Part shown: one piece after another, positions 1-64,000 of the stretch | Numbering within the stretch: position 1 is the first letter of the stretch | How the letters are laid out: the number at the start of each line of letters is the position of its first letter | DNA from: a virus | Taxonomy: Duplodnaviria > Heunggongvirae > Uroviricota > Caudoviricetes | Direction: 5' to 3' (one strand) | DNA: 64,000 nucleotides | IMG/VR virus record: IMGVR_UViG_3300024308_000004 | Coordinates: 38,641-102,640 of that record | The notes under the pieces: generated by a model | The model's database searches: none | What the model was told of the DNA's origin: nothing | The model's input: the letters and a program-made list of their open reading frames with translations, nothing else | Position numbers and translations under genes: made by a program

Positions 1-2
1 CG

Positions 3-1118
3 ATGAACCTGTTGCTGAAAGATGCCTTCGACAAGAAGCGCCTCAAAACGGAACTGAAACCCGAGATTATTCAGGTAGTTAAAGACGCATTCGCCGAAGA
101 ACTGACCGACATTGACTTCGTGGCTGAGAAGGTCACGAAGTTTGCCCGTAAGCAGGCGCTTGAAAACGCCATCGTTACTGCGGCTGAAAAGATCGACAAG
201 GGCGATTACGAAGGCGTCGAGGAGTTGATCCAGAAGGCGCAGTTGGTCGGTCAGAAGGACGACGAAGAACAGGTCGACTTCTGGAAAGAAGCTGACAACC
301 GCATGAAGCATCGCCAAGCAGTCGAAGCGGGTTTAATCAAGCCAAGTGGCATTACGACCGGCTTCCAGTTGATGGACGATGTTATGTATCACAAGGGTTG
401 GGGCCGTCAGGAGTTATCCCTGTTGATGGGTCCAGCAAAGTCGGGTAAGTCGATGGCGCTGGTTACGTTTGGTGTCAAGGCAGCGCTGGCAGGATACAAC
501 GTCCTGTATGTGTCGCTGGAAGTTTCCAAGCGCATCATCCAAGATCGTATGGATGCAAATCTGTCCGGCGTCAAGATCAATGACCTGTCGGTGCAGATGA
601 AGAAGGTTCACGACGAGGCAGTGATTCACGGCGCTAAGGCTGGTCATCTGAAAGTCCATGACTATGCTTCTGGTACGTTCACGCCGAACCAGCTGCGTCG
701 TTTGCTGGCACGTTATGCAGCGGCTGGCATTAAGTTTGACGAGGTAATCGTTGACTATGCCGATCTGATGGCACCGGACAAGGTGTCCAATGAGCCCCGA
801 GAAAACTCCCGCATGATCTACGTCGCCCTGCGAGGTATCGCCCACGAATACAACTGCGCTCTTTTGACCGCAACTCAGACCAACCGCGCCGGTTTCAAGG
901 CTGCGATGGGTGACATGGAGCATGTCTCGGACGACATTAACAAGGTGCGTACTGTGGACTTGATGATTTCTCTGAACCGCGACGACGAAGACAAGACCAA
1001 TCACACAGCCCGACTGTACTTTGCGGCGTCACGTAACCAAGGTTCGTGCATCGTGCATGTGGACTCGGACATTGCAAGCGCCCGTTACATTGCAAAGGTC
1101 AACAAGGTAGAAGACTAA
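3..1118 (+). CDS. Replicative DNA helicase (DnaB / T4 gp41-like), 5' partial at window edge
   Basis: RecA-fold C-terminal domain with Walker A GPAKSGKS, Walker B-like VIVDYADLM and arginine finger region. ORF continues upstream of window start. Confidence 0.8.
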   Translation: MNLLLKDAFDKKRLKTELKPEIIQVVKDAFAEELTDIDFVAEKVTKFARKQALENAIVTAAEKIDKGDYEGVEELIQKAQLVGQKDDEEQVDFWKEADNRMKHRQAVEAGLIKPSGITTGFQLMDDVMYHKGWGRQELSLLMGPAKSGKSMALVTFGVKAALAGYNVLYVSLEVSKRIIQDRMDANLSGVKINDLSVQMKKVHDEAVIHGAKAGHLKVHDYASGTFTPNQLRRLLARYAAAGIKFDEVIVDYADLMAPDKVSNEPRENSRMIYVALRGIAHEYNCALLTATQTNRAGFKAAMGDMEHVSDDINKVRTVDLMISLNRDDEDKTNHTARLYFAASRNQGSCIVHVDSDIASARYIAKVNKVED

Positions 1119-2188
1119 TGAGCCAAGAAGCCTTAGAAGATTTGGATATCGAGTGGGTAATTCAAGACGAGGGTTTGGACTACAAGGAATCTTGGGGTCA
1201 CAACGGTCGTCAGTTGAACCTGCGGCATTGTCCCTTCTGTGGCAACAACAAGTACAAGGTGTATATCAACGCCGATACTGGCTTGGGGAATTGCTTTGCG
1301 GGCTCTTGCTCGCAAGGCTCTTTCAACAAGTGGCAATTCTTGCGGGAAGTGTATGACCTAACCGGTCGTGACCTACATCGCAAGATCGAGGACGCAGCAG
1401 GTGAGCAAGGGTGGAAGCCCAAGCAAGCCGTGAAGAAGTTCGATCCGGGTCCGTTGAATCTGCCTGACTGTGACGCCGCATGGACCATGTCCCCGATGCC
1501 GAAGTATCTGGTAGATCGTGGTGTGACGGCTGAAATTGCCGAACACTTCGACCTGGGTTACTGCGAGTCGGGTTGGTTTGTTGTGAAGGACCCAACGGGA
1601 GAGGAGATTAAACAGAACTATGCCAAACGAATTATCATTCCGGTATATGACGTTAATGGCGAAATTGTGTCTTTTCAAGGCCGCGATACGACAGGCACAT
1701 CCGATAGACGCTATCTTTTTCCACCAATGTTTAGTGGCACCGGTACCCAGCTTTATAACATCCAAAATTGGAAGGCTGGAATGGAAAGTGTCGTTGTTGC
1801 AGAAGGTGCTTTCGACGCCATCGGTGTGTACCGAGCGCTCAAGGCAAAGAAGCTGGATTCTAAGATACTTGCAACAGCCTCATTCGGCATGAGTTTTACC
1901 GAATCGCCCACTGGCAATGATCAGGTCACGCGCTTGTTGGAGCTGAAAGATCGCGGACTCAAAGAGGTGATCTTCATGTGGGATGACGAAGCGCCGGCGA
2001 TCAAGGCTGCGCTCGCAGCGTGTAAGAAGGTGAAGCGTTACGGTCTACGTGTAAAGATCGCCATTGTCAAAGGCGCCAAAGACCCCGGTGATGCGACAGT
2101 GGATCAGATCATGGATGCTTTGCGTGAAGCCCAAGAAGTAAGGTCAGACATGCAAGCCATGTTGTTGGAACGCAAACTTACCAGTTGA
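1118..2188 (+). CDS. DNA primase (DnaG-like: zinc-binding domain plus TOPRIM)
   Basis: CPFCGNNKYKVYINADTGLGNCFAGSC zinc ribbon followed by a TOPRIM-like VVVAEGAFDAIGV...WDDE motif. Start ATG overlaps the helicase stop (TAATG). Confidence 0.8.
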   Translation: MSQEALEDLDIEWVIQDEGLDYKESWGHNGRQLNLRHCPFCGNNKYKVYINADTGLGNCFAGSCSQGSFNKWQFLREVYDLTGRDLHRKIEDAAGEQGWKPKQAVKKFDPGPLNLPDCDAAWTMSPMPKYLVDRGVTAEIAEHFDLGYCESGWFVVKDPTGEEIKQNYAKRIIIPVYDVNGEIVSFQGRDTTGTSDRRYLFPPMFSGTGTQLYNIQNWKAGMESVVVAEGAFDAIGVYRALKAKKLDSKILATASFGMSFTESPTGNDQVTRLLELKDRGLKEVIFMWDDEAPAIKAALAACKKVKRYGLRVKIAIVKGAKDPGDATVDQIMDALREAQEVRSDMQAMLLERKLTS

Positions 2189-2229
2189 TCCCTGGATATA
2201 TTCATTACACGTACACAACGGACACAACA

Positions 2230-2841
2230 ATGGAACACATGGAACTTATCGACCAGGCTGGCATCAAGCTGGACGCGATCAGCCTGAAACTGATCCAAGA
2301 CGAGTATCCCTTGGACGCATCGCGTGGTGGATGCAATACGGTATTCCACCACTGCGACGTGTATCAGGGTCGTCCGTCTTACGCATCGTGTCTGACCGTC
2401 ATGGACCAGGCAATGGAAGGCAAGAACTTCGACCTGCGTCCTGAATGTCACAAAGCCGTGGCAAACAAGACGTGCCCAGCGATGAAGCTGCGCAAGGCTG
2501 AATTGCAAGCCGGTCGAGCATTGTTCTTCGTGGACTATAGAGACGTGGTGCGTGAGCGCAAGCGCCTCGCAGATGAAGCCGAACCGGATATCTTGTTCGG
2601 TCGTCGCAGCAAGGAAGTCGCACCGCGAGGGAAGTTCGTCCCGACGGTGTTCGACAAGAAGGGTCAGCCGATCTTCGACAAGCAAAAGGCAGCCGAAGTC
2701 GAACTGCAAAAGCAGGAAGGCCCTGACAACAGCAAATTCAACAAGCCGCAGAAGTCGAAGACCAACAAGATCGAACGCGTGGGTAACGACGAAATTGGCA
2801 TCATGCAAAGGGTACTGGAGAAAAAACTAAATGAAGGCTGA
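2230..2841 (+). CDS. Hypothetical protein with basic, Lys-rich C-terminus
   Basis: Long ORF between primase and ligase. Start uncertain (ATG at 2230, or alternative TTG at 2185). Confidence 0.35.
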   Translation: MEHMELIDQAGIKLDAISLKLIQDEYPLDASRGGCNTVFHHCDVYQGRPSYASCLTVMDQAMEGKNFDLRPECHKAVANKTCPAMKLRKAELQAGRALFFVDYRDVVRERKRLADEAEPDILFGRRSKEVAPRGKFVPTVFDKKGQPIFDKQKAAEVELQKQEGPDNSKFNKPQKSKTNKIERVGNDEIGIMQRVLEKKLNEG

Positions 2842-4198
2842 GAAAATCTATATTTCCGCATCAAATCTGGGACACGCTCGCAACATTGCGAGCCGTGTGT
2901 CTGAAATCGTTCAGGGCGACGCTGACACGCCGGTGTATTGGAAGCGTACTTTGTGGTACGCGTACAACCCGTACATTCGATTCGGCGTCAAGATGACACC
3001 CGGTCTTGAGGTTCAAATCATCGATGCTTCACAGAAAGGCTCGGACGGCTGGGACATTGATGCGCAGGAAATTTGGGACCTGTTGGATGAATTCTCCAAG
3101 TCCACTGAAAGCGCATCCAAGAAATCCGATCGCCTGATTACGTTCGCCAGCAATCTGAACATTCATGCCGCATGGACTCTGGCGCATATTATTGCCAAGT
3201 CGATTGCGGTTGGCACTTCGGAATCGACCGTCAACAAGGCGTTCAAGGACTTCATCCCGGTATTCAACGTGCAGTTAGCCGCGAAGTTCTCGGAGAAGAA
3301 GATCAAGGCTACTTTGCCAGCATACGTGGAAATCAAACACGATGGTATGCGTGCAATCGGTAAGGTCTTCCCGACCTGGGAAGTTGAAATCGTCACCCGC
3401 AAGGGTCATCCGATTCCAGCGGCAGCGCCGATGCACAAGAACCTGGTCAACTTAGCCAAGGCTTATAAGAAGCTGACGGACGGTAAGATCGAATGGCAGG
3501 GCATGGTGTCCGACGGTGAACTGATGGGTGGTTCGTTCAATGAAACCATGTCGGCATATCGTAGTAGCACCGCAACCGATTCGGGCTTCTATCATGTGTT
3601 TGACATTTTGCCGATGCAGGTGCTGACGGTTGATGGATATGTTACCGACCCGTTCCGTGAACGACGCGAGCTACTGCGCCAGGCGTTTGAGTTGGCTGAA
3701 CAGGTGACACCGTTTACGGACGTGATCCGGTCGAAGTCATTCGTGGCATCCAGCGTCACCGAAATCTACACCATGTACGAACAGTTCCGCGCCGACGGCC
3801 ATGAAGGCGCGATCATCAAGACCGGTGACGGTACTTGGCAATGCAAGCGCACGTCGGATTGGCAGAAGATCAAAGCCTGTGAGACCGAAGACCTGCCGAT
3901 TATCGGTGCGTTTGAAGGCGAAGGTGAAATGGTCGGCATGTTGGGTGGCTTTATCGTTGATCGTGGTGGCGTGCATGTGCAGGTTGGCTCAGGCTTAAAG
4001 CTGGCAGACCGTATCGCTTGGTGGGAAGCCGTGCAGCGTGACTTTGCCAAAGCCCGCACGGGCATCACGGACCCTGAGGAGTTTGAAATCATCGGGTGTC
4101 TGGCCGAAATCAACTACCAAGAGGTAACTCCGGATGGTTCGTTACGCCACCCAGTCTTCATCCGTCTCCGCAAAGACAAGAACGAGGTGTCCTTCTAA
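2831..4198 (+). CDS. ATP-dependent DNA ligase
   Basis: Adenylation motif I KHDGMR (KxDG), nucleotidyltransferase plus OB-fold length, motif EGAIIK. GGAG RBS before the ATG. Confidence 0.85.
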   Translation: MKAEKIYISASNLGHARNIASRVSEIVQGDADTPVYWKRTLWYAYNPYIRFGVKMTPGLEVQIIDASQKGSDGWDIDAQEIWDLLDEFSKSTESASKKSDRLITFASNLNIHAAWTLAHIIAKSIAVGTSESTVNKAFKDFIPVFNVQLAAKFSEKKIKATLPAYVEIKHDGMRAIGKVFPTWEVEIVTRKGHPIPAAAPMHKNLVNLAKAYKKLTDGKIEWQGMVSDGELMGGSFNETMSAYRSSTATDSGFYHVFDILPMQVLTVDGYVTDPFRERRELLRQAFELAEQVTPFTDVIRSKSFVASSVTEIYTMYEQFRADGHEGAIIKTGDGTWQCKRTSDWQKIKACETEDLPIIGAFEGEGEMVGMLGGFIVDRGGVHVQVGSGLKLADRIAWWEAVQRDFAKARTGITDPEEFEIIGCLAEINYQEVTPDGSLRHPVFIRLRKDKNEVSF

Positions 4199-4791
4199 TG
4201 AAGAAATTGATCCTGTTGGTGGGTCCGACTTGCTCGGGTAAGTCCACGCTTGAAAAGGAACTGAACAGCCTGGGTGTGCCCAGTGTTATCTCTTACACCA
4301 CCCGTGCCCTGCGCACGGGTGAAACGAACGGAGTGGATTATTACTTCGTCAGCCACGAACAAGCGAAGGCATACGAAGAAGCTGGCTTGACCATTCAGAA
4401 GGTCGAGTTCTCGGGTTACTCCTATGGCTCTACTGTTGGTTCACTGAACGAGGCTTTCCGCAATTCTGAGGTCGCGGTGATGGTTGTAGAACCAACCGGT
4501 GTTGCCCAGTTCCAGGAAGTCGCAAAGCGGCTTGGATGGTTCAAAGTGGTTTCGCTGTATGTGCATGGCGAATGGACCACTTTATGTGACCGGCTTATCG
4601 CTCGCTACAATGCAGATAAGAACGCGCGCGATGAATACTATTGGCAACGCTTTATGCAAATGTCCCAAGCGTACCGTGAATGGCCAACGTATATTGCATA
4701 CACGGATCGAATCGCGTCGATTGATGATCGTGACCCCTGGCGCTCCACTCACAGCTGGGCACTCCGCATTCTTGACACGCATTGCCGTTAA
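4198..4791 (+). CDS. gmk: Guanylate kinase-like nucleoside monophosphate kinase
   Basis: P-loop GPTCSGKSTL followed by the guanylate kinase signature TTRALRTGETNGVDYYFV. ATG overlaps the ligase stop. Confidence 0.7.
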   Translation: MKKLILLVGPTCSGKSTLEKELNSLGVPSVISYTTRALRTGETNGVDYYFVSHEQAKAYEEAGLTIQKVEFSGYSYGSTVGSLNEAFRNSEVAVMVVEPTGVAQFQEVAKRLGWFKVVSLYVHGEWTTLCDRLIARYNADKNARDEYYWQRFMQMSQAYREWPTYIAYTDRIASIDDRDPWRSTHSWALRILDTHCR

Positions 4792-4830
4792 CATTCACGC
4801 CAAGGTTTACACTGGCGTTAACACTCACGC
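4786..4830. repeat. Two 14-nt direct repeats (CGTTAACAYTCACGC) in the gmk-cobT intergenic region
   Basis: ccgttaacattcacgc at ~4786 and cgttaacactcacgc at ~4816, each containing a GTTAAC palindrome. Possible operator or promoter element. Confidence 0.4.
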
Positions 4831-4871
4831 TATCATTACAACGCGTTGACGATCAGCGCACAAGGAAAAAC

Positions 4872-6851
4872 GTGACAAACAGGGCATTGAAAAACATTGC
4901 GGAGATTGCGGAGGTCGTGGCTCGTGTCACGCGCATCCTGTCGGGCCGCAATATTCAGGTCATCCAAGAGGGCCTGAAACTCGGCGTGGAGTACGATTCA
5001 CAGGGCGCTCCCGTCCGTGTGTATCTGCCCTCGCTGGTGGACAATCCGTCCGACGAACTGCTGGTTGCAGTGCATGGCTTCCTCGACCGCGAAGTCTCGA
5101 CCCTTTTGTATACGGATCATGCGGAGACCCATCGTCGCCGCATGTCTCCGCAGTACGGCAAGAAGGGTATGCACCGTGCGATGCAGAGCGTCGTTGAAGA
5201 AGTCCGCACCGAGCGCAACATGCGCCAGGACTTCGTGGGCTCGGCTCACAACTTCAACAAGAACCACGAATTCGCAATCGATGAAATCCTGGAGCCGGAG
5301 TACAAGAAGCTCCGGGGTACGGATCGTATGGCGTTGCTCGCAATGCCCGCGATCCGTGCAGCAGCGGGTGATCCGCGCTATCAGAAGTTCATGGACGGCA
5401 AGTGGGAGTCGCTGGGCAAACTCGGTGGTTCGATCCTGCATTACGCCGATGACATTGCTGAGTCGAAGACCACCAAGGACACGTATGAGCTGACCGAAAA
5501 GATCATGCGTCGCTGGGAAGAGGAAGAAAAGAAAAACGGCGACGACGAAGGTGATGGCGACGGTGACGGTAAGGGCAAGTCGAAAGGCGAAGCTGGTGCC
5601 GATGATGCCGACGGTGGCATGGGCGCTGGTGGTGGCGAAGACGACGACAGCGAAGCTGGTGAAAACGGCGAAGGTTCTCCGTATGAGAATCTGGACAAGA
5701 AGAACGAGCACCTGGACAAGCGCCATGAACAGGATGACGCCCGCGACCCGAACTCAGGTAGTTCTGGCCAACAGCAGGGTCTGACCGAGTTCAAGAAGGA
5801 CTTGGAAGATTCGTTCGCCGCTTCTGATTGGAACTCCAAGTATGAGGAGAAGATCAAGAAGCTCGCCAAGGATGAACAGTCCACTGCGCCGTATGTGCCG
5901 TATTCGCGGCAGTACGATTATGTCGGTCCGTTCCCCAATGCCGACAAGCAGATCGCCCGCTTCTCGACCACGCAGACTGCGCTCAAGGTGTACGAGCAGG
6001 CTGTCACCAACTCGCATGTGATCCAGAACCAGATTCAGAAGTTGTTCATGGCGAAAGCTCTGGTGCGCTGGGAACCCGGTCTGCGTCGCGGCAAGATCAA
6101 CGCGACGAGCCTGCACAAGCTGCGCACTGGTGACCCGCGCGTGTTCCGTCGCAAGATTGAATCGGACGACCGTAACATTGCGGTGTCGTTGCTGCTGGAT
6201 ATCTCCGGCTCCATGTCCGGCTCAAAGGTTCAGTACGCAGCCATTGCGGCCTTGATGTTCTCGCAAGTGCTGTCGAAGCTGAATATCAGCCACGAGATTT
6301 CGTGCTTCTCCACGTACTACGGATCCTACATGGGCAGTGCCTTGCCCGACGCCGATGCCATCAACAAAATGCTTTCGGGCATTGGTGCAAGCCGTGGTTG
6401 GGGTGTGGGTGCAGTCAGTGGCATCACGTATGGTCGCTATGCGCCCATCACGAACTACATCGCCAAGTCCTACGACGGACGACTCGATGAATCCACGAAG
6501 CGCCTGATCTGCATGATCCCGGATGGGTTCAGCAATCTCCGCGCCAACAACGTCGATGGTGAATCCGTCGCAACTGCGGGTCAGCGTCTGCTGGCTCGAC
6601 AAGAAAAGCGAAAGGTGATGATCGTAATGTCAGACGGCAGTCCTGCTGCTGACGGCGATGGTCGCGCTCTCGCAAAGCACCTGAAAGATGTGGTCAAGTC
6701 ATTGTCACAGCAGGGTGTCGAAATGCTTGGGCTGGGTATGCTGGACAGGTCTGTCACGCATTACTATCCCAAGTCTGTAGTGGTTAACGAGGTGGAAGAT
6801 ATTCCCACCAAAATTCTGGAACTCACCAAACAACTGGTCGTCGGAGCGTAA
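4872..6851 (+). CDS. von Willebrand factor A domain protein, CobT-like (partner of the CobS-like AAA+ ATPase)
   Basis: C-terminal vWA with MIDAS DxSxS (LLLDISGSMSG) and later T/D residues. Long acidic low-complexity linker (5512-5760, runs of D/E/G). GTG start after an AAGGAAAAA RBS; in-frame ORF opens at 4782. Confidence 0.7.
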   Translation: MTNRALKNIAEIAEVVARVTRILSGRNIQVIQEGLKLGVEYDSQGAPVRVYLPSLVDNPSDELLVAVHGFLDREVSTLLYTDHAETHRRRMSPQYGKKGMHRAMQSVVEEVRTERNMRQDFVGSAHNFNKNHEFAIDEILEPEYKKLRGTDRMALLAMPAIRAAAGDPRYQKFMDGKWESLGKLGGSILHYADDIAESKTTKDTYELTEKIMRRWEEEEKKNGDDEGDGDGDGKGKSKGEAGADDADGGMGAGGGEDDDSEAGENGEGSPYENLDKKNEHLDKRHEQDDARDPNSGSSGQQQGLTEFKKDLEDSFAASDWNSKYEEKIKKLAKDEQSTAPYVPYSRQYDYVGPFPNADKQIARFSTTQTALKVYEQAVTNSHVIQNQIQKLFMAKALVRWEPGLRRGKINATSLHKLRTGDPRVFRRKIESDDRNIAVSLLLDISGSMSGSKVQYAAIAALMFSQVLSKLNISHEISCFSTYYGSYMGSALPDADAINKMLSGIGASRGWGVGAVSGITYGRYAPITNYIAKSYDGRLDESTKRLICMIPDGFSNLRANNVDGESVATAGQRLLARQEKRKVMIVMSDGSPAADGDGRALAKHLKDVVKSLSQQGVEMLGLGMLDRSVTHYYPKSVVVNEVEDIPTKILELTKQLVVGA

Positions 6852-6857
6852 ACAACA

Positions 6858-8039
6858 ATGTCCAATGAAGAAATGATTACCTGTCAGGTTCCGGGGTGCG
6901 GCGAAACTGCCCACATCATGGAACAGCATCTGGCGTCCAAGCACCCCGAGTACAACCTGGAACGCTATCAGGCGGAATTCCCGGGAGCCCCGATCATCTC
7001 CGAGAAGGCTCGCAAGGTTCTGGCAGCCCGTACAGCGAGCGCTCGCCCCGCAACGACGGCTGAACCGACAGCAACTACCGTCGCTGTCGCCAAGAAGACC
7101 GTACAGCGCAAGCCGTTCCACGAAGTCTTCGGCTTCTCCAAGACGGATCGCGCTGCATTGTCCGCAAAGGGCGCTCCGATCGGCATCCGCGTCTTCGAGC
7201 CGGATGAACTGACTCCGGAAGCTCGCGCAACGGTGCCGGACAAGGATTCGGACTACGTGTTCAACGTGGACCTGACCAAGACCGTTGTGATGGCTCTGGA
7301 AATGAACGTGCCGATTTATCTGCACGGTCATGCCGGTGTCGGCAAGTCGACCCTGCTGGAGCAGGTCGCGCATCACACCTATCGCGGCTACACCCGCGTA
7401 CAGCACACGGCCAACATGGAAGAAGCCGACGTTGAAGGTCGTTACATCGTCAACGCGAAGGGCGAAATGGAATTCCAGAACGGTCCGCTGACCGACGCGA
7501 TGGAGCAGGGTCTCCTGTACGTCGCCGACGAATACGACTTCGCTCCTCCGATGGTGCTGTCGGTGTATCAGGCAGTTCTGGAAGGCAAGCCGCTGTTCAT
7601 CAAGGCTGCGAACAAGAAGGTTGTACCGCATCAGAACTTCCGCTTCTGCGCAACGGGTAACACGAACGGTGCCGGTGATGAATCGGGCCTGTACCAGGGC
7701 ACGATGGTCCAGAACGCGGCCAACTACGAACGCTTCGGCGTCGTGGAGAAGGTGCAGTACATGCCGCAGAAGGACGAAATCGAAATGCTGGTGCGCAAGA
7801 CCAGTATCGCCCACGAAGATGCCAAGCGTATCGTGGACTTCGCCACCAAGATGCGTGAAGGCTTCGACAAGAACGACGTGGATATCCCCATGTCGCCGCG
7901 TGCAACCCTGAATGCTGCGAAGCTGGGTATGGCACGTAACGACATGTCGTTCGGCATCAAGGTCGCGTACATCAATCGTCTGCCTGCTCGCAGTGCGGAC
8001 GTTGCACGTCAGACTTCCCAGCGCGTCTTCGGTTCGTAA
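6858..8039 (+). CDS. AAA+ ATPase, MoxR/CobS-like
   Basis: Walker A HGHAGVGKSTL, Walker B LLYVADEYD, sensor region CATGNTNG. It is the typical partner of a vWA protein. N-terminal Cys/His cluster CQVPGCGETAH. Confidence 0.75.
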   Translation: MSNEEMITCQVPGCGETAHIMEQHLASKHPEYNLERYQAEFPGAPIISEKARKVLAARTASARPATTAEPTATTVAVAKKTVQRKPFHEVFGFSKTDRAALSAKGAPIGIRVFEPDELTPEARATVPDKDSDYVFNVDLTKTVVMALEMNVPIYLHGHAGVGKSTLLEQVAHHTYRGYTRVQHTANMEEADVEGRYIVNAKGEMEFQNGPLTDAMEQGLLYVADEYDFAPPMVLSVYQAVLEGKPLFIKAANKKVVPHQNFRFCATGNTNGAGDESGLYQGTMVQNAANYERFGVVEKVQYMPQKDEIEMLVRKTSIAHEDAKRIVDFATKMREGFDKNDVDIPMSPRATLNAAKLGMARNDMSFGIKVAYINRLPARSADVARQTSQRVFGS

Positions 8040-8059
8040 CTTCTAGCAGGAGAGTAACA

Positions 8060-8767
8060 ATGCGGTCTCATCAGGCAGATGAGGCCGCACTTGCTCAGTG
8101 GGCTCCGCTGATTAACAAATTGGCGTTTGCGGCTGCGCAGCGTGCGGCAGGTCTTGGACTGGAAATGGATCACGCAGATTTCGTACAGGAAATCAGCATC
8201 GTGGTTCTGCGTTGTCAGGATTCGTTTGACCCGTCGAAGGAAGTCAAGATGATTACCTTCTTGTACCGGTCCATCTACAACGAACTGAACAAAATTTTCG
8301 CCAAGGAAGAGTCACGTCGCAGGATCGACCTGGAGTGTGAGGAATACATTGACAAGGATGGCAAACCGTCGAAGCGTCTGAAAAACGTTGTCGGCTTTAA
8401 GGTATCTGGCGATACAACCTGGTCGTCAGAAGACGGCGACGAATCCGTTTGGGGACATATCGAAGACGAACAGGCTCAGCCTGATGAAATCGCCGAAGAT
8501 GCCCAGCTGATGGACTTCGTGCATCGTCACGCAACGGATGAAATCTCATCCATTCTGACCCTGCTTGAATCTGGGTCCCCAGTTATTACCGCTCAGCTCC
8601 AAGCGTATAATTTCGGAGTCGAAGCGGACGCGAACGCAGGTGGCATCCGGAGGTTCCAGTTGGATATGGACTTCTCGTTCATCTGCAAGCTGCTCGGGTA
8701 TCCGCCCAGCAAGACTTCGCGCCTCGCGTCGCAAGTGAAATCCATCATCGCACAATACGGGAATTGA
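8060..8767 (+). CDS. ECF-type sigma factor-like protein
   Basis: Region 2-like DFVQEISIVVLRCQDSFDPSKEVKMITFLYRSIYNELNKIF (compare ECF consensus DLVQETFLKAWR...FSTWLYRIARN). C-terminal helix-turn-helix-like segment ICKLLGYPPSKTSRLASQVKSII. Confidence 0.5.
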   Translation: MRSHQADEAALAQWAPLINKLAFAAAQRAAGLGLEMDHADFVQEISIVVLRCQDSFDPSKEVKMITFLYRSIYNELNKIFAKEESRRRIDLECEEYIDKDGKPSKRLKNVVGFKVSGDTTWSSEDGDESVWGHIEDEQAQPDEIAEDAQLMDFVHRHATDEISSILTLLESGSPVITAQLQAYNFGVEADANAGGIRRFQLDMDFSFICKLLGYPPSKTSRLASQVKSIIAQYGN

Positions 8768-8768
8768 T

Positions 8769-9365
8769 ATGACCACGGTAGGCTGCTTTGGTAGCGTTGT
8801 CTACTTCGATCCGGAAGGTCGTCGTTGCAACGCTTGCTCTCTGAAAGGAGACTGTCAAGTCAAGGTGACCGAGAATGAAGCGCTGCTGGGCGATCTGATG
8901 GCTCAGCTGCGTGGCAAAGACAAGACGACCTCGAAGGCGCGTAAGCGTGCCATGTCTGCGGTCGCATCCACTGACGATGGGTTGAAATCTGCAAGTGACG
9001 ATAAGCAAGAGACGCGCGAAACGAAGCCGGTAATCAAGGCAAGCGATACGTCCGGACTTAACGTCAAGGCAGCAGAATTCGTCCATCGCTGGGAAGCAAA
9101 GGGTATTGACTTCGGAGCAACGAAGTCTGGGGTCAATCCCTTTACTGGTTCTGGCAACAAGTTTGCAGTCGTTGCCGTCGACCTGCTGTTGCAGCGTGGG
9201 TCGTGTACCAAAATGGAGATGACGGATCATCTGATCGAACACGCCGGAGCGCGTGGACCGTGGGGGTCGGGCACCGCTTGCTCCCACACCAATATCGTAT
9301 TTGAAGCCTTTGCACACCTTGGGATTATTGAGGTCTCCGGTGGCAAAGCATACTTGAAGAGGTAA
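8769..9365 (+). CDS. Hypothetical protein with N-terminal Cys cluster
   Basis: CFGSVVYFDPEGRRCNACSLKGDC motif. Lies immediately downstream of the sigma-like gene with a 1-nt gap. Confidence 0.4.
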   Translation: MTTVGCFGSVVYFDPEGRRCNACSLKGDCQVKVTENEALLGDLMAQLRGKDKTTSKARKRAMSAVASTDDGLKSASDDKQETRETKPVIKASDTSGLNVKAAEFVHRWEAKGIDFGATKSGVNPFTGSGNKFAVVAVDLLLQRGSCTKMEMTDHLIEHAGARGPWGSGTACSHTNIVFEAFAHLGIIEVSGGKAYLKR

Positions 9366-9367
9366 AG

Positions 9368-12300
9368 ATGACAGACAAAGTAATGTGGGGCTTCCAGACG
9401 CACTTTAGCGTCGGAGAATCCATCATCGATCCGGAGGAGGGCGTCAAGCTCGCCTCCGAAAACGGCTATACGCACGTTGCCCTGGCGGACACAATGTCCG
9501 TCTCGGCGCTTATCAGTGCGACCAAGCAGGGCAAGAAGTCCGGGGTGAAGGTTATCCCGGGTGTGACCCTGCGCGTCAAGAATCCGTATGTAGAGTGGGG
9601 CTATTTGTATCCACGCGTGTACGCCAAGACAGAAGCCGCAATGAAGCGGCTCTATGCGTTGTTGTCCGACACCGAAAAGGACCGCGACTGGCATTACGTC
9701 ACGCTGGAAAAACTCTGCGATGCGCTCGCAGATGACATGACGGTTGCGTCAGGGGTAGTGTATGGCCTGTTTGGGTCGTCGCTCACCGTAGCGCAGCGCG
9801 ATGAAGTGATCGCTAAGATCGAGGATCGCGTGGGCCGCAATTCCATCAACTTCATGGTTGACGTTGCCGCAATCGAGACGCCTGCTTATGCGATGCAAAA
9901 CGCCGCTGGCATTCTCGCAGCGCGTGGTAAGGAATGGGTGACGGCGATCAACCCGATTGCGCTGTACGCTCGTCCAGGCGATCACGATGCGCGTGACGTG
10001 ATGGGCGCGCTGTTGGCTCGCCGTAAGATCAGCATGGGCACCATGCGTTGGTTCCCGTCGCACAACCGCAATATCAAACCTTTCGGTGAAGTCGAAAAGG
10101 AACTGGAGAATTCGCTGGTTCTGGCTGGTAGCATTGGTTCGCCAATCGTTCACGCTGATTACATGGCGACGTATATAGCGCCGGTATTCCCGTATGAATA
10201 CTACTGGGAAAAATCAGGCCCTGCCATGCCGCAGATGGCTCCTGATGAATTCGAGGAACTGAAATCGCAGTGCAAGGCCCGTTTTGCCGATCGCATCATG
10301 CGACCGGTGTTCGGCTATCAGCCCGACAAGGCTGATCTACCCAAGTATGTGGAGCGCCTGAAATATGAATTGGACATTCTCGGCAAAATGGGTTTCTCGG
10401 GATACTTCCTTCTCGTCGCCGACCTCGTACAGTGGTCCAAAGACAATGGCATTATCGTGGGACCTGGACGCGGTTCTGTTGGCGGGTCTCTTGTCGCCTT
10501 CATCATGGGTATTACGGAAGTTGATCCTATCCGCTTCAATCTCCTCTTTGAGCGATTCATCAACCCCGGACGAAAGGACTTACCCGACGCTGACTTGGAC
10601 TTTCAGTCTGAGCGACGCCATGAAATCATCGGGTATCTCCGCGACCGATATGGACTGGACAATGTTGCGGGGATTAGTAACTACAACACTTTACAAGGAG
10701 CTGGCTCCCTTCGCGATGTTGGCAAAGCTCTCGGTCTGACGGAGAAGGATTATGAGTGTTCAAAGCTTGTCCCGAAGGTACACGGTATACCAGTCGCACT
10801 TGCGGAAGCGCGTCACACCGTCGCAGACATTGACCAGTTCGCCAAGACTCACCCCGAAGCCTTCGACATTAGCTGCCGACTTGAAGGTGTTCTCCGAGCT
10901 ATGGGCCAGCACGCAGCCGGCGTGGTTGTTTGCCACGAGCCTCTGACGAATCGTGCGGTCGTAGAAACGCGCGCCAAGGATCAGTGTATCAATTGGGACA
11001 AGCGTGTGTCGGAAGAACAAGGCTTGGTCAAGATCGATATTCTGGGTCTGTCCAACTTGGACGTGATCGAGAAGGCGTTCAACAAAGTCCGGGATGAAAC
11101 AGGCAAGAAGATCGATATCCTGGATATTGACCTGAACGACCGCAAGGTCTTGGATGCGTTCGGTCGTGGTGAAACTATCGGCGTGTTCCAGTTTGAGTCC
11201 TCGGGTATGCGTAAGCTCCTGAAAGACTTGCAAAAGGGTGGTGATCTGACCTTCGAGGAACTGTCGGCAGCAATGTCGCTGTACCGTCCGGGTCCGATGG
11301 ATTCGGGCATGTTGTCCGACTTCGTTTCGATCCGTCAAGGCGCCCAGGAACCGTACTACGACCACGACAACATGCGTCCTGCCCTGGAAGTAACGGGTGG
11401 CGTGATTATCTATCAGGAGCAGGTCATGCAAGTGGCCCGCGACCTCGCTGGTTTCAGCCTGCAAGAAGCTGACGACCTGCGAAAAGCGATGGGTAAGAAA
11501 GACAAGGACGCAATGGCTGAACAGCGCGACAAGTGGGTCGATGGTTGCGTTGCGCATTCTGGAATGAATGATCGTGTTGCAGGTGCCTTGTTCGACAAGA
11601 TCGAAGCCTTCGCAGGCTATGGTTTCAACCGCTCCCACTCGATTGAGTATTCCATTATCTCGTTCGTGTCCATGTGGCTGAAGGTCTATCACCCTCTGCA
11701 ATTCTACGCAGCGTCCTTGGAGGTTCTTGGCGAAGATAAACTCCTGGGTCTTATCGAGGACGCGGCCAAGCGCGGTATTAAGGTGTTACCTCCTGATATC
11801 AACGGGAGCGATGGCAGCTTTAAGCGCGATGGGTCTGGTAAAAACCTCACCTGCCCCTTCAACCGACTCAAAGGCTTGTCCGACAACACCCAAGCCGCGA
11901 TCCTCACGGCCCGCGAAGCTGGTCCATTCAAATCTAAGGCTGATTTCATCGCTCGGGTGGAAAAGCGCAAGTGCAACTCCCGGCACCAAGAAATCCTCGA
12001 CCGGGTCGGTGCGTTTGCGTCGGTAGAACCAGGCACGCCACCAGCAACATCACCCACTCGCGTGCGTGACCAGTTGGAACTCATGCCGGGGCTGGTCTCA
12101 GCCAAAGTAAACGTGGACCGTGAAGTTGTGTGGGATGAATTCACAAAGGAACAGATCAAGAAATTGGTCATCGATCCGGCAATGGACATTGCAGCTTCGC
12201 CCGTGATGCCCCGTTCGTCCAAGCAAATCCGGGCAATGGTTATCACCGACGCTGCGACCAAACAGGAAGAAAAGTCTGGCGCGTTCATGAATGGCAGCAA

Positions 12301-12679
12301 TGCTGATTACGTCCGCGAAGCCGTTGAAGAAGCTGGTGGTAAATGGAACAAGGGGTTCTACTATACGGCGTTGTGTAAGGTGCCCAAGAAGGATAAGCGG
12401 TTGACTGGTAAGGAAATTTCCGATTGGAAGCCCTTGCTGATGAAGGAAATCGCCATCATCCAGCCACCCATCATCATCGCCCTTGGCTCCGAAACGGCTC
12501 GCATGTTGGTCCCGGATTTGAAGGGCCCAATTAAGGAACTTGCCGGTAAGGTGGTCTATAATAAGGAACTCGATGCGAACATCGTTATCGGCATCAACCC
12601 TGGCATGATCTACGTGGACGAGTCCTCGATGGAACTGTTGGTGAAGACTTTTGATACGGTGCGAGAACTGACCGAATGA
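9368..12679 (+). CDS. dnaE: DNA polymerase III alpha subunit (DnaE-type) with C-terminal UDG-superfamily-like domain
   Basis: N-terminal PHP domain, and the Pol III alpha core [71 protein letters not shown]. The last ~160 aa resemble family-4 UDG in motif order but with the catalytic motifs replaced. Confidence 0.9.
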   Translation: [1103 protein letters not shown]

Positions 12680-12706
12680 CCCCTCCATATACTATAGGTG
12701 CAAGCA

Positions 12707-13240
12707 ATGACAACAACGACAACGATTCCCCCGATCACGGAGTATTACGACCGCGAACTGGCTAAGAAGCATTTATCCACGTTCAACTCGGATTTATCGG
12801 TTGACTTCATGCGCCAAGCTGCGCTGTATGCCTATTGGGCAGCGAAGCTGGTGCAGGCGGAATCACAGTATGATCGGTTGCAGGATACCCTGCGACTGAT
12901 GGAGGCGAGACTGGACAGGGTTGTCCGTGATGATGCAGCTAAGGCTGGTACCAAGGTCACCGAAGCGCAGGTGGCTAAGACTGTCGCGCTTGACAGTCGG
13001 GTTATCACTATGGGTCAGCGTGTGCGTGAGGCGAAGGAGCAAGTTGGTTACTTGAAATCCACTTGTATCGCCTTTGCGCAGCGTAAGGACATGTTGCAGC
13101 AGATGGGTTTTGCCAAATCGAAGGAAGAAGCAGCTGCCGGGATGCACGTCAGGTCTTCCGCTCAGAGTAATCATAACGCCCGTTTGGAAAGGATGAGTCA
13201 TGCTAGATTAGACGATGATTTGGGAGCGGAGGAAGGTTAA
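12707..13240 (+). CDS. Hypothetical coiled-coil protein
   Basis: ORF between dnaE and the SSB gene. In-frame GTG at 12698, first ATG at 12707. Heptad-like charged repeats. Confidence 0.4.
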   Translation: MTTTTTIPPITEYYDRELAKKHLSTFNSDLSVDFMRQAALYAYWAAKLVQAESQYDRLQDTLRLMEARLDRVVRDDAAKAGTKVTEAQVAKTVALDSRVITMGQRVREAKEQVGYLKSTCIAFAQRKDMLQQMGFAKSKEEAAAGMHVRSSAQSNHNARLERMSHARLDDDLGAEEG

Positions 13241-13453
13241 ATAGTCCGCACTCAACTAGGCTATTAGGGGAATAACCCCATATTTATGATAGAAGCATCC
13301 GGACCTAACGGTTAATTGTGTAGCTCTGTCCAGGCGGTGAAAGCCGGCTCGTACATCACGCAATTCAAGGCCACTAGCGATAACCCGCTGGTGGCCTTTC
13401 TTCGTTTAGGAAGATTTATTTTCAACCCAGTTGCAACATTTCTCGCTTCCCGA

Positions 13454-13461
13454 GGTATAAT
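13454..13461 (+). promoter_or_regulatory. Putative -10 element GGTATAAT upstream of the SSB gene
   Basis: ttgcaa...(19 nt)...GGTATAAT lies 47 nt upstream of the ATG at 13508. The leader ends in an AAAAAGGA RBS. Confidence 0.3.
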
Positions 13462-13507
13462 AGTGACACAAGCGAGACACTCTCAAACACAACAAAAAGG
13501 AACACAA

Positions 13508-14344
13508 ATGGCCCTCTTAGACATTATCAAAGCCAATCGCGCCAAGCTCCAGCGTGGTGCCAACAACCGCACTGAGAAGCTCCAGTCGGGCAAGAGCACC
13601 GTTCGCATCCTGCCGTCCTGGACTGGCAGCGAGGACGATGAATTCTCCCAGGCTTGGGGTCAGCACTTCATCAAGGACACTGGTGGTAATCTGAAGGCAG
13701 TTTACATCTGCACCAATACCATCTTCGATGAAGTCTGCCCGATCTGCGAAGCCATTGCGCAAGGCATGGCCACCAACAACGACGAAGATATCCTGAAGGC
13801 TATGAAGGATGGTCGTTCCAGCAAGCGTATCCTGGTGAATGCGCTGTACCTGTCGGGTGGTAAGAACGAGAATCCGACCACCAACCCCGTCGTGCTGGAA
13901 CTGCCGCCGACCGTTTTCGAGAAGATCCTGGCTGCTGCTGCGACCTTCCTGGAAGAAGGCGTCAACGTGTTCAGCCTCAAGGAAGGCCATAACTTCATCA
14001 TCGAAAAGACTGGTGCTGGTATGAACACGGAATACTCCGTCACGCCGTCCCCGCGTGGTAGCGCTGTCAGCATCACCACCGATAAGCTGGTGAACCTGGA
14101 AGATTGGGCACGTCAGGAAGGTGAAGCTGACAAGCAGAAGGCTCTGGCGTCGGTTCGTGCGATTGCCGGTGTTGCAGAAGTCAGTCATACCGCTCCGCGC
14201 CTGGCCGCTCCGACCAGCAACTCGGCGACCAATGCTCGACTGCGTGATACCAACGTTGTTGACGCCGACTTTGAGGACGTTGTTGAACAGAAGCCGGACT
14301 TGTCGGGTTCGGATAACATCGACGACTTCCTGGGCGAACTGTAA
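13508..14344 (+). CDS. Single-stranded DNA-binding protein, T4 gp32-like
   Basis: VRILPS (compare T4 IRFLPS), a Cys/His zinc site (CTNTIFDEVCPICE) and an acidic C-terminal tail DNIDDFLGEL. The upstream in-frame extension from 13316 is judged noncoding. Confidence 0.75.
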   Translation: MALLDIIKANRAKLQRGANNRTEKLQSGKSTVRILPSWTGSEDDEFSQAWGQHFIKDTGGNLKAVYICTNTIFDEVCPICEAIAQGMATNNDEDILKAMKDGRSSKRILVNALYLSGGKNENPTTNPVVLELPPTVFEKILAAAATFLEEGVNVFSLKEGHNFIIEKTGAGMNTEYSVTPSPRGSAVSITTDKLVNLEDWARQEGEADKQKALASVRAIAGVAEVSHTAPRLAAPTSNSATNARLRDTNVVDADFEDVVEQKPDLSGSDNIDDFLGEL

Positions 14345-14353
14345 GGAGTAACA

Positions 14354-14380
14354 AAGGGCCTCGCAATGAGGCCCTTTTCA
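14354..14380 (+). terminator. Rho-independent terminator after the SSB gene
   Basis: GGGCCTC-gcaat-GAGGCCC stem followed by a TTTT tract. The first ATG of the downstream ORF lies inside this hairpin. Confidence 0.6.
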
Positions 14381-14383
14381 TTT

Positions 14384-15328
14384 ATGGCTAATCATTACCT
14401 ACTTATCGACGCCAACAACCTGATGTATAGCGTCCAATACGGTGCGCGCAAACTGACTGCCGGTGAAACGGAAGTAACGTCAGTCTTCGGTGTGCTTGGC
14501 AAGGTTCGTGACTTGATGTGCAGGTATCCCAACGCAACTCCTATTGTTTTGTGGGATTCAAGCCCATCGTTTCGCGCTGACATTTATCCAGAGTACAAAG
14601 CGAATCGCAAGGAAAACAAACAGGTAGCAGCCATCACTGCTGCACTGCGTCCGCAACGTCCCATTCTGAAAGAAGTCCTGACACACTTGGGCGTCCGTCA
14701 ATACACAGTCCATAAGTATGAAGCGGATGATCTAGCAGCAGACTTGTCCCGGCGTATGTCGGCAGCAGGTCACAAGGTCACGCTTGTCACGCGTGACGGT
14801 GACTGGCAGCAGTTGGTAGACCACAATGTCACTTGGTTCGATCACAAGACCGAAGTGTCGTTGACGCCCGAGAACTTTGAGGAAGTGACCGGCTACAAGA
14901 CGCCGTACCACTTTACAGAAGGCAAGATTATTCAGGGTGACGCAGGCGATAACGTCAAGGGTGTCGGTGGGCTGGGTGAAGGATCGGCAGCCATGATTAT
15001 GCGGGACTTTGAATCGCTGGATGATCTATACAACAAGTGGCATGAGTTTGAGCCTACGATTCAGAAGGGCACCGACTGGTCACGCAACAAGTTCCGGGTC
15101 GTAAAAGCCTTTGAGGACAAAGACTTATGGGCGAAGTACGATCTGAACCGCGCACTTATGGATCTAGTGTCGCGTCAATATACCGGGATACAGTACCAGA
15201 CTGACGCCCAGTATAATGAGCAAGCGGTTAAAGCAAAGTTTGCCGCACTAGGGTTCCATTCGATTCTGCGTAAGTGGGAGCCCTGGATTGAACCATTCTT
15301 ACGCACTGCCAAAAAGGAAAAACAATGA
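14384..15328 (+). CDS. 5'-3' exonuclease / flap endonuclease (T4 RNase H / FEN family)
   Basis: N-terminal PIN-like LLIDANNLMY, acidic metal-binding residues, H3TH region. The second ATG (14384) is preferred because the ATG at 14366 sits in the terminator stem. Confidence 0.75.
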   Translation: MANHYLLIDANNLMYSVQYGARKLTAGETEVTSVFGVLGKVRDLMCRYPNATPIVLWDSSPSFRADIYPEYKANRKENKQVAAITAALRPQRPILKEVLTHLGVRQYTVHKYEADDLAADLSRRMSAAGHKVTLVTRDGDWQQLVDHNVTWFDHKTEVSLTPENFEEVTGYKTPYHFTEGKIIQGDAGDNVKGVGGLGEGSAAMIMRDFESLDDLYNKWHEFEPTIQKGTDWSRNKFRVVKAFEDKDLWAKYDLNRALMDLVSRQYTGIQYQTDAQYNEQAVKAKFAALGFHSILRKWEPWIEPFLRTAKKEKQ

Positions 15329-16446
15329 GCCTTGATATTGATAACCTGATTAACGACGCTATTGGTGAAAACGATCCGCAGCAAGGAGTTCCCGGGTGGC
15401 TGGACACCGGTTACCCGCCTCTGAATAAGGCAATTTCCAGCATGTGGGACGGTGGTCTGCCGATGGGTCGCATGATCGAGATTTTCGGTCCCCCGTCATG
15501 TGGCAAGACTGCTGTGGCTACGAAGGCAATGGCTAGCGCACAGGCTATGGGTGGCGTTGCGGCATTCATGGATCACGAAACCTCGTTCGACATTGGTCTG
15601 GCGAAAGACCTGGGGCTGGATCCGACTTCGCGCTGGGTTTACAAGCAGCCCACTACGTTTGAGCAGTCCATTGATATGGTGAAAATTCTCGCCAAGCGAC
15701 TGCGGAATGTGGATGACAAGCTGCGCCCATTGAAGGGCAAAGCTCCGTTGCCAATGGACAAGCCGATTGTGGTTGTGTTCGACTCACTGGCTTCGATGGT
15801 TCCTGATTCCAAAATGTACGACTCCAAGGGCAAGATGAAGGAAGCTGGTGATAACACCATGCACGACAAGCTGGCCCTGGCAGCTGCAACCAGTTCGCAT
15901 TTCCCCCTGCTGGTTCAGATTGCCAACAAGTGCAATATTTGCCTGATCTTCCTGAATCAGGTCCGTACCAAGCCGGGTATTGTTTACGGCGATGCGACGA
16001 CTACGCCGGGTGGTAATGCTCCCGAGTTCAACGCGTCCGTTCGTATCGGCTTGACCCGCGAAATGATTAAGGACAAGGACAAGAACATCATCGGTCAGAC
16101 CGTCAAGGCGTTTGTTCGCAAGAACAAGGTCTCGGCACCTTTCAGGAAGGCTCAGTGGAACTTTATGTTCCGTGAAGATGGCTCGGGTTACTTCGACGTT
16201 GATGGTTCCCTGGTCGAACTGCTGGCTGATAGCGGTATCCTTGAGCGCGACGGCAATGGTTACATTTGGACCGACGGCAAGAAGTACATGAAGCCAGCGT
16301 TGAAGGAGAAGATCGAGAAGGAGAATCTCCGTCCGGAACTGCTGCGACTGCTGCAAGGCGTCGAACTGGAAGAAGGCGTCCTGGGTGATACTGTCGCCGA
16401 CTTCGGTCTGGAAGAGAACGACCACGAAGAAGGCGACGAGGAGTAA
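15325..16446 (+). CDS. RecA/UvsX-like recombinase
   Basis: GGLPMGRMIEIFGPPSCGKT Walker A (compare RecA [20 protein letters not shown]), FMDHE, IFLNQVR and TTTPGGNA motifs. Acidic C-terminus. Confidence 0.85.
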   Translation: MSLDIDNLINDAIGENDPQQGVPGWLDTGYPPLNKAISSMWDGGLPMGRMIEIFGPPSCGKTAVATKAMASAQAMGGVAAFMDHETSFDIGLAKDLGLDPTSRWVYKQPTTFEQSIDMVKILAKRLRNVDDKLRPLKGKAPLPMDKPIVVVFDSLASMVPDSKMYDSKGKMKEAGDNTMHDKLALAAATSSHFPLLVQIANKCNICLIFLNQVRTKPGIVYGDATTTPGGNAPEFNASVRIGLTREMIKDKDKNIIGQTVKAFVRKNKVSAPFRKAQWNFMFREDGSGYFDVDGSLVELLADSGILERDGNGYIWTDGKKYMKPALKEKIEKENLRPELLRLLQGVELEEGVLGDTVADFGLEENDHEEGDEE

Positions 16447-16449
16447 TCA

Positions 16450-16851
16450 ATGCCTACGGTCTTGAAGACCGTCAAGTCCCAGTCAGGCAAGCGTGTGCTT
16501 GGCTGGGTTGTTCACACGGACCTTGACGGCGTTTGTTTGGTCTTGAAGCGTATGCCTGCGAAGATCGCAGTGCGCACCAAGCGCAAGGAATACAAGTCCA
16601 TCAATGATTCGGCAGATCGTGAAGAGGCGGGTTGGTCATTAGACCACCCGCTTATTCGCGCAGTCCAATCTTTCAATGTGGACAATGTGGTTGTCTACGT
16701 CCCCAAACCAGGCATTGTGTATACAACACCTGCGTCCAATTACTTCACTCCCGGTATTGTCAAGTTTGTTCCCCGCACCAAAGAGGGCGAAAAGATTCGG
16801 TGCGTAGGTCTTGAACACTTCACACGTCGCCAGTTCAGGGTGAAGCTATAA
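16450..16851 (+). CDS. Hypothetical protein
   Basis: ORF between the recombinase and the nuclease genes. No recognised motif. Confidence 0.4.
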   Translation: MPTVLKTVKSQSGKRVLGWVVHTDLDGVCLVLKRMPAKIAVRTKRKEYKSINDSADREEAGWSLDHPLIRAVQSFNVDNVVVYVPKPGIVYTTPASNYFTPGIVKFVPRTKEGEKIRCVGLEHFTRRQFRVKL

Positions 16852-16870
16852 TGAAAAGAAAGAGGCAAGC

Positions 16871-17953
16871 ATGACACGACCCATTCTCATTTTCTCCGAT
16901 CCGCATTACCACGATTTCTCCCAGTTCAGCACCATCAATGCGAACGGGTTGAACTCACGGCTTGCGGATACTTTGCGTGCCACGGTTGAGGCGTACAAGA
17001 GCGCCAATGCTCTGGGCGCATACACGGCTATTTGCTGTGGCGATATTTTCCATGTACGTGGCAAGGTCAAGCCTTCGGTTTTAAACCCCACGATGCAGAC
17101 ATTCCGGAACCTGCATGATCGTCTGGCGTTCCGTACGCACGCAATCAGTGGCAATCATGACCTGGAAACCGATAAGTCTTCCGACTTGAACTCGGCGATC
17201 ACTTCGCTGCGGTCGATTGAAGGCTTTGCGGTGCATTCTGAAAACATCTGCCACACGATGCTGGATGAATTCAGCGTGCAGGTGACTTTCATTCCCTGGG
17301 AGCCTGACCTGAAAAAGCTCCGTGCGCTTATTAAGGCTGGCCCAAGGAGCACTGACAAACCTACAGCGCTGGTCATCCACGCGCCCATGAATGGAGTTAT
17401 CAAGGGCTTACCGGATCATGGTCTGACGGTCGATGACTTCAAGGATTGCGGGTTCGACAAGGTATTTATTGGGCACTATCACAACCACAAGTCATTCAAG
17501 GTTGGCAAGACCGAAGTAATTTCAGTAGGCGCCTTGACCCATCAGAACTTCGGTGACGTGGAACATCGTGCAGGTTATCTATTGTGGTATCCCGACACGG
17601 GTAAGGTCGAGCAGTTCGCGACCAAGGCCCCGAGGTTCATACACGTCCCGGCTGATCGTGTGCAGGACTTGGTACCTGGTGCTGCGGCTGATAACTACAT
17701 CAAGGTTGTTGATGGTGAGTTTGAGAACGAGGCAGAAATCCAGGCGATCCGTGATGAACTGATCCTGAAAGGCGCCAAGGCTGTCGTAGTCGAAGGGATC
17801 ACTAAGCGTCCGGCAGTCACACGCGGGACCACTACGACTTCGGCAGCACCAACGATCCATTCGATCTTGGGTGATTACGTGCAACGGACTTATCCAGGTG
17901 ATGAAGCTGCGTTGGCTGAGGCTATGGATATTCTCAATGAGGTTTATGTATGA
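16871..17953 (+). CDS. SbcD/Mre11-like nuclease (T4 gp47-like)
   Basis: Calcineurin-like phosphoesterase motifs ILIFSDPHY, CCGDIFH, ISGNHD, GHYH. Confidence 0.75.
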   Translation: MTRPILIFSDPHYHDFSQFSTINANGLNSRLADTLRATVEAYKSANALGAYTAICCGDIFHVRGKVKPSVLNPTMQTFRNLHDRLAFRTHAISGNHDLETDKSSDLNSAITSLRSIEGFAVHSENICHTMLDEFSVQVTFIPWEPDLKKLRALIKAGPRSTDKPTALVIHAPMNGVIKGLPDHGLTVDDFKDCGFDKVFIGHYHNHKSFKVGKTEVISVGALTHQNFGDVEHRAGYLLWYPDTGKVEQFATKAPRFIHVPADRVQDLVPGAAADNYIKVVDGEFENEAEIQAIRDELILKGAKAVVVEGITKRPAVTRGTTTTSAAPTIHSILGDYVQRTYPGDEAALAEAMDILNEVYV

Positions 17954-19866
17954 GTATGGTTGAATTTGATCTGCTGGAAGTAACCTCGTTCATGGCGATC
18001 GGTGTTGCTCAGGTCAACCTGAAACAACGAGGTCTGGTATTCATTGAAGGCGAGAACCTGGATGACACCAGCGCACGGTCAAACGGCGCTGGCAAGTCTT
18101 CATTGGTCGATGCGATCAGTTGGTGCTTGTATGGCATCACTGCGCGTGGCGTGTCCGGTGATGCTGTCGTCAATCGCCAGGCGGGTAAGGGCACCGAAGT
18201 TGCCATGAATGTCTGGATCGATGGCAAGCTGTGGCGTATCGAACGTGGTCGCAAGCACAAGACCTTGAAGAACCGTGTACGCCTACTCCAGATGGACAGT
18301 GGTACGTGGCACGACTGTACGTTGGGCACGGATAAATTGACCCAAGAGCGCATCGACGCCTTGCTGGGTTGTAACGCAAAGACCTTCAACGATGCCGTGT
18401 ATATGGGCCAAGAGCGCATGGTTGATCTGCCCTCGATGACCGACAAGGTGTTGAAGTCCACGTTGGAACAGGCGCTGTCACTGGACCGGCTCGATGAAGC
18501 ACAGTCCATTGCTTCGATGCGGTTGGAGAACGCCAACATCGCCCATCGTCAGCATCGCTACGATATGGACGACCTGGTCCAAAAGGTCGTAAGCAACACC
18601 GACAAGCTCAAAGCCGCTGAGACCACAAAGATCCAGTTGGAATTCGATATGACCAATATCGAAGAAGAACGCCAGCGATTCCACAAGGATAATCTCCATA
18701 CAGTATCGATCGCAGCCAAAGAAGAAGAGGCTGCAACGTTGGAAGTGGCGCAGTGTATTAGCGCCGTGCGTGATGCGGAACTAGAAGTCGCAAAGGTCAA
18801 GGAAGAAATTAAACTGGTTGCTGCCGAGTCCAAGAAACTATTGGCCAATACCGACAAGCTCTTGGACGTGCTGACTGACATTCGGGCGTCACGTAAAATC
18901 CTGCACGACCACATCAACAATCCTAGTTCATGCACCACATGTAAGCGTCCGTTTGATGACCACGAAGACATTGAAGCCAAGCGTGCCGATCATCAAAAGG
19001 AATATGCTGCATTGGGTGTCAAGCTGGAGAAGGTGGTTCAAAAGCGTGCTGAACTGGCTGACAAGAACACGACGATGGTGACTGCGGCAACACGGGCTGA
19101 ACTGATGGCTGTATCCGCATTGGAATCGGCGCAATCGAAAGTCAAAGCCGCTGAGACCCGCTTGTCGAACGCTAAAGAGATACTGACAAAAGCGCGAACC
19201 AATGATAGGCTGTTGACGTTGGATCGCTGGCTCAAAGAGAAACAGGATCGCCATGATCAAATCGTCCGGGACATGCTCGTTATTGGTGAGGTGATCGCTG
19301 ACGCCACAGGTGAGGTCAAAGAGATTGAGGCGCGTCTGACTGAAAGCCAGGAGCGTATCGATACCTTGGAGCGCGTCAAGCACATCCTGTCACGCAAGGG
19401 TTTCCGTGGTGAAGTCCTGGATCAGGTCACGCCGTATCTGAATGCCCGGACTCAGTATTACCTAACGTGGTTGACTTCGGACAACATCACTGCGACATGG
19501 AACACTGTAACCGTAACCAGTAGTGGCGATCTGTCTGAGAACTTCCATATCAAAGTCGCACATCGTGAAGGCGCAGAGTCCTTTGAGGGCCTGTCTGGTG
19601 GTGAAAAGCGTAAGGTTCGCCTTGCGTGCGCAATGGCTCTGCAAGACTTGGTTGGTACGCGTGCGATCAAGCCTATTAAACTCTTTATCGCCGATGAAAT
19701 CGATGACGCCATTGACGAGTCCGGATTGGAGTTGCTGATGGGCCTACTGGAAGAAAAGGCGAAGTCAGTAGGCACCCTGCTGATTATCAGCCACAATGCG
19801 TTGGGGGATTGGTGCAAGGAAAGCATCACGGTTACCAAGAAAGACGGTGAGACGACCATTAAGTAA
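17950..19866 (+). CDS. SbcC/Rad50-like ATPase (T4 gp46-like)
   Basis: Walker A SNGAGKSSLVDAISWCLYG, a long coiled-coil with a CxxC zinc hook (CTTCKRPF), the ABC signature LSGGEKRKVRLA and D-loop FIADEIDDA. Confidence 0.8.
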   Translation: MSMVEFDLLEVTSFMAIGVAQVNLKQRGLVFIEGENLDDTSARSNGAGKSSLVDAISWCLYGITARGVSGDAVVNRQAGKGTEVAMNVWIDGKLWRIERGRKHKTLKNRVRLLQMDSGTWHDCTLGTDKLTQERIDALLGCNAKTFNDAVYMGQERMVDLPSMTDKVLKSTLEQALSLDRLDEAQSIASMRLENANIAHRQHRYDMDDLVQKVVSNTDKLKAAETTKIQLEFDMTNIEEERQRFHKDNLHTVSIAAKEEEAATLEVAQCISAVRDAELEVAKVKEEIKLVAAESKKLLANTDKLLDVLTDIRASRKILHDHINNPSSCTTCKRPFDDHEDIEAKRADHQKEYAALGVKLEKVVQKRAELADKNTTMVTAATRAELMAVSALESAQSKVKAAETRLSNAKEILTKARTNDRLLTLDRWLKEKQDRHDQIVRDMLVIGEVIADATGEVKEIEARLTESQERIDTLERVKHILSRKGFRGEVLDQVTPYLNARTQYYLTWLTSDNITATWNTVTVTSSGDLSENFHIKVAHREGAESFEGLSGGEKRKVRLACAMALQDLVGTRAIKPIKLFIADEIDDAIDESGLELLMGLLEEKAKSVGTLLIISHNALGDWCKESITVTKKDGETTIK

Positions 19867-19878
19867 CCGCAATATGAT

Positions 19879-19908
19879 ATGTGAGCGCAGATAAACGAGC
19901 GCTCACAT
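19879..19908. promoter_or_regulatory. Perfect 10-bp inverted repeat ATGTGAGCGC-(10 nt)-GCGCTCACAT
   Basis: Lies between the sbcC stop (19866) and the H1-like gene start (19930). No T tract follows, so it looks more like an operator or RNA hairpin than a terminator. Confidence 0.4.
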
Positions 19909-19929
19909 CCCTAACCAAGAGTACACATC

Positions 19930-20538
19930 ATGGCAGTCGCCAAGAAAGCAACCAAGAAGACCACCAAGAAGGTCGTGAAGAAAGCCGTCGCCAAGAAGAC
20001 CGCAGCGCCGAAGAAGGCAGCCACCCCGGTCATCGTCAAGCCCGACCTGAACCTGGCCCGTCGTCAGCTGGCCCACGATTACGTCAACCGCATCAACCTG
20101 CGTGTGGGCGATGAATTTCAGGTGCTCTGGGTCGGTGACTTCAAGACCGACAACCTGATCGGCCAGCAGTGCGACGACTGGCGCAACAAGGAAGACGAAT
20201 ACGTCATCTTCAAGGGCATCAACCACGAAGGCTCGCTGATCTGCGCCGACATTGATGACGAAGACCTGACCTACGAACTGCCGGCCGAGTCCGTCAACGT
20301 CGATGAAATCGACCGCAATGGCGGCAATGGTTCGGTCCGTCTGAACCGTGAATACACTGCCGATCTGTCGAACGTCCGCCACGGCCGCATCGAAGTGGGC
20401 TGCCAGAGCATCGAAGTGTCCGTCGTCCTGGCCCTCGCCGATCGCATCAAGGAAATCCAGGCTGGTGCCACGCGGAAGAATAGCCGCGACGTGACCCTGG
20501 TCGCCGATGGCACCTACGCCGAGCTGGCTTTCAAGTAA
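19930..20538 (+). CDS. Lysine-rich histone H1-like / DNA-binding protein
   Basis: N-terminus AKKATKKTTKKVVKKAVAKKTAAPKKAATP (KK/AKK repeats) followed by a ~150-aa globular domain. Flanked by the IR upstream and a strong terminator downstream. Confidence 0.55.
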   Translation: MAVAKKATKKTTKKVVKKAVAKKTAAPKKAATPVIVKPDLNLARRQLAHDYVNRINLRVGDEFQVLWVGDFKTDNLIGQQCDDWRNKEDEYVIFKGINHEGSLICADIDDEDLTYELPAESVNVDEIDRNGGNGSVRLNREYTADLSNVRHGRIEVGCQSIEVSVVLALADRIKEIQAGATRKNSRDVTLVADGTYAELAFK

Positions 20539-20544
20539 TACCCC

Positions 20545-20578
20545 AAAGGGCATGTCGCAATGACATGCCCTTTTTCTT
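20545..20578 (+). terminator. Rho-independent terminator
   Basis: GGGCATGTC-gcaat-GACATGCCC followed by TTTTTCTTT. Confidence 0.7.
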
Positions 20579-20591
20579 TGAGGATCATCCC

Positions 20592-20831
20592 ATGAACGAA
20601 GCCTTTGAAGTGTTCGGTTACGACGCTCATGATTGCGGGGTCTTGCCCCACGCTATCATGTCATCGATGACTGAGACGCTGCTACGGAATGCCAATGATG
20701 GAGTCCGTACTACATTCGGTCGTCACGCCGAGTTTTTCTACGACAACATCCATCCGAACATGCGTGGAGCAGAATACCCCGGCAACTCAATCAATCCGGA
20801 TCACCAAGCATTCCATCGCCCAAGGAGCTAA
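20592..20831 (+). CDS. Hypothetical protein
   Basis: ATG at 20592 within ORF 20565-20831. Confidence 0.3.
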   Translation: MNEAFEVFGYDAHDCGVLPHAIMSSMTETLLRNANDGVRTTFGRHAEFFYDNIHPNMRGAEYPGNSINPDHQAFHRPRS

Positions 20832-20833
20832 GT

Positions 20834-21073
20834 ATGACCCGTAAACTTTCTGCCGAACAACAGGCAGCCCTGCTGGACGCTGCGATGCGCGTGGACGTTT
20901 CGCACTACCAGCCATTGCAGACCTTCATCGATGCCAACGACCGCGCTCCAACCGTTACCGAGCTGGCTGAATACATCGCCGACATTCGTGTGACCGAAAT
21001 CGTGGCTGTGGCGAATCGCATCGCCAAAGTCGTTGACCGTCCGGAGCCGGAAGATGAACAGGAAAGCGTCTGA
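20834..21073 (+). CDS. Hypothetical protein
   Basis: ORF with an acidic C-terminus. Confidence 0.3.
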   Translation: MTRKLSAEQQAALLDAAMRVDVSHYQPLQTFIDANDRAPTVTELAEYIADIRVTEIVAVANRIAKVVDRPEPEDEQESV

Positions 21074-21254
21074 ACTGACCGAGGATAAAGTTTTCCACAT
21101 CATCCGATCCAAGGGTGAGTTTGTGGTGAACCCTTATCGCACGCAAGGTTACCAACAGAAGTTGGTTGAACAGATGCGCAAGCAGGGAAAGCTATTGCTG
21201 TGCCGTAAGTTCCGCGACCATTGGGTGTATACCCTGCCGAAGGTGGTGCGCTGA
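21054..21254 (+). CDS. Hypothetical basic protein
   Basis: ATG at 21054 within ORF 21033-21254. Overlaps its neighbours by a few nt. Confidence 0.3.
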   Translation: MNRKASELTEDKVFHIIRSKGEFVVNPYRTQGYQQKLVEQMRKQGKLLLCRKFRDHWVYTLPKVVR

Positions 21255-21682
21255 TGGATTTCTGCGTGAAGCGACCTGTTAGCGCAGTGGTCACGCTGAA
21301 AGATGGCCGCATCCTGATCGGTGGGAACGTTTGTACCAATCAACAACCAACATGCCCCCGACAACCAGGAGAAGGCTATGAAAAATGCTACACCGTCTGT
21401 GGACAAATCGGACACGCCGAACAAGTCGCAATCCGGCTTATCGTCGCCGAGCAACTTACTGGGTCAGCAGCTAACCATGTCACGAGTGTGGACGTCTATG
21501 GTCACCATGGACCCTGCGATGCTTGCAAGCGCATGTTGGTTGCTTTCGGTCTGGATAAAGTAACAAAGTTTCATCCGCTGGCCAGCCCGGTCCCACTCGA
21601 TAAGGGTGACATTGACGCCATCAATCGAGAATACGGGCTGTACCAGCTTGGCTCTCACTCAAAACAAAAAGGGGATTGGTAA
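21254..21682 (+). CDS. dCMP/cytidine deaminase family zinc enzyme
   Basis: HAEQVAI ... PCDACKRML zinc-binding motifs (H-A-E ... P-C-x-x-C). Confidence 0.7.
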   Translation: MDFCVKRPVSAVVTLKDGRILIGGNVCTNQQPTCPRQPGEGYEKCYTVCGQIGHAEQVAIRLIVAEQLTGSAANHVTSVDVYGHHGPCDACKRMLVAFGLDKVTKFHPLASPVPLDKGDIDAINREYGLYQLGSHSKQKGDW

Positions 21683-21969
21683 TGCAAATGCTGTTTTTCG
21701 TCGTACTTTGGTTGGCGCTCGCGTGGTACGCAGCCCGACCCATTGCTCGCAAGGCTTTCCAGGACTGTGATTCGGACAACATCGCGGCGTTCATTGGCTG
21801 GTGGGCATTGTTCGCTCTGCTTGTTGCGATCCCGGCACTCATCCTGACTGTTGTATGGCCGGTTACTCTGGTTGGTCTGGCGCTGGGTGCCCTGTACGTG
21901 TTCGTGCCGAAGGTCAAGTCCGTGGTTGATGCCAAGCTGGCACAGATCAAGGAATACGCCGAAGCATGA
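21682..21969 (+). CDS. Small membrane protein (two predicted TM helices)
   Basis: MQMLFFVVLWLALAWYAA and ALFALLVAIPALILTVVWPVTLVGLALGALYVFV hydrophobic segments. Confidence 0.45.
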   Translation: MQMLFFVVLWLALAWYAARPIARKAFQDCDSDNIAAFIGWWALFALLVAIPALILTVVWPVTLVGLALGALYVFVPKVKSVVDAKLAQIKEYAEA

Positions 21970-22286
21970 TCTTCCGTATCCAAGATGAACTGCGGCTTAT
22001 CACGGAAGAGGAAGCTCTGATTACCCATGTGTCAAACGGCAATGTCTTTTGCTGGCGTACATGGCGTCGTGAAGTGGTGCTGAACATCAAGACGACCAAC
22101 AACTGGTCCATCGAGGTGATCTACGATCAACACGGCGTCCAGTTCGTTCGCAAGGCTGTCGGCCCGGACGGTAAGAATCATGTGGGTTGGGCTTCGATCC
22201 CAATCCATAACTTGCTGGACGACGCCGAAATTGCAGCACTGAATACCGAAATGAAATCTGCACTCGGTAGTCTGTTCCCGCTCTAA
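21966..22286 (+). CDS. Hypothetical protein
   Basis: ORF in the gene run. No recognised motif. Confidence 0.35.
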   Translation: MIFRIQDELRLITEEEALITHVSNGNVFCWRTWRREVVLNIKTTNNWSIEVIYDQHGVQFVRKAVGPDGKNHVGWASIPIHNLLDDAEIAALNTEMKSALGSLFPL

Positions 22287-22339
22287 ACTGTTCATGTAAC
22301 AGACAAGCACGTCACACAACAATCACCAGGATCACTCCA

Positions 22340-22582
22340 ATGAACCAACTGAAAAAGCTGTGGGCCCGCCTGCTCCAGCGTTTCGATACTGTCGATGACC
22401 TGCTGGCAGGTTTCGACAAGCACCAGCGCAAGCTGCTGGAAATGTCCGAGCGTCTCCGCGCCCGTGCAGCCAAGCAGGAAGCTGATGCCCAGCGTCTCGT
22501 CGCCGAAGCTGCTGCGAAGTCCGCAGAAGCCGAACGCGCGGTCACCGTGGCGGATCGTTTCGCCAACCTGTTGTCCAAGTAA
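22340..22582 (+). CDS. Hypothetical coiled-coil protein
   Basis: ORF. Ala/Glu/Arg-rich helical sequence. Confidence 0.3.
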   Translation: MNQLKKLWARLLQRFDTVDDLLAGFDKHQRKLLEMSERLRARAAKQEADAQRLVAEAAAKSAEAERAVTVADRFANLLSK

Positions 22583-22602
22583 CACCAACCAAGAGAGCCG
22601 CA

Positions 22603-22752
22603 ATGAAAGTCACCTGCAAGTGCAAGCATGAATTCCAGGATGCAACCCTGGGTAAGGGTGTCCGTCACACCACTCCCGTCAACAAGTCCAAGAAGGACGG
22701 GAAGGTGATCGAACATCGCTGCACGGTCTGCGGCACGACCCACCGGTCGTAA
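22603..22752 (+). CDS. Small zinc-ribbon protein (50 aa)
   Basis: Not in the ORF track because it is under 60 aa. CKCKHEF ... CTVCGT cysteine pairs. Confidence 0.3.
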   Translation: MKVTCKCKHEFQDATLGKGVRHTTPVNKSKKDGKVIEHRCTVCGTTHRS

Positions 22753-22791
22753 TCGCATCAACAACCAATTCAACACAAAGGTATCAGAACC

Positions 22792-23247
22792 ATGAGTAAG
22801 AACAACGCCAAGTCCAACTTCGATCCGGAAGTGAAGTTCATCCACATGCGCTACCGTGATGGCGCCGGCAACATCCTGTCCTCGGGCGGCACCACGTTCG
22901 CGTACCGCGCAGTCGAAGGTGGCATCCAGTACGCCCACGCTCGCTGCCATCCGAACGACAACTACGTCAAGTCCCTGGGCCGCGTCAAGGCGCACGGTCG
23001 TCTGGCGTCCAAGTCCTCGCACACCTTCGCCGGTGTCGAGCAGGACTTCCTGAACACCCTGGAAGCGCAGGCTGAAGGCTGGAACAAGGCCGAGCAGTTC
23101 ACCGTGTTGCAGATGGGCTACGATCCGGGCGACGCCGTCCAGATGTTCCGCAAGTTCAACGGCAAGCGCAAGGGTCGTGCGCTGACCGACGCCGATGCCG
23201 CAGCCGATCTGGCTGGCGAACCGCGTCCGGATGCTCCGAGCGCCTAA
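22792..23247 (+). CDS. Hypothetical protein
   Basis: 151-aa ORF with a plausible RBS. Precedes the tRNA island. Confidence 0.45.
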   Translation: MSKNNAKSNFDPEVKFIHMRYRDGAGNILSSGGTTFAYRAVEGGIQYAHARCHPNDNYVKSLGRVKAHGRLASKSSHTFAGVEQDFLNTLEAQAEGWNKAEQFTVLQMGYDPGDAVQMFRKFNGKRKGRALTDADAAADLAGEPRPDAPSA

Positions 23248-23298
23248 GGTGTTGACGCAGGAGGGCTAGGGCTTTATACTAGCCCTCCTGTATGAAGT

Positions 23299-23373
23299 AG
23301 GGCCGTAGCTGAGTGGTTTAGCTCTCGCCTTTTAAGCGAGTTGACGTGGGTTCGATCCCCACCGGCCCCACCA
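23299..23373 (+). tRNA. tRNA-Lys (anticodon TTT)
   Basis: Anticodon stem CTCGC/GCGAG with loop cTTTTaa. T-arm GTGGG-TTCGATC-CCCAC. 3' CCA encoded. Exact acceptor register uncertain. Confidence 0.7.
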
Positions 23374-23390
23374 ACATGAGTATCTTTAGG

Positions 23391-23466
23391 TGTGTGCGTT
23401 GACTGTATTGGTTCAGTCGCCTGATTGTGAGTCAGGAGCATGTGGGTTCAATTCCCATCGTACACC
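23391..23466 (+). tRNA. tRNA-His (anticodon GTG)
   Basis: Acceptor GTGTGCG/CGTACAC, D-stem GACT/AGTC, anticodon stem CCTGA/TCAGG with loop ttGTGag. T-arm GTGGG-TTCAATT-CCCAT. Position -1 is T, so no G-1 is encoded. C73. Confidence 0.7.
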
Positions 23467-23480
23467 CCTAAAGGTATTTA

Positions 23481-23568
23481 GGATAATTAGACGTTTAAGG
23501 AGAACGCCCCGGCTGTAACCCGGGTACCCTAACGGGTCCGCAAGGTTCGGTACCTTGATTATCCACCA
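23481..23568 (+). tRNA. tRNA-Tyr (anticodon GTA), class II with long variable arm
   Basis: Acceptor GGATAAT/ATTATCC plus A plus CCA. Anticodon stem CCCGG/CCGGG with loop ctGTAac. Variable-arm hairpin ACCC-taac-GGGT. T-arm CAAGG-TTCGGTA-CCTTG. Confidence 0.7.
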
Positions 23569-23692
23569 CATTGGACGTAAACGAAAAAGGCGTTATAGTA
23601 GGTAGAGTGCCGAGAACGCCTGAAAGACCCGAAGGTCTACGGACTAGTGAAGCTCTAGGCTCTACACGTCCAACCACACAGTAGGAGGTAAC

Positions 23693-23779
23693 ATGCTGAT
23701 CGTACAAGGCTTATTGTTCTTTGCCGTGATGCTCGCTGCCTTCTACGCCGTATGGAAAATCGGCACAACGAAAAAGTGA
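23693..23779 (+). CDS. Tiny hydrophobic peptide (28 aa) inside the tRNA island
   Basis: MLIVQGLLFFAVMLAAFYAVWKIGTTKK, preceded by an AGGAGG RBS. Confidence 0.2.
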   Translation: MLIVQGLLFFAVMLAAFYAVWKIGTTKK

Positions 23780-23859
23780 GGGGTCTTTATACCGTTAGGT
23801 GATTAGACTGTGGATACAAGTCGGGCTCTGTTGTTCACCCGAATCCTCACGAATGTTTA

Positions 23860-23936
23860 GGATTGTAAGCACAAGTGGTATATGCACCGGCCTGTTAAGC
23901 CGGGGACAGATGGTTCGAGTCCATCACAATCCGCCA
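23860..23936 (+). tRNA. tRNA-Asn (anticodon GTT)
   Basis: Acceptor GGATTGT/ACAATCC plus G plus CCA. Anticodon stem CCGGC/GCCGG with loop ctGTTaa. T-arm GATGG-TTCGAGT-CCATC. Confidence 0.7.
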
Positions 23937-24024
23937 GCCCGAATAGAGTCCGCATACAAAAACCGGGTAGCTCTCAATGGTTGTAGGTGACGATGGGTTT
24001 GTATAGGAACCTTCATGAATTCAT

Positions 24025-24101
24025 AGGCGCGTGGTGAAGTGGTCCAACACAGCAGACTTTGACTCTGCCATTCCTAGGTTCAAATCCTAGCGCGTCTGCC
24101 A
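24025..24101 (+). tRNA. tRNA-Gln (anticodon TTG)
   Basis: Acceptor AGGCGCG/CGCGTCT (one G-U pair) plus G plus CCA. Anticodon stem GCAGA/TCTGC with loop ctTTGac. T-arm CTAGG-TTCAAAT-CCTAG. Confidence 0.7.
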
Positions 24102-24120
24102 AACAACAAACGAGGACACT

Positions 24121-24393
24121 ATGAAAATCGGTGACATTGCAGCACACGGGCGTTACACTAACCGGATTGGTTTCGTTACTGCGGTCAACCACGCATCACA
24201 TGGTCCGATCAGTTCCTACGAAGTCGAGTGGCTGAACGGCTCGCAACAGGGCAAGCGGGATACGATTAGCGCATGGAACGTTGTTGACATGCAGGAAGCT
24301 CTGGAATCAGCGCGTGCCGAAGTCAACCGTCGTGAAAGCGACCTCATCAAGTGGTGTCACGCAGCAGCAATCGCAAAGATCGCCGTCAAGTAA
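24121..24393 (+). CDS. Hypothetical protein embedded in the tRNA island
   Basis: 90-aa ORF between tRNA-Gln and tRNA-Trp. Confidence 0.4.
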   Translation: MKIGDIAAHGRYTNRIGFVTAVNHASHGPISSYEVEWLNGSQQGKRDTISAWNVVDMQEALESARAEVNRRESDLIKWCHAAAIAKIAVK

Positions 24394-24397
24394 CAAA

Positions 24398-24473
24398 GTT
24401 TGGGTAGCTCAACAGGCAGAGCGCTGGTCTCCAAAACCAGAGGTTGTGAGTTCGACTCTCACCCCATTCGCCA
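24398..24473 (+). tRNA. tRNA-Trp (anticodon CCA), imperfect acceptor stem
   Basis: D-arm GCTC...GAGC. Anticodon stem CTGGT/ACCAG with loop ctCCAaa. T-arm GTGAG-TTCGACT-CTCAC. The acceptor GTTTGGG/CCCATTC has two U-U mismatches, so it may be a degenerate copy. Confidence 0.55.
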
Positions 24474-24563
24474 GTAAGAGCCGAAGTGAGAACTGGGGTA
24501 CGCCGCGAGGTCCCAGCGAGTCTGTTCCGACTATAAAAGTGTCTCACAAAGGCTCGATGTATC

Positions 24564-24639
24564 GCCGGTATAGCTCAGATGGTAGAGCAGCGCACTTGTA
24601 ATGCGCAGGTCCTGGGTTCGATGCCTAGTGCCGGCACCA
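24564..24639 (+). tRNA. tRNA-Thr (anticodon TGT)
   Basis: Clean cloverleaf. Acceptor GCCGGTA/TGCCGGC plus A plus CCA. D GCTC/GAGC. Anticodon stem GCGCA/TGCGC with loop ctTGTaa. T-arm CTGGG-TTCGATG-CCTAG. Confidence 0.85.
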
Positions 24640-24685
24640 CAAACCCGCTGTACGCCCCGGGGATAACGGGTGTACGACAAATTAC

Positions 24686-24762
24686 TGCGGGTTAGCTCAG
24701 TGGTTTAGAGCGTTCGGCTGATAACCGAGAGGTCGGGAGTTCAAATCTCTCACCCGCAACCA
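24686..24762 (+). tRNA. tRNA-Ile (anticodon GAT)
   Basis: Acceptor TGCGGGT/ACCCGCA plus A plus CCA. D GCTC/GAGC. Anticodon stem TTCGG/CCGAG with loop ctGATaa. T-arm GGGAG-TTCAAAT-CTCTC. Confidence 0.8.
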
Positions 24763-24896
24763 AAAGAGTCAGCGTGCGGGGTTCGAGACCCCGGTAGTCC
24801 GCGAGAGGGCTAAGTATTGCGGTACGACGTTGCACCTAAGTGACTATACTGGTATAGTCCGCTCCGGGGTCAGGCGTTATTGGCCTCATGTATTTA

Positions 24897-24973
24897 ACCG
24901 AGTGTAGCTCAATCTGGTGGAGCAACGCGTTTGGGGCGCGAAGGCTGGGAGTTCAAATCTCTCCGCTCGGACC
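24897..24973 (+). tRNA. tRNA-Pro (anticodon TGG)
   Basis: Acceptor CCGAGTG/CGCTCGG plus A plus CCA. D GCTC/GAGC. Anticodon stem CGCG/CGCG with loop ttTGGgg. T-arm GGGAG-TTCAAAT-CTCTC. Confidence 0.7.
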
Positions 24974-25170
24974 AAAAATGGAGGTGGTCTGCTAGGTGGA
25001 TTAGAAACCCATCGAGCATTGTTAGCCTCCAGATAAATGAGGTAGTTATTAGTAACGGCTGTAGGGCCGCCAACGTAAGACGCCTCAGATAAATAGGTGT
25101 TGAAACGGCCTTGTGTGGGCACTGTTCTGTTCCAACCTAGTTGCTAACAGTTCCAGACACCTAGATACAA

Positions 25171-25200
25171 AAAGGCCCCTCATTGAGGGGCCTTTTCTTT
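25171..25200. terminator. Bidirectional hairpin terminator AGGCCCCTC-att-GAGGGGCCT
   Basis: A runs precede and T runs follow the GC-rich stem. It closes the first tRNA block and also serves the convergent minus-strand ORF. Confidence 0.6.
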
Positions 25201-25364
25201 TACGAGCCTTGTGGCGGCTGTGCTTCCTGCAACTGCTGCACTTGGAACTCCAACATCTGAATACGACGAGACAGGTTAACAATCTGTGCCGGTGACGGGT
25301 CATCCCAGTTCGTCAGGGGTACAGCGTTGGGATCAAAGTCAAACGGTAAATCAGCCATCTCTAC
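25200..25364 (-). CDS. Possible minus-strand small protein (MADLPFDFDPN...)
   Basis: Internal ATG of minus ORF 25200-25421. Convergent with the bidirectional terminator. Acidic/Pro-rich N-terminus and Q-rich coiled C-terminus. Confidence 0.25.
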   Translation of the reverse strand, partial: VEMADLPFDFDPNAVPLTNWDDPSPAQIVNLSRRIQMLEFQVQQLQEAQPPQGS

Positions 25365-25421
25365 TACTCCTACTCCACGAATACAAGTGTCCATTGTCCC
25401 GCAAAAGTACATGCAGGTCAA

Positions 25422-25811
25422 ATGATTGCCACGTCATCCCTGTTCTATACTTGTCGCATGTTGATATACGCACGCACTCCAAAATCAAAACGCTACAAGC
25501 GTCCGGGCATGGGTGATGTAGCCAAGAAGTTACCCAAGCAGAAGTTCAAACCCAAAGCTGCGCCGAAAGAAACAAAGTTCCGCGCAGAAGGTACTGAAAA
25601 GTATCGCTCCAAGATTGACGAACACTTGGCGAATAACGAACCGGTCAACAAACAACCGTTACGTTATGAGGATGCAGACATGGCAGCACGCGAAGCGGAA
25701 GCGCAAAAAGAAATCAAGCGCAAGTCCGAATGCGTAGCGCCGGCATTCAACAAGGGAAATCTTACTTACATCGCTACCGAGGAACAAGCGAAGTGGGTAG
25801 GTAGAAAGTAA
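25422..25811 (+). CDS. Hypothetical basic (Lys-rich) protein
   Basis: ORF. Start uncertain, with alternative ATGs at 25458 and 25509. Confidence 0.35.
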   Translation: MIATSSLFYTCRMLIYARTPKSKRYKRPGMGDVAKKLPKQKFKPKAAPKETKFRAEGTEKYRSKIDEHLANNEPVNKQPLRYEDADMAAREAEAQKEIKRKSECVAPAFNKGNLTYIATEEQAKWVGRK

Positions 25812-25847
25812 CAAATCATCCGCAAAATCTCACTGAGGCTCGGTATA

Positions 25848-26111
25848 ATGCGTACCAACAAAGGCTTTACCCTCATCGAACTGATGATCGTGATGGCTAT
25901 TATTGGCATCCTGGCGTCGATCTTCTACCCCATGTGGCGTGATCGCAACCTGACGGACTATCAGCGCCAGCAAAAACGCGAAGCCCTGCAACGTGAGTAC
26001 GCCAACACAGGCGTCCGTTGCATCGGTGGTTACAAGTTTGCACAACCGGACTGGAACAATCCGCCCGTGCAGATCAAGGACAACACTGGTAACGGGATTC
26101 CGTGCCAGTAA
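25848..26111 (+). CDS. Type IVa prepilin-like protein
   Basis: N-terminus MRTNKG/FTLIELMIVMAIIGILASI: a short basic leader, then Gly-Phe and the conserved Glu5 hydrophobic helix. C-terminal Cys pair (C...C, ~28 aa apart) typical of the pilin disulfide D-region. The CGGTATAATG motif overlaps the start. Confidence 0.75.
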   Translation: MRTNKGFTLIELMIVMAIIGILASIFYPMWRDRNLTDYQRQQKREALQREYANTGVRCIGGYKFAQPDWNNPPVQIKDNTGNGIPCQ

Positions 26112-26225
26112 GTAAATGGTTAGAAGTGGTCGTCTAAACCTCCATGCAAGTCGGGAAGAGACTTGGGCTATTCGGATCAGGACACTGCCGTTTGAGGCAG
26201 AGATAATCTTCAACCAGATTTAAAC

Positions 26226-26310
26226 GGGCCGTTGGCGAAACAGGCATACGCAGCAGACTTAAAATCTGCCGGAGAAATCCATGAGGGTTCGATCCCCTCA
26301 CGGCCCACCA
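26226..26310 (+). tRNA. tRNA-Leu (anticodon TAA), class II
   Basis: Acceptor GGGCCGT/ACGGCCC plus A plus CCA (perfect). Anticodon stem GCAGA/TCTGC with loop ctTAAaa. Long variable arm. T-arm GAGGG-TTCGATC-CCCTC. Confidence 0.85.
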
Positions 26311-26326
26311 CTTTAGGAGATACACG

Positions 26327-26536
26327 ATGGACCTGTATGAAACGCTGGGCTTGAAGCGCCCAACCAAAGAAGAAATGGAAATGCACCACGTCGCAACGAT
26401 CGGCGACCTGGAAGTCAACGCGTCGGAACACCTGGTCAATGTCAAGTGCGACGGCGAAGTCATCCTGGCCATCATGCGCCACGATGGTGGCTTGCAGGAG
26501 CTGGTCGATGCCCTGCAATCGCAGGTCAAGCCGTGA
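26327..26536 (+). CDS. Hypothetical small protein
   Basis: 69-aa ORF with an AGGAG RBS. Confidence 0.35.
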   Translation: MDLYETLGLKRPTKEEMEMHHVATIGDLEVNASEHLVNVKCDGEVILAIMRHDGGLQELVDALQSQVKP

Positions 26537-26703
26537 CCAAGGAAGAGGGCGATCAGATTCGCCTAGCGTATGGCAAGGTACTGACATACGCGGACAAGGC
26601 GATGAAAACTCCACCAGGTGTGCATCGTCGGATCGCCTTGAACGAATACTCCAAGGCGAAGAATGAATTCCGGGCGTTGTTGCGATCCCTGGAAGGCAAG
26701 TAG
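26536..26703 (+). CDS. Hypothetical small protein
   Basis: GTG/ATG overlapping the upstream stop. Start uncertain; in-frame ORF from 26446. Confidence 0.3.
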   Translation, partial: TKEEGDQIRLAYGKVLTYADKAMKTPPGVHRRIALNEYSKAKNEFRALLRSLEGK

Positions 26704-26706
26704 GGA

Positions 26707-26779
26707 GTTCTAGTAGCTCAGTTGGTAGAGCAGCCGCCCTGTAAGCGGTGTGTCGGGGGTTCGAGTCCCTTCTAGTGTT
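26707..26779 (+). tRNA. tRNA, second Thr-like copy (anticodon TGT with atypical C33; no CCA)
   Basis: Acceptor GTTCTAG/CTAGTGT (one mismatch). D GCTC/GAGC. Anticodon stem GCCGC/GCGGT with loop ccTGTaa. T-arm GGGGG-TTCGAGT-CCCTT. Confidence 0.5.
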
Positions 26780-26946
26780 GACAAGGACACTTGTCATAGT
26801 AAACCCCGATCAGGATGATGCGTCCCTAGAAGACTTATTCATCCTTCTTAAGTAGGGTCAGATAGTTTAACGGCGAGAACGCCCTGCGAGCGCGGGGAAG
26901 TAGGGTTCGAGTCCCAGAAAACAGGTGTAATCACCTGGATCCGATC

Positions 26947-26985
26947 AAGGCGTATAACTATTGTGGTTATACGCCTTTCTTTTGT
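26947..26985 (+). terminator. Rho-independent terminator closing the tRNA island
   Basis: AAGGCGTATAAC-tattgtg-GTTATACGCCTT followed by TCTTTTGTT. Confidence 0.7.
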
Positions 26986-27080
26986 TCTAGGGCAGTGAAT
27001 TGTTCAATTAACACCGTGCGATTCTTAAACGCGCCGTGTAAATATTCTCTAAAATCACTGCACACAGACGAGAAAGTAAC

Positions 27081-28040
27081 ATGGATCATTTCAAGGACGT
27101 GAAGGTTGTTGATTCATCCGACACGAACGTTTCCAAGTATGTGTTTGACATGGGCTCGGCAGTCGCCGAAGCCGTACTGTATAAGTACGGAACCTATGAA
27201 GAACGTACCGTGATCTGTTGCTCCACCCAGTCAGGCTGCCCCATCGGTTGCCGTTTCTGCGGAGCCGGTGATGCGTTCGTTCGTAACCTGTCTGCGGAAG
27301 AAATCGTCGCGCAGGTGGATCATTTGTTCGCGGATCGCAACATCGATCCAACCCAGGTCAAGCGTGGACAGATCATGTTCATGTCCATGGGTGAACCGTT
27401 GCTGAACCTCAAGCAACTGATCCCGGCGATGGAGGTCCTGTACGCCAAGTACCCCAACTTCGCGTTGCTGATTTCGACCAGCGCTCCGCGAGTGGATTTC
27501 ACGCCGTTGTTCCGGGCAGCCGCGCTCATTCCGACCATTGGTTTGCAGTTCAGCGTCCACGAATCTACCGACGAGGCGCGTGACCGGCTGATCCCGTTCA
27601 AGAACAAGTACACCATCGCCGAGATTGCCATCCTCGGTGATATTTTCCACACCACTACGGGGCGTCAGGCGTTCTTCAACTACTGCGCCCATACGGACAA
27701 CACCGCGCAGGAAGATGCTGACCGCATCCACGCGCTGTTCAATCCTGCATCCTTCCAGGCAACGGTTTCGGTCATCTGCGAGCGGGATGAGTCCATCGCT
27801 GCTGCGAACGAACGACAGCGCGAACTTGCTACGGGATTCATGGGTAAGCTCTTGCAAAAGGGTTATTCCGTTCGCACATTCGACCCTGCTGGTCAGGACG
27901 ACATTGGAGGTGGCTGTGGTCAACTCTGGTTCGTGCAGGATTGGATGCGTCAACACCCTGATCTGGCCCGACCGTCCGTCGGTCGCGGGCTGCCCACTGT
28001 TCACACTCCACGAGCCATCGACGTAAAGGTGATCGAATGA
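27081..28040 (+). CDS. Radical SAM RNA methyltransferase, RlmN/Cfr family
   Basis: Family-specific signature ICCSTQSGCPIGCRFCGAG (CxSxQxGC-x3-C-x2-C) and FMSMGEPLLN (RlmN GMGEPLxN). At 319 aa it is shorter than bacterial RlmN. Confidence 0.8.
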   Translation: MDHFKDVKVVDSSDTNVSKYVFDMGSAVAEAVLYKYGTYEERTVICCSTQSGCPIGCRFCGAGDAFVRNLSAEEIVAQVDHLFADRNIDPTQVKRGQIMFMSMGEPLLNLKQLIPAMEVLYAKYPNFALLISTSAPRVDFTPLFRAAALIPTIGLQFSVHESTDEARDRLIPFKNKYTIAEIAILGDIFHTTTGRQAFFNYCAHTDNTAQEDADRIHALFNPASFQATVSVICERDESIAAANERQRELATGFMGKLLQKGYSVRTFDPAGQDDIGGGCGQLWFVQDWMRQHPDLARPSVGRGLPTVHTPRAIDVKVIE

Positions 28041-28315
28041 CCCAAGAAGTAGAGGTATCCGATGACAGCGAGCCAGCTGAAATCGAAGGCGAAATCCTTG
28101 AAGCGGACGACCTGACGTACTTCGTCTCCGGACCTTCGTGTGGCTTCATCGTCCAGGGCAAGCAATACATCAAGCCCATGACCATTGCGGCGTGCATGAT
28201 TAACGGCGACCCCGAGGAAGCATACACGCACCAGCAGGTCAAGTCCGTCGCAGTCGTTCCGCAACAGCCGTCAGTCCATCTGATGACCCGTCGCCACAAT
28301 ACCACCTTGCATTGA
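28037..28315 (+). CDS. Hypothetical acidic protein
   Basis: ORF overlapping the rlmN-like stop. Confidence 0.35.
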   Translation: MTQEVEVSDDSEPAEIEGEILEADDLTYFVSGPSCGFIVQGKQYIKPMTIAACMINGDPEEAYTHQQVKSVAVVPQQPSVHLMTRRHNTTLH

Positions 28316-28322
28316 GGCATTC

Positions 28323-28535
28323 ATGTTCGATCCCGCAATTACCGACCTTTACAAGCGCGCCCATGAACTGCGCAACGCCCAGCGGAACTACATCGCAGAC
28401 GGCACGCGCAACGAAATCCTGGGCCGAGAAGTCCACAACGCAGCCGAACGTCTCGATGCGGCGTTGCAAGTCGTAGAAGATGAAGGCTACATTGCGGAGA
28501 AGGATATCCGCGACGTGCGCCCGGTGACGCCGTAA
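28323..28535 (+). CDS. Hypothetical protein
   Basis: 70-aa ORF. Confidence 0.35.
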   Translation: MFDPAITDLYKRAHELRNAQRNYIADGTRNEILGREVHNAAERLDAALQVVEDEGYIAEKDIRDVRPVTP

Positions 28536-28708
28536 TGTGGGTCTTGATCCTGACCCTGGCGATGCGTGGTCAAGCTGTTACGGTAACCACGCAGGACGGC
28601 TTCGCGTCGCAGGAATCCTGCATGATCGCCGCGAAGGCATGGACGGAACAGGTTGAAAGGATGCCACTCAGCAATCTGCACCGACGCGCCCTTTGTGTCC
28701 GCAAGTAA
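28535..28708 (+). CDS. Small secreted/membrane-anchored protein (57 aa)
   Basis: MWVLILTLAMRGQA signal-like N-terminus. Under 60 aa, so not in the ORF track. Confidence 0.3.
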   Translation: MWVLILTLAMRGQAVTVTTQDGFASQESCMIAAKAWTEQVERMPLSNLHRRALCVRK

Positions 28709-28884
28709 GCCCGTTACTTAACGCTTCTAGGTCTTCACGAAACGCGTATACTAATCACATGTCGCAGCGATCTACATCCGCTGCGATAACAGAACCAAGC
28801 GTGATGGCTTGTGGTTGTCACAGAGGGTGACACTAATGACCGGGGTAGTGCCCGGGTACCCTTCGACTCTGGTGGGAAGCCAGA

Positions 28885-29006
28885 GACCATAAGAAGTTCT
28901 GCTGTCCAACACCCGCATTAACGTGATGCCGGTGTAAGCAAAGTCCTAGTCGATTACCTCCTAGTTGCCGAATAGGACGGACAGGGCAGCAGAACTTCTT
29001 ATGGTC
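28885..29006. repeat. Perfect 20-bp inverted repeat forming a ~120-nt stem-loop (GACCATAAGAAGTTCTGCTG ... CAGCAGAACTTCTTATGGTC)
   Basis: Arms at 28885-28904 and 28987-29006 in a 310-nt noncoding region. The 3' arm abuts the GAGGAG RBS of the gene starting at 29019. Confidence 0.6.
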
Positions 29007-29018
29007 GAGGAGATTCAC

Positions 29019-29216
29019 ATGTCTGCCAAAGAAGTAGAACTGCCGCGCGGGGATACGTTTGATTCCCAGATGCGCAGGTACACCTTCAGTGAGGGTCAGG
29101 TGCGTGATATCCTGACCATCTATACCCAGAAACAGCAGGATGAAATTGATCGCCTGCGTTCTGAGGTTGACGGTTTGAAAATGAGTATCGCCCTTGCTGA
29201 AATGGGCGATGAATAA
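29019..29216 (+). CDS. Hypothetical protein
   Basis: ATG at 29019 after a GAGGAG RBS (in-frame ORF from 28965). Confidence 0.4.
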   Translation: MSAKEVELPRGDTFDSQMRRYTFSEGQVRDILTIYTQKQQDEIDRLRSEVDGLKMSIALAEMGDE

Positions 29217-29241
29217 CCACAGACGTTGATGGAAAGAAATC

Positions 29242-29592
29242 ATGTCAAAGCCTGATGCGGCGTTGTTCGTTCTGGTAGGCAGGAAGCCGGCCTACAACAA
29301 GATTTTCTTGGCGCCAAAGTCCGCGTTGCAGTGGTGCTATAACGCGGACTACGGTGACCAGCCAATACCAAGGAACGTTCTTGGTGATCTGACACCGTTC
29401 CTGGACTCGGATTACGATGGCGATCCTGCAACGGACACGTTTGACATTACTCCGGGGTCTGCCGATAATGACGTAGCGCTGGCGTTGAGCCAAGTATGCC
29501 GCGCGTTCAAGAGTCCGATTGAAGCGATGGAATATGCGTTCGCGCATTACACCGTCAATTCGGCTGACTGCTACACGGGTCTGGAATATTGA
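29242..29592 (+). CDS. Hypothetical protein
   Basis: 116-aa ORF immediately upstream of the tmRNA gene. Confidence 0.5.
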   Translation: MSKPDAALFVLVGRKPAYNKIFLAPKSALQWCYNADYGDQPIPRNVLGDLTPFLDSDYDGDPATDTFDITPGSADNDVALALSQVCRAFKSPIEAMEYAFAHYTVNSADCYTGLEY

Positions 29593-29927
29593 CCTAGGTT
29601 TATGGTTGTATGACGTGAAGTGAAGGGTGCTTGGACGGTGGTTCAACTCCACCCAGGTCCACCACAAATCAGTCTTAGTCGAGGTGCCGGCGTTACTGGC
29701 TGAGACTGATTTGTAATGGGCCTGCCGGGTTTCGACAGGCGCAGATAGCAGAACCGACAACTAAGGGTAGGCACTCCTTGACGCACACGCGTCGATAGTC
29801 CACAATAAAACATAATCGCCAATGACGACATGTTTGTGGTGGCCCTCGCGGCCTGATCCACTGGGGTCTTGAACGACCTTATTACCCAATAGTTCACGAT
29901 AAGCCCGAGGTCCGCCTCGGGCTTTTT
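29593..29927 (+). ncRNA. ssrA: Circularly permuted (two-piece) tmRNA gene
   Basis: Acceptor piece ending ~29664 with T-arm GGTGG-TTCAACT-CCACC and CAGGTCC-A-CCA. Inter-piece hairpin 29665-29713. Coding piece starts at 29718 with GGGCCTGCCGGGTTTCGACAGG, so G3:U70 plus A73. Tag ORF 29818-29856 (ANDDMFVVALAA then stop). Terminator 29902-29927. Confidence 0.8.
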
Positions 29928-29987
29928 CGTTGTGCAGCATCCCATATTTAACCTAGATATAGTGATTGCACACACTGGAGAACGTCA

Positions 29988-30430
29988 TGACCACGTATGC
30001 AGTAGTTGATCCACGGGATATCCGTGACGACGCGGAGCAGGCTGAACTGGGCCTGACACGACTGCTCGGTATACGGTTCGAGGAACTTGCCGATGAAGTC
30101 TACGAGGACGAAGAAAACAATACCTTCGGATGGTTCGGTCTGCGTAAGGTCCAGAAGCGCTACAGCCGTCGCCAGATCGGTCAGTGGATGCAGGAAATCC
30201 TGAACGACGCACCACGCAGCAAGGACAATGGCATCCGCGATTACTGGTCAGCGCAAGGCACACAGTTCTCCTACGCTGGCTACAAGCATCACGTCATCGA
30301 TCCGGTACGTGACCTGATCCGTGCGGCGCGTGACCTGAACACGCAGGAACTACGCGTTGACGCGCGTACCATGCGTCTGTTTGAGGATGCGTATGCTGCG
30401 GGCGCTCGCCGTTACGAGCCCGAAGAATAA
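29988..30430 (+). CDS. Hypothetical protein
   Basis: ORF; start at ATG 29988 or 29966. Confidence 0.45.
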
Positions 30431-30460
30431 TCAACACACAATCACACGCACATACAAACC

Positions 30461-30967
30461 ATGAAAGCCATTCAGAAAATCATCCTCGACGGGTCGACCA
30501 CGCAAGTGAACCTGATCGACAACGATGCGGTCGAGGTCCACCACGTACCGCTCGCAGAGCTGCCGTTCTTCCTGATCGAACTGGCAGTGACGGACAAGGG
30601 CATCGATGCTGCCGCCACTGCGACGATCACTCACTCGCCGGAAATCGTACAGGCTATCCAGGACGTGAAGACTGCCCTGGCAGGTATCGGACTGGATGCA
30701 ACCACAGCAGGCGTGTTTGCAACGACCTTCTGCGGCGATACCCGGGACGAAATCACTGCCATGTCGGACTCGGTATTGAACGCCATCGCCAAGCTGCTGC
30801 GTGAATCTGGCTTCAAGTCCAAGGCGTTCGATGGACGTTCGTACACGGGCAATCTGACCTGTGTTGAATGGCTGGAAGGATTCCGTTACGGTTTCATCCG
30901 TGCGTCGGATGAAAAGCTCCAGCAGGAACTGGAAGGCATGTTGCAGCCCGAGATTGGTGCATGGTAA
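30461..30967 (+). CDS. Hypothetical protein
   Basis: 168-aa ORF. Confidence 0.45.
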   Translation: MKAIQKIILDGSTTQVNLIDNDAVEVHHVPLAELPFFLIELAVTDKGIDAAATATITHSPEIVQAIQDVKTALAGIGLDATTAGVFATTFCGDTRDEITAMSDSVLNAIAKLLRESGFKSKAFDGRSYTGNLTCVEWLEGFRYGFIRASDEKLQQELEGMLQPEIGAW

Positions 30968-31037
30968 TCAACCGTCATTTCATCATGACGCCGTTTGTTA
31001 CCAGTACATAATACTCACGCAACGCAAACAACTTAAC

Positions 31038-31129
31038 GGGTACGTGACTGAGCTAGGCTTAAGGTGCCGGTCTTGAAAACCGATGACGGGGTGACTCGTC
31101 CGTGGGTTCAAATCCCACCGTACCCTCCA
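31038..31129 (+). tRNA. tRNA-Ser (anticodon TGA), class II
   Basis: Acceptor GGGTACG/CGTACCC plus T plus CCA (perfect). Anticodon stem CGGT/ACCG with loop ctTGAaa. Long variable arm. T-arm GTGGG-TTCAAAT-CCCAC. Confidence 0.85.
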
Positions 31130-31143
31130 CTACAAGGTGTCCA

Positions 31144-31431
31144 ATGGCTGTCAATCTGCAAGACCCGCACTACAAACTGCACGGTGATCCGAAGCAGTTC
31201 CCGCGTTACGCGACCCACGCATGGCGCAATGGTTTCTCTGACTGCGCTGGCATCGTCCAACGTTCGTCAGGTTCAGGTCTCCAGCGTGTCATGTGGGACG
31301 GTTCGTTCCAGCCTGCAATTGATGCCGGTACAGACCTCGACGCATGGATCAGCGACATGATGGGTCGTGCCCGTCAGGTCTCGGGTCTCGCCATCGCTGC
31401 TCTACTCCACGAACACAACCAGGGGAAGTAA
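31144..31431 (+). CDS. Hypothetical protein
   Basis: ATG at 31144 within ORF 31102-31431 (the upstream part overlaps the tRNA). Confidence 0.4.
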   Translation: MAVNLQDPHYKLHGDPKQFPRYATHAWRNGFSDCAGIVQRSSGSGLQRVMWDGSFQPAIDAGTDLDAWISDMMGRARQVSGLAIAALLHEHNQGK

Positions 31432-31433
31432 AC

Positions 31434-31643
31434 ATGGCACAAGCATTCAAGTTCTTCGGCGCGATTCTGGTGGGCCTGTTGTGGCTCTACGCAATCGTGA
31501 TTGAACTCCCGCTGTTGCTCACCGCAGGTGGTCTCAGCTGGCTGTTAGGTGTTGCGCTGGTCGTCCTCAGCGTGACCGTCCCGGCCTTCATGGTCTGGAA
31601 GATTGTCAAGGGCAAAACCAAAACCACCTCCAACAAGGAATGA
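31434..31643 (+). CDS. Small membrane protein (two TM helices), possible partner of the SPFH protein
   Basis: FFGAILVGLLWLYAIVIELPLLL and LLGVALVVLSVTVPAFMVW hydrophobic segments. Ends 9 nt before the SPFH gene. Confidence 0.45.
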   Translation: MAQAFKFFGAILVGLLWLYAIVIELPLLLTAGGLSWLLGVALVVLSVTVPAFMVWKIVKGKTKTTSNKE

Positions 31644-31651
31644 TTCCAACC

Positions 31652-32500
31652 ATGAACAAGTTCATGCGCCTCGGCGCTCTGCTGGTACTGGCCCTGTCGG
31701 CTGTCGCCTGCTCCAAGGTCGAACCGGGTTACGTCGGCGTCCGCGTCAACAACTTCAACGAACGCGGCGTGTCCGGCGAAATCGTCCAGCCGGGCAAGTA
31801 CGTCTACAACGGCCCGGGCTACCAGCTGTATGAGTTCCCGACCTTCAAGCAGAACCACGTCTACAAGGACGACACTGCCATCTCGTTCGGCACTGTCGAA
31901 GGTCTGACCGTCACTGCTCCGATCGGCGTGTCGTACCGTGTCGAAGGCTCCCTGGCTCCGAAGCTGTTCCAGGACTACCGCAAGGGCGTCGATGAAATCA
32001 CTGCCGTCGACCTGCGGAACATCATCCAGAACTCCTTCGTCAACGTCGCCGGTACCCGCAAGATCGAGACCGTCTACGGCCAGGGCAAGAAGGACCTGAT
32101 CGATGAGGTCAAGAAGCAGGTGACCGCGCGTGTCAAGGTCTCGGGCCTGACCATCGATGACGTGTACTGGGCCGGCAATCCGCAGCTGCCGCAGTCGGTG
32201 ACCGCGAGCATCAACGCCAAGATCGCCGCGACGCAGATGGCTGAACAGCGCCAGAACGAGGTCGCCCAGGCAAAGGCCGAAGCTGAAAAGCAGGTCGCAA
32301 CCGCGCAGGGTGAAGCGGACTCTCGTCTGGCAGTCGCAAAGGCTGAAGCCGAAGCGATCAACATCAAGGGCGAAGCGCTGCGCAACAACGCCAACCTGGT
32401 CGATCTGACCATCGCAGAGAAGTGGGACGGCAAGCTGCCTGAGCAGTACCTGGGCGGTGGTGGAAACGACGGCAAGATCCTTCAGATCATGCGCAAGTAA
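31652..32500 (+). CDS. SPFH/band-7 (prohibitin/HflKC-like) domain lipoprotein
   Basis: Signal peptide with lipobox LSAVAC. An SPFH-like core followed by an Ala/Glu/Gln-rich coiled-coil (EQRQNEVAQAKAEAEKQVATAQGEADSRLAVAKAEAEAI). Confidence 0.7.
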   Translation: MNKFMRLGALLVLALSAVACSKVEPGYVGVRVNNFNERGVSGEIVQPGKYVYNGPGYQLYEFPTFKQNHVYKDDTAISFGTVEGLTVTAPIGVSYRVEGSLAPKLFQDYRKGVDEITAVDLRNIIQNSFVNVAGTRKIETVYGQGKKDLIDEVKKQVTARVKVSGLTIDDVYWAGNPQLPQSVTASINAKIAATQMAEQRQNEVAQAKAEAEKQVATAQGEADSRLAVAKAEAEAINIKGEALRNNANLVDLTIAEKWDGKLPEQYLGGGGNDGKILQIMRK

Positions 32501-32526
32501 TCCAGCACAACGTCGGTAGTAAGACC

Positions 32527-32556
32527 GAGCCCTGGGGCTAACACCCTGGGGCTTTT
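32527..32556 (+). terminator. Putative terminator (CCCTGGGG quasi-palindrome pair plus T tract)
   Basis: ccctggggctaacaccctggggcttttt. Confidence 0.5.
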
Positions 32557-32635
32557 TGTTGCCTGTAAATTATTCAACGCCCGTTTAGACCCTCACTTAT
32601 ACTTACATTGTCATCACGCAACAGGAGTAAATGAC

Positions 32636-32854
32636 GTGGCTACGTTGTTGGAAATGAAACAGAAGTCCACCCGGGAACACATGAAGATCATGCAGGCGTG
32701 GCTGGACGGCAAGACCATTCTGGTCCGTCTGATGGATTCCGACAAGTGGATCGAGACTCGCTACCCGTCGTGGAATTTCACTCACTACGAGTACCGTATC
32801 CTGGGTGAAGAACCCGCAGGTAACGACGCTGAGGAGGATGCCCGTGTCGCGTAA
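32636..32854 (+). CDS. Hypothetical protein
   Basis: Short ORF (GTG start). Confidence 0.3.
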   Translation: MATLLEMKQKSTREHMKIMQAWLDGKTILVRLMDSDKWIETRYPSWNFTHYEYRILGEEPAGNDAEEDARVA

Positions 32855-33035
32855 GGAATTGCCGTTGTTGAACAAGACCCTGGCTGAGGCTGCGGATATC
32901 CTCAACGATGCCGGTCATTCGTTCCGTATCGTCAAGCGTGACGGCGTGCCGTACGTTGTGACCTGCGACCACAATATCAATCGTTGCAACCTGACCCTAC
33001 TGAACGGGAAGGTTGCAGAATACAAGTGGGGTTAA
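32841..33035 (+). CDS. Hypothetical protein
   Basis: Internal ATG of ORF 32805-33035. Confidence 0.3.
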   Translation, partial: PVSRKELPLLNKTLAEAADILNDAGHSFRIVKRDGVPYVVTCDHNINRCNLTLLNGKVAEYKWG

Positions 33036-33237
33036 TATGGCATTGCAGCCAATAGACTTCGTGGACCAGCCTGAAACGCAGACTGGTCAGAAGCAAGTAA
33101 CCGTCATGGCAGCAGCTGCCGTGTATGGCCAGTCGTACAACGCCGCGCGTGCAAGGGGCTTGACTCCAGTTGACTCACGTGCCGAAGCCCGTGCAGCAGC
33201 GCAGGACTTCCTGCACATGGAGTTTGAACGTGAGTAA
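33013..33237 (+). CDS. Hypothetical protein
   Basis: 74-aa ORF. Confidence 0.3.
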   Translation: MQNTSGVNMALQPIDFVDQPETQTGQKQVTVMAAAAVYGQSYNAARARGLTPVDSRAEARAAAQDFLHMEFERE

Positions 33238-33242
33238 GACCA

Positions 33243-33463
33243 TGTGGAAAATCTGGTTCTCTATCGTCTTCGCTCCTCTGATTATTGGCTGCGCGCTGCT
33301 GGGCTGCACGCGCCAAATCGATCCGACCACCGGTCGTCCAGTCACTACGCTGGATGGACTTCCGAACCCGGTTGATCGTGCTGCTGAGGCTTGCAAGGCC
33401 GGTGGTAAGACCCTGAAATCCTACAAGGACACCTCGTCGGGTGTCGAATTCACCTGCGAGTAA
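33243..33463 (+). CDS. Small lipoprotein
   Basis: MWKIWFSIVFAPLIIGCALLGC signal peptide with lipobox, then a Cys-containing mature part. Confidence 0.4.
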
Positions 33464-33805
33464 GAAGTCCTTGAAACGCGCTAAGAAGCCTGCATCGAAT
33501 CACCCTTGGCGTGCCAACTTCGGCACGACCAAGCAACACCATGCCAATGACCGTCGTCGTGACGCCATTATTCCCCTCCACGCTAAACCGGTGAAGTAAG
33601 TGTCCCTTTCCGAACTCGATCTGCTCCGCGCAGAAAATGCCATCCTGCGCGCAGCGCTCACCAAGATTAAAGATGGTGTTGACTTCCCTCAGCAACTTGC
33701 GCTCCAGGTTATCGACCCTGAGGGTTACGAAAAATTCCAGGACTCGCTGTATGCCGACATTTTCGGCAACGGCGACGGCGCCACTTCATAAACAAGGAGT
33801 AGAAC

Positions 33806-34234
33806 GTGACCGAGAACAAACTCCACACCGCAGTAATGGAAGCTGTTAGTCTCCTGAACGGAGTCCATATGGGCGACGATAAGACGGGAGGGATATTTTC
33901 TGCACACAATATCCTGCGCAAGGCTTTGATTGATTACGCCGACGAGGCTTTGCAGATCAGTGACCAGCCAGCTGGTCACGAAATGGTCGTGATGCTGTAC
34001 GAAACTGGCGCGCCCAACTACTACGTGGAACGGATCGTGACCGACCATGACCCGCGTGAAGTCGAGGTCATCGCCCGTTACATCGACGGTGAAACTCCGG
34101 TTGAACAGTTGGCTGTAGCGAAAGCCAAGCTGGACAACTACGAGAAGACCTTGGGGCGCATCGCAGAAGGTCACGCCGCACCCATGTTGCTCGCGCGGGC
34201 CGTGTTGTCGGGTGCGAACTGGGACGTGAAGTGA
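33806..34234 (+). CDS. Hypothetical protein
   Basis: GTG start after an AAGGAG RBS. Confidence 0.4.
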   Translation: MTENKLHTAVMEAVSLLNGVHMGDDKTGGIFSAHNILRKALIDYADEALQISDQPAGHEMVVMLYETGAPNYYVERIVTDHDPREVEVIARYIDGETPVEQLAVAKAKLDNYEKTLGRIAEGHAAPMLLARAVLSGANWDVK

Positions 34235-34620
34235 TGGACGACGCGCATCCCAACACCATCAACGACCTGTTGGCCATCATCCATCGTGATGGTGGTCACT
34301 ATCAGGAAGAACACGGTCTGGAAGAAGCCTTGCGTCGTGCTGCGGAAATCGTGGTCAACGAACGCGCCCGCTTGGAACTCCAGGAGCGCATGAACGGTCA
34401 AGCGTTTCGTTCCGGCATGACAACTGGCCGAAACATCGCCAACATGGAGCGCCTGGGTGCACAGCCTATCAACGGCGAGGTCGAAGAACTTACCGCTCGC
34501 GTCAACCGTTACTCCAATGCGCTGTCGATCATTCGCAATGGCGATCCAATGCCGGAACGTATCGCGGACGAAGCGTTGTACGGCGAGCAACGTGCAGCCA
34601 TCGGTGTAGTACGTGGGTAA
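34231..34620 (+). CDS. Hypothetical protein
   Basis: 129-aa ORF. Confidence 0.4.
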   Translation: MMDDAHPNTINDLLAIIHRDGGHYQEEHGLEEALRRAAEIVVNERARLELQERMNGQAFRSGMTTGRNIANMERLGAQPINGEVEELTARVNRYSNALSIIRNGDPMPERIADEALYGEQRAAIGVVRG

Positions 34621-34743
34621 GCCGACACACTACTTGGTACGCTTCGCACGACCTGGAGGTGGCATCGACCGTCTGATCGTAAAGAAGCCACGCAACGCTA
34701 AGAAGGAGGTTGATCCCAGCCTCATTCTTAGCGTTGTTCCTAT

Positions 34744-35601
34744 TTGGGAAATCAAAACAGGCAGGGCATACAAGTGACCATCAAGATCACTCCAATCAGT
34801 GACACCCATCAGGAATTTGGCGAGTACGAAGCTGGGTTCGGTGAAGGCGACGTGTGCGTGCTGGCTGGTGACAACAACGTCGCCTTGCATCTGGCATCCA
34901 ACAACGAAATCATCCTGGCCCGTGACATGCTGGGTCGTGCGCAGCGCCAGATTGCGAAAGCATTGGAGACGCACGATCATGTGGTGATGATCGCTGGCAA
35001 CCACGAACACTACGCCGGGTTCTTCAATCTCACCCATCGGATCATGCGTGACAAACTGGGCTCCGAGCGCGTGCATATCCTGGACAAGGAAACCTGGCAC
35101 CATAAGGGCGTTGATTTCTACGGCGCTACCATGTGGACTGACATTGCCGGTGGTAATCGCAAGGCGATTGATCGTGTGCATCAGGGCATGATGGACTATC
35201 AGGAAATCTGGATGCACGATTCGTTCCAGTCCCCGCCTGAGCGCAAGCTGCATCCCTTGGACACCATTGAGGATCACTTGCAGGCCATGATTGCCTTGCA
35301 AGAAGCGCGCGAAGCAGCACGCGAGAATTCAAACCGTCTCGTGGTTGTCACGCATCATGCTCCAAGCCCTAAGTCATTGCTGCCCAAGTATCAAATAGGT
35401 GGCAAGTACGCCGCGCTGTCCCCTGCGTATTATTCTGATCTGGAACACGCAATGCCCGGTGTTGATCTGTGGATTCACGGTCACATGCACGACACGTTTG
35501 ACTACCGGGTGGGTGACACGCGTGTGGTTTGTAACCCATGTGGGATTCTGGGTCACAGGCTGAATCTCAGTTTCAATCCCAAACTTTCTATCGAGGTATA
35601 A
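34744..35601 (+). CDS. Calcineurin-like metallophosphoesterase
   Basis: Motifs PISDTHQ, VLAGDNN, IAGNHEHY, VVVTHHAP, WIHGHMHD. Start position uncertain. Confidence 0.6.
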   Translation: MGNQNRQGIQVTIKITPISDTHQEFGEYEAGFGEGDVCVLAGDNNVALHLASNNEIILARDMLGRAQRQIAKALETHDHVVMIAGNHEHYAGFFNLTHRIMRDKLGSERVHILDKETWHHKGVDFYGATMWTDIAGGNRKAIDRVHQGMMDYQEIWMHDSFQSPPERKLHPLDTIEDHLQAMIALQEAREAARENSNRLVVVTHHAPSPKSLLPKYQIGGKYAALSPAYYSDLEHAMPGVDLWIHGHMHDTFDYRVGDTRVVCNPCGILGHRLNLSFNPKLSIEV

Positions 35602-35602
35602 A

Positions 35603-35956
35603 ATGACAAAGCAAGAACGGCGCCTGAACCTGGGCCTGGGTATCTTCGCAGCAATGGTCTTCGCAGGCAGCATCTTGCAGTGGAGTATCGTTGCGTTCCT
35701 GGTGGGACTGATTGTTGCCATCGCCATGATCTTCTGTCTCATGGGGCTGTGGGCTTCGATGGACGATGAATGGGTTGCCAAGCAACGCTTCCAGAAGACA
35801 CCCATCTGGAAGTACGTGTACGACCTGGCGATCCTGGCCATGTTGAGCGTGCCCAGCACCAATGCAATCGCCATCATGTACGCCATCAACTTCGCAATGG
35901 CTTTGCACATCAAGTACCGTTACAACCGAGTCAATCGGATCGTATCGAGCAAGTAA
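35603..35956 (+). CDS. Membrane protein (3-4 TM helices)
   Basis: Hydrophobic segments LGLGIFAAMVFAGSILQWSIVAFLVGLIVAIAMIFCLMGLWA and AILAMLSVPSTNAIAIMYAINFAMAL. Confidence 0.45.
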   Translation: MTKQERRLNLGLGIFAAMVFAGSILQWSIVAFLVGLIVAIAMIFCLMGLWASMDDEWVAKQRFQKTPIWKYVYDLAILAMLSVPSTNAIAIMYAINFAMALHIKYRYNRVNRIVSSK

Positions 35957-36180
35957 TCTGCGGATCGATTTTAAAGCGCATGGGGCTCGCTCTGTGCGCT
36001 TTTCTTTTGCGCGACGATAAGTGATCGCAGTCAGCACAGGAAGCAGCTTAGAACGCGTCCCACGAGCTTGGGCCCGGGCTGGGTAAATTCTATCACCGGA
36101 CCAGTATAATGCTTTTGACGTTAACACCAGTAAGTTACCTGTTTAAACTACAAGCAACTAACTACTTACTGGAGCGGTTT

Positions 36181-36486
36181 ATGCGGACCCGGTTACTTGC
36201 AATCATTGCGGCGCTGGCAATCTCCGGCGTGACCCAAGCTGCTACGGTGTTCAAAGCGACACCTGCACCCGGCTCCAAGTCTGAACTGGAGCTGACGGAC
36301 GAACCAATCATCCAGTGTCCGGCTGGGACCAACTACGCTTTTGGAAAGCTGCACGACGGTACACCCGTCGAAGGCTGCTGGGTCTACAACGCTCGGCAAA
36401 ATGTCGTGACGTTCTTCCGACTGCCTGCTTACACCAAGATCGAAATTCCTGCCTACGTTTTCAAGCGAGTGGAGCAACCCATCTAA
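36181..36486 (+). CDS. Secreted small protein
   Basis: Signal peptide MRTRLLAIIAALAISGVTQA/A. CCAGTATAAT promoter-like motif 70 nt upstream. Confidence 0.45.
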   Translation: MRTRLLAIIAALAISGVTQAATVFKATPAPGSKSELELTDEPIIQCPAGTNYAFGKLHDGTPVEGCWVYNARQNVVTFFRLPAYTKIEIPAYVFKRVEQPI

Positions 36487-36689
36487 TGTTCACCACCGGT
36501 TCTTACATGTTCCCGCGTGTGTCGATTTGGGGTGACTGGATCCTCCCGACACTTGATAAGGTACGCAAGTGGCTCACAACCGGCCGTACCAACTCGCGTG
36601 GACCCAGCGGTCCACGTCATTATCGACCGGCATATCGCTAAATCGTCCCGCGCCGCCGGGCACTTTCCCGCAACTCCATAGAGGATCAC

Positions 36690-37139
36690 ATGACTGAAAC
36701 TACCAAACCCACCCTGCGTGAAGAAACCGAATTGGCTTTTGTTGAGTACGGTTTCCAGTTCAATCAGGCTGAATTCTTATCCCGGATCGCCAGCAACCCG
36801 TTGTTCGCTGCCATCCAGCGTGAGCAAGACCGTCAGGTTGCAAAGTGGGGCGTGCAGGATCACCCGTCATTCGATGCTGGTGCTGACCTGGAAGAACGTC
36901 AAGGTCTTTCTAACACCATCAAGTCGATGGTCGACGCCAGTGCCAAGCGAGGGACCTTGGTCTGGGAAGAAATCATGTCCGAAGAAGTCGCAGAGGCCCT
37001 TGCGGAACTGAACGACGACGAAGCTCTCAAGACCGAACTGATCCAGATTGCAGCCGTTGCGCTGTCGTGGGTCGAGTCCATCAATCGCAAGGAGTCCGCA
37101 GGTGGCGATCAAGTCCCCGAAGTTCAAGCCGCCGAGTAA
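36690..37139 (+). CDS. Possible MazG-like all-alpha NTP pyrophosphohydrolase
   Basis: REQDRQVAKWG and EEVAEALAELNDDEALKTELIQIAAVALSWVESI helices resemble the MazG/HisE-type EExxE metal-binding helices. Weak assignment. Confidence 0.3.
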   Translation: MTETTKPTLREETELAFVEYGFQFNQAEFLSRIASNPLFAAIQREQDRQVAKWGVQDHPSFDAGADLEERQGLSNTIKSMVDASAKRGTLVWEEIMSEEVAEALAELNDDEALKTELIQIAAVALSWVESINRKESAGGDQVPEVQAAE

Positions 37140-37418
37140 AACAACGGGCGCTAACGGCGACAAGATTGAGATTTACGGGTGGAACAAGACCTGTAAGTAT
37201 TGTGGCAAGGCTGATCTGCGTTGGGTTGGTGTAACCAACGCAGATACCGGCACCAAGAAGTGGTCGCTTGAAGAACGGGACTCGACAACGCCATCTGGTG
37301 TGCGAGTCCATCGTTGCCCTGCGTACACTGCAAGAGACAAAGCGCGAGAAGAAGGACTCGACCCGGCAACGGTTGTTACTCCTAGCGCACCCACACAAGA
37401 AAACTACGGAGAGTGGTA

Positions 37419-37754
37419 ATGAACAAGGTTTTGATCGCATTCCAGGCCGATTACGCCGATGAATTCGACGTGTACGGCTGGGCTGTGCGTGACCAGGATT
37501 ACTGGGAGAAGTTCCAGGCACAAGCTGCCGCGTGGTTTGCAAACAACCCCGGCAAGACGCTGGAGTTCTGGTTTGGTGGCAATGAAGTCATCGAATTCGA
37601 CAGCCTTGAGGACTTCCAGGCAGCGTACGCTGCCAAGCCCATCACTGACGAACAGGCAGATGGGATCGTCGGCGTCTGGGGTGATCTGGCGACACAACCT
37701 CGTTTGGGCGTTACTTACGGCCACTTCTGTGAGCCATCGGAGTTCGGCGAATGA
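37419..37754 (+). CDS. Hypothetical protein
   Basis: ATG overlaps the upstream stop (TAATG). Confidence 0.4.
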   Translation: MNKVLIAFQADYADEFDVYGWAVRDQDYWEKFQAQAAAWFANNPGKTLEFWFGGNEVIEFDSLEDFQAAYAAKPITDEQADGIVGVWGDLATQPRLGVTYGHFCEPSEFGE

Positions 37755-38134
37755 ACGAGAACATGATGCTGAACCCTGGCGAGTCCATTCTGTTTATGTC
37801 CAACGGTTCGGGCGGCAAGATGGTGAACACCACGCGCGTGTTCACGACTGTGGAAGAATTCCGCAATTACGTGCGCGAGAACGCCAACATCATGGAGGCG
37901 TACCCGGGCCGCAAAGTCGGCGACACGGTTCATTCGTACACCTACACGTATGGCCCACGAAAGGGCTCGACCAGTCATACGATCCTGGTTCGTGAAGGTC
38001 ATCATGTGTCGATGTGGGGTCAGTTCTACGTCGCCAGCCCCGACAAGCCACCCAAGCGCTTTGAACTGACTGCCGAAATGATCGGAATGGTCAGTGTCAA
38101 GACCAAAACCAAGAACATCAAGCCGAGTACCTGA
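37751..38134 (+). CDS. Hypothetical protein
   Basis: 127-aa ORF. Confidence 0.4.
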   Translation: MNENMMLNPGESILFMSNGSGGKMVNTTRVFTTVEEFRNYVRENANIMEAYPGRKVGDTVHSYTYTYGPRKGSTSHTILVREGHHVSMWGQFYVASPDKPPKRFELTAEMIGMVSVKTKTKNIKPST

Positions 38135-38135
38135 T

Positions 38136-38447
38136 ATGACCCGCGTTGTCGAAGCTCATCCGAAAGTCCTGGTGATGCGCAATCCCAAGACCGAATCCAA
38201 AGAAAAGTTCATGGCTCGTGCCGAAGAACTCGCAGATCGGCTGTACGAGGAGCCGGTTGAGGCTGAGACCGTGGAAGAGTCGGTCGAGGAAACGATCCAG
38301 ACCATACGCTCGGTGAAAACCGAACTGGACTACTTGCGTTGGTGGCACAACAACTTCGGTTCGGATGACACGGACGTGCGAGCAACGATGAACGCCCGTT
38401 ACGTCGAGGCAGGTGGGATAATCCCCGAAGGCTACCAAAATGAGTAA
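38136..38447 (+). CDS. Hypothetical acidic protein
   Basis: ATG at 38136 within ORF 38094-38447. Confidence 0.4.
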   Translation: MTRVVEAHPKVLVMRNPKTESKEKFMARAEELADRLYEEPVEAETVEESVEETIQTIRSVKTELDYLRWWHNNFGSDDTDVRATMNARYVEAGGIIPEGYQNE

Positions 38448-38782
38448 GTGGACGCCTCGTGTTGGTCAGCGCGTGCAATTGAATAAGGTGGGGTATGCAA
38501 CGCTTCACCTGACTTCCAACGAAGCGCATGAACAAGCCAAGCAAATGGTGATTACGGATGTGGAGAACCTCGGGTACGCACATGCGCCCATCTGGGCCAT
38601 CGAGGTTGACCAGCCGCTTATCAATGTTTTCCTCCTCGACTCGTCAATGGTCGACCCACTCTTTTGAGGTGTCTATGATCGGCTTCATCAAAGCAATCAT
38701 CCAAATGATTCGTGACGGTTTCGCGCTGCATCATGCGGCTCACCGTCGTCACGGTGGCAACCCCTGGAAATAAGGAACCAAT

Positions 38783-39940
38783 ATGTGTATCTCCGAACTG
38801 CATGGTGGCCGTATCAAGCTGTGGACTCCGATCCACGAGGTTGAATCGGCTGCCCTGGACCAACTCAAGAACATCGCCAACCTGCCGTGGATGTTCAAGC
38901 ATGTGGCAGCGATGCCGGATGTTCACTTCGGCAAGGGTGCGACCGTGGGCAGCGTCATCGCCATGCAAAACGCCGTGTCGCCTGCTGCGGTAGGTGTTGA
39001 CATTGGTTGTGGCATGGGTGCCGTGCTGACGAACCTGACTGCAAAAGACCTGCCGGAATCGCTGCGTGAAATCCGTGCGCAGATCGAACGGGACGTGCCG
39101 GTCGGCTTCAACCGTCATGATTCCGGTCTGACGTTGGGTGCCAAGTCTGTCATGCACACCTTCAAGGACCTGCGTGCGCCCGTATCCACCGTCGAAAAGA
39201 CGGCTCACTGTCAGATCGGTACGTTGGGTGGTGGTAACCACTTCATCGAAATCTGTCTGGACACTACCGACCGCGTGTGGGTGGTGTTGCATTCGGGTTC
39301 GCGCAACATCGGCAAGACGTTGGCTGAGCATCACATCGCCATCGCACGCAAGCTGATCCACAACGAGACCCTGCCGGACCGAGACCTGGCTGTGTTCCTG
39401 CGTGGCACCAAGGAGATAGATGATTATCGCCATGACCTGATGTGGGCGCAGCAGTACGCGTTTGAGAACCGCGCCCACATGAAGGAACTGGTGATGGCTG
39501 CGATCAAGCGGCATATTCCGCATCTGTCCGAAGTGGATTACATCGCGTGTCACCACAACTACGTGTCCGAAGAAACTCACTTCGGCGAAGACGTAATCGT
39601 GACCCGCAAAGGCGCGATTTATGCTGGTCGTGGCGTGTACGGGATCATCCCGGGTTCAATGGGCACCAAGTCGTACATCGTCCGTGGCCTGGGCAACGAG
39701 GAATCGTACTGCTCGGCATCACACGGCGCTGGTCGTCGCATGTCGCGTGGCGCCGCAAAGCGTGCGTTCACCAAGGAAGACCTGGCCGAGCAAACCCAGG
39801 GCGTTGAGTGCCGCAAGGATGAAGGTGTGATCGATGAAATCCCGGCAGCATACAAGGATATCGATCAGGTGATGGAGAACCAGAAGGACCTGGTCGAAGT
39901 CGTGGCTGAACTCAAACAGGTCATGTGCGTAAAGGGGTAA
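38783..39940 (+). CDS. rtcB: RtcB-family RNA 3'-phosphate/5'-OH ligase
   Basis: Signature HFGKGATVGSV, metal-binding C (DIGCGMG), GGGNHFIEI, HSGSRNIG, and an HHNY region containing the catalytic His. Confidence 0.85.
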   Translation: MCISELHGGRIKLWTPIHEVESAALDQLKNIANLPWMFKHVAAMPDVHFGKGATVGSVIAMQNAVSPAAVGVDIGCGMGAVLTNLTAKDLPESLREIRAQIERDVPVGFNRHDSGLTLGAKSVMHTFKDLRAPVSTVEKTAHCQIGTLGGGNHFIEICLDTTDRVWVVLHSGSRNIGKTLAEHHIAIARKLIHNETLPDRDLAVFLRGTKEIDDYRHDLMWAQQYAFENRAHMKELVMAAIKRHIPHLSEVDYIACHHNYVSEETHFGEDVIVTRKGAIYAGRGVYGIIPGSMGTKSYIVRGLGNEESYCSASHGAGRRMSRGAAKRAFTKEDLAEQTQGVECRKDEGVIDEIPAAYKDIDQVMENQKDLVEVVAELKQVMCVKG

Positions 39941-39942
39941 CC

Positions 39943-40179
39943 ATGAAAGCATCTGATGCCAAAGCCCTCTCGGAAAAGAACACCATTCCGACCGAACTGG
40001 AAATGCAAGCCATTTACAACGCCATTCGTGGGCGTTGTTTGATGGGTAAGCGTGACCTTTACATCAATTGGCCCGGAAAGGCAGTCGCCATCATTGCCAT
40101 CCTGCGCAACAAGGGCTACAAGGTTGATATGAGCCCCACCCGACAGCCCGGTCCCGACCAAATGCGAATCTCGTGGTAA
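39943..40179 (+). CDS. Hypothetical protein
   Basis: ATG at 39943 within ORF 39925-40179. Confidence 0.35.
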   Translation: MKASDAKALSEKNTIPTELEMQAIYNAIRGRCLMGKRDLYINWPGKAVAIIAILRNKGYKVDMSPTRQPGPDQMRISW

Positions 40180-40221
40180 AACATCCCGACGTATAGTAAT
40201 TACACACAACGGAGACAAAAC

Positions 40222-40713
40222 GTGACAAAGAAACGCCTTTTCGTGGACCTGGACGGTGTATGTGCCGGGTTCGATGAACATTACCTGGCCACATTCGGCA
40301 AGGACCTGCGTGAAGGCGCAGTTTCGGACGAAGAACTGTGGGCGAATGTGGATTCGTATGAAGGTGACTTCTTCTACGATCTGCCGGTCTTACCCGGTAC
40401 GCAGGAAGCCCTGCAAACGCTGCGTGATTGCGGCTATGAAATCGTCTACCTGACTGCGTGCCCGGCCAGCAATTACGGTTACGTAGCACAACAGAAGCAC
40501 GACTGGGTGCGGATGAAGCTGGAAGATCAGGATGCCCTGGTCATTCCCATCGTCGGTGGCAAGAACAAAGCCAAGCTGATCCAATTCCAGGGCGACGTTC
40601 TGATCGATGACTTCCACAAGAACACCCAGGCGTGGGCCGATGCTGGTGGCGAACCGATCCTGCATACGGATTGGGCCAAGTCACTACTGACGCTGGAAGC
40701 CCTGCACGCGTAA
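40222..40713 (+). CDS. HAD-family 5'(3')-deoxyribonucleotidase-like
   Basis: FVDLDGVCAGF (DxDxV motif I) and the later VLIDD motif, as in NT5C-type deoxyribonucleotidases. Confidence 0.65.
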   Translation: MTKKRLFVDLDGVCAGFDEHYLATFGKDLREGAVSDEELWANVDSYEGDFFYDLPVLPGTQEALQTLRDCGYEIVYLTACPASNYGYVAQQKHDWVRMKLEDQDALVIPIVGGKNKAKLIQFQGDVLIDDFHKNTQAWADAGGEPILHTDWAKSLLTLEALHA

Positions 40714-40766
40714 TACGCCCCGCGCCGCCGAGACAAAAACGATAACTCCATACAGAGCAAAAGATC

Positions 40767-41627
40767 ATGCCGCATCTGCAAATGTTCAACCACAAAATTC
40801 GTCGGATGGATCAACCGTTCGATGACACCAAAGCCAAAATTATGATTTCGTTGGCCTACGAATGGTCCGAAAAGTGGTATTGGTGGTGGTTCGCCGATCA
40901 CCCGAACGAACTGGCGTGGCGTTGCGTTGGTAACGATATCCAGGTCAAGATCGAAGGCAATTGGACTGATGCGATCTGGCTGGGTTCGGAAAGCTCCGAG
41001 TGGGTCAACATCATTCGGAGCGACACGTACACGGACGCTTATATCCAGATTCTGGACGGTCGCGTGCATGATACGTGCTTTGCCATCTGGGAAAAGAGCG
41101 ACATTGAGTCCAACTACGGTGCGCTCAACAAGGAATACTTCGCAACGGTCGGCAAGACCCACAAGGGTCGGGGTTGTAAGAACATGCCAGACTTCACCAA
41201 GGATCAGCTGGAAACCCTGCGCAAGAAGATCGGTGACCGTTATCTGGAGTGCGCGAAGCGCTGGTTTGAGCGAAACGACGTGGATGCCAAGTACGAAATG
41301 GAGTACCACGCTGGTCGTCTGGCTGAAATTGGCTTCAAGCCTCCGGAACACAATTACACCAAGCCCGACCCCATTGTAGTCCCGGTGTATCATTACGAGG
41401 GTGCGACGTTCATCACTGATCCTGAGGAAACGCATAATGGCGACAGTGCTTGCGAATGCGCCAAGTGCGACCACAGCCAAGATGCTTACGAGGACGAGGA
41501 TTCGTGCAGTTGCGACAATTGTATGGATAATCTGGACCACTGGACGAGCAATGGTCGCAATCCTGACCACTGCAACTTCTGTAAGGAGTTCGCCAAGCAT
41601 ATTGGTCATGACGAAGAGGAGGACTGA
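40767..41627 (+). CDS. Hypothetical protein with Cys/His-rich acidic C-terminus
   Basis: CECAKCDHSQ ... CSCDNCMDNLDHW ... HCNFCKEFAKHIGH cluster. Confidence 0.45.
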   Translation: MPHLQMFNHKIRRMDQPFDDTKAKIMISLAYEWSEKWYWWWFADHPNELAWRCVGNDIQVKIEGNWTDAIWLGSESSEWVNIIRSDTYTDAYIQILDGRVHDTCFAIWEKSDIESNYGALNKEYFATVGKTHKGRGCKNMPDFTKDQLETLRKKIGDRYLECAKRWFERNDVDAKYEMEYHAGRLAEIGFKPPEHNYTKPDPIVVPVYHYEGATFITDPEETHNGDSACECAKCDHSQDAYEDEDSCSCDNCMDNLDHWTSNGRNPDHCNFCKEFAKHIGHDEEED

Positions 41628-41755
41628 TGGAAGAATGTTGTAATTGTGGTTGCGAAGTGTACGAGGAAGATGTAACTTGGGATGACGACGGCCAGCCGTG
41701 GTGTCCTGATTGTGCCGAAATGCACGACATTGAACAGTACGACGAAGCAGCCTAA
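41627..41755 (+). CDS. Small zinc-ribbon protein (42 aa)
   Basis: CCNCGC ... CPDC motifs. Under 60 aa. Confidence 0.3.
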   Translation: MEECCNCGCEVYEEDVTWDDDGQPWCPDCAEMHDIEQYDEAA

Positions 41756-42073
41756 ACTACAGAGACGCAATGGTTCGCTACGGGTTGCGTCTCCGTTTAT
41801 GTCATCGTAGCGAGCTACTGCAACAACCCGGCAATAAAGGTAAGCGCATGGGAAAGACGTATCGCAAAGAAAAGCCTCAGTACAAGAAGGCCCGTGAGGA
41901 CGACGCCGCACACAAAAAGGTCGATCATGACCACGAGCGGACAACAGCACGACGCCAGATGCGTGAGGTTTTACAACACGACTGGGAGGATGAGGAAGAT
42001 GAGTGAGAAGGGCACAGTGATCGACAACGGCGTTGAAGGCTAAAAAGTCCGATTAAATCTGGCTTTTCAAATC

Positions 42074-42115
42074 ATCCCGCGTTATTCTAGGACTTTAGTT
42101 CTAGGAGCGCGGGAT
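42074..42115 (+). promoter_or_regulatory. Hairpin sequestering the HNH start codon and RBS
   Basis: ATCCCGCG ... CGCGGGAT inverted repeat. The 3' arm contains the RBS TAGGAG and the AT of the ATG (42114). The inner region carries TTCTAGG direct repeats. Confidence 0.4.
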
Positions 42116-42569
42116 GAAGCTTTGTAAGGATTGTGAAGTAGAAATGACAGAGGAGAACACCTATAAATCAGGTGGCTCTTACTGCAAACCTTGTGCGCAA
42201 GCGCGGACTCGCAGACACTACCACGAAAACAAAGAAAAGCGGGTAGAGTACGGCAAGACGTATAAGAAAAAGACCAAATACCATCAAAGGACTTGGTTAA
42301 AAGAAAAGTTAGCCTGCCTTGAGCATTACTCGGGCGGCAAGCCGTACTGTAAAGGTTGCGGCATAGAGAACTTAGAGGTTCTCACTATCGACCACATTCA
42401 CGAAGATGGCGCTGCTCACCGAAAGGAAATTGGGCAAAGCGTTCAACGCTGGTTGATTGCAAACAAATTCCCCGAAGGTTTTCAGGTGCTTTGTTGGAAT
42501 TGCAACAACGCCAAGCATCGTCATGGCGAAATTCCTCGGTATACTTATCGGCAATTAACCGGAGTATAA
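42114..42569 (+). mobile_element. HNH homing endonuclease ORF (low-GC insertion-like cassette)
   Basis: HNH motif LTIDHIHEDG ... CWNCNNAKHRHG plus N-terminal zinc-finger Cys pairs. Visibly lower GC (eyeballed as mid-40s percent) than flanking DNA. Confidence 0.8.
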
Positions 42570-42571
42570 CC

Positions 42572-43135
42572 ATGGCCACAATCAAAGTAATGGGCATCGA
42601 CGCGGCTTTCTCAAACGTCGGATTCGCCCTGACAGAAATGGACTTAACGAATCCCAAGAAAGCCATTGTGAAATTGCTTGATCTGCATATTGTGCAGACA
42701 GAGGGATTAAAGAAACGCCCGAAGGGTGTTCCTAAGTCCGCAGATGACATGCGCCGAGCGCGTGAATCCATCGAAGCGATCCGAGCCAAGATCGCAGAGT
42801 GGCAGCCCGACTACATCGTCGCGGAAGTTCCATTCGGCTCACAATCCGCACGTAGCGCTTGGACTCTAGGTATCGCCCTGGGGATTTTGTCGTCCATTGA
42901 TGGCTTGATTCAAGTCACCCCACGACAAGTCAAGGCAGCGACCGGTGAGGCGTATGCTGACAAAGAGGAAATGATTGCGTGGGCAATGGACAAATTCCCG
43001 GATGGTCCTTGGAAGATGCGCAAGTTACACGGCAAATACATCCAAGTGGCATCAACCAACGAACATATGGCCGACGCAGTTGCCGCCACGTTCGCGGGAA
43101 TTCCAGAGATTTACGGGAAGATGCAAGCATCTTAA
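42572..43135 (+). CDS. RuvC-like Holliday junction resolvase
   Basis: N-terminus VMGIDAAFSNVGFAL (compare RuvC ILGIDPGSRVTGYGV), acidic DYIVAEVPFG, and C-terminal EHMADAVAATFAG (compare RuvC DAADALAIA). GC lower than the phage average, as for the HNH gene. Confidence 0.6.
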   Translation: MATIKVMGIDAAFSNVGFALTEMDLTNPKKAIVKLLDLHIVQTEGLKKRPKGVPKSADDMRRARESIEAIRAKIAEWQPDYIVAEVPFGSQSARSAWTLGIALGILSSIDGLIQVTPRQVKAATGEAYADKEEMIAWAMDKFPDGPWKMRKLHGKYIQVASTNEHMADAVAATFAGIPEIYGKMQAS

Positions 43136-43252
43136 AACCCCACGGTATAATGACAACGTAACTGTGAAGCTCTACGAGGGTTCCCTGATATATCAGCCTC
43201 AGACCCACTGATATAACATGGGAACCCTTTTCAAAAACGACCAGAGGAAGAA

Positions 43253-45106
43253 ATGACAGAGAAAGATTACACCCGCAAGCGCGCCCGGGATATGCGTGCA
43301 GGGATCAGCATTGATTACACCCGCGACAGCCTGTTGACCGATTTCGGCAAGGCTACCCTGGATCGTTCGTATCTGATGGCTGATGAAAAATACCAAGACG
43401 CCTTTGCGCGAGTTGCCGGTTACTACGGCGATGACGCTGCACACGCACAGCGGCTCTACGACCGCATTTCCAAGCATCACTTCATGCCAGCCACTCCAGT
43501 GTTGTCCAATGGTGGTACTACGCGTGGTATGCCGATCAGTTGCTTCCTGAACGACGTGCCGGATAGTATCGAAGGCATTCAGGATACTTGGAACGAGAAC
43601 GTGGCTCTTGCGCGTCATGGTGGTGGTATCGGTACTTATTGGGGCGATGTGCGTTCGATGGGCGAAATCGTCGGTGGCAACGGTAAGACCACTGGTGTCA
43701 TTCCGTTCATGAAGGTTCAGGATTCGATGACGCTGGCTATTTCGCAGGGTTCGCTGCGTCGTGGCTCAGCGGCCATGTATCTGCCCGTCTGGCACCCCGA
43801 AATCGAGGAATTCCTGGACATTCGTCGACCAACTGGTGGTGATCCGAACCGCAAGGCCCTGAATCTTCACCACGGTATTGCCGTCGATGACGCCTTCATG
43901 CAAGCCGTTGAACGCGGTTGTGATTACGACCTTAAATCCCCGAAGACTGGCATGACTATTCGTACCATTCCGGCACGTAATCTGTGGGCGAAGATCCTCC
44001 AGACGCGCATGGAACAGGGCGAACCGTACATCCTGTATATCGATACGGTCAATCGTGCCTTGCCAAGCCACCAGTCCATGTTGGGTTTGAAGGTCAAACA
44101 GTCCAATCTGTGCGTGGAGATTACACTCCCGACCGGTATTGATCCGTGGGGTAAGAAGCGCACGGCTGTTTGCTGTTTGTCCTCGCTGAACCTGGAACGC
44201 TGGGACGAATACGCGGACGACATTGAGCAGGTGGTTGAAGACGCACTGCGGTTCCTGGATAACGTGCTGGAAGATTTCATCCAGACGGCTCCGCCCGAGT
44301 TCGCCCTGGCTGTGTATTCGGCTATTCGTGAGCGCAGCGTGGGTCTGGGTGTGATGGGCTTCCATTCGTATCTGCAATCCAAGGGTGTCGCGTTTGAGTC
44401 CGAAGAAGCCGCAAGGATCAACAAAGATATCCATGTGCGAATCGCGCGAGCCGCCGAAGCTGCAAACTACAAGCTCGCAGTTGAACGTGGCGCGTGTCAG
44501 GATGCTGAACAGTTAGGTCACATGAAGCGCTTCTCCAACATGACGGCACATGCTCCGACTGCGAGCATTTCCATCATCGCTGGTACGACTTCGCCCATGA
44601 CTGAACCGGTGTTGACCAATTCGTTCTCGCAGAAGACCTTGTCTGGTACGTTCAATGTCCAGAACAAGTACCTGACGGCACTACTGGATGCAAAGGCTCA
44701 GAACACCAAGGCTGTGTGGTCAGATATTGTGGCTAATGGTGGTTCCGTACAACACTTGACCTTCCTGACGCCGGATGAAAAGGCTGTGTTCAAGACCGCG
44801 TTTGAGATTGACCAGTGGTGGGTTGTGCGTCACGCCGGCGACCGTCAGCCGTTCATCAATCAGTCCCAGTCGGTGAATCTGTTCCTGCGTCCCGATATCC
44901 ACAAGCGCGAATTACATAGCCTACACATGCAGGCTTGGAAAGCCGGAGTAAAATCTCTGTACTACTGCCGTTCGCAGGCTATCAAGCGTGCCGAGGCAGT
45001 TAACGTGAAAGTCGCCAACTACGAAGACAAGGCTCTGGAAGCAGCAGCCAAGATCGAGGAAGAAGATGACCAAGCAAAGTATGAGGTTTGTGCAGCGTGT
45101 CAGTAA
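43253..45106 (+). CDS. nrdA: Ribonucleotide reductase class I large subunit (NrdA-like, no ATP cone)
   Basis: RNR catalytic-core motifs (PISCFLNDV, NLCVEI region, HGGGIGTYWG) and a C-terminal redox-active Cys pair CAAC. Confidence 0.9.
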   Translation: MTEKDYTRKRARDMRAGISIDYTRDSLLTDFGKATLDRSYLMADEKYQDAFARVAGYYGDDAAHAQRLYDRISKHHFMPATPVLSNGGTTRGMPISCFLNDVPDSIEGIQDTWNENVALARHGGGIGTYWGDVRSMGEIVGGNGKTTGVIPFMKVQDSMTLAISQGSLRRGSAAMYLPVWHPEIEEFLDIRRPTGGDPNRKALNLHHGIAVDDAFMQAVERGCDYDLKSPKTGMTIRTIPARNLWAKILQTRMEQGEPYILYIDTVNRALPSHQSMLGLKVKQSNLCVEITLPTGIDPWGKKRTAVCCLSSLNLERWDEYADDIEQVVEDALRFLDNVLEDFIQTAPPEFALAVYSAIRERSVGLGVMGFHSYLQSKGVAFESEEAARINKDIHVRIARAAEAANYKLAVERGACQDAEQLGHMKRFSNMTAHAPTASISIIAGTTSPMTEPVLTNSFSQKTLSGTFNVQNKYLTALLDAKAQNTKAVWSDIVANGGSVQHLTFLTPDEKAVFKTAFEIDQWWVVRHAGDRQPFINQSQSVNLFLRPDIHKRELHSLHMQAWKAGVKSLYYCRSQAIKRAEAVNVKVANYEDKALEAAAKIEEEDDQAKYEVCAACQ

Positions 45107-45302
45107 GTGGATTGATGACCTGATCCATCCCAAGAAGGTATGCAAGAAGTGTGGCGTTGAAAAACGCTGCACTCTCTTCCAAGAAGCGCGCGGCTACGAT
45201 CATCGTGGCCGCTGTATCGCACGCATACCTAGCGGCATTTGCTTGGAATGCTGGCCTGAGGTTGCTAAGGCAACCATGAACATGATTTTAAAGAGGAGTT
45301 AA
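45081..45302 (+). CDS. Small zinc-finger protein
   Basis: CKKCG ... CIARIPSGICLEC Cys cluster. The start overlaps the nrdA 3' end, so the exact start is uncertain. Confidence 0.35.
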   Translation: MRFVQRVSKWIDDLIHPKKVCKKCGVEKRCTLFQEARGYDHRGRCIARIPSGICLECWPEVAKATMNMILKRS

Positions 45303-45303
45303 A

Positions 45304-46779
45304 ATGTCCCTGTTTGAAGAACGTATTGCCTTCAAGCCGTTCCAGTATCCCTGGGCATACGAGGCTTGGCTGACTCAGCAAAAGATGCACTGGCTGCCGG
45401 AAGAAGTTCCGATGGCTGACGACGTGCAGGACTGGAAGAACAAACTGTCGCCCAACGAGCGCAATCTGGTTACCCATATCTTCCGGTTGTTTACACAGTC
45501 CGACGTGGAAGTTTCCAAGTCGTATCATATGGTCTACATGCCGCGCATCAAACCCATCGAACTCCAGATGATGCTGGCTTCCTTCCAGAACATGGAAACT
45601 ATCCACGCTGCGGCTTACTCGCACTTGCTGGATACGCTGGGCCTGCCTGAAACCGAGTACAACAAGTTCCTGGAATACCAGGCCATGAAGGACAAGTGGG
45701 AAACCTGGCAGAACTACATGGACCCGCAGACGGATGAAGAACTCGCCCTGTCGATGGCAGCGTTTGGTGGCTTCACCGAAGGCGCACAGTTGTTTGCATC
45801 CTTTGCCATGCTGTTGAATTTCCCGCGTCACAACAAGCTCAAGGGCATGGGTCAAATTATCACTTGGTCGGTTCGTGACGAAACGCTCCATTGTGAATCG
45901 GTAATCAAGTTATTCCACGCGCTGTTGGCTGAAAAACCCCATCTGAATACCCCGCGCCTGCGTGAACTGATCGAAACCCACGCTCGGCAGGTTGTTGAGC
46001 AGGAAGACCGGTTCATTGACCTGGCGTTTGAAATGGGCGATCAGGAAGATTTGACCGCAGAGGATATGAAGCAATACATGCGGTTCATTGTTGATCGCCG
46101 TTTGATCCAGCTGGGTTACAAGGGCATCTTCAAGGTCAAGGAAAACCCCCTCGACTGGATGGATACCATGCTGAACACCGTGGAACACGTCAACTTCTTT
46201 GAACAGCGTGGCACTGAGTACGCCAAGGCTGCGACGCAGGGCGAATGGGGCGATGTGTGGGACATGGTTGACAGCGTTGGTAGCGACGAGTGGGTGGTTT
46301 ACAGCAAGGACGGTTGTGGGTTGTGCGTTGAAGCCAAGCGTATGTTGGCTGATCGCGGTATTCACCCGACGGTAGTAGACCTGACCGATGATGCAGAACG
46401 CGCGGCGTTCTACGAGCGCACACCGGGCATTGACTACATGCCGTTCGTAACCAAGAACGGTCGTCCGATCGGTGGTTGCAACGAGCTGGATGAATTCCTG
46501 GCCGGCAATGAAACTTACCTGGAACTCAAGCCTGTATCTGAATGGGTGGTTTACAGCAAGACAGGCTGTCCGGGTTGCGTTGTAGCCAAGCGCCAACTTA
46601 CACAGATGGGCTTTGAGTACGAGGAAGTGGTCTGCGATGAAGAAGACACCCGCAAGGACCTGTACGCCAAGACCGGACTACGCACGATGCCTATCGTGAT
46701 GCACCGTGGTCATGTGGTTGGTTCCAGCAACGACCTGCGGAACTACCTTAATGCTCACCGTGAAGAACTGACCAAGTAA
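45304..46779 (+). CDS. nrdB: Ribonucleotide reductase small subunit NrdB fused to two C-terminal glutaredoxin-like domains
   Basis: Ferritin-like R2 core (~320 aa) followed by two ~80-aa repeats, each with VVYSK-x-GC-x-x-C (CGLC and CPGC) and a C-terminal glutaredoxin fold signature. Confidence 0.85.
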   Translation: MSLFEERIAFKPFQYPWAYEAWLTQQKMHWLPEEVPMADDVQDWKNKLSPNERNLVTHIFRLFTQSDVEVSKSYHMVYMPRIKPIELQMMLASFQNMETIHAAAYSHLLDTLGLPETEYNKFLEYQAMKDKWETWQNYMDPQTDEELALSMAAFGGFTEGAQLFASFAMLLNFPRHNKLKGMGQIITWSVRDETLHCESVIKLFHALLAEKPHLNTPRLRELIETHARQVVEQEDRFIDLAFEMGDQEDLTAEDMKQYMRFIVDRRLIQLGYKGIFKVKENPLDWMDTMLNTVEHVNFFEQRGTEYAKAATQGEWGDVWDMVDSVGSDEWVVYSKDGCGLCVEAKRMLADRGIHPTVVDLTDDAERAAFYERTPGIDYMPFVTKNGRPIGGCNELDEFLAGNETYLELKPVSEWVVYSKTGCPGCVVAKRQLTQMGFEYEEVVCDEEDTRKDLYAKTGLRTMPIVMHRGHVVGSSNDLRNYLNAHREELTK

Positions 46780-46913
46780 CCCCTCGGTATAATGAAAGAG
46801 TCGCTGACAACGGCGACTCTTTCTTTTGGAGGGTACATGAACGAAATGCCTTATGATCCCGAGAACCACTACGATGATGGTGAGTTCCCCGAAGAACCTT
46901 AATGGAGAAACAA

Positions 46914-47543
46914 ATGACACAAGCAAATTACCAAATCCAGCTGGATGCACAAACCGCGATGATTACTGGCTTGCAGGCGCAAGTGGCAGTCCTGGCTGAC
47001 CAGCATCAGGTGCAGTCGAGCACCATCAAGGTGGTTGTGACCGACGAACGCGTGGGTGAAAATCTGCCAGAAGTGCAGACCGTTGATTCTGCTGGTTTTG
47101 ACCTACGTGCGTATCCGCGTGGCAGGCGCCACTGGGTTGACATTGATGCGGCAAATCAGATTGTCAAGAAGGGTTTTGAGGATGATATGCCGCTCGATTC
47201 GATCGTCTTGGGCCCGGGCGAACAAGCGATAGTATCGACCGGTCTGCGTGTATGGATTGACAAGCCGGGTTACGCTGGCTTTATGTTCGCTCGCAGTGGC
47301 ATGGGCGTGAAGGGTTTGGTGCTGGGCAACGGCACGGGCGTGATTGATTCGGACTATCAGGGCGACCTGAAAATGTGTCTGTGGAATCGTAGTGATGAAG
47401 CCATCACCATCAACGCTGGTGATCGCGTTGCACAGTTGGTCATCATGCCGGTCTTGACTGGCTACAAGATGGAAGTGGTTGAGTCTTTTGAAACCGAGAC
47501 TGAACGTGGCACTGGTGGTTTCGGTAGCACAGGAGTTCAGTAA
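46914..47543 (+). CDS. dut: dUTP pyrophosphatase (trimeric dUTPase) with N-terminal extension
   Basis: Motifs [22 protein letters not shown] and C-terminal [10 protein letters not shown]. The second ATG is preferred. Confidence 0.75.
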
Positions 47544-48391
47544 TGTCCAATAACGAAATGCAGTACGAGGGAGCCTTACGATATGTTTACGAAAACGGTG
47601 TTGAGTCTGGCGATCGGACTGGCGTTGGCACGCGGCGTGTATTCGGGCTTCAATACCGCTACGACCTTTCAAAAGCGTTCCCACTTATCACCTCCAAGCG
47701 CGTCCACTTCAAGTCGGTAATCGCTGAACTGGTCTGGATGCTGTCCGGCTCAACCAACGCCAAGGAGCTTAACGAACTGGGTGCGACCATCTGGGACGAG
47801 TGGGCGAACGAAGACGGCGAACTGGGTCCGATCTACGGCAAACAGTGGCGTGCGTGGAATCATACCACCGTGCAGCCCCTGGGTTATGGTAAGTGGATTC
47901 AAGAACAGCAAATCGACCAAATCAAGTGGGTCGTGGATGAAATTCGTCGCAACCCTGATTCACGTCGCCTGATCGTCAGCGCTTGGAACCCTGCTGACAT
48001 TCCGGATATGGCTCTGGCTCCGTGTCACACGTTGTTCCAGTTCGTCGTGATCGATGGCAAGCTGCATTGTCAGTTGTACCAGCGCAGTGCGGATATGTTC
48101 CTGGGTGTGCCGTTCAATCTGGCGTCTTATGCGTTGCTGACGCATATGGTCGCGGCGTGTACCGGTCTGGAAGTTGGTGACTTCGTGCATACCATTGGCG
48201 ATGCCCATATCTATTCCAATCACATGGACCAGGTCAAGGAACAACTGTCACGTCCCGTCAAGGACCTGCCACAGTTGCTGTTCACCAATCCGTACGAAGG
48301 TGTTGTTTATCCCTGGGAGTTCAAGGTCGAAGACTTTGAAGTCGATGGCTACAAACCCCATCCCGCGATTAAAGCTGATGTAGCCGTGTAA
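47543..48391 (+). CDS. thyA: Thymidylate synthase (ThyA)
   Basis: [22 protein letters not shown] (catalytic Cys) and [16 protein letters not shown] overlaps the dut stop (TAATG). Confidence 0.9.
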
Positions 48392-48436
48392 GTCCCGAAG
48401 TATATTGACTACACACAAGACACAGCAGGTATCTGA

Positions 48437-48667
48437 ATGAAGTTCGCACCCACAGTAGTTGGAACAATGTTACGCGCGGCGATTAGTCATCATGGCTACA
48501 CTGCAACCGAAATTGCTCGTCAGATTGGCATGTCCCAGTCTTTCATCAGCCGGGTACAAGGTGGTCGTGAAAAATTACCAGTGCATTACACGGACGACAT
48601 TCAGAACCTGCTGCCAGTCTTGGAAACGCTGGATTTCAGACAGAAGGTATTGGAGCAGTATTACTAA
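48437..48667 (+). CDS. Small helix-turn-helix protein
   Basis: TATEIARQIGMSQSFISRVQGG resembles an XRE-type HTH. Confidence 0.4.
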   Translation: MKFAPTVVGTMLRAAISHHGYTATEIARQIGMSQSFISRVQGGREKLPVHYTDDIQNLLPVLETLDFRQKVLEQYY

Positions 48668-48935
48668 TGGCAACACCCGTCAGACACGGGGCGACAAAGG
48701 AAGTCACCCGAAGAATTGCAAGGAGCAAATTTGCCACGGACGTAATGTTCAGGCTATGGGATGCTCACAATTCGTGTTGGGTGTCCATCAACTCTCGCAC
48801 GGTCTGGTCCAAGCGATCCAGTGTAGACAAAATCCGCACCGGATTGATCGCTAAAGGTCGTGATCCTAGTCACCTCACGGTTGAGCGCGTGATGGTGGAA
48901 GTCAAGTAAGCTCACCTATCAAACAAGGAAACCAA

Positions 48936-49349
48936 ATGTCAATCAATCTCCAACTGCAAGAACGCCACGCGCTGCTGCTGACTGTGGCTCTGGGCCTGCT
49001 GGTCATCGATTCCAACAAGCGCATCGAAACTGGCGAAAGCACCATGCTGCGTGGTATGTCGGTCACTCCGGCCGAAGCCATCACGCTGATCGGTCTGATC
49101 CGCAATGCGCTGTTGGATTCCAAGGGTGCCCCGACTGCTGATCCGGAAATCCTGACCAATCGTGAGAAATTCCTGCTGGGTGGTGCCCTGGGCGCCATGT
49201 TTAGCCAGATGGACGCGGTCGCTATCACCGATGCTGCCGCTGAAAAGGTCGGACAGATCAAGCTGGAACTGACCCGCGCTGCCGAAAAGCTGTCGCTGAT
49301 GGAAGGATTTGCTCCGGGCGCCGTCGATTTCCTCAAGGATCTGAACTAA
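48936..49349 (+). CDS. Hypothetical protein
   Basis: 137-aa ORF. Confidence 0.4.
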   Translation: MSINLQLQERHALLLTVALGLLVIDSNKRIETGESTMLRGMSVTPAEAITLIGLIRNALLDSKGAPTADPEILTNREKFLLGGALGAMFSQMDAVAITDAAAEKVGQIKLELTRAAEKLSLMEGFAPGAVDFLKDLN

Positions 49350-49351
49350 TC

Positions 49352-49981
49352 ATGGCCGGATTTGGTATCGCAGGCGCTCACCGTAGTGGCAAGACGACCC
49401 TGGCTCGCGCAGTAGCGCTGACCCGTGGCATTGAGTACCTCGATGCCAACGTATCCAAGGTCATCACTGACCTTGGGTATACCCCGAAGCAAGAGCTGCC
49501 GTTTGAGGAGCGCCTTAAGGTGCAGAATGCAATCCTCGAATCGTTGCGGTTCAAGTACGCGATGATGGGTGACAAGCCTTTCATCACGGACCGCACGCCC
49601 TTTGACGTGCTGGGCTATACTTTTTCGGAAGTGTCACGGACGACACTGACTCCGGAACTGACCAAGGCTTTCGCCGAACATGTTGCGTTGGCAGTGCGTA
49701 TCTGCTTGGAACATCTGGCCGGCGTGATGCTGATTCGTCCAATCCTGAACGCTCCCGAAGCTGAGACTTCGGCTCAGGCTTGTCCGATCTATATGCAGCA
49801 TGTGTACGTGTGCATCCGGGAAATGTGTGAAACGCTGGGTCAAGAAATGTTCGGTCGCACCCTGGTCGCCACGACGGACTCAATGGAATCTGAGGATCGC
49901 CAACGAGACTTGATCCAATTGATGAACACGGTTGATGACCTGAACAAACCGAGGACCGCAGTGTGGACGCCCAAACCCTGA
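49352..49981 (+). CDS. P-loop NTPase, probable nucleotide/nucleoside kinase
   Basis: Walker A GAHRSGKTTL, then DRTPFD (lid/Walker B-like). Confidence 0.5.
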   Translation: MAGFGIAGAHRSGKTTLARAVALTRGIEYLDANVSKVITDLGYTPKQELPFEERLKVQNAILESLRFKYAMMGDKPFITDRTPFDVLGYTFSEVSRTTLTPELTKAFAEHVALAVRICLEHLAGVMLIRPILNAPEAETSAQACPIYMQHVYVCIREMCETLGQEMFGRTLVATTDSMESEDRQRDLIQLMNTVDDLNKPRTAVWTPKP

Positions 49982-50386
49982 TCGATGAACTCAACCTCAA
50001 AGTCGCAACATCCGTAATTGGTATTTGCGACGACGAGCGGCGAGGTCTTATCACGAAGGCTCAGGCCGGTACAGCGATCAAGGCTGTATTCGATGCAGTC
50101 TCAGGCTTGGTGTCGCAAGACAACTTTGACCTGATTTCGGCTGCATCAGAGGAGTACAAGCGCGAAAAGGGCATGGAAGCCACGTTCGTTAAGAATGGTG
50201 ACGAAATCGTAGGAACCATTCGTATTTGCGGAGCAGGTGCCCTGTTGAGTTACCGGGGCGGCAAACCCATTCGACTCCCGCAAGATAATACTGAACGTGA
50301 AGTCGATGCAGAAGCCAAGCAAGAGCAGGCTGAATGGCATCGCAAAGTAGTGGCGCACTTGCAGAAGAAACAGGAGCAGGGAAAAT

Positions 50387-50945
50387 GGTAATTGTAGGAC
50401 TCGATACTGAAACAACCGGATTCTCTTTCACCGATAAGAAGGATCGAATCGTTGAAGCCTGCTTCGCCATCTACACGTATGACGGAAAAGTGCTTGAACA
50501 CAAGCGAACCATCACGCAGCGAATCAATCCTGAACGGTCGATTCCTGCTGACGCCCAGGCCGTACATGGGATCAGTCTTGATGATGTGAAAGGTTCGCCG
50601 AAGTGGGCAGAGTTCGCGGATACTGCCAAGAAAATTCTAGACCGCGCTGATATGGTTGTAATCCACAATGCCGCATTCGACGTTGACTTCTTGGTTAACG
50701 AGCAGCTTGCAGCAGGACAACCATTGACCGGATCGTTGGCTGACAAATCGTTCTGCACTATGGTGAACGGTCGATGGGCAACGTTTGACGGTAAGAGTCC
50801 GAGCCTGAAAGAGCTTTGCTGGTCCCTGGGGATTGAATACGATCCTTCCAAGGCTCACGCAGCGGAATACGACGTGCATGTGATGATGGCGTGTTACGAG
50901 AAGGCAGTCACGTTGGGACTATTCACAAATCCAACCAATCAATAA
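50387..50945 (+). CDS. DnaQ-like DEDDh 3'-5' exonuclease (candidate proofreading subunit for the DnaE polymerase)
   Basis: Exo I VGLDTETTG, Exo II IHNAAFDVDFL, Exo III HxxxxD region (HAAEYDVHV). Confidence 0.7.
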
Positions 50946-50957
50946 GAGGAAGAACAC

Positions 50958-51161
50958 ATGGCTAAGACTGTCAAGACCAAGAACCGCACCCTGGGCACCG
51001 TTGCCGGCTGGGGTATCGCCACCAATTTGAATGGTGGTCTGGAGCTGGTTGAAATCTCCAGCAACCGTCTGGATATCCGTGCCGTCAAGCGCAAGGATTA
51101 CCCGGGCAAGGACTACAAGGTGGTCAAGATCGACGCCAAGTTGACGCATTACCTCAAGTAA
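50958..51161 (+). CDS. Hypothetical small basic protein
   Basis: 67-aa ORF with a good RBS. Confidence 0.35.
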   Translation: MAKTVKTKNRTLGTVAGWGIATNLNGGLELVEISSNRLDIRAVKRKDYPGKDYKVVKIDAKLTHYLK

Positions 51162-51167
51162 TGCAAC

Positions 51168-51243
51168 GGAGACTAGTTCCTAGAAAGACTAGTCTCCCTA
51201 ACCCCGGCCTGCACGCGTGTATAGGTGCGGTTCGGGGTTAAAC
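51168..51243. repeat. Copy A of a ~60-nt conserved intergenic element (palindrome AGACTAGTCT plus CCCTAACCCCGGCCT ... GGGGTTAAAC), with an extra 10-bp-stem hairpin
   Basis: GGAGACTAGT-tcctagaaag-ACTAGTCTCC hairpin at 51168-51197, then shared sequence to 51243. Matches copy B at 63052-63109. Confidence 0.55.
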
Positions 51244-51266
51244 AAAACTTAGGATTCACCATCCAT

Positions 51267-51298
51267 AAAGCGGCTAGCTGAATAGCCGCTTTATTTTT
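51267..51298 (+). terminator. Rho-independent terminator
   Basis: AAAGCGGCTA-gctgaa-TAGCCGCTTT followed by ATTTTTGT. Confidence 0.6.
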
Positions 51299-51470
51299 GT
51301 GTAGACCAAATGAATCCCAAGTCAATGGGGAATTGAATTGTAAAGTCCCTGATACACATTCTTGGTGCCCATAACAAAGTGCTTGCATGGTTCGCTTGAA
51401 AGTCAATACTGCACATGTCGCGTAACTTCTTAATCCCCTCGCAGCGCGACACTTTCAACGGAGAACAAAC

Positions 51471-51686
51471 ATGCAAATCGCCCAGGCTCGAATCAAGGCT
51501 GAAAAGATCATCCATGACCACATCCAGATCAGCGACACCAAGCGCCCAGCTGCCGATGAAAAGGTCATGGTTCGCTTCCCGAAGCCGAACTCTCCGACCA
51601 TCATCATGGCTGCTTCGGAAGCCGAACTGCGCGAAAAGCTGGCAAAGCGCATCCAGGCTGCCGAACGTCGTAAGTCGGCGCACTAA
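51471..51686 (+). CDS. Hypothetical small protein
   Basis: 71-aa ORF followed by the palindromic terminator CCCCTATAGGG ... CCCTATAGGGG plus T tract (51700-51755). Confidence 0.4.
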   Translation: MQIAQARIKAEKIIHDHIQISDTKRPAADEKVMVRFPKPNSPTIIMAASEAELREKLAKRIQAAERRKSAH

Positions 51687-52068
51687 GTTCAACGGTCCCC
51701 TATAGGGTTGGGAGGTTTTCCCGGGGAGCCCTATAGGGGATTTTTCATATATAAGTACCAACACGTCTAGTATTAGGACTCGGCACCGTCCCGGTGCCTT
51801 CACAAAGCTGAATCAAATGGCGTGGCATGGTGTGGGTCGAACACAGGGTTTATCGGGTACCGATATAAATCGCTTGTGTGCCGTGTATGTACGTGTTACG
51901 CGTGCGCGCGTTCATTTATATGCGCTGAGTCCGTATGCACCACATACCCAATGTCGGCTGGAACATTGACGCATTTAACGCCACGTTCTATGCAATATCC
52001 CGGAACATGTGACTTGTAGCCGTTCGCAGCCAGCTACAATATAACGACACTCTCACGGATTTAACGAA

Positions 52069-52233
52069 ATGTCGGACTCTTGCTGCGGTGAACCTCTGCA
52101 CGTCCACGGGACTGATCCCAAGGCTCACAAGAAGCACCATTGGGCAGAGCGTTTCAAGTGCCTTGCATTCTGCACGGCAGCCCACGTGGTATATGAATTG
52201 GTCATGTACTTCGGCTTTAACCACCATCACTGA
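52069..52233 (+). CDS. Possible Cys/His-rich micro-protein (54 aa)
   Basis: MSDSCCGEPLHVHGTDPKAHKKHHWAERFKCLAFCTAAHVVYELVMYFGFNHHH, inside an otherwise ~480-nt noncoding stretch. Confidence 0.25.
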   Translation: MSDSCCGEPLHVHGTDPKAHKKHHWAERFKCLAFCTAAHVVYELVMYFGFNHHH

Positions 52234-52240
52234 GAACGCC

Positions 52241-52450
52241 ATGGAAACTGAGAACGCCGTCAAGGCAGTAGAAGAACTGGTCGCCAGTCTGAATGAACTG
52301 ACCAAGCAGCACAACGCCGTGATTCGTGCGGTTCAGCTTGGTGACGCCACGCAAGTTGGTGAAGCCATCGTGCGATACGTCGAGCGGTCCACGGCGATGC
52401 ACACCAAGACGACTGGCGCTGTGTTGGCTGTCCTGAAAGTGGCTGTCTAA
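52241..52450 (+). CDS. Hypothetical protein
   Basis: ATG at 52241 within ORF 52088-52450. Confidence 0.4.
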   Translation: METENAVKAVEELVASLNELTKQHNAVIRAVQLGDATQVGEAIVRYVERSTAMHTKTTGAVLAVLKVAV

Positions 52451-52777
52451 TCAAGGAGACCGGTATGTATCTTTGGAAAGGTTTGAAGTCGGTTTGCCGC
52501 GCTTGCTGCCACAAGGTATATACCGGTCGTTGGCCCAGCAAGGTGTGGTACTGATGATTCGGGTTGGCGACGCAATCCTGTGGGTGCTTGAGAAAGCGTT
52601 GGTCGCTATTGCCTTTGTGGCACTTGCGGGTTTTATCTGGGAAGCGTTCCATAAGAACGCATCGGATGCCGCACAAAAGTCCTTGCAGCCAAGTCCTGAC
52701 GCGCTACATTGTGATTGTCGCAGCGCTACACAGCGACCGCGAAACGAAATCATCCAATCATGCCCAGGAGGCACGCA

Positions 52778-53455
52778 ATGAACGCTGCAACCAAGTCCCG
52801 CTCTGATGAAGTCCTCGCCAACGAACTCGCTGGCGCAACCGGTACCGGTGAAGAACTGCCGAAGAAGACGACCCTCGCCGAAGAACTGGCCCGCACTGGC
52901 GAGACCATCGCTGATCTGACCAGCGGCAAGAAAACCACGAAGCGCGCAGCCAAGGTCAAGAACGACGGCGAGGCTCCGACGACCACGACCCCGCGTCCGC
53001 GCATCATCCCGGGTTCGACCCCGAGCCAGGTGCTGGCCCAGCACATCAACGACACCGAAAAGCTGAACGCCGCGTGCGTGTTGGAAGTCGGTGATGAACC
53101 CTCGGACGCCAACACTGTCGCCGTCGGTGGCATGATGGACAAGCTCGCCAAGAAGATTGGCGAGAAGGCAGTCAACATGTTGCGCAACCGCGACAACATC
53201 GGCAACCTCCAGGTCTACACCCGCATCGGCATCGAGCGCCTCGTCAAGGCCGGCACGATGACCTCCAAGGATCTCACCGATCACTACCACTCGGGCGCTG
53301 GTGGCAAGACGTACTCGATCGGTACGGCCCGCGCGCAGTGCAACCAGCTGATGACTCTGTTGCCGGCCATGAAGATCGCCACCGAGACCTCGAAGGGCAA
53401 CCTCGAAATCAACCCGAAGTCGGCCATCCTGGCGTCGCTGAACCTGGTCAAGTAA
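52778..53455 (+). CDS. Hypothetical protein (Ala/Thr/Lys-rich N-terminal half)
   Basis: ATG at 52778 within ORF 52715-53455. Followed by two terminator hairpins. Confidence 0.5.
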   Translation: MNAATKSRSDEVLANELAGATGTGEELPKKTTLAEELARTGETIADLTSGKKTTKRAAKVKNDGEAPTTTTPRPRIIPGSTPSQVLAQHINDTEKLNAACVLEVGDEPSDANTVAVGGMMDKLAKKIGEKAVNMLRNRDNIGNLQVYTRIGIERLVKAGTMTSKDLTDHYHSGAGGKTYSIGTARAQCNQLMTLLPAMKIATETSKGNLEINPKSAILASLNLVK

Positions 53456-53533
53456 GTGCAACATGGGCCTGCGACTGAGCCTTCGTACAGAGGGCTCAGT
53501 CTCGGCAAACCCAAGACCCCTTCCACATTGGGT

Positions 53534-53567
53534 ACGCCCTACAAGTTCTGCTTGTAGGGCGTTTTTG
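53534..53567 (+). terminator. Rho-independent terminator
   Basis: ACGCCCTACAAG-ttctg-CTTGTAGGGCGT followed by TTTTTGT. Confidence 0.7.
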
Positions 53568-53827
53568 TATGCGTGACAATGAATCATCAAAGGACGCTTA
53601 CAAAGGAACGAACATGTCATACACGGTCAAAATCTCGGAAGAACAGCGGAAGATCATCGCAGCGGCACTGATCGTTATGATCGGTACGCGCGTAGGTGAA
53701 GATGACTACGAGGAATCTCTGGTCCGGGAAGAAACGCAAGCCATGATCGATATGTTGGAAGAGTTGCCGCAGATCGAAGCGGCAAACCCGGGTATTCTGC
53801 ACGGCTTCGCACTCTAAGGAAACCATC

Positions 53828-54148
53828 ATGCACACTCTCGATCCCCACTTGGAACACATCATCGCCACTGCCAAAGAGAAGCTGCAAGACCAGCTTATCT
53901 ACCTTGAGGATACCCTCAAGAAAAGTGGCGACGTGCGTACCACTCCGATCTATGGCTTGATCTTCTTCATCTCCGGCACGTCGCTGCATTATTCGGGTGA
54001 TCCGAACGGATTTCTGCCCGTTGACAGCGATTCCGAAATCAACGCCGTAACATTGTTGCGTGGGTCGGGCTTCGACTCGGTCGAACGTAACAACCTCGCC
54101 AATGAAATCATGGATTGGTTCAACAATCCCACCTTCCAGCACAAGTAA
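53828..54148 (+). CDS. Hypothetical protein
   Basis: 106-aa ORF. Confidence 0.4.
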   Translation: MHTLDPHLEHIIATAKEKLQDQLIYLEDTLKKSGDVRTTPIYGLIFFISGTSLHYSGDPNGFLPVDSDSEINAVTLLRGSGFDSVERNNLANEIMDWFNNPTFQHK

Positions 54149-54337
54149 CCGGAAGCCATCACAATGTCCCATAAAATCGTCACCATCAGTGTTGAGGTTC
54201 GCGTCGCCGACATGGACGATGCAAACATGATTACCGAATCCCTGCGCGAGTTCGCCCAGGATGCTATGGATTGGTGCAAGATCGATCCCCAGCCGAAGGC
54301 AGAAATCACTGCCGTCACCGACGTGGAGGAATAAGCC

Positions 54338-54691
54338 ATGCGTATCGATACCAACATGCTCGCGGGTGTCACTGACAAGGACACCATCATGAAGATGCTT
54401 CTGCGCCCCAACGTGTCGCACACCCATACGTGGTTGAACATCAACGGCGACCACAAGGTGCTGATTGTCCGGGTCGATATGCTCGACGCCAAAGAGCAGA
54501 ATTACCTGATCGAAATCTGGCGCATCAACGCAGAAAACCCGAACATTGGCTTCCAGCATTTCGATCGCCATGCGGGTATGCCTTTCGATGACCTTATCCA
54601 CACGCCGATCAACGGCTGGCTGTATCCGGACCGTGCAGCGATGATGGCTGACCTGATGCAGTTCATCGACGCCAACGTACACAGCAGCTAA
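54338..54691 (+). CDS. Hypothetical protein
   Basis: 117-aa ORF. Confidence 0.4.
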   Translation: MRIDTNMLAGVTDKDTIMKMLLRPNVSHTHTWLNINGDHKVLIVRVDMLDAKEQNYLIEIWRINAENPNIGFQHFDRHAGMPFDDLIHTPINGWLYPDRAAMMADLMQFIDANVHSS

Positions 54692-55096
54692 CCCACGCGC
54701 GCCGCGTGTCTGAGTGCTACGCTGATAGCTCAGACACGCGCGCAGCGCTCACAACGTCATACAGAGCGTCCCATGAGCACTACCATCAAGAAGATAAACG
54801 CTGCTTTGAAGCGTGATGGCTACAAAGGCGAAATCGTGCGTGGTGATGGTTATCACTACTTCGTGGGTGATGATTTCGACCATGCCTTTTCTTCGTCGGT
54901 TTGTGTGCCCTATACCAACAGCCTCAGCATCGAACGATGGCTGTGGTGGGCCCAAGTGGTTCGCACCGAGTCACACGAACGCCGTGATTTCAACGCCGAG
55001 CAAGTGCAGGCTGCGACCTACATTCATTGATTGTAGGGACTTCGTGCCGGACTTAATCTATACGTACTGAAAGTCCATCACGCAAGGAATTTACAC

Positions 55097-55441
55097 ATGA
55101 ACACCATTCAACTCGATCACCTTGGCATCGAACTCGACGCATGGTGCATGTTGCAGGGTCTTGAGCCGCAGGACGTTGCTGAAATGTTGGAAGATGGAAA
55201 TCTGACCGACTATCAGCTGGCATGGCTGAAAGACTTCGCCAATCGTTGGTGCTGGTTGGAAGACGGTAAGTTCTGGATTTCGGGTCGCTTGCGCCACCCG
55301 GATTCTTTCACCGAACAGACGACCTGGTACAGGTCCCAGCAGTTTGAAACCCTCGTTACTGAGTGGGGTAAGCCCGTCATCCCGGAAGGCTACGAAGCTG
55401 CCCGTGTGGAGATGGTGAACGCTACTCATTGGGTTCTGTGA
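55097..55441 (+). CDS. Hypothetical Trp-rich protein
   Basis: 114-aa ORF. Confidence 0.4.
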   Translation: MNTIQLDHLGIELDAWCMLQGLEPQDVAEMLEDGNLTDYQLAWLKDFANRWCWLEDGKFWISGRLRHPDSFTEQTTWYRSQQFETLVTEWGKPVIPEGYEAARVEMVNATHWVL

Positions 55442-55767
55442 TGGATATCACCTACATGGAACATTTGGCGCTGCTGAATGCCTATCTGACTGTAGGCAGC
55501 GAACTGAACGACCCGCCGTCGTTCAATCCTTCGGGCAGTATGTTGCTGCCCGATCCCCGCAATGAGCCGTATCGTGAACTGCTTGTCACGATGCGTACCG
55601 AGGAGCGTTCGCATGGTTGAGATTTTGTTTTCCCTCATCCTGATCGTAAACGGTCACACCTACGTGGTGGACTACGATATGACGGCAAGTGATTGCTTGG
55701 CTGCGATCACCGAACGTTATGAAGCCGGACTCAGCCCCGAGTACATGCGTTGTGAGGCGCAACCGAA

Positions 55768-56130
55768 ATGAACCCGATCAACAACGATTGTCTGGTGTCG
55801 CACACCTTCGATGACAGTCGCACCATCGCGGTGTTTGACAATGGTGATTGTTTTACGGTCACCAAAATGTTCCCTGCTGGTGGAGCCGCGTGCTTTGTCG
55901 TTGAAGACGGCAGCGTGCAGGGTCCCGAACGTGAGTTCGTGGTGACGGTCAACTTTGATTTCTACGGCGACCGCATCGAACACGAAAACCCGGCAGAAGT
56001 CACTGGTATCGCCAGTGAGTTCGTGTCGGTGAATTATCTCGATTCGCATTACCTCAACCAGTACGTGGCTGATCGTAAGGCGAATCTCATTACCACCTGC
56101 GCACTCCATGAGGCACACCACAATGTTTGA
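55768..56130 (+). CDS. Hypothetical protein
   Basis: 120-aa ORF. Confidence 0.4.
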   Translation: MNPINNDCLVSHTFDDSRTIAVFDNGDCFTVTKMFPAGGAACFVVEDGSVQGPEREFVVTVNFDFYGDRIEHENPAEVTGIASEFVSVNYLDSHYLNQYVADRKANLITTCALHEAHHNV

Positions 56131-56395
56131 CCCCATCAAGCGCAACGACGCCAACAATCGTCCGCTGTCCATCAACGGTGGCCTGGCAGCGATGACCCCG
56201 CGTGCGACTTCGCCACGTATCACCAACATGCAAGACCGGGTCACCGATCTGATCGCTGACACCAACGCTGCGCTGGCTGATCTGCCGTCGTATGCGCCGG
56301 AACGTGTAGCGCTGACCACGGCCCGTGTCGCGTTGATGCAGGCTCAGCGTGAATTGACCACGCTGTAAGCTCGCGCCACGCGCAACCCACGATAT

Positions 56396-56429
56396 AACGC
56401 TGCAAGTCTGTACGATTGCAGCGTTTTTT
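56396..56429 (+). terminator. Rho-independent terminator
   Basis: AACGCTGCAA-gtctgtacga-TTGCAGCGTT followed by TTTTAT. Confidence 0.65.
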
Positions 56430-56452
56430 ATTGGCTATTGAGGGTTGAGCGC

Positions 56453-57139
56453 ATGACAGAAGAGGAATTAGAAGCCACAGCGCTCGCTACGATGCGAGCA
56501 GTAATTGAAGCCGACAAAGAATTGACGGCCATCGCCGCGTTGGAAACCAAGATCACTACCTTGGAAGCGAGAATACCGCCGGGTGTGATGGCAACGCCGG
56601 CTCCATCGCGCTTTATGGAAACGACATTTGCAGATGGTTCTTGGGAAGTCAAAGATTTAGATGGCGTAACCCGTGTACGCTTTGGCGTGTGGGGAGAAAC
56701 CCAAGAAATACCGGCTGATAATGATTCAACACAACAGGCACTCACAATGGATTTCAACAACACCGACATTCTGAAACAGCGGTTATTCCGCGACAAGGCG
56801 ATCATCGCCATGCACGTATTGCGGGTGACGAAGCCGCAAGGTGATAAGGGTAAAGGTATCGGCCCGAATCGTGAAGATCACCCCCTGTTCCGCGAAGTGG
56901 TGCATATGTGGATGCAGGGCGCTGAAATCACTGGTGAGAATCTCGACAAGGTCGAACAAGCCCGTGAACGCGTCACCAAGTACGCCAAGCAACTGCGCAA
57001 TAGCATTTACTTGGGTCCGATTGTCAATCCGGATTACAAACGGGCAGAAATGTTGGAATCGGTCCAACATGCCTACAAAGAACAAGCCGAGGCTGAACTT
57101 GCCCAGGCTCTGAGGGAGGAAACGTATGGCGGCTGGTAA
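56453..57139 (+). CDS. Hypothetical protein
   Basis: ATG at 56453 within ORF 56438-57139. Confidence 0.45.
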   Translation: MTEEELEATALATMRAVIEADKELTAIAALETKITTLEARIPPGVMATPAPSRFMETTFADGSWEVKDLDGVTRVRFGVWGETQEIPADNDSTQQALTMDFNNTDILKQRLFRDKAIIAMHVLRVTKPQGDKGKGIGPNREDHPLFREVVHMWMQGAEITGENLDKVEQARERVTKYAKQLRNSIYLGPIVNPDYKRAEMLESVQHAYKEQAEAELAQALREETYGGW

Positions 57140-57914
57140 TATCACCGAACAGGTAGCGATCATCGGCAAAATTGCAGCCGAAGGAGACCTTCTTGGTGTG
57201 GAAGAAGCTCGCGGTCAGATGATCCGAACATTGGTGTTGTCTGATCCGCTGTCCTCGGTCCGTGTCGCAGCAGGTGAAGTGGCAGGTCGGATTGGCGTGT
57301 TGGCAGCATATCTGCCACCGGAACTCGGCAATGAAGCCCTGCGGTTGTTCGACGCAACCCATCCGATCTTCGGCAGGGTCATCCCCGACGACCTGGAGTC
57401 GGCACTTACTACTGGCAAGCAGCTGGGCAAGCAATTTGCCCTGAAAAAGCAAATCGAGGCTGAAAACGCCAAGAAGCTCAAACAGGCTGCTGAACTCGGC
57501 GTAGTTCTCCCCGACGGTGAAGAAGAAGTCACCTCGGACCAGGCAGCCAGGATCCTGAATGCCACACGCAAGAAGCGTGCGGAATCCGGTGATGCAATGG
57601 CTGTCAAGGAAATGGAAGAACTCAAGGATTGGGAAACCGAACGCGCAGCCCGTGTCCGAGCCGAAGAACTCGCAGCCATGTCTGATCCTGCCGAGGAAGA
57701 AGAGGAAGAAGACGACGAGGGAGAATACGAGGATTGCCCCGAATGTGGCGAAGATTACTACCTCAAGGCTGAAGGTTGTCACGGCTGTGGTTACAGGACC
57801 CCTGAGGTTGCAAGCGCAGAAGAAGCCGCACGCAAAAAGGAAGCTGCTGCCCATGACGCCGCAATCGCAGCCGCTCGCGCAGCACCCAAGGTTGACTACG
57901 ATTCCCCGTTCTAA
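57126..57914 (+). CDS. Hypothetical protein with helical-repeat N-terminus and C-terminal zinc ribbon
   Basis: CPECGEDYYLKAEGCHGCGY. Glu-rich acidic stretch EEEEEDDEGEYED. Confidence 0.45.
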   Translation: MAAGNITEQVAIIGKIAAEGDLLGVEEARGQMIRTLVLSDPLSSVRVAAGEVAGRIGVLAAYLPPELGNEALRLFDATHPIFGRVIPDDLESALTTGKQLGKQFALKKQIEAENAKKLKQAAELGVVLPDGEEEVTSDQAARILNATRKKRAESGDAMAVKEMEELKDWETERAARVRAEELAAMSDPAEEEEEEDDEGEYEDCPECGEDYYLKAEGCHGCGYRTPEVASAEEAARKKEAAAHDAAIAAARAAPKVDYDSPF

Positions 57915-59376
57915 GTCCTATACTTAGAACTTTGACCCGACATGACCCTCTTGTATGATTGACTTACACACAGTCATCACGCAAGAGGGTTTTTGGTATG
58001 TCGATTTACATCCTCGTGGACGCCCAACGCAACGTGGCCTTCAATGGCATTCGGGGTTTGCGTACTGCGGAAGGCAAGATCATCGACCATGTGTATGACT
58101 GGTCCGATCTTGACAACGCCGCAATCCAGTCCGTCATGATGGACCAGGAAAACGCCGAGCGTTTCCAGCAAATGCTGGCTAACAGTGGTTACAACACCGA
58201 GGTCGTCAAAATGTCCCAGGACTCAAAACTTTCGGTGCTGTGGATTATTCCGGGTGCAATGATCGTCGGTGCGTTCGTCGCAATGGTTTTCAACTGATGC
58301 GTACCTGGCGTGGATACTTCAATGGCCGTGATTGCTTGGCTATCCTCGCAATCATTGTATTGGCTCTGATCTGGATAGGAGTAATGCCATGACCCGTATC
58401 ATTGACTTGACCAACGACGGCAAGCGTATTGACCCGGCTGGCTGTGGTTGTACCGATTGTATCGTCGGTGATTCCACGCCCGCAGATCGTATCCCGAATC
58501 CACAACCAGGCGACGTGATCTTGGTTGGATACACGCGCCCCATGGATATCGCAGCCATCACGGTTGAACGCACTGGTGGCTGGGTGATGCGAAAAGATGA
58601 TCGCTACAACCTGCCGGTGTATATGCGGTACGAAGACTTGCACCCGTATGTTATTGGCAAACTCCAGGGGAAATACGAATGACCCGTGAAGAATTTGAAA
58701 GGCAATTGATCCGCGTTGCCGAAATCCAGCGTGAACATGGTTGGTCGGAAGAATCCATTCAAATGTACGCCGACGAACAGCGTCATTTCGCCACTGATGC
58801 CACCCTGGCTTGCACCGTGATGATCGGTGCGGGATTGGCCCAAGATAATACACGTTATGGAGTAACCACATGATACCCGAAGATTTTGAGCGTATGTCGG
58901 AAAAGGATCGGTATATCTACGTCACCATGTATGATTTCCCGGAGGAAATGTTCTTGAAGCACGCCTGTAAGCAGCCGCTTTTAATCATTGGCATTATGTC
59001 CGCGATCTACAATATCGGACAACTCCCCGAATACAAGGCAGGAGCCTAGCACTATGTTTGTTACCAAGGGTAAGTATCGTGCATTGCAGCAAGCCGCGAT
59101 TTCACTCGGCGTGGAAGCTATGACGACCCGTATGCAGTTGGACCGCATGACTGAAAATTGGCAAGAAGCCAATGATGAAATCAAGCGGTTGTTGATCGCT
59201 AACCAGGAAATGCACGAAACCTTGCTACGCACCCAGCGTAACAACCCCTCCGCACTCACGACACCGGGATTCACGCGTGCGCACCTGCAATACATCCGTA
59301 GGCAGTGTCATCCGGATCGTAACCAGGATTCTGTTACTGCCACTGAAATCACCCAGATTTGCAACCGGGAATTGTC

Positions 59377-59610
59377 ATGACCGAGTGTCCTCATTGCCGT
59401 AAGCATTATGATGCCCATACCAAAATTTCACCCCAGAAAAACACATGGGTGCAAATCGTCTTGGCTTTCATCATCGTTGTCATCGCCGGGACTATTGCCG
59501 GTATCGGTGCAGCATCGTTGGCAATCAGTGTGATCCAAGGTAAGCCGCAAGTGCATTATCCTGGGGAATCACTCCCCGAAATCATCGACAACCACGAGAC
59601 AAAACCATGA
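59377..59610 (+). CDS. Small membrane protein with N-terminal CxxC
   Basis: MTECPHCRKHY then the TM helix WVQIVLAFIIVVIAGTIAGIGAASLAISVI. Confidence 0.35.
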   Translation: MTECPHCRKHYDAHTKISPQKNTWVQIVLAFIIVVIAGTIAGIGAASLAISVIQGKPQVHYPGESLPEIIDNHETKP

Positions 59611-60032
59611 GCGAAACCACCACACCCACCATGTACGCACGCGTCACGGCATATAAGAACATCCTGGTCATCGAATGGCTGACGGAAACATCCGATGACA
59701 ACGTGGTCACGCCGTATGATAAACCCGGTAATCTCGGGTATGTCTGCAACGACACCAATCTGATCGGTGTCAGTGACGAGGCTTACCAGATCCTCAAGAA
59801 TCAGATCAAGCGCAGTAGTGACGCCATCGGTGAAATCGATGCTTTCCGTTGCGATGATGGCCGGTACGCCTTCGCAACACTGGGTGGTAAGTACAGCCTG
59901 GTGGATCCGAAACACGCCGCAGGTAGTAGGACCTACGAATGCCCGGATCGTGGATCCTTCCAGGTCATTGACAACGAATCGCCCCAAGGCGCGCGTGAAG
60001 CAATCGACGCCGAAGTCCCGGACGAAGCATAA
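59607..60032 (+). CDS. Hypothetical protein
   Basis: 141-aa ORF followed by terminator ACCCGG-cctaaaaca-CCGGGT plus TTT (60047-60080). Confidence 0.4.
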   Translation: MSETTTPTMYARVTAYKNILVIEWLTETSDDNVVTPYDKPGNLGYVCNDTNLIGVSDEAYQILKNQIKRSSDAIGEIDAFRCDDGRYAFATLGGKYSLVDPKHAAGSRTYECPDRGSFQVIDNESPQGAREAIDAEVPDEA

Positions 60033-60746
60033 CCGGCAAGCCACAAGTAAACACCGACCCGGCCTAAAACACCGGGTTTTATGTTCCACGTGAAACACCA
60101 CCCCAAACCACATAAAAATCAAGATCATACACACCAAACCCGCCCCAGGTATAAAGTACAACCCTAAACCCGCGTGAAACACATGGCGTGGAACATTTTC
60201 CGCAAAAAGACATATACCGTATGTAGCAGAAACCTAAATACGAAATCCCGGATCAGACTCAAAAATTTTCCCCTATATACATACAGGATCATAGGTAAGA
60301 GCAAATTTTCAAGCCAGAAAAACAAGACATATCAGTAATCACGTACATATCGAACCATGAAAACCATGTGTAGTAGACATAGCGAAATTCCTTAGGGAGG
60401 TATGATTCCGGTATGTACGTGTGTACCTAGAGAGGGAAGAATCATATAGGGGTGAAGTTCCGGTGTGTATGTATAGGTGTAGTGTAGAAAGAAAAACCTT
60501 GCCGTGGCCTATAAGGAGTGTACCGTGTCCTGACCATAAGGCGGCATGGCAAAGTAAGGTAAGGCCAGGAACCCGTCCCCACGCCACCCCGCCCCAACCC
60601 ACACCAATCCTAGCCACCTGCACGGTAAGGCATGGCATGGGCCTATTAGGTAAGCCGTGAAACAAATCCCAGCCCAGCGTGAAAAATCCCTCTCCGGCCC
60701 AGTATATAATCTGTTTGTCAGCTTTTAACACACCAAGGAAAACAAC
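60033..60746. other. 714-nt noncoding A/C-rich region with multiple short direct repeats (candidate origin or regulatory hub)
   Basis: CGTGAAACA x3-4, TTCCGGTRTGTAYGT x2 (60402-60472), ATAAGG x5, GGCATGG x3, C-rich tracts CCCACGCCACCCCGCCCCAACCCACACC. No ORF of 60 aa or more with an RBS. Confidence 0.5.
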
Positions 60747-61085
60747 ATGACTGAAACCGTACTGGAATCATACGACCCCGTAACCCTGCTGGAACTCCAG
60801 GCAGCTTTCGGGATGCTGATTCAAAATAACCCCTCTCTGGTACAACTTGTCAACGCCACCGCACCGGTACTCTTTGCCACCATGCTTTTCAGTGCCAGTT
60901 CTGATTACCGGGTCACTGAAGACGGTGAAGGCGTCGAAGCCCAGCTTAACGCCATGGAAGCACTTGAAGTCGCCCGGGGTCACCTGGAATCGGTCGCTCA
61001 GGCTTTCGGTATTGCAGAAGGTAGCATTGCCGTGGAACCCAGTGATAGTGAGATTGACCAGGATACAGAAATCAACCCGGTGTAA
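60747..61085 (+). CDS. Hypothetical acidic protein
   Basis: ORF followed by terminator AACCCGGT-gtaa-ACCGGGTT plus TTTTTT (61073-61097). Confidence 0.4.
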   Translation: MTETVLESYDPVTLLELQAAFGMLIQNNPSLVQLVNATAPVLFATMLFSASSDYRVTEDGEGVEAQLNAMEALEVARGHLESVAQAFGIAEGSIAVEPSDSEIDQDTEINPV

Positions 61086-61182
61086 ACCGGGTTTTTTGTT
61101 CTAGGGTATGTCTAGCTCCATTTCATCCCTTATGTAATATACATACGTGCAACAAGCACACATCACTCACAAGGAGGACCTC

Positions 61183-62181
61183 GTGTCCCAGAGCAACAAA
61201 ATCCGTCTGATCGCTCCGACCATGACCCACGACACCTCGGGCCCGCTGGAAGTCGAGTCGGACTGGAATCCCACCAAGATCGCCAAGGTCCTGGCCAGCC
61301 TGCTGGTTGCGGGTTTCCGTGAAGGTAGCATCGCCGACTCGGACCTGTCCAACATCATCGATGAACTGGACGGCGTGGGCGAAGCGCTCGGCGCCAAGCT
61401 CAACCTGGATGCACGCTACACCGAGTCCACCTCGGAAGCCGCTCGCAAGATCCCCGGCATCCTGGGCCTGCTGTATATCAGCAACATCACCCAGGGTCTG
61501 GCGTTCGGCAAGATGACCCGTGACCCGGCAGTTGCACTGGCGCTGTATCAGACCTGGGCCGAAGCGCACGTCGAACTCACCAGTCAGGATCAGCTGGATA
61601 CCAACGCCACTGCCCGTCTGCTGGAACTGACCGGCTCGAACGACGAAGGCGAGTACCCCGAAGAACTCGTCGCCGAGTACGTCGAGAACTTCAACGAAGC
61701 CGGGTGCGTTTGTGGCAAGGAGCATCCCCGTGCCGGTCAGCTGACCAAGGCCACCGTGCAGGACCTGTCGGGCGAAGCACTTCTGGAGACCATTCCGGAA
61801 GAAGTGCGCCCGCTGCTGGGAATGCTGTCGCTGACCACGGGCAAGTCGGAAATCGAAATCACCGAGGCCCTGCGTGATGCGTTCCTGGCTGGTGAAGACC
61901 CCGGTGTGGCCATGCAGCGTCTGGTCGTGGAATCCCTGGGCGGCAAGGTCACCAAGACCTCGGCACCGAAGGCCCGCGTCACGGATGTGGGCACGGTGGA
62001 AGTCGATACCACCCAGGACGTCGTGGAACAGCTCTACCAGCAGACCGTGCAGAACATGCCGGGCCTGCGTCCGGACCAGTACCAGGCGATTCGTGACCAG
62101 CTGGAAGAACAGCGCGCCGAAATCGTCGCAGCCGGTCGTACTGGTGGCGTCCACGCCCTGCGTGTGAAGCTGCCGAAGTAA
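61183..62181 (+). CDS. Hypothetical protein (333 aa)
   Basis: GTG start after an AAGGAGG RBS (in-frame ORF from 61147). Strong terminator follows. Confidence 0.5.
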   Translation: MSQSNKIRLIAPTMTHDTSGPLEVESDWNPTKIAKVLASLLVAGFREGSIADSDLSNIIDELDGVGEALGAKLNLDARYTESTSEAARKIPGILGLLYISNITQGLAFGKMTRDPAVALALYQTWAEAHVELTSQDQLDTNATARLLELTGSNDEGEYPEELVAEYVENFNEAGCVCGKEHPRAGQLTKATVQDLSGEALLETIPEEVRPLLGMLSLTTGKSEIEITEALRDAFLAGEDPGVAMQRLVVESLGGKVTKTSAPKARVTDVGTVEVDTTQDVVEQLYQQTVQNMPGLRPDQYQAIRDQLEEQRAEIVAAGRTGGVHALRVKLPK

Positions 62182-62195
62182 AGCGTGAGTGGTGG

Positions 62196-62236
62196 CCCGG
62201 TGTAGTAGGCGTAAAAACCTACTACACCGGGTTTTC
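62196..62236 (+). terminator. Rho-independent terminator with 14-bp stem
   Basis: CCCGGTGTAGTAGG-cgtaaaaa-CCTACTACACCGGG followed by TTTTCTTGTT. Confidence 0.75.
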
Positions 62237-62293
62237 TTGTTTAACGGGTTCGCTATAATGTAATTACGCAGTCACACAGCAGTAGAGGTGTAT

Positions 62294-62746
62294 ATGGAAC
62301 AAGAACCCGTGTATGTCATGTCCGACAAGCTCCGTGGTGTATGTGAAAAGGCACTAGGGCTGATTTACGATTACCGAAAAACTCGTTCACAGGAATACGT
62401 CGAGCAACGCACCCAGGCTTACAATCTGGGTATGGTGGAAAAGAACAAAGTGCGGTCGAAGTTTTCTTGGCTGGGCGTGAAACCCCGGGATTATCTGACG
62501 CCATTTGGTATGGAAGGAGTCATTCTTGAAGAAATGGGAGCGCTGTCAGAGCAAGAACTCCCAAATCACCCCATGTGTCAAATCAACAGCGCCTACCTGG
62601 AAATGGAGCATCAGTGCAAAGACGCCATGATTCAGTGCGCCATGAACGAATCGGTATTGGTGAGTTCTGATATGGCCCGGGGTATTAGCCATCTGGGAAT
62701 TCCGTTGGACTTCTGTCGTCGTAGGCCGATAGGTTTTACCCCGTAA
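62294..62746 (+). CDS. Hypothetical protein
   Basis: ATG at 62294 within ORF 62288-62746. CGCTATAATG promoter-like motif at 62251. Nested-hairpin terminator at 62768-62815. Confidence 0.4.
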   Translation: MEQEPVYVMSDKLRGVCEKALGLIYDYRKTRSQEYVEQRTQAYNLGMVEKNKVRSKFSWLGVKPRDYLTPFGMEGVILEEMGALSEQELPNHPMCQINSAYLEMEHQCKDAMIQCAMNESVLVSSDMARGISHLGIPLDFCRRRPIGFTP

Positions 62747-62817
62747 CATTAGGCTTGTAGGTCGCAAAAACCCTCGTTTACGCTGTATGTGTCATATACA
62801 GCAAGCGAGGGTTTTTA

Positions 62818-63060
62818 GTGGCCAAGAAATCGAAATCCATGGAAGCAATCCGCGCTTTAGCGGAAGCCAACAACCTCAAAATACTAGAGGTGTACCAAAA
62901 CAAACATATCCGCGTAAAGGTCGAACGACCAGATGGCACGCAAGGGACACTCACATACCCGGTATCCCCGCGTTGTCCCCGTACCGACAAGGCCCAAAAG
63001 ATGCAATGGCGACATTTTGCGTTAGGTATCAACCTAAAAGGTCAAACGCCAAAAGACTAG
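62818..63060 (+). CDS. Hypothetical small basic protein
   Basis: GTG start. Its stop codon TAG lies inside the AGACTAGTCT palindrome of element copy B. Confidence 0.35.
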   Translation: MAKKSKSMEAIRALAEANNLKILEVYQNKHIRVKVERPDGTQGTLTYPVSPRCPRTDKAQKMQWRHFALGINLKGQTPKD

Positions 63061-63109
63061 TCTCCCTAATCCCGGCCTCACACACCATCACGCACATAAG
63101 GGTTTAAAC
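63052..63109. repeat. Copy B of the ~60-nt conserved intergenic element
   Basis: AAAGACTAGTCTCCCTAATCCCGGCCT ... CATAAGGGTTTAAAC; 28 of the first 29 nt are identical to copy A, and the tail motif is shared. Confidence 0.55.
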
Positions 63110-63110
63110 C

Positions 63111-63320
63111 ATGGCTACTCACGTCAACCTCGTACCTGACAAAACTTACGCCAACATGGACACTTTGAATCGTGCCTTGGCAAAGTACCCCAGGGTCGCA
63201 GAAAACCCGGACCTCAGGTATCTGATCCTGACCACGCCTGAGGGTCGGCTGTATCCCGTGTTCCTCGGTGAAAAGGCAGTCCAAGCTGGTGTCCACTTCC
63301 TGTTCTGTGTAGCAGGGTAA
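63111..63320 (+). CDS. Hypothetical small protein
   Basis: 69-aa ORF immediately after element copy B. Confidence 0.35.
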   Translation: MATHVNLVPDKTYANMDTLNRALAKYPRVAENPDLRYLILTTPEGRLYPVFLGEKAVQAGVHFLFCVAG

Positions 63321-63812
63321 GTAACCTATAGGGGTGGTGAAAAAATCACCCCTATTTGGTGTGCCGCATAGCCCCATGCCATCCCAAGCCAAATGAAAAC
63401 TTCTCCCTATAGCAAAAATCGTGCTATGTAAGATCACATACCCGGTTATAGCGGGAAAGCTCATGGGACGCTCAACCCGCTGCTTCCTCTGAGTCTACAG
63501 CTACACAGCTACATTCATACAAAAGGTGAGCTATCCCGACGCTTGGGCCGAGTTGGGCTGATTTTTGGGCTGATTCGCCCATAGGGAAAAATTTGCCATA
63601 GGCGAAAATTGCTATAAATACGAGGCCAGCTTCTGTATTAGGGTCCCGAGGGATGGTCGCACCCCACGGTATAAGGTACGGGATGGGATGGGCCGATCCT
63701 TGGCATGGTATGGGATGGCGCAATACGGGAAACGTACCAGCCCGACAAAAAGCGCTTGCACCCATATGCGCGTGTGACACTATATAAGTACATTCACAGC
63801 GAGATGCGACAC
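63321..63812. other. 492-nt noncoding region with iteron-like repeats
   Basis: GCCATAGG(G/C)GAAAAWTT x2, (T)ATGGGATGG x3, CACGGTATAAGG, hairpin GGGGTG-gtgaaaaaat-CACCCC. Shares the ATAGGGGTG and GGCATGG motifs with 60033-60746. Confidence 0.45.
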
Positions 63813-64000
63813 ATGTTCAAGTTCAATATTGGTAGCGACAACTGGGAACAGTGCTTTGACGTTGACGTTGTAGACGCAGATGGCAACATCGTGCTCAACG
63901 TGGTAATCGACTACACGACTCTTAGTGGGGATTGTCAGATTACGTTGGCAAACTTCGATGATACGAAAGTCAGCTTTACCAACGCACATGCTTTCTACGC
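63813..64000 (+). CDS. Hypothetical protein, 3' partial at window end
   Basis: ATG at 63813 after a long untranslated region. ORF runs off the window. Confidence 0.4.
   Translation, partial: MFKFNIGSDNWEQCFDVDVVDADGNIVLNVVIDYTTLSGDCQITLANFDDTKVSFTNAHAFY

Follow-up and report, generated by a model that had tools for sequence, protein, structure and literature searches.

The window, by which we mean the whole stretch of 64,000 nucleotides of viral (Caudoviricetes) DNA analysed here, carries the genes for both subunits of a class I ribonucleotide reductase (RNR). The gene for the catalytic subunit, NrdA, is followed by an uninterrupted open reading frame of 491 codons plus a stop codon, and the encoded NrdB is built in the order full class I R2 core, alpha-docking tail, first glutaredoxin domain (Grx1) and second glutaredoxin domain (Grx2). 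The positions of these features are collected in Table 1. The original prediction had described this frame as an R2 core with two in-frame C-terminal Grx domains, and the Pfam check that it called for bears out this description. Ribonuc_red_sm (PF00268) matches aa 7-282 (E 6.3e-75; 252.6 bits against a cut-off of 33.6) and Glutaredoxin matches two further stretches of the same protein (E 3.3e-21 together). Moreover, each Grx domain scores above the PF00462 cut-off of 22.9 bits when taken alone, with 37.4 bits for Grx1 and 46.7 bits for Grx2. The NCBIfam model for the RNR beta subunit, NF007186, covers aa 1-323 with 471.2 bits (cut-off 237). When the surroundings of the operon were scanned for promoters and terminators, the signals were no better than, or under, chance level.

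Table 1. Features of the nrdA and nrdB-grx-grx locus (positions in the window)
Feature	Position	Strand	Basis
nrdA, class I RNR catalytic subunit, 617 aa	43253..45106	+	Ribonuc_red_lgN + lgC; NF006577
C613-A-A-C616, C-terminal redox pair of NrdA and presumed acceptor of electrons from the Grx domains	45089..45100	+	motif location
nrdB-grx-grx open reading frame	45304..46779	+	open reading frame, Pfam, NCBIfam; same DNA in 4 samples
R2 ferritin-like core, aa 1-300	45304..46203	+	PF00268, E 6.3e-75
Alpha-docking tail, aa 301-327, QRGTEYAKAATQGEWGDVW plus short linker	46204..46284	+	motif comparison, alignment A2
Grx1, inserted glutaredoxin domain, aa 328-409	46285..46530	+	Pfam Glutaredoxin
53-nt direct repeat, 5' end of Grx1	46288..46340	+	partner 46540-46592 (5' end of Grx2), 79% identical
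Grx2, resident glutaredoxin domain, aa 410-491	46531..46776	+	Pfam Glutaredoxin

The R2 core has the metal ligands D67, E98, H101, E159, E193 and H196 and the radical tyrosine Y105, in an E-x-x-H-x-x-x-Y arrangement, and all seven residues are invariant across the 24 sequences of alignment A2. In the AlphaFold2 model, the pLDDT of the core lies mostly between 80 and 96. Its best solved match is the NrdB of Francisella hispaniensis (9dws), at 46% identity and a TM score of 0.93 normalised to the target. A fold search with the full-length protein gave R2 structures throughout the top 50 among the matches listed, and carries no information on the Grx domains. On the side of the partner, NrdA scores 896 bits against NF006577 (cut-off 620) and contains the catalytic motif NLCVE (aa 285-289) and the YY pair (aa 570-571). 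As anticipated, it ends with a CAAC pair (...VCAACQ) and has no ATP-cone, Ribonuc_red_lgN and Ribonuc_red_lgC being its only Pfam matches. With family HMMs, metal ligands, docking tail and nrdA partner all in place, the NrdB of the window is a class I RNR small subunit.

Both Grx domains open with EWVVYSK-x-GC-x-x-C, as had been noticed, with CGLC as the active site of Grx1 (aa 338-341, nt 46315-46326) and CPGC as that of Grx2 (aa 422-425, nt 46567-46578). The cis-Pro site of Grx1 reads YMP and is followed by IGGCNEL, and the linker GNETYLELK comes after this domain; in Grx2, the corresponding site reads TMP and is followed by VGSSNDL. The proposed Grx-like topology is reproduced by the AlphaFold2 model, in which both domains show the same thioredoxin-fold order of elements, beta-alpha-beta-alpha-beta-beta-alpha, with pLDDT values of 73-89 for Grx1 and 89-97 for Grx2. 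The closest solved relatives of Grx1 are the class I glutaredoxins 3rhb (GrxC5), 2khp and poplar 2e7p (E 2e-5 to 1e-3), and that of Grx2 is the Grx domain of Haemophilus influenzae HI0572 (1nm3). Scores against the NrdH-redoxin models fall short of the cut-offs (TIGR02194, 50 bits against 85.75; NF007657, 34.9 against 131), and NrdH structures gave marginal matches only, to Grx2 (E 0.003-0.007). Glutathione-type class I glutaredoxins are the best match for both domains, which we take to be dithiol glutaredoxins of the class I type. None of the curated Grx subfamily models reaches its cut-off (GRX_bact, 71 against 90; GlrX-dom, 94 against 99.3), so glutathione is no more than the presumed electron donor. 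A phmmer search of the ORFs of at least 50 aa in the window, with Grx1, Grx2 and an approximate E. coli TrxA as queries and hence of limited sensitivity, detected no further Grx- or Trx-like ORF.

The unusual architecture is the sole ground for suspecting a sequencing or assembly artefact, that is, a frameshift or chimera fusing nrdB to separate grx genes. The exact 491-aa protein is on record for nine contigs. At the four loci that we compared (JGI 3300034073, SRR11566350, ERZ27245855 and SRR7690231), which come from four independent samples assembled by three different pipelines, the nrdB DNA is identical to that of the window. Moreover, a second lineage with 92-93% amino-acid identity preserves the same 491-aa frame and both active sites across about 150 synonymous differences (dS ~0.7-0.9), and in two cultured phages with the single-Grx form, BUCTxx99 and ANB28, the junction is in frame in the same way. 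These data exclude the frameshift near position 46260 against which the original prediction had cautioned, and we regard an artefact of any kind as vanishingly improbable.

It had also been proposed that the fusion buries the R2 tail that docks into NrdA and imposes an unusual subunit interface. Our data lend no support to this proposal. The whole tail motif, TEY306...G313-x-W315-x-x-x-W319, is kept, but in an internal rather than a C-terminal position. Y306, G313 and W315 are invariant in alignment A2, and Y306 is presumably the radical-transfer tyrosine, the counterpart of E. coli Y356. Free beta tails are disordered, and aa 301-327 are likewise predicted to be disordered in the AlphaFold2 model (pLDDT <50); the dN/dS of the tail is 0.085. 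Nor is the arrangement peculiar to this protein: in 31 of the best 120 homologues (the window protein and 30 more), a Grx lies directly past the tail motif, its active-site Cys 12-24 residues (median 15) further on. Among 86 homologues without a C-terminal Grx, 48 stop one residue past the motif, whereas the fusions run on beyond it. Since the tail is retained and not lost, an unusual interface is unsupported, and the standing of NrdA as an ordinary full-score member of NF006577 also counts against it. The narrower point that survives is that the fusion shows that the docking tail in this NrdB clade needs no free C-terminus. A tail that works in this way bears on tail-mimicking RNR inhibitors; in mammalian R2, the free C-terminal carboxylate matters for tail-mimicking peptides.

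A single C-terminal Grx on NrdB is already known. An R2 core, a kept tail and one C-terminal Grx are found in the Stenotrophomonas phages BUCTxx99 and ANB28, in JGB6 (Xanthomonas), in CcrColossus (Caulobacter) and in Lacusarx (Sphingobium), and many metagenomic relatives are also NrdB proteins with a single C-terminal Grx. In comparison with these phages, the protein of the window has an extra and different Grx between the tail and the resident Grx. This is seen most directly in BUCTxx99 and ANB28, whose proteins are 85-87% identical to that of the window and whose nrdB genes have the same neighbours. Grx1 is missing from both as one clean in-frame block, and Grx2 aligns with their lone Grx. 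What is new here is the tandem of Grx domains on NrdB, which we saw in this phage group alone. When 1.84 billion cluster representatives were searched exhaustively with HMMER, no second double-Grx NrdB turned up among the best 150 matches, and P0273 and P0274, which lie in the same 90% cluster at an identity of at least 90%, have one Grx each. When the segment comprising the tail, Grx1 and Grx2 was used as a query, nothing was found in the IMG/VR viral contigs, and a scan of metagenomes returned the contig of P0276, already in hand, together with two tail-only matches. A word-indexed search of a 5.8-billion protein set with Grx1 alone gave zero candidates and is uninformative.

Three proteins of suggestive length were discarded as further tandems. 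The NrdB proteins of CcrColossus (467 aa) and Lacusarx (466 aa) combine one Grx with a long linker or an N-terminal extension, and P0131, which also has 491 aa, is an unrelated CAP-domain protein. CcrColossus and phiCbK-like phages are entered as Glutaredoxin:NrdB (NrdBk) in Table S1 of a previous study, in which neither the text nor the table states the C-terminal position of these viral fusions (PMC6187632). Our literature search on Grx domains fused C-terminally or in tandem to NrdB, on Francisella NrdB and on the RNRs of Stenotrophomonas and phiCbK phages found nothing beyond that study and its Table S1.

The two Grx domains had been described as repeats. They do share the opening EWVVYSK motif, but they are two distinct Grx types of different ancestry and not duplicates. 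Only 38% of their amino acids are identical and Grx1 falls outside the Grx2 clade, which rules out a simple or recent tandem duplication. With the lone Grx of P0002-P0006 and P0008, Grx2 has an identity of 71-79%; Grx1 groups in the tree with the Grx of P0007 (67.5% bootstrap, ~75 columns), with which it has a one-residue insertion in common. A 53-nt direct repeat lies at the 5' end of each domain, and outside it Grx1 and Grx2 are much less alike; this repeat may be the footprint of recombination or gene conversion. We suggest that one Grx is the ancestral and widespread state of this NrdB clade and that this phage group gained a second Grx, of a different type, by an insertion behind the tail and ahead of the resident CPGC domain. 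The insert would probably have come from another NrdB-Grx allele, through recombination at the conserved domain start that encodes EWVVYSK, and selection has maintained both domains since then.

The same 53-nt repeat could promote recombination accidents, and the tandem is confined to one narrow phage group, with one-Grx members inside the same 90% cluster. Hence, Grx1 might be regarded as a selectively neutral passenger, left by a recent accident and yet to be lost. This reading is strongly disfavoured by the comparison of the two 491-aa lineages, and we consider it very unlikely. Between these lineages, Grx1 has a dN/dS of 0.058 at a dS of 0.94 and none of its active-site or glutathione-site motifs has changed; CGLC, CPGC, IGGCNEL and the two cis-Pro sites are in fact the same in every 491-aa variant. 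The R2 core has a dN/dS of 0.044, and purifying selection on Grx1 matches that on the core in strength. For Grx2, the dN/dS is 0.116. Purifying selection on both Grx domains fits a functional role without revealing which one.

Class I RNRs need re-reduction after every turnover. We think it fairly probable that the NrdB of the window is a phage class I RNR beta subunit that carries its own tethered reductant module. In such an enzyme, the R2 core would make the tyrosyl radical and the tail with Y306 would dock into NrdA in the manner usual for class I enzymes. Given that Grx1 starts about 10 residues past the end of the tail, and Grx2 after a further linker of about 10 residues, the docked beta subunit would hold both domains at very high local concentration beside the flexible CAAC pair of NrdA. 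The Grx domains would re-reduce this pair after each turnover and would themselves be recharged by host glutathione and NADPH. We infer that NrdA is reduced by Grx with glutathione as the donor, two domains providing more reach or capacity than one. Recharging the Grx domains takes host glutathione and NADPH (or thioredoxin reductase), so the RNR would not be independent of host reductants.

The notion of a built-in reductant is plausible, and it leans on the purifying selection on both domains and on the N-terminal fusion of Facklamia ignava. In the NrdBi of this bacterium, which has the architecture Grx::ATP-cone::NrdB, the fused Grx reduces its own RNR efficiently with glutathione as the donor (Rozman Grinberg et al., 2018; PMC6187632). 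As in the window, the partner NrdA of F. ignava has a Cys pair at its C-terminus and no ATP-cone, and the Grx sits on the same chain as NrdB. The position and number of the domains differ: F. ignava NrdBi has a single N-terminal Grx, followed by an ATP-cone and an R2 of a different subclass (PMC6187632), whereas the window protein has two Grx domains, both C-terminal and past the docking tail, and an ATP-cone nowhere. In view of the N-terminal fusion and the different NrdB subclass, we counted this precedent with reserve. The Grx::NrdB of Francisella (NrdBk; NF009398), whose core (9dws) is the closest solved R2, is likewise a Grx-bearing member of this broad NrdB clade, but its Grx is N-terminal, unlike those of the window protein. 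The latter scores 331.7 bits against NF009398 (cut-off 649) and aligns with profile positions 99-408, the R2 part, only; it has no full-length match to the N-terminal type of bifunctional Grx/RNR beta subunit and does not belong to it.

Relatives with at least 90% identity function with a single Grx, and we counted this against the tethered-module explanation. The same relatives bear on another arrangement, in which the two domains divide the labour. Grx1, next to the tail, would exchange disulfides with the CAAC pair of NrdA, and the distal Grx2 would supply Grx1 with electrons drawn from glutathione or a different donor. Alternatively, each domain would serve its own NrdA protomer, one in cis and one in trans. 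In favour of such a split, the two domains are of different Grx types: their CxxC dipeptides differ, as do their GG and GS motifs, and each is conserved independently. Multi-Grx arrays also exist elsewhere. The metagenomic proteins P0123, P0126 and P0128 have, like the window NrdB, tandem Grx domains fused to a thiol-dependent enzyme, but differ in that four Grx domains stand at the N-terminus and the partner, a pyridine-nucleotide disulfide oxidoreductase or MsrA, is unrelated to NrdB. Against a relay, relatives with one Grx get by with just the CPGC type, directly beside the tail, so the CPGC domain can do the whole job by itself. We therefore rate a division of labour as a minority possibility, well behind a tethered module in which both domains reduce NrdA.

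A third role for Grx1 would be that of a metal-handling or sensor domain. The beta subunit is a dimer, so two Grx1 domains would sit near each other, and CGLC together with glutathione could hold a [2Fe-2S] cluster that bridges the beta protomers, acting as a redox or iron sensor or in the assembly and upkeep of the di-iron tyrosyl cofactor. A proline-free active site lets class I Grxs hold a stable cluster, as in human GLRX2 (CSYC) and poplar GRXC1 (CGYC) (PMC8161271). The CGLC site of Grx1 is proline-free, its closest solved relatives include GrxC5 and the poplar Grx named above, and it keeps the glutathione-site framework of SK-x-x-C, cis-Pro and IGGC. However, proline-free sites are common in single NrdB-fused Grxs (CKWC, CQYC, CSYC, CVFC, CIYC and CVYC), so this feature is not specific to cluster binding. 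The glutaredoxin of phage T4 (CVYC) is an ordinary RNR reductant, which also speaks against a cluster. In addition, Grx1 has Leu where cluster-binding Grxs have Tyr, its PDB matches are weak, and the locus gives no other sign of iron handling. A metal-handling Grx1 is improbable on these grounds. We give equally little credence to the combined form, in which Grx2 would be an ordinary tethered reductant of NrdA and Grx1, with a [2Fe-2S] cluster ligated by glutathione and spanning the beta dimer, a sensor or cofactor-maintenance factor. In cells, the cofactor-maintenance part is played by YfaE or Grx3/4. If true, such a Grx1 would bring the upkeep of the cofactor and the reduction after turnover together in a single viral polypeptide.

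For most class I RNRs, the identity of the reducing redoxin and its route to the mobile NrdA tail are hard to determine. Natural fusions fix the redoxin partner in the gene, and a Grx that starts about 10 residues past the beta-alpha docking peptide constrains the position of the reductant on the holoenzyme. A tethered reductant would also make this one more virus with a nucleotide supply less dependent on host proteins. Moreover, the tandem offers a natural comparison set within the same phage group, with one versus two Grx domains and two active sites, which could address whether fused redoxins work in parallel, in series or on different targets. The CxxC tail of NrdA is identical whether NrdB has one Grx, as in BUCTxx99, ANB28 and L013, or two, as in the window and in the other double-Grx lineage (L010), so NrdA itself signals no need for the second domain, and we counted this, too, against the tethered-module explanation.

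The 491-aa protein of the window is a real, selected, two-glutaredoxin (Grx) form of the phage NrdB-Grx fusion. This fusion is already widespread in databases, and in the literature it is noted but poorly described. The R2 core matches Pfam Ribonuc_red_sm (aa 7-282, E 6.3e-75) and NCBIfam NF007186 (aa 1-323, 471 bits, cut-off 237), and its closest solved relative is Francisella hispaniensis NrdB (9dws). All six metal ligands (D67, E98, H101, E159, E193, and H196) and the radical tyrosine Y105 were found, with no variation across a 24-sequence alignment. Scanned alone, Grx1 and Grx2 score 37.4 and 46.7 bits on Pfam Glutaredoxin (cut-off 22.9), which together with the R2 match bears out the original prediction of an NrdB with two C-terminal Grx domains. 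The predicted active sites were also located, CGLC at aa 338-341 in Grx1 and CPGC at aa 422-425 in Grx2, both preceded by EWVVYSK. In the AlphaFold2 model (mean pLDDT 82.7) the helical core is confident, aa 301-327 are disordered, and each Grx domain is beta-alpha-beta-alpha-beta-beta-alpha, with pLDDT values of 73-89 for Grx1 (without alignment depth) and 89-97 for Grx2. Among solved structures, Grx1 is nearest to 3rhb, 2khp, and 2e7p, and Grx2 to 1nm3 and 3uiw. The score for the NrdH model, 50 bits, falls short of its cut-off (85.75). Both domains are closer to glutathione-type class I Grxs than to NrdH.

An identical 491-aa protein is on record for nine contigs, and the nrdB DNA equals that of the window in all four loci fetched, one per sample and from differing assembly pipelines (JGI 3300034073, Logan SRR11566350, Logan SRR7690231, and ENA ERZ27245855). 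A second lineage (P0271, P0272, and P0276; from SRR13742875, ERZ27275936, ERZ27275947, and GenBank contig JACCDR012425305.1) encodes proteins 92-93% identical to that of the window, with the same length and frame and about 150 synonymous differences. The identical DNA in four samples and this second in-frame lineage rule out an assembly or frameshift artefact, and the single frame, flagged at the outset for checking, is upheld. In the cultured relatives, Stenotrophomonas phages BUCTxx99 and ANB28 (about 80% identical in DNA), a 405-aa protein has the core-tail-Grx junction in frame as in the window. Pairwise Nei-Gojobori comparison of the window gene with the second lineage gave dN/dS values of 0.044 for the R2 core, 0.085 for the tail, 0.058 for Grx1 (dS 0.94), and 0.116 for Grx2. 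Moreover, CGLC, CPGC, the two cis-Pro loops, and IGGCNEL are the same in all 491-aa variants. Both Grx domains are maintained by selection; the low dN/dS and unchanged motifs indicate that Grx1 is neither decaying nor carried along neutrally.

A single C-terminal Grx is common. Counting the window protein, 31 of the 120 best homologues run past the tail motif into a Grx whose first active-site Cys lies 12-24 residues (median 15) beyond that motif. The core-tail-Grx design of the window is shared by the one-Grx NrdB proteins of Caulobacter phage CcrColossus (467 aa, long linker) and Sphingobium phage Lacusarx (466 aa), and by Xanthomonas phage JGB6 (tblastn match). The annotation of the JGB6 record (L005, 480-5439) splits each of nrdA, nrdB, and thyA into 2-3 consecutive pieces, which suggests that the deposited genome, unlike the intact window gene, contains many frameshift errors. 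A 414-aa homologue (P0009) with one C-terminal CPYC Grx lies on a 4.99-Mb contig of the Dyella telluris chromosome. Three others (P0017, P0019, and P0033) have a Grx match, yet their chains stop at the tail motif; hence, their Grx is presumably N-terminal, as in Francisella. A study of the N-terminal Grx fusion of Facklamia (Rozman Grinberg et al., 2018; PMC6187632) lists CcrColossus and the phiCbK-like phages in its Table S1 as 'Glutaredoxin:NrdB', subclass NrdBk; the accessible portions of its text and table do not state that these viral fusions are C-terminal. Searched exhaustively with HMMER, 1.84 billion cluster representatives yielded four-Grx arrays on unrelated redox enzymes, and no other NrdB with two Grx domains among the best 150 matches. 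Scans of viral and metagenome contigs for two-Grx NrdB yielded nothing further. Within the sensitivity and clustering of these searches, two-Grx NrdB was found only in this phage group.

The tail of NrdB docks on NrdA and bears the tyrosine of the radical-transfer path. In this clade it carries the motif NFFE-x-R-x-TEY-x-K-x-x-T-x-G-x-W-x-x-x-[FW], and 48 of 86 homologues devoid of a C-terminal Grx end one residue past it. The window protein retains both tail and tyrosine, and its Grx module starts about 10 residues after the tail. The tail is likewise internal in 30 one-Grx proteins among the best 120 homologues, and in a separate group of 388-392-aa homologues in which another conserved extension, of about 40 residues, follows the motif. 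A free NrdB C-terminus is thus dispensable in this clade. By score NrdA is a full family member, and phages with one Grx and with two have the same NrdA tail. There is no sign of a new type of interface. The original interpretation is partly borne out: it holds for the architecture, and the buried tail and unusual interface that it envisaged find no support, as the tail is neither lost nor replaced, merely internal, and NrdA is ordinary. Of note, the extension group (P0045, P0048, P0050, P0057, P0063, P0066, P0074, P0080, P0086, and others; 384-392 aa) reads MLxxSTxETAxSPVNxxxWxExKFxxTFKPLQExxG after the tail and is also extended by about 30 residues at the N-terminus; Pfam matches neither addition. 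The post-tail segment is another unexplained add-on behind the docking tail.

In class I enzymes of this kind, a mobile C-terminal Cys pair on NrdA carries electrons from an external redoxin into the active site. The window NrdA has the catalytic NLCVE motif and the YY pair and, as anticipated, ends in an acceptor pair (VCAACQ) and has no ATP-cone. Most likely, docking of NrdB would place both Grx domains beside the NrdA tail, which they would re-reduce, while host glutathione/NADPH would recharge them. Such an enzyme would dispense with host redoxin proteins and still need the host reducing system. In Facklamia ignava, the NrdB-fused Grx efficiently reduces the enzyme to which it belongs, and glutathione is the donor (PMC6187632). 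We favour the view that the second domain adds capacity or reach; its chief competitor is a relay or a division of labour between the two domains. Less conventionally, the proline-free CGLC of Grx1 might bind a [2Fe-2S] cluster, as do the proline-free CxxC sites of human GLRX2 and poplar GRXC1 (PMC8161271). However, proline-free sites are frequent in single NrdB-fused Grxs, so CGLC by itself is weak evidence for a cluster.

Grx1 and Grx2 are only 38% identical. Grx2 aligns with the sole Grx of BUCTxx99 and ANB28. It shows 71-79% identity to the single CPGC-type Grx found in the nearest homologues and, on these alignments, is the resident domain. Relative to BUCTxx99 and ANB28, Grx1 and its linker form a single clean in-frame insert between tail and resident domain. 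Identity of Grx1 to any other fused Grx does not exceed 50%. It pairs best with the only Grx of P0007 (an NrdB with 70% identity to the window protein), sharing with that Grx a one-residue insertion (xPG) and the DLTDDA and PIGG motifs. A neighbour-joining tree of about 75 columns groups the two (67.5% of 200 bootstraps) outside the Grx2 clade. The 5' 53 nt of Grx1 are 79% identical to those of Grx2, well above the remainder. We infer that two NrdB-Grx alleles with differing Grx types recombined at the conserved domain start; alternatively, the domain may have duplicated long ago and later been lost elsewhere.

The nucleotide-metabolism genes are grouped in one plus-strand block (42114-48391), opened by an HNH-like ORF that immediately precedes the RuvC-like gene, with nrdA next. 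ANB28 has an annotated ORF of equal length at this position, and BUCTxx99 has none annotated; the surroundings of the nrd genes seem to gain and lose mobile endonucleases. The Cys-rich ORF shares 41 nt with the nrdA 3' end, is kept in the second two-Grx lineage, and has no match in Pfam or PHROG searches. ANB28 carries an HNH endonuclease gene (171 aa) in its place, and the N-terminal CxxC regions of the two are weakly similar; the ORF may be a homing-endonuclease remnant or a small zinc-ribbon protein. The dUTPase matches Pfam over aa 101-211 only; a DCD-like model covers part of its N-terminal ~100 residues, and the second-lineage gene is called at 222 aa.

Features of the window discussed in the text
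Feature	Position	Strand	Remarks
12 tRNA genes	23299-31129	+	Lys, His, Tyr, Asn, Gln, Trp, Thr x2, Ile, Pro, Leu, Ser
Permuted tmRNA gene	29572-29947	+	Rfam RF04321 tmRNA_permuted at 29604-29856, 88 bits (gathering score 47)
HNH-like ORF	42114-42569	+	phrog_2255, E 8.8e-14; Pfam HNH under its cut-off
RuvC-like ORF	42572-43135	+	
nrdA	43253-45106	+	
Cys-rich ORF	45066-45302	+	78 aa, CxxC...C...C...CxxC; between nrdA and nrdB
nrdB-Grx-Grx	45304-46779	+	491 aa
dUTPase	46902-47543	+	213 aa; Pfam dUTPase
Thymidylate synthase	47543-48391	+	

Within the phage tRNA cluster lies a tmRNA gene of the permuted, two-piece type; its tag peptide according to ARAGORN is ANDDMFVVALAA. Such a tmRNA in a phage may be worth a study of its own.

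Follow-up and report, generated by a model that had tools for sequence, protein, structure and literature searches.

Introduction

The described systems closest to the locus analysed here are the chromosomal ParABS system, the Bacillus phage phi29 and the integrative element SGI1. In chromosomal systems, ParB nucleates at parS, spreads as CTP-dependent clamps and serves as an adaptor to ParA and SMC (PMC7053999, PMC8494293). The chromosomal ParB-binding consensus TGTTNCACGTGAAACA is nearly universal, and bacterial parS sites cluster near origins; in addition, the heptamers GTTTCAC and GTTCCAC are half-parS motifs that are occupied in vivo by P. aeruginosa ParB and several other ParBs (PMC7022226). 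The parS of B. subtilis reads TGTTCCACGTGAAACA (PMC4333373), and the chromosomal parS of Xanthomonas citri, which belongs to the family of the host considered here and has a chromosomal ParB, reads TGTTCCACGTGGAACG (PMC3937727). Phage phi29 carries five host-type parS sites, and the host protein Spo0J helps to segregate its genome into the prespore (PMC2731898). In SGI1, an orphan parS is reported to exploit the parABS system of an IncC plasmid (PMC10954446). A host-type parS on a lytic phage is already known from phi29, and so is the hijacking of a partition system by an orphan parS from SGI1.

Here, we analyse a gap of 714 nt (60033-60746) in the genome of a Stenotrophomonas siphophage; positions refer to the window, the whole 64,000-nucleotide stretch of DNA that was studied. 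The gap contains a perfect chromosomal-type parS together with half-parS sites, and we consider it likely that these constitute a ParB-loading platform inside a control region rich in terminator and promoter elements, with ParB binding, the identity of the binder and its purpose all predicted from sequence. Like chromosomal ParABS, the gap combines the identical 16-bp palindrome with accompanying half-parS heptamers (GTTCCAC/GTTTCAC), but it is borne by a phage, holds a single full site, adjoins neither parAB nor a demonstrated origin, and comes without an encoded ParA. The phage resembles phi29 in being apparently virulent and in carrying sites for a host chromosomal ParB (predicted here) without a ParABS of its own. 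It differs from phi29 in its Gram-negative, non-sporulating host, in having a single full site with half-sites where phi29 has five dispersed ones, in the placement of parS in a conserved promoter/terminator hub, and in being a 108-kb siphophage that replicates with DnaE-type machinery and not a protein-primed podophage. Since the host does not sporulate, spore entrapment cannot be the purpose of this parS. With SGI1 the gap shares a cis-acting parS on an element that lacks the cognate genes, although here a chromosomal-type parS sits on a phage, whereas SGI1 is an integrative element that uses a plasmid-type system.

What is new, judged from the comparisons below, is a clade of siphophages of Gram-negative hosts in which one strictly conserved parS is joined by half-sites, with constant distances around a promoter-like element, and the association of this parS with a family of pentamer arrays that marks a defined genome segment. 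If host ParB loads at this site, the phi29 paradigm would also cover Gram-negative hosts that do not sporulate, and a pathogen relevant to therapy. The parS could support carrier states or pseudolysogeny, alter the persistence of phage genomes in non-lysing cells, or disturb segregation of the host chromosome, and a single 16-bp site offers a simple and directly testable handle.

Genome context and relatives of the phage

The window phage is a siphophage with a genome of ~108-110 kb that encodes a DnaE-type polymerase, DnaB, ligase, SbcCD, ribonucleotide reductase and RtcB, along with 12 tRNAs and 1 tmRNA. Relatives were found via protein database and contig look-ups. Homologues of the 112-aa protein encoded downstream of the gap fall into 16 protein clusters, and contigs were fetched for 8 of these; an extra contig, L142, was obtained via a metagenome pattern scan. 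Scans of IMG/VR, genomes and metagenomes for relatives, by protein or DNA pattern, were mostly empty. Stenotrophomonas phages BUCTxx99 and ANB28 are relatives, with ~70-83% nucleotide identity around 60033-60746, and Xanthomonas phage JGB6 is a more distant one. ANB28, a close relative, is reported to be lytic and without an integrase, and is part of an S. maltophilia phage cocktail. A search for a resident plasmid or prophage in species-representative bacterial genomes returned no copies of conserved block A (see below) or of the neighbouring gene.

The complete genome of BUCTxx99 (109 kb) has nearly all of its genes in one rightward block of ~100 kb, in the order packaging, structure, replication, tRNAs, nucleotide metabolism and then small genes, and an 8-kb leftward block meets it convergently. 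The gap sits ~6 kb ahead of this convergence point, and the genes around it are arranged as small cassettes that have individual terminators and promoters.

A conserved, non-coding gap

The gap is bounded by a 141-aa ORF that ends at 60032 and a 112-aa ORF that starts at 60747 (Table 1). The original prediction described it as free of ORFs of 60 aa or more with a ribosome-binding site. ORFs of 54 and 79 aa on the plus strand and of 130 aa on the minus strand do exist, so the literal count has to be amended, but a six-frame comparison showed that reading frames switch between relatives; because the frames are not kept, none of these ORFs is taken as a gene, and the non-coding character is borne out. 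A gene-free gap of 550-780 nt lies upstream of the 112-aa homologue in every contig that reaches far enough. Loss of synteny in relatives had been named as grounds for dropping the prediction, and the opposite was found: the gap is kept at the same position in all relatives examined. We regard the gap as a control region, intergenic and conserved, that does not encode protein.

Table 1. Positions of the features in and next to the gap (window coordinates)
Feature	Position	Strand	Remarks
Intrinsic terminator of the upstream gene (predicted)	60057..60080	+	Stem ACCCGG/CCGGGT, 9-nt loop, TTTT; hairpin 60057-60077
A+C-rich, G-poor tract	60081..60360	+	A 41%, C 26%, G 14%; most extreme 280-nt stretch in the window
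Perfect chromosomal-type parS TGTTCCACGTGAAACA (predicted ParB nucleation site)	60082..60097	.	0 mismatches to TGTTNCACGTGAAACA
TATAAAGTAC, -10-like predicted promoter element (TATAAAG)	60150..60159	+	Preceded by CCCAG(G), as at the promoter of the 112-aa gene
Two direct half-parS sites, CGTGAAACA-N5-CGTGGAACA	60173..60195	+	Invariant in all close relatives
G+T-rich variable segment with two TTCCGGT repeats	60361..60500	+	Repeats 60406-60427 and 60458-60479; poorly conserved
Pentamer GG array, 6 units (GGCAT GGCAA AGTAA GGTAA GGCCA GGAAC)	60543..60569	+	In conserved block B
Pentamer GG array, 8 units, C-rich on + strand	60579..60615	-	Longest array in the window
Pentamer GG array, 4-6 units (GGTAA GGCAT GGCAT GGGCC TATTA GGTAA)	60624..60650	+	
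Additional half-parS CGTGAAACA	60656..60664	+	Window and L004 only; in a 14-nt indel of BUCTxx99 and ANB28
Predicted sigma-70-like promoter of the 112-aa gene	60679..60710	+	-35-like GTGAAA 60679-60684, 18-nt spacer, TATATA(AT) 60703-60710
Downstream gene, 112-aa very acidic protein	60747..61085	+	77-98% identical in relatives

Conservation is concentrated in block A (60056-60216, ~90% identical), block B (60500-60650) and a nearly invariant promoter block (60664-60746), with a variable middle between blocks A and B. In the distant JGB6, L007 and L013 the elements keep their order and the composition profile is still visible, even though the sequence has diverged; in relatives, A+C runs at 65-75% for ~300 nt and then at ~40-48%. 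The description of the region as A/C-rich fits 60081-60360 and fails elsewhere, 60361-60500 being G+T-rich. The A+C-rich tract, which contains parS, the TATAAAG element and the two direct half-parS sites, departs from the whole window by +4.7 SD in A+C-richness and G-poverty; its A+T content is 60% against 46% window-wide, its strand asymmetry is the strongest in the window, and local skew changes sign near 60360. A search for paralogy between the gap and other intergenic regions gave only 12-17-nt matches. The flanking small genes, including that of the 112-aa protein, had no match in PHROGs or Pfam, and the structure model of the 112-aa protein (pLDDT 61) was too poor for a fold search.

Predicted terminator and promoters

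The terminator that had been proposed upstream is supported by the relatives, since they show compensatory stem changes while keeping the hairpin and T-run: the stems read CCGGG/CCCGG in L005, GGGGC/GCCCC in L011, CCGCGT/ACGCGG in JGB6 and GGGGCG/CGCCCC in L142. At the other end, the promoter-like AGTATATAAT at 60701, also part of the original prediction, is invariant in relatives, and the promoter block of ~45 nt around it is near-invariant across all close relatives, its conservation exceeding that of coding sequence. The gap has the boundaries of an intrinsic terminator and a sigma-70 promoter, the activity of the latter being predicted.

A further promoter-like element lies inside the tract. 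TATAAAG, the most widely conserved piece of the gap, occurs in 9 of the 10 relatives, and the distant JGB6, L007 and L013 are among these; the element at 60150-60159 has no convincing -35. Wherever parS is present, TATAAAG lies 68-69 nt from the parS start, a spacing that is fixed in 7 relatives, and it is flanked by parS and half-sites at fixed distances.

A perfect parS palindrome and its half-sites

For Stenotrophomonas, parS was assumed from the family-level consensus; the consensus TGTTNCACGTGAAACA itself comes from PMC7022226 and PMC4333373. With the pattern TGTTNCACGTGNAACA, the sole match in the 64-kb window is the site at 60082-60097, where 0.01 would be expected, and the complete BUCTxx99 genome likewise has exactly one perfect match, at the homologous position. 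A perfect parS occupies the homologous place in 7-8 relatives, including BUCTxx99, ANB28, L004, L005, L011 and L142. The only substitution among them, A to G in BUCTxx99, falls on the degenerate position 12 and yields the Pseudomonas-type palindrome TGTTCCACGTGGAACA. Additional 15/16 copies, each with its mismatch only at the outermost base 1, occur mid-gap in L005, as a second parS, and between the pentamer arrays in L015. In JGB6, the gap has no full parS, and a perfect parS lies 2.5 kb upstream within a coding sequence whose homologue in the window (57126-57914) has none. Such a site at another place suggests that this genome segment retains a parS whatever the exact surroundings, which favours a DNA-level ParB function over a role within one particular promoter. 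Being conserved and changing only at tolerated positions, the parS sequence is, as far as comparison can tell, maintained by selection.

The distribution of the site is narrower than that of the gap. Within the 6-16 kb fetched, L006/L007/L008 and L013/L014 had no parS, and the whole genome of Pseudomonas phage nickie had none either, which indicates that the site is clade-specific and not essential to this type of phage. Furthermore, at least 120 IMG/VR contigs contain the exact 16-mer, so that finding it in viral DNA is not exceptional by itself.

Half-sites accompany the palindrome. The gap has 5 half-parS heptamers against ~0.2 expected, with no enrichment in the rest of the window, and 4 of them are additional to the full parS. 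The original prediction had counted CGTGAAACA 3-4 times; there are exactly 3 copies (60089, 60173 and 60656), the only ones on the plus strand of the window, compared with 0.03 expected in the gap by chance. Further heptamer-bearing copies are CGTGGAACA at 60187 and CGTGAAAAA at 60678. The CACGTG palindromes that had been listed reduce to a single CACGTG at 60087, the core of parS, and what had been read as iteron-like repeats is instead one perfect parS with half-parS sites. The direct pair lies at +92 and +106 from parS, and these distances are fixed in 7 relatives. In JGB6, two GTTCCAC copies stand at the place of the pair in the opposite orientation, and this independence of orientation points to recognition of double-stranded DNA.

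Predicted binder and a model for its action

Beside the terminase genes, 15 kb from parS, the phage family has genes for two proteins with a ParB_N domain. These proteins match ParB/Noc over the N-terminal domain only, the GERRxR (CTP-motif) region is degenerate, and a search of both proteins for an HTH detected none. Phage nickie has homologues of them, with an annotated ParB-like partition protein at the same position, though it is without parS. Neither the window nor the annotation of BUCTxx99 yielded a ParA-type ATPase. Judged by its neighbours, the gap is not a self-contained parA-parB-parS module, with neither ParA nor an HTH-containing ParB adjacent. Since the phage ParB_N proteins are without an HTH, nickie has its ParB-like protein without parS and there is no ParA, the host chromosomal ParB would be the most economical binder.

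In the model that we favour, the host chromosomal ParB, presumed to recognise exactly this 16-bp palindrome, would nucleate at the phage parS after infection, close into CTP-bound clamps and spread to flanking DNA, giving each phage genome a mark like a partition complex. Marked phage DNA might then draw on host ParA/SMC to be positioned or inherited, for instance when an infection stalls or enters a carrier state, and ParB at parS and the half-sites might gate local promoters and titrate ParB off the host chromosome. A second layer of the gap would consist of the A/C-rich tract together with the pentamer GG arrays and the presumably strong promoter of the acidic 112-aa gene. Positioning or inheritance, promoter gating and ParB titration could each be the purpose, and we do not rank them; only partition, or hitchhiking, has a direct precedent, in phi29. 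Given that no resident copies were found in species-representative bacterial genomes and that ANB28 is described as lytic without an integrase, a classical partition role would be one without a known carrier state.

The model may be extended to a fuller scheme, which we think rather doubtful. Host ParB, loaded onto every phage genome through parS and the flanking half-sites, would act as a sensor and handle that represses the TATAAGT-class promoter(s) until it is titrated away by replicating phage DNA, as a copy-number timer, and/or that partitions genomes in slow-growing carrier cells, while the (GGNAT)n-GGGCC arrays would be bound by a new short-repeat-binding protein that organises the same 14-kb early/cassette region.

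Pentamer GG arrays

The ATAAGG and GGCATGG repeats reported in the original prediction are fragments of separate arrays with GG every 5 nt. GGCATGG does occur three times (60543, 60629 and 60634), whereas ATAAGG has two copies instead of the five claimed, a number that fits the shorter TAAGG. The consensus of the pentamer unit is GG[G/C/T]AT, with GGGCC as a frequent ending. An array as long as the 8-unit one is not expected by chance (0.2 arrays of at least 5 units per shuffle). Elsewhere in the window, arrays lie at 51819, 63364-63390 and 63675-63728; the suggested comparison of the gap with 63321-63812 thus holds for the pentamer GG family, which both regions have, and not for the parS-type CGTGAAACA repeats, which are separate. 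In BUCTxx99, 10 of the 11 arrays are intergenic, between 11.2 and 24.7 kb. Arrays are present in every relative and in both orientations, and the ending ...GGGAT GGGCC (TAT) recurs in arrays of all relatives. Folding of the arrays as RNA gave nothing stable and no covariation.

We read the pentamer arrays as candidate sites for a DNA-binding protein. On plasmids, some centromeres and operators consist of short, contiguous repeats to which small dimeric regulators bind, such as the omega heptads of pSM19035 and the ParR/ParG sites. The pentamer arrays resemble these in their contiguous short units, in their direct and inverted blocks and in their location upstream of several promoters in one segment, but their 5-nt unit (GGNAT) is shorter than any of them. 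The large gap of phage nickie carries another repeat, GCCGCGG, which would fit clade-specific pairs of regulator and site. Two RNA readings of the arrays, a CsrA/RsmA sponge and a TRAP-like RNA target, were considered but are not favoured, the arrays occurring on both strands and GGA not being their conserved core; the same goes for a G-quadruplex reading, G4 potential not being conserved.

Alternative explanations

The palindrome and half-sites might be bound by a phage protein, either a ParB_N protein or an HTH regulator, and not by host ParB. They could then be operators of the TATAAAG promoter and the downstream cassette, or the recognition site of a ParB-like nuclease or packaging accessory. 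The family does encode two ParB_N-domain proteins, the sites stand at fixed distances on either side of a promoter-like element, and the positions of extra copies vary among relatives in an operator-like manner. We nevertheless hold a phage binder to be unlikely. The ParB_N proteins have no detectable HTH or parS-binding domain and a degenerate CTP-motif region, nickie keeps its ParB-like protein at the same position and yet has no parS, and a 16/16 match to the host type that varies at a degenerate position only is what selection for host ParB predicts. The gap has also been considered mainly as the boundary of a transcription unit, with a terminator, a C-rich untranslated tract of the Rho-utilisation kind and tandem promoters of a highly expressed early gene, parS being incidental. 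Compensatory changes in the terminator, the invariant promoter block, a second promoter-like element in the same CCCAG-TATA context and neighbouring cassettes with their own terminator and promoter all agree with this, and the G-poor, C-rich 280-nt tract at 60081-60360 resembles a rut site. The invariant half-sites and a perfect 16-bp parS that is conserved in 7-8 relatives and re-created in JGB6 would be left unexplained, with chance allowing 0.01 matches per window, and as a full account this is very improbable. The earlier label of a dense early-promoter/operator cluster is right about the terminator, the promoter and the density of binding-type repeats, and wrong in that the chief repeats are parS and half-parS.

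The original prediction also offered a replication origin, or one of several, in which the 9-mers would be initiator boxes, the A/C-rich tract an unwinding element and the internal promoter a source of transcriptional activation. Points in its favour are a repeat cluster that is unique in the genome, the high A+T content, extreme strand asymmetry and skew switch of the 280-nt tract, and the clustering of bacterial parS near origins noted above. Like lambda ori and P1 oriR, the gap is non-coding and has clustered short repeats and a compositionally skewed tract; unlike them, it has no 17-22-bp iterons, DnaA/IHF boxes, adjacent initiator or skew inflection. Its repeats are fully explained as parS plus half-parS, its direct repeats are short and weak, no DnaA box (TTATCCACA, at most 1 mismatch) or IHF consensus occurs in it, and no initiator-like gene is adjacent, the replication genes lying 40-60 kb upstream. 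A more iteron-like array (~12 GTTCAGC, three ~40-nt units) lies ~4.7 kb downstream, outside the window. Cumulative GC skew, suggested as a check, shows no inflection at the gap: in BUCTxx99 the curve reaches its minimum near 33-34 kb and peaks near 11 kb, with the gap (19.2-19.9 kb) on the slope, although this is weak evidence because phage skew is confounded by transcription. The minimum corresponds to the divergent junction ~14 kb downstream of the gap, and the maximum to ~51.5 kb of the window. Scans for DnaA, IHF, CRP, KOPS, Chi and sigma-54 sites, like the GC skew, gave no support, and with no DnaA/IHF boxes, no neighbouring initiator gene and skew extremes elsewhere, an origin appears improbable. 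A pac site, the other function that had been named, is unlikely too, the TerS-like and TerL genes of BUCTxx99 (37.5-39.4 kb) lying ~18 kb away; a physical terminus or assembly break was rejected, six contigs ending in the gap but each at a different position. Hardly any weight goes to a structured non-coding RNA or a small protein as the product of the gap. The window has a hairpin with a 13-bp stem in the 60361-60500 segment (z about -1.8 to -2.2), and the ORFs of 54-130 aa could be invoked, but an Rfam scan of 58-64 kb at E<=1 had no match, a consensus fold of six relatives gave a covariation term of +0.41 with no compensatory helices, the hairpin has no counterpart in BUCTxx99 (z 0.18), the folding of block B does not surpass that of shuffled sequence, frames switch between relatives, and the repeat motifs occur in both orientations.

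The variable segment

The segment between the A+C-rich tract and block B had been credited with a direct repeat of ~24 nt at 60402-60472. The two copies are identical at 14 of 22 positions, have the TTCCGGT at 60406 and 60458 in common, and are kept only in the closest relative. Their geometry, a 24-nt repeat with a ~32-nt spacer, raised a mini-CRISPR reading, which was dropped because the repeats are only 64% identical and share a core of 7-12 nt. Divergence in this part of the gap is visible even against the near-identical contig L004, in which the island 60337-60460 is 64-72% identical to the window compared with 97-100% elsewhere.

Local variation within the gene-free gap

Across the gene-free gap, the window and L004, a near-identical metagenomic phage contig, share 97-100% identity except in an island at 60337-60460, where identity falls to 64-72% with an 11-nt indel and which surrounds two TTCCGGT repeats. 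Here a segment of about 45 nt, flanked by short direct repeats, has been replaced locally. The gap also contains the ends of six independent metagenomic contigs from relatives (L008, L009, L010, L012, L014 and L015), which lie at differing positions, between 100 and 484 nt ahead of the 112-aa gene; assembly probably broke off there at repeats or at sequence that varies between strains. The gene upstream of the gap is not the same among relatives.

Repeat families and GC skew

The 5-nt-periodic GG arrays form a family, (GG[GCT]AT)n, frequently terminated by GGGCC and present only in intergenic regions of the ~14 kb that close the rightward gene block. The complete genome of the related Stenotrophomonas phage BUCTxx99 has 10 of its 11 arrays within 11.2-24.7 kb. 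The first intergenic region with such an array coincides with the cumulative GC skew maximum (window ~51-52 kb, equivalent to BUCTxx99 ~11 kb), at which gene orientation does not switch. The minimum lies at 33-34 kb of BUCTxx99, at the divergent junction between a leftward helicase gene and ParB-like genes.

A better candidate than the gap for an iteron or operator is the GTTCAGC repeat cluster of L004, located past the window end. Its ~12 copies are grouped as three units of ~40 nt, with a 199-aa ORF downstream and a small HTH-like ORF adjoining, and the counterpart in the more distant Xanthomonas phage JGB6 (L003 8790-8900) consists of GAACGGTTCAGC repeats.

Coordinates of repeats, parS and RNA genes
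Feature	Location	Remark
GG pentamer arrays	window 51819-51835; 60543-60650; 63364-63390; 63675-63728	60543-60650 lies in gap
GTTCAGC repeat cluster	L004 14520-14810	~4.7 kb right of gap
Perfect parS TGTTCCACGTGGAACA	JGB6, L003 2818-2833	within protein-coding sequence
Gene-free 1.1-kb stretch	Pseudomonas phage nickie 100392-101485 (L140 8393-9486)	~eight GCCGCGG repeats
tmRNA; 12 tRNAs	window 29572-29947; 23299-31129	

parS in other phages and viral contigs

The JGB6 coding sequence that carries parS is the homologue of window ORF 57126-57914, and only two half-sites are retained in the JGB6 gap. The nickie genome lacks parS throughout, and its gene-free stretch occupies a genome position comparable to the gap. 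At least 120 of the viral contigs in IMG/VR contain the exact parS 16-mer, among them a 116-kb contig (L072) with 12 copies inside 5 kb, and several ~11-kb contigs of one sample (L054, L075, L086 and similar) that have, at each end, a pair of parS sites separated by 42 nt.

Neighbouring genes and RNA genes

Neither the 344-aa ORF (61147-62181) nor the adjoining acidic 112-aa ORF (60747-61085) has a family match; the former shares just 50% identity with its homologues in BUCTxx99 and another related Stenotrophomonas phage, ANB28, and the latter 88-89%. Elsewhere in the window, the phage encodes its tRNA genes and a tmRNA with the tag ANDDMFVVALAA.
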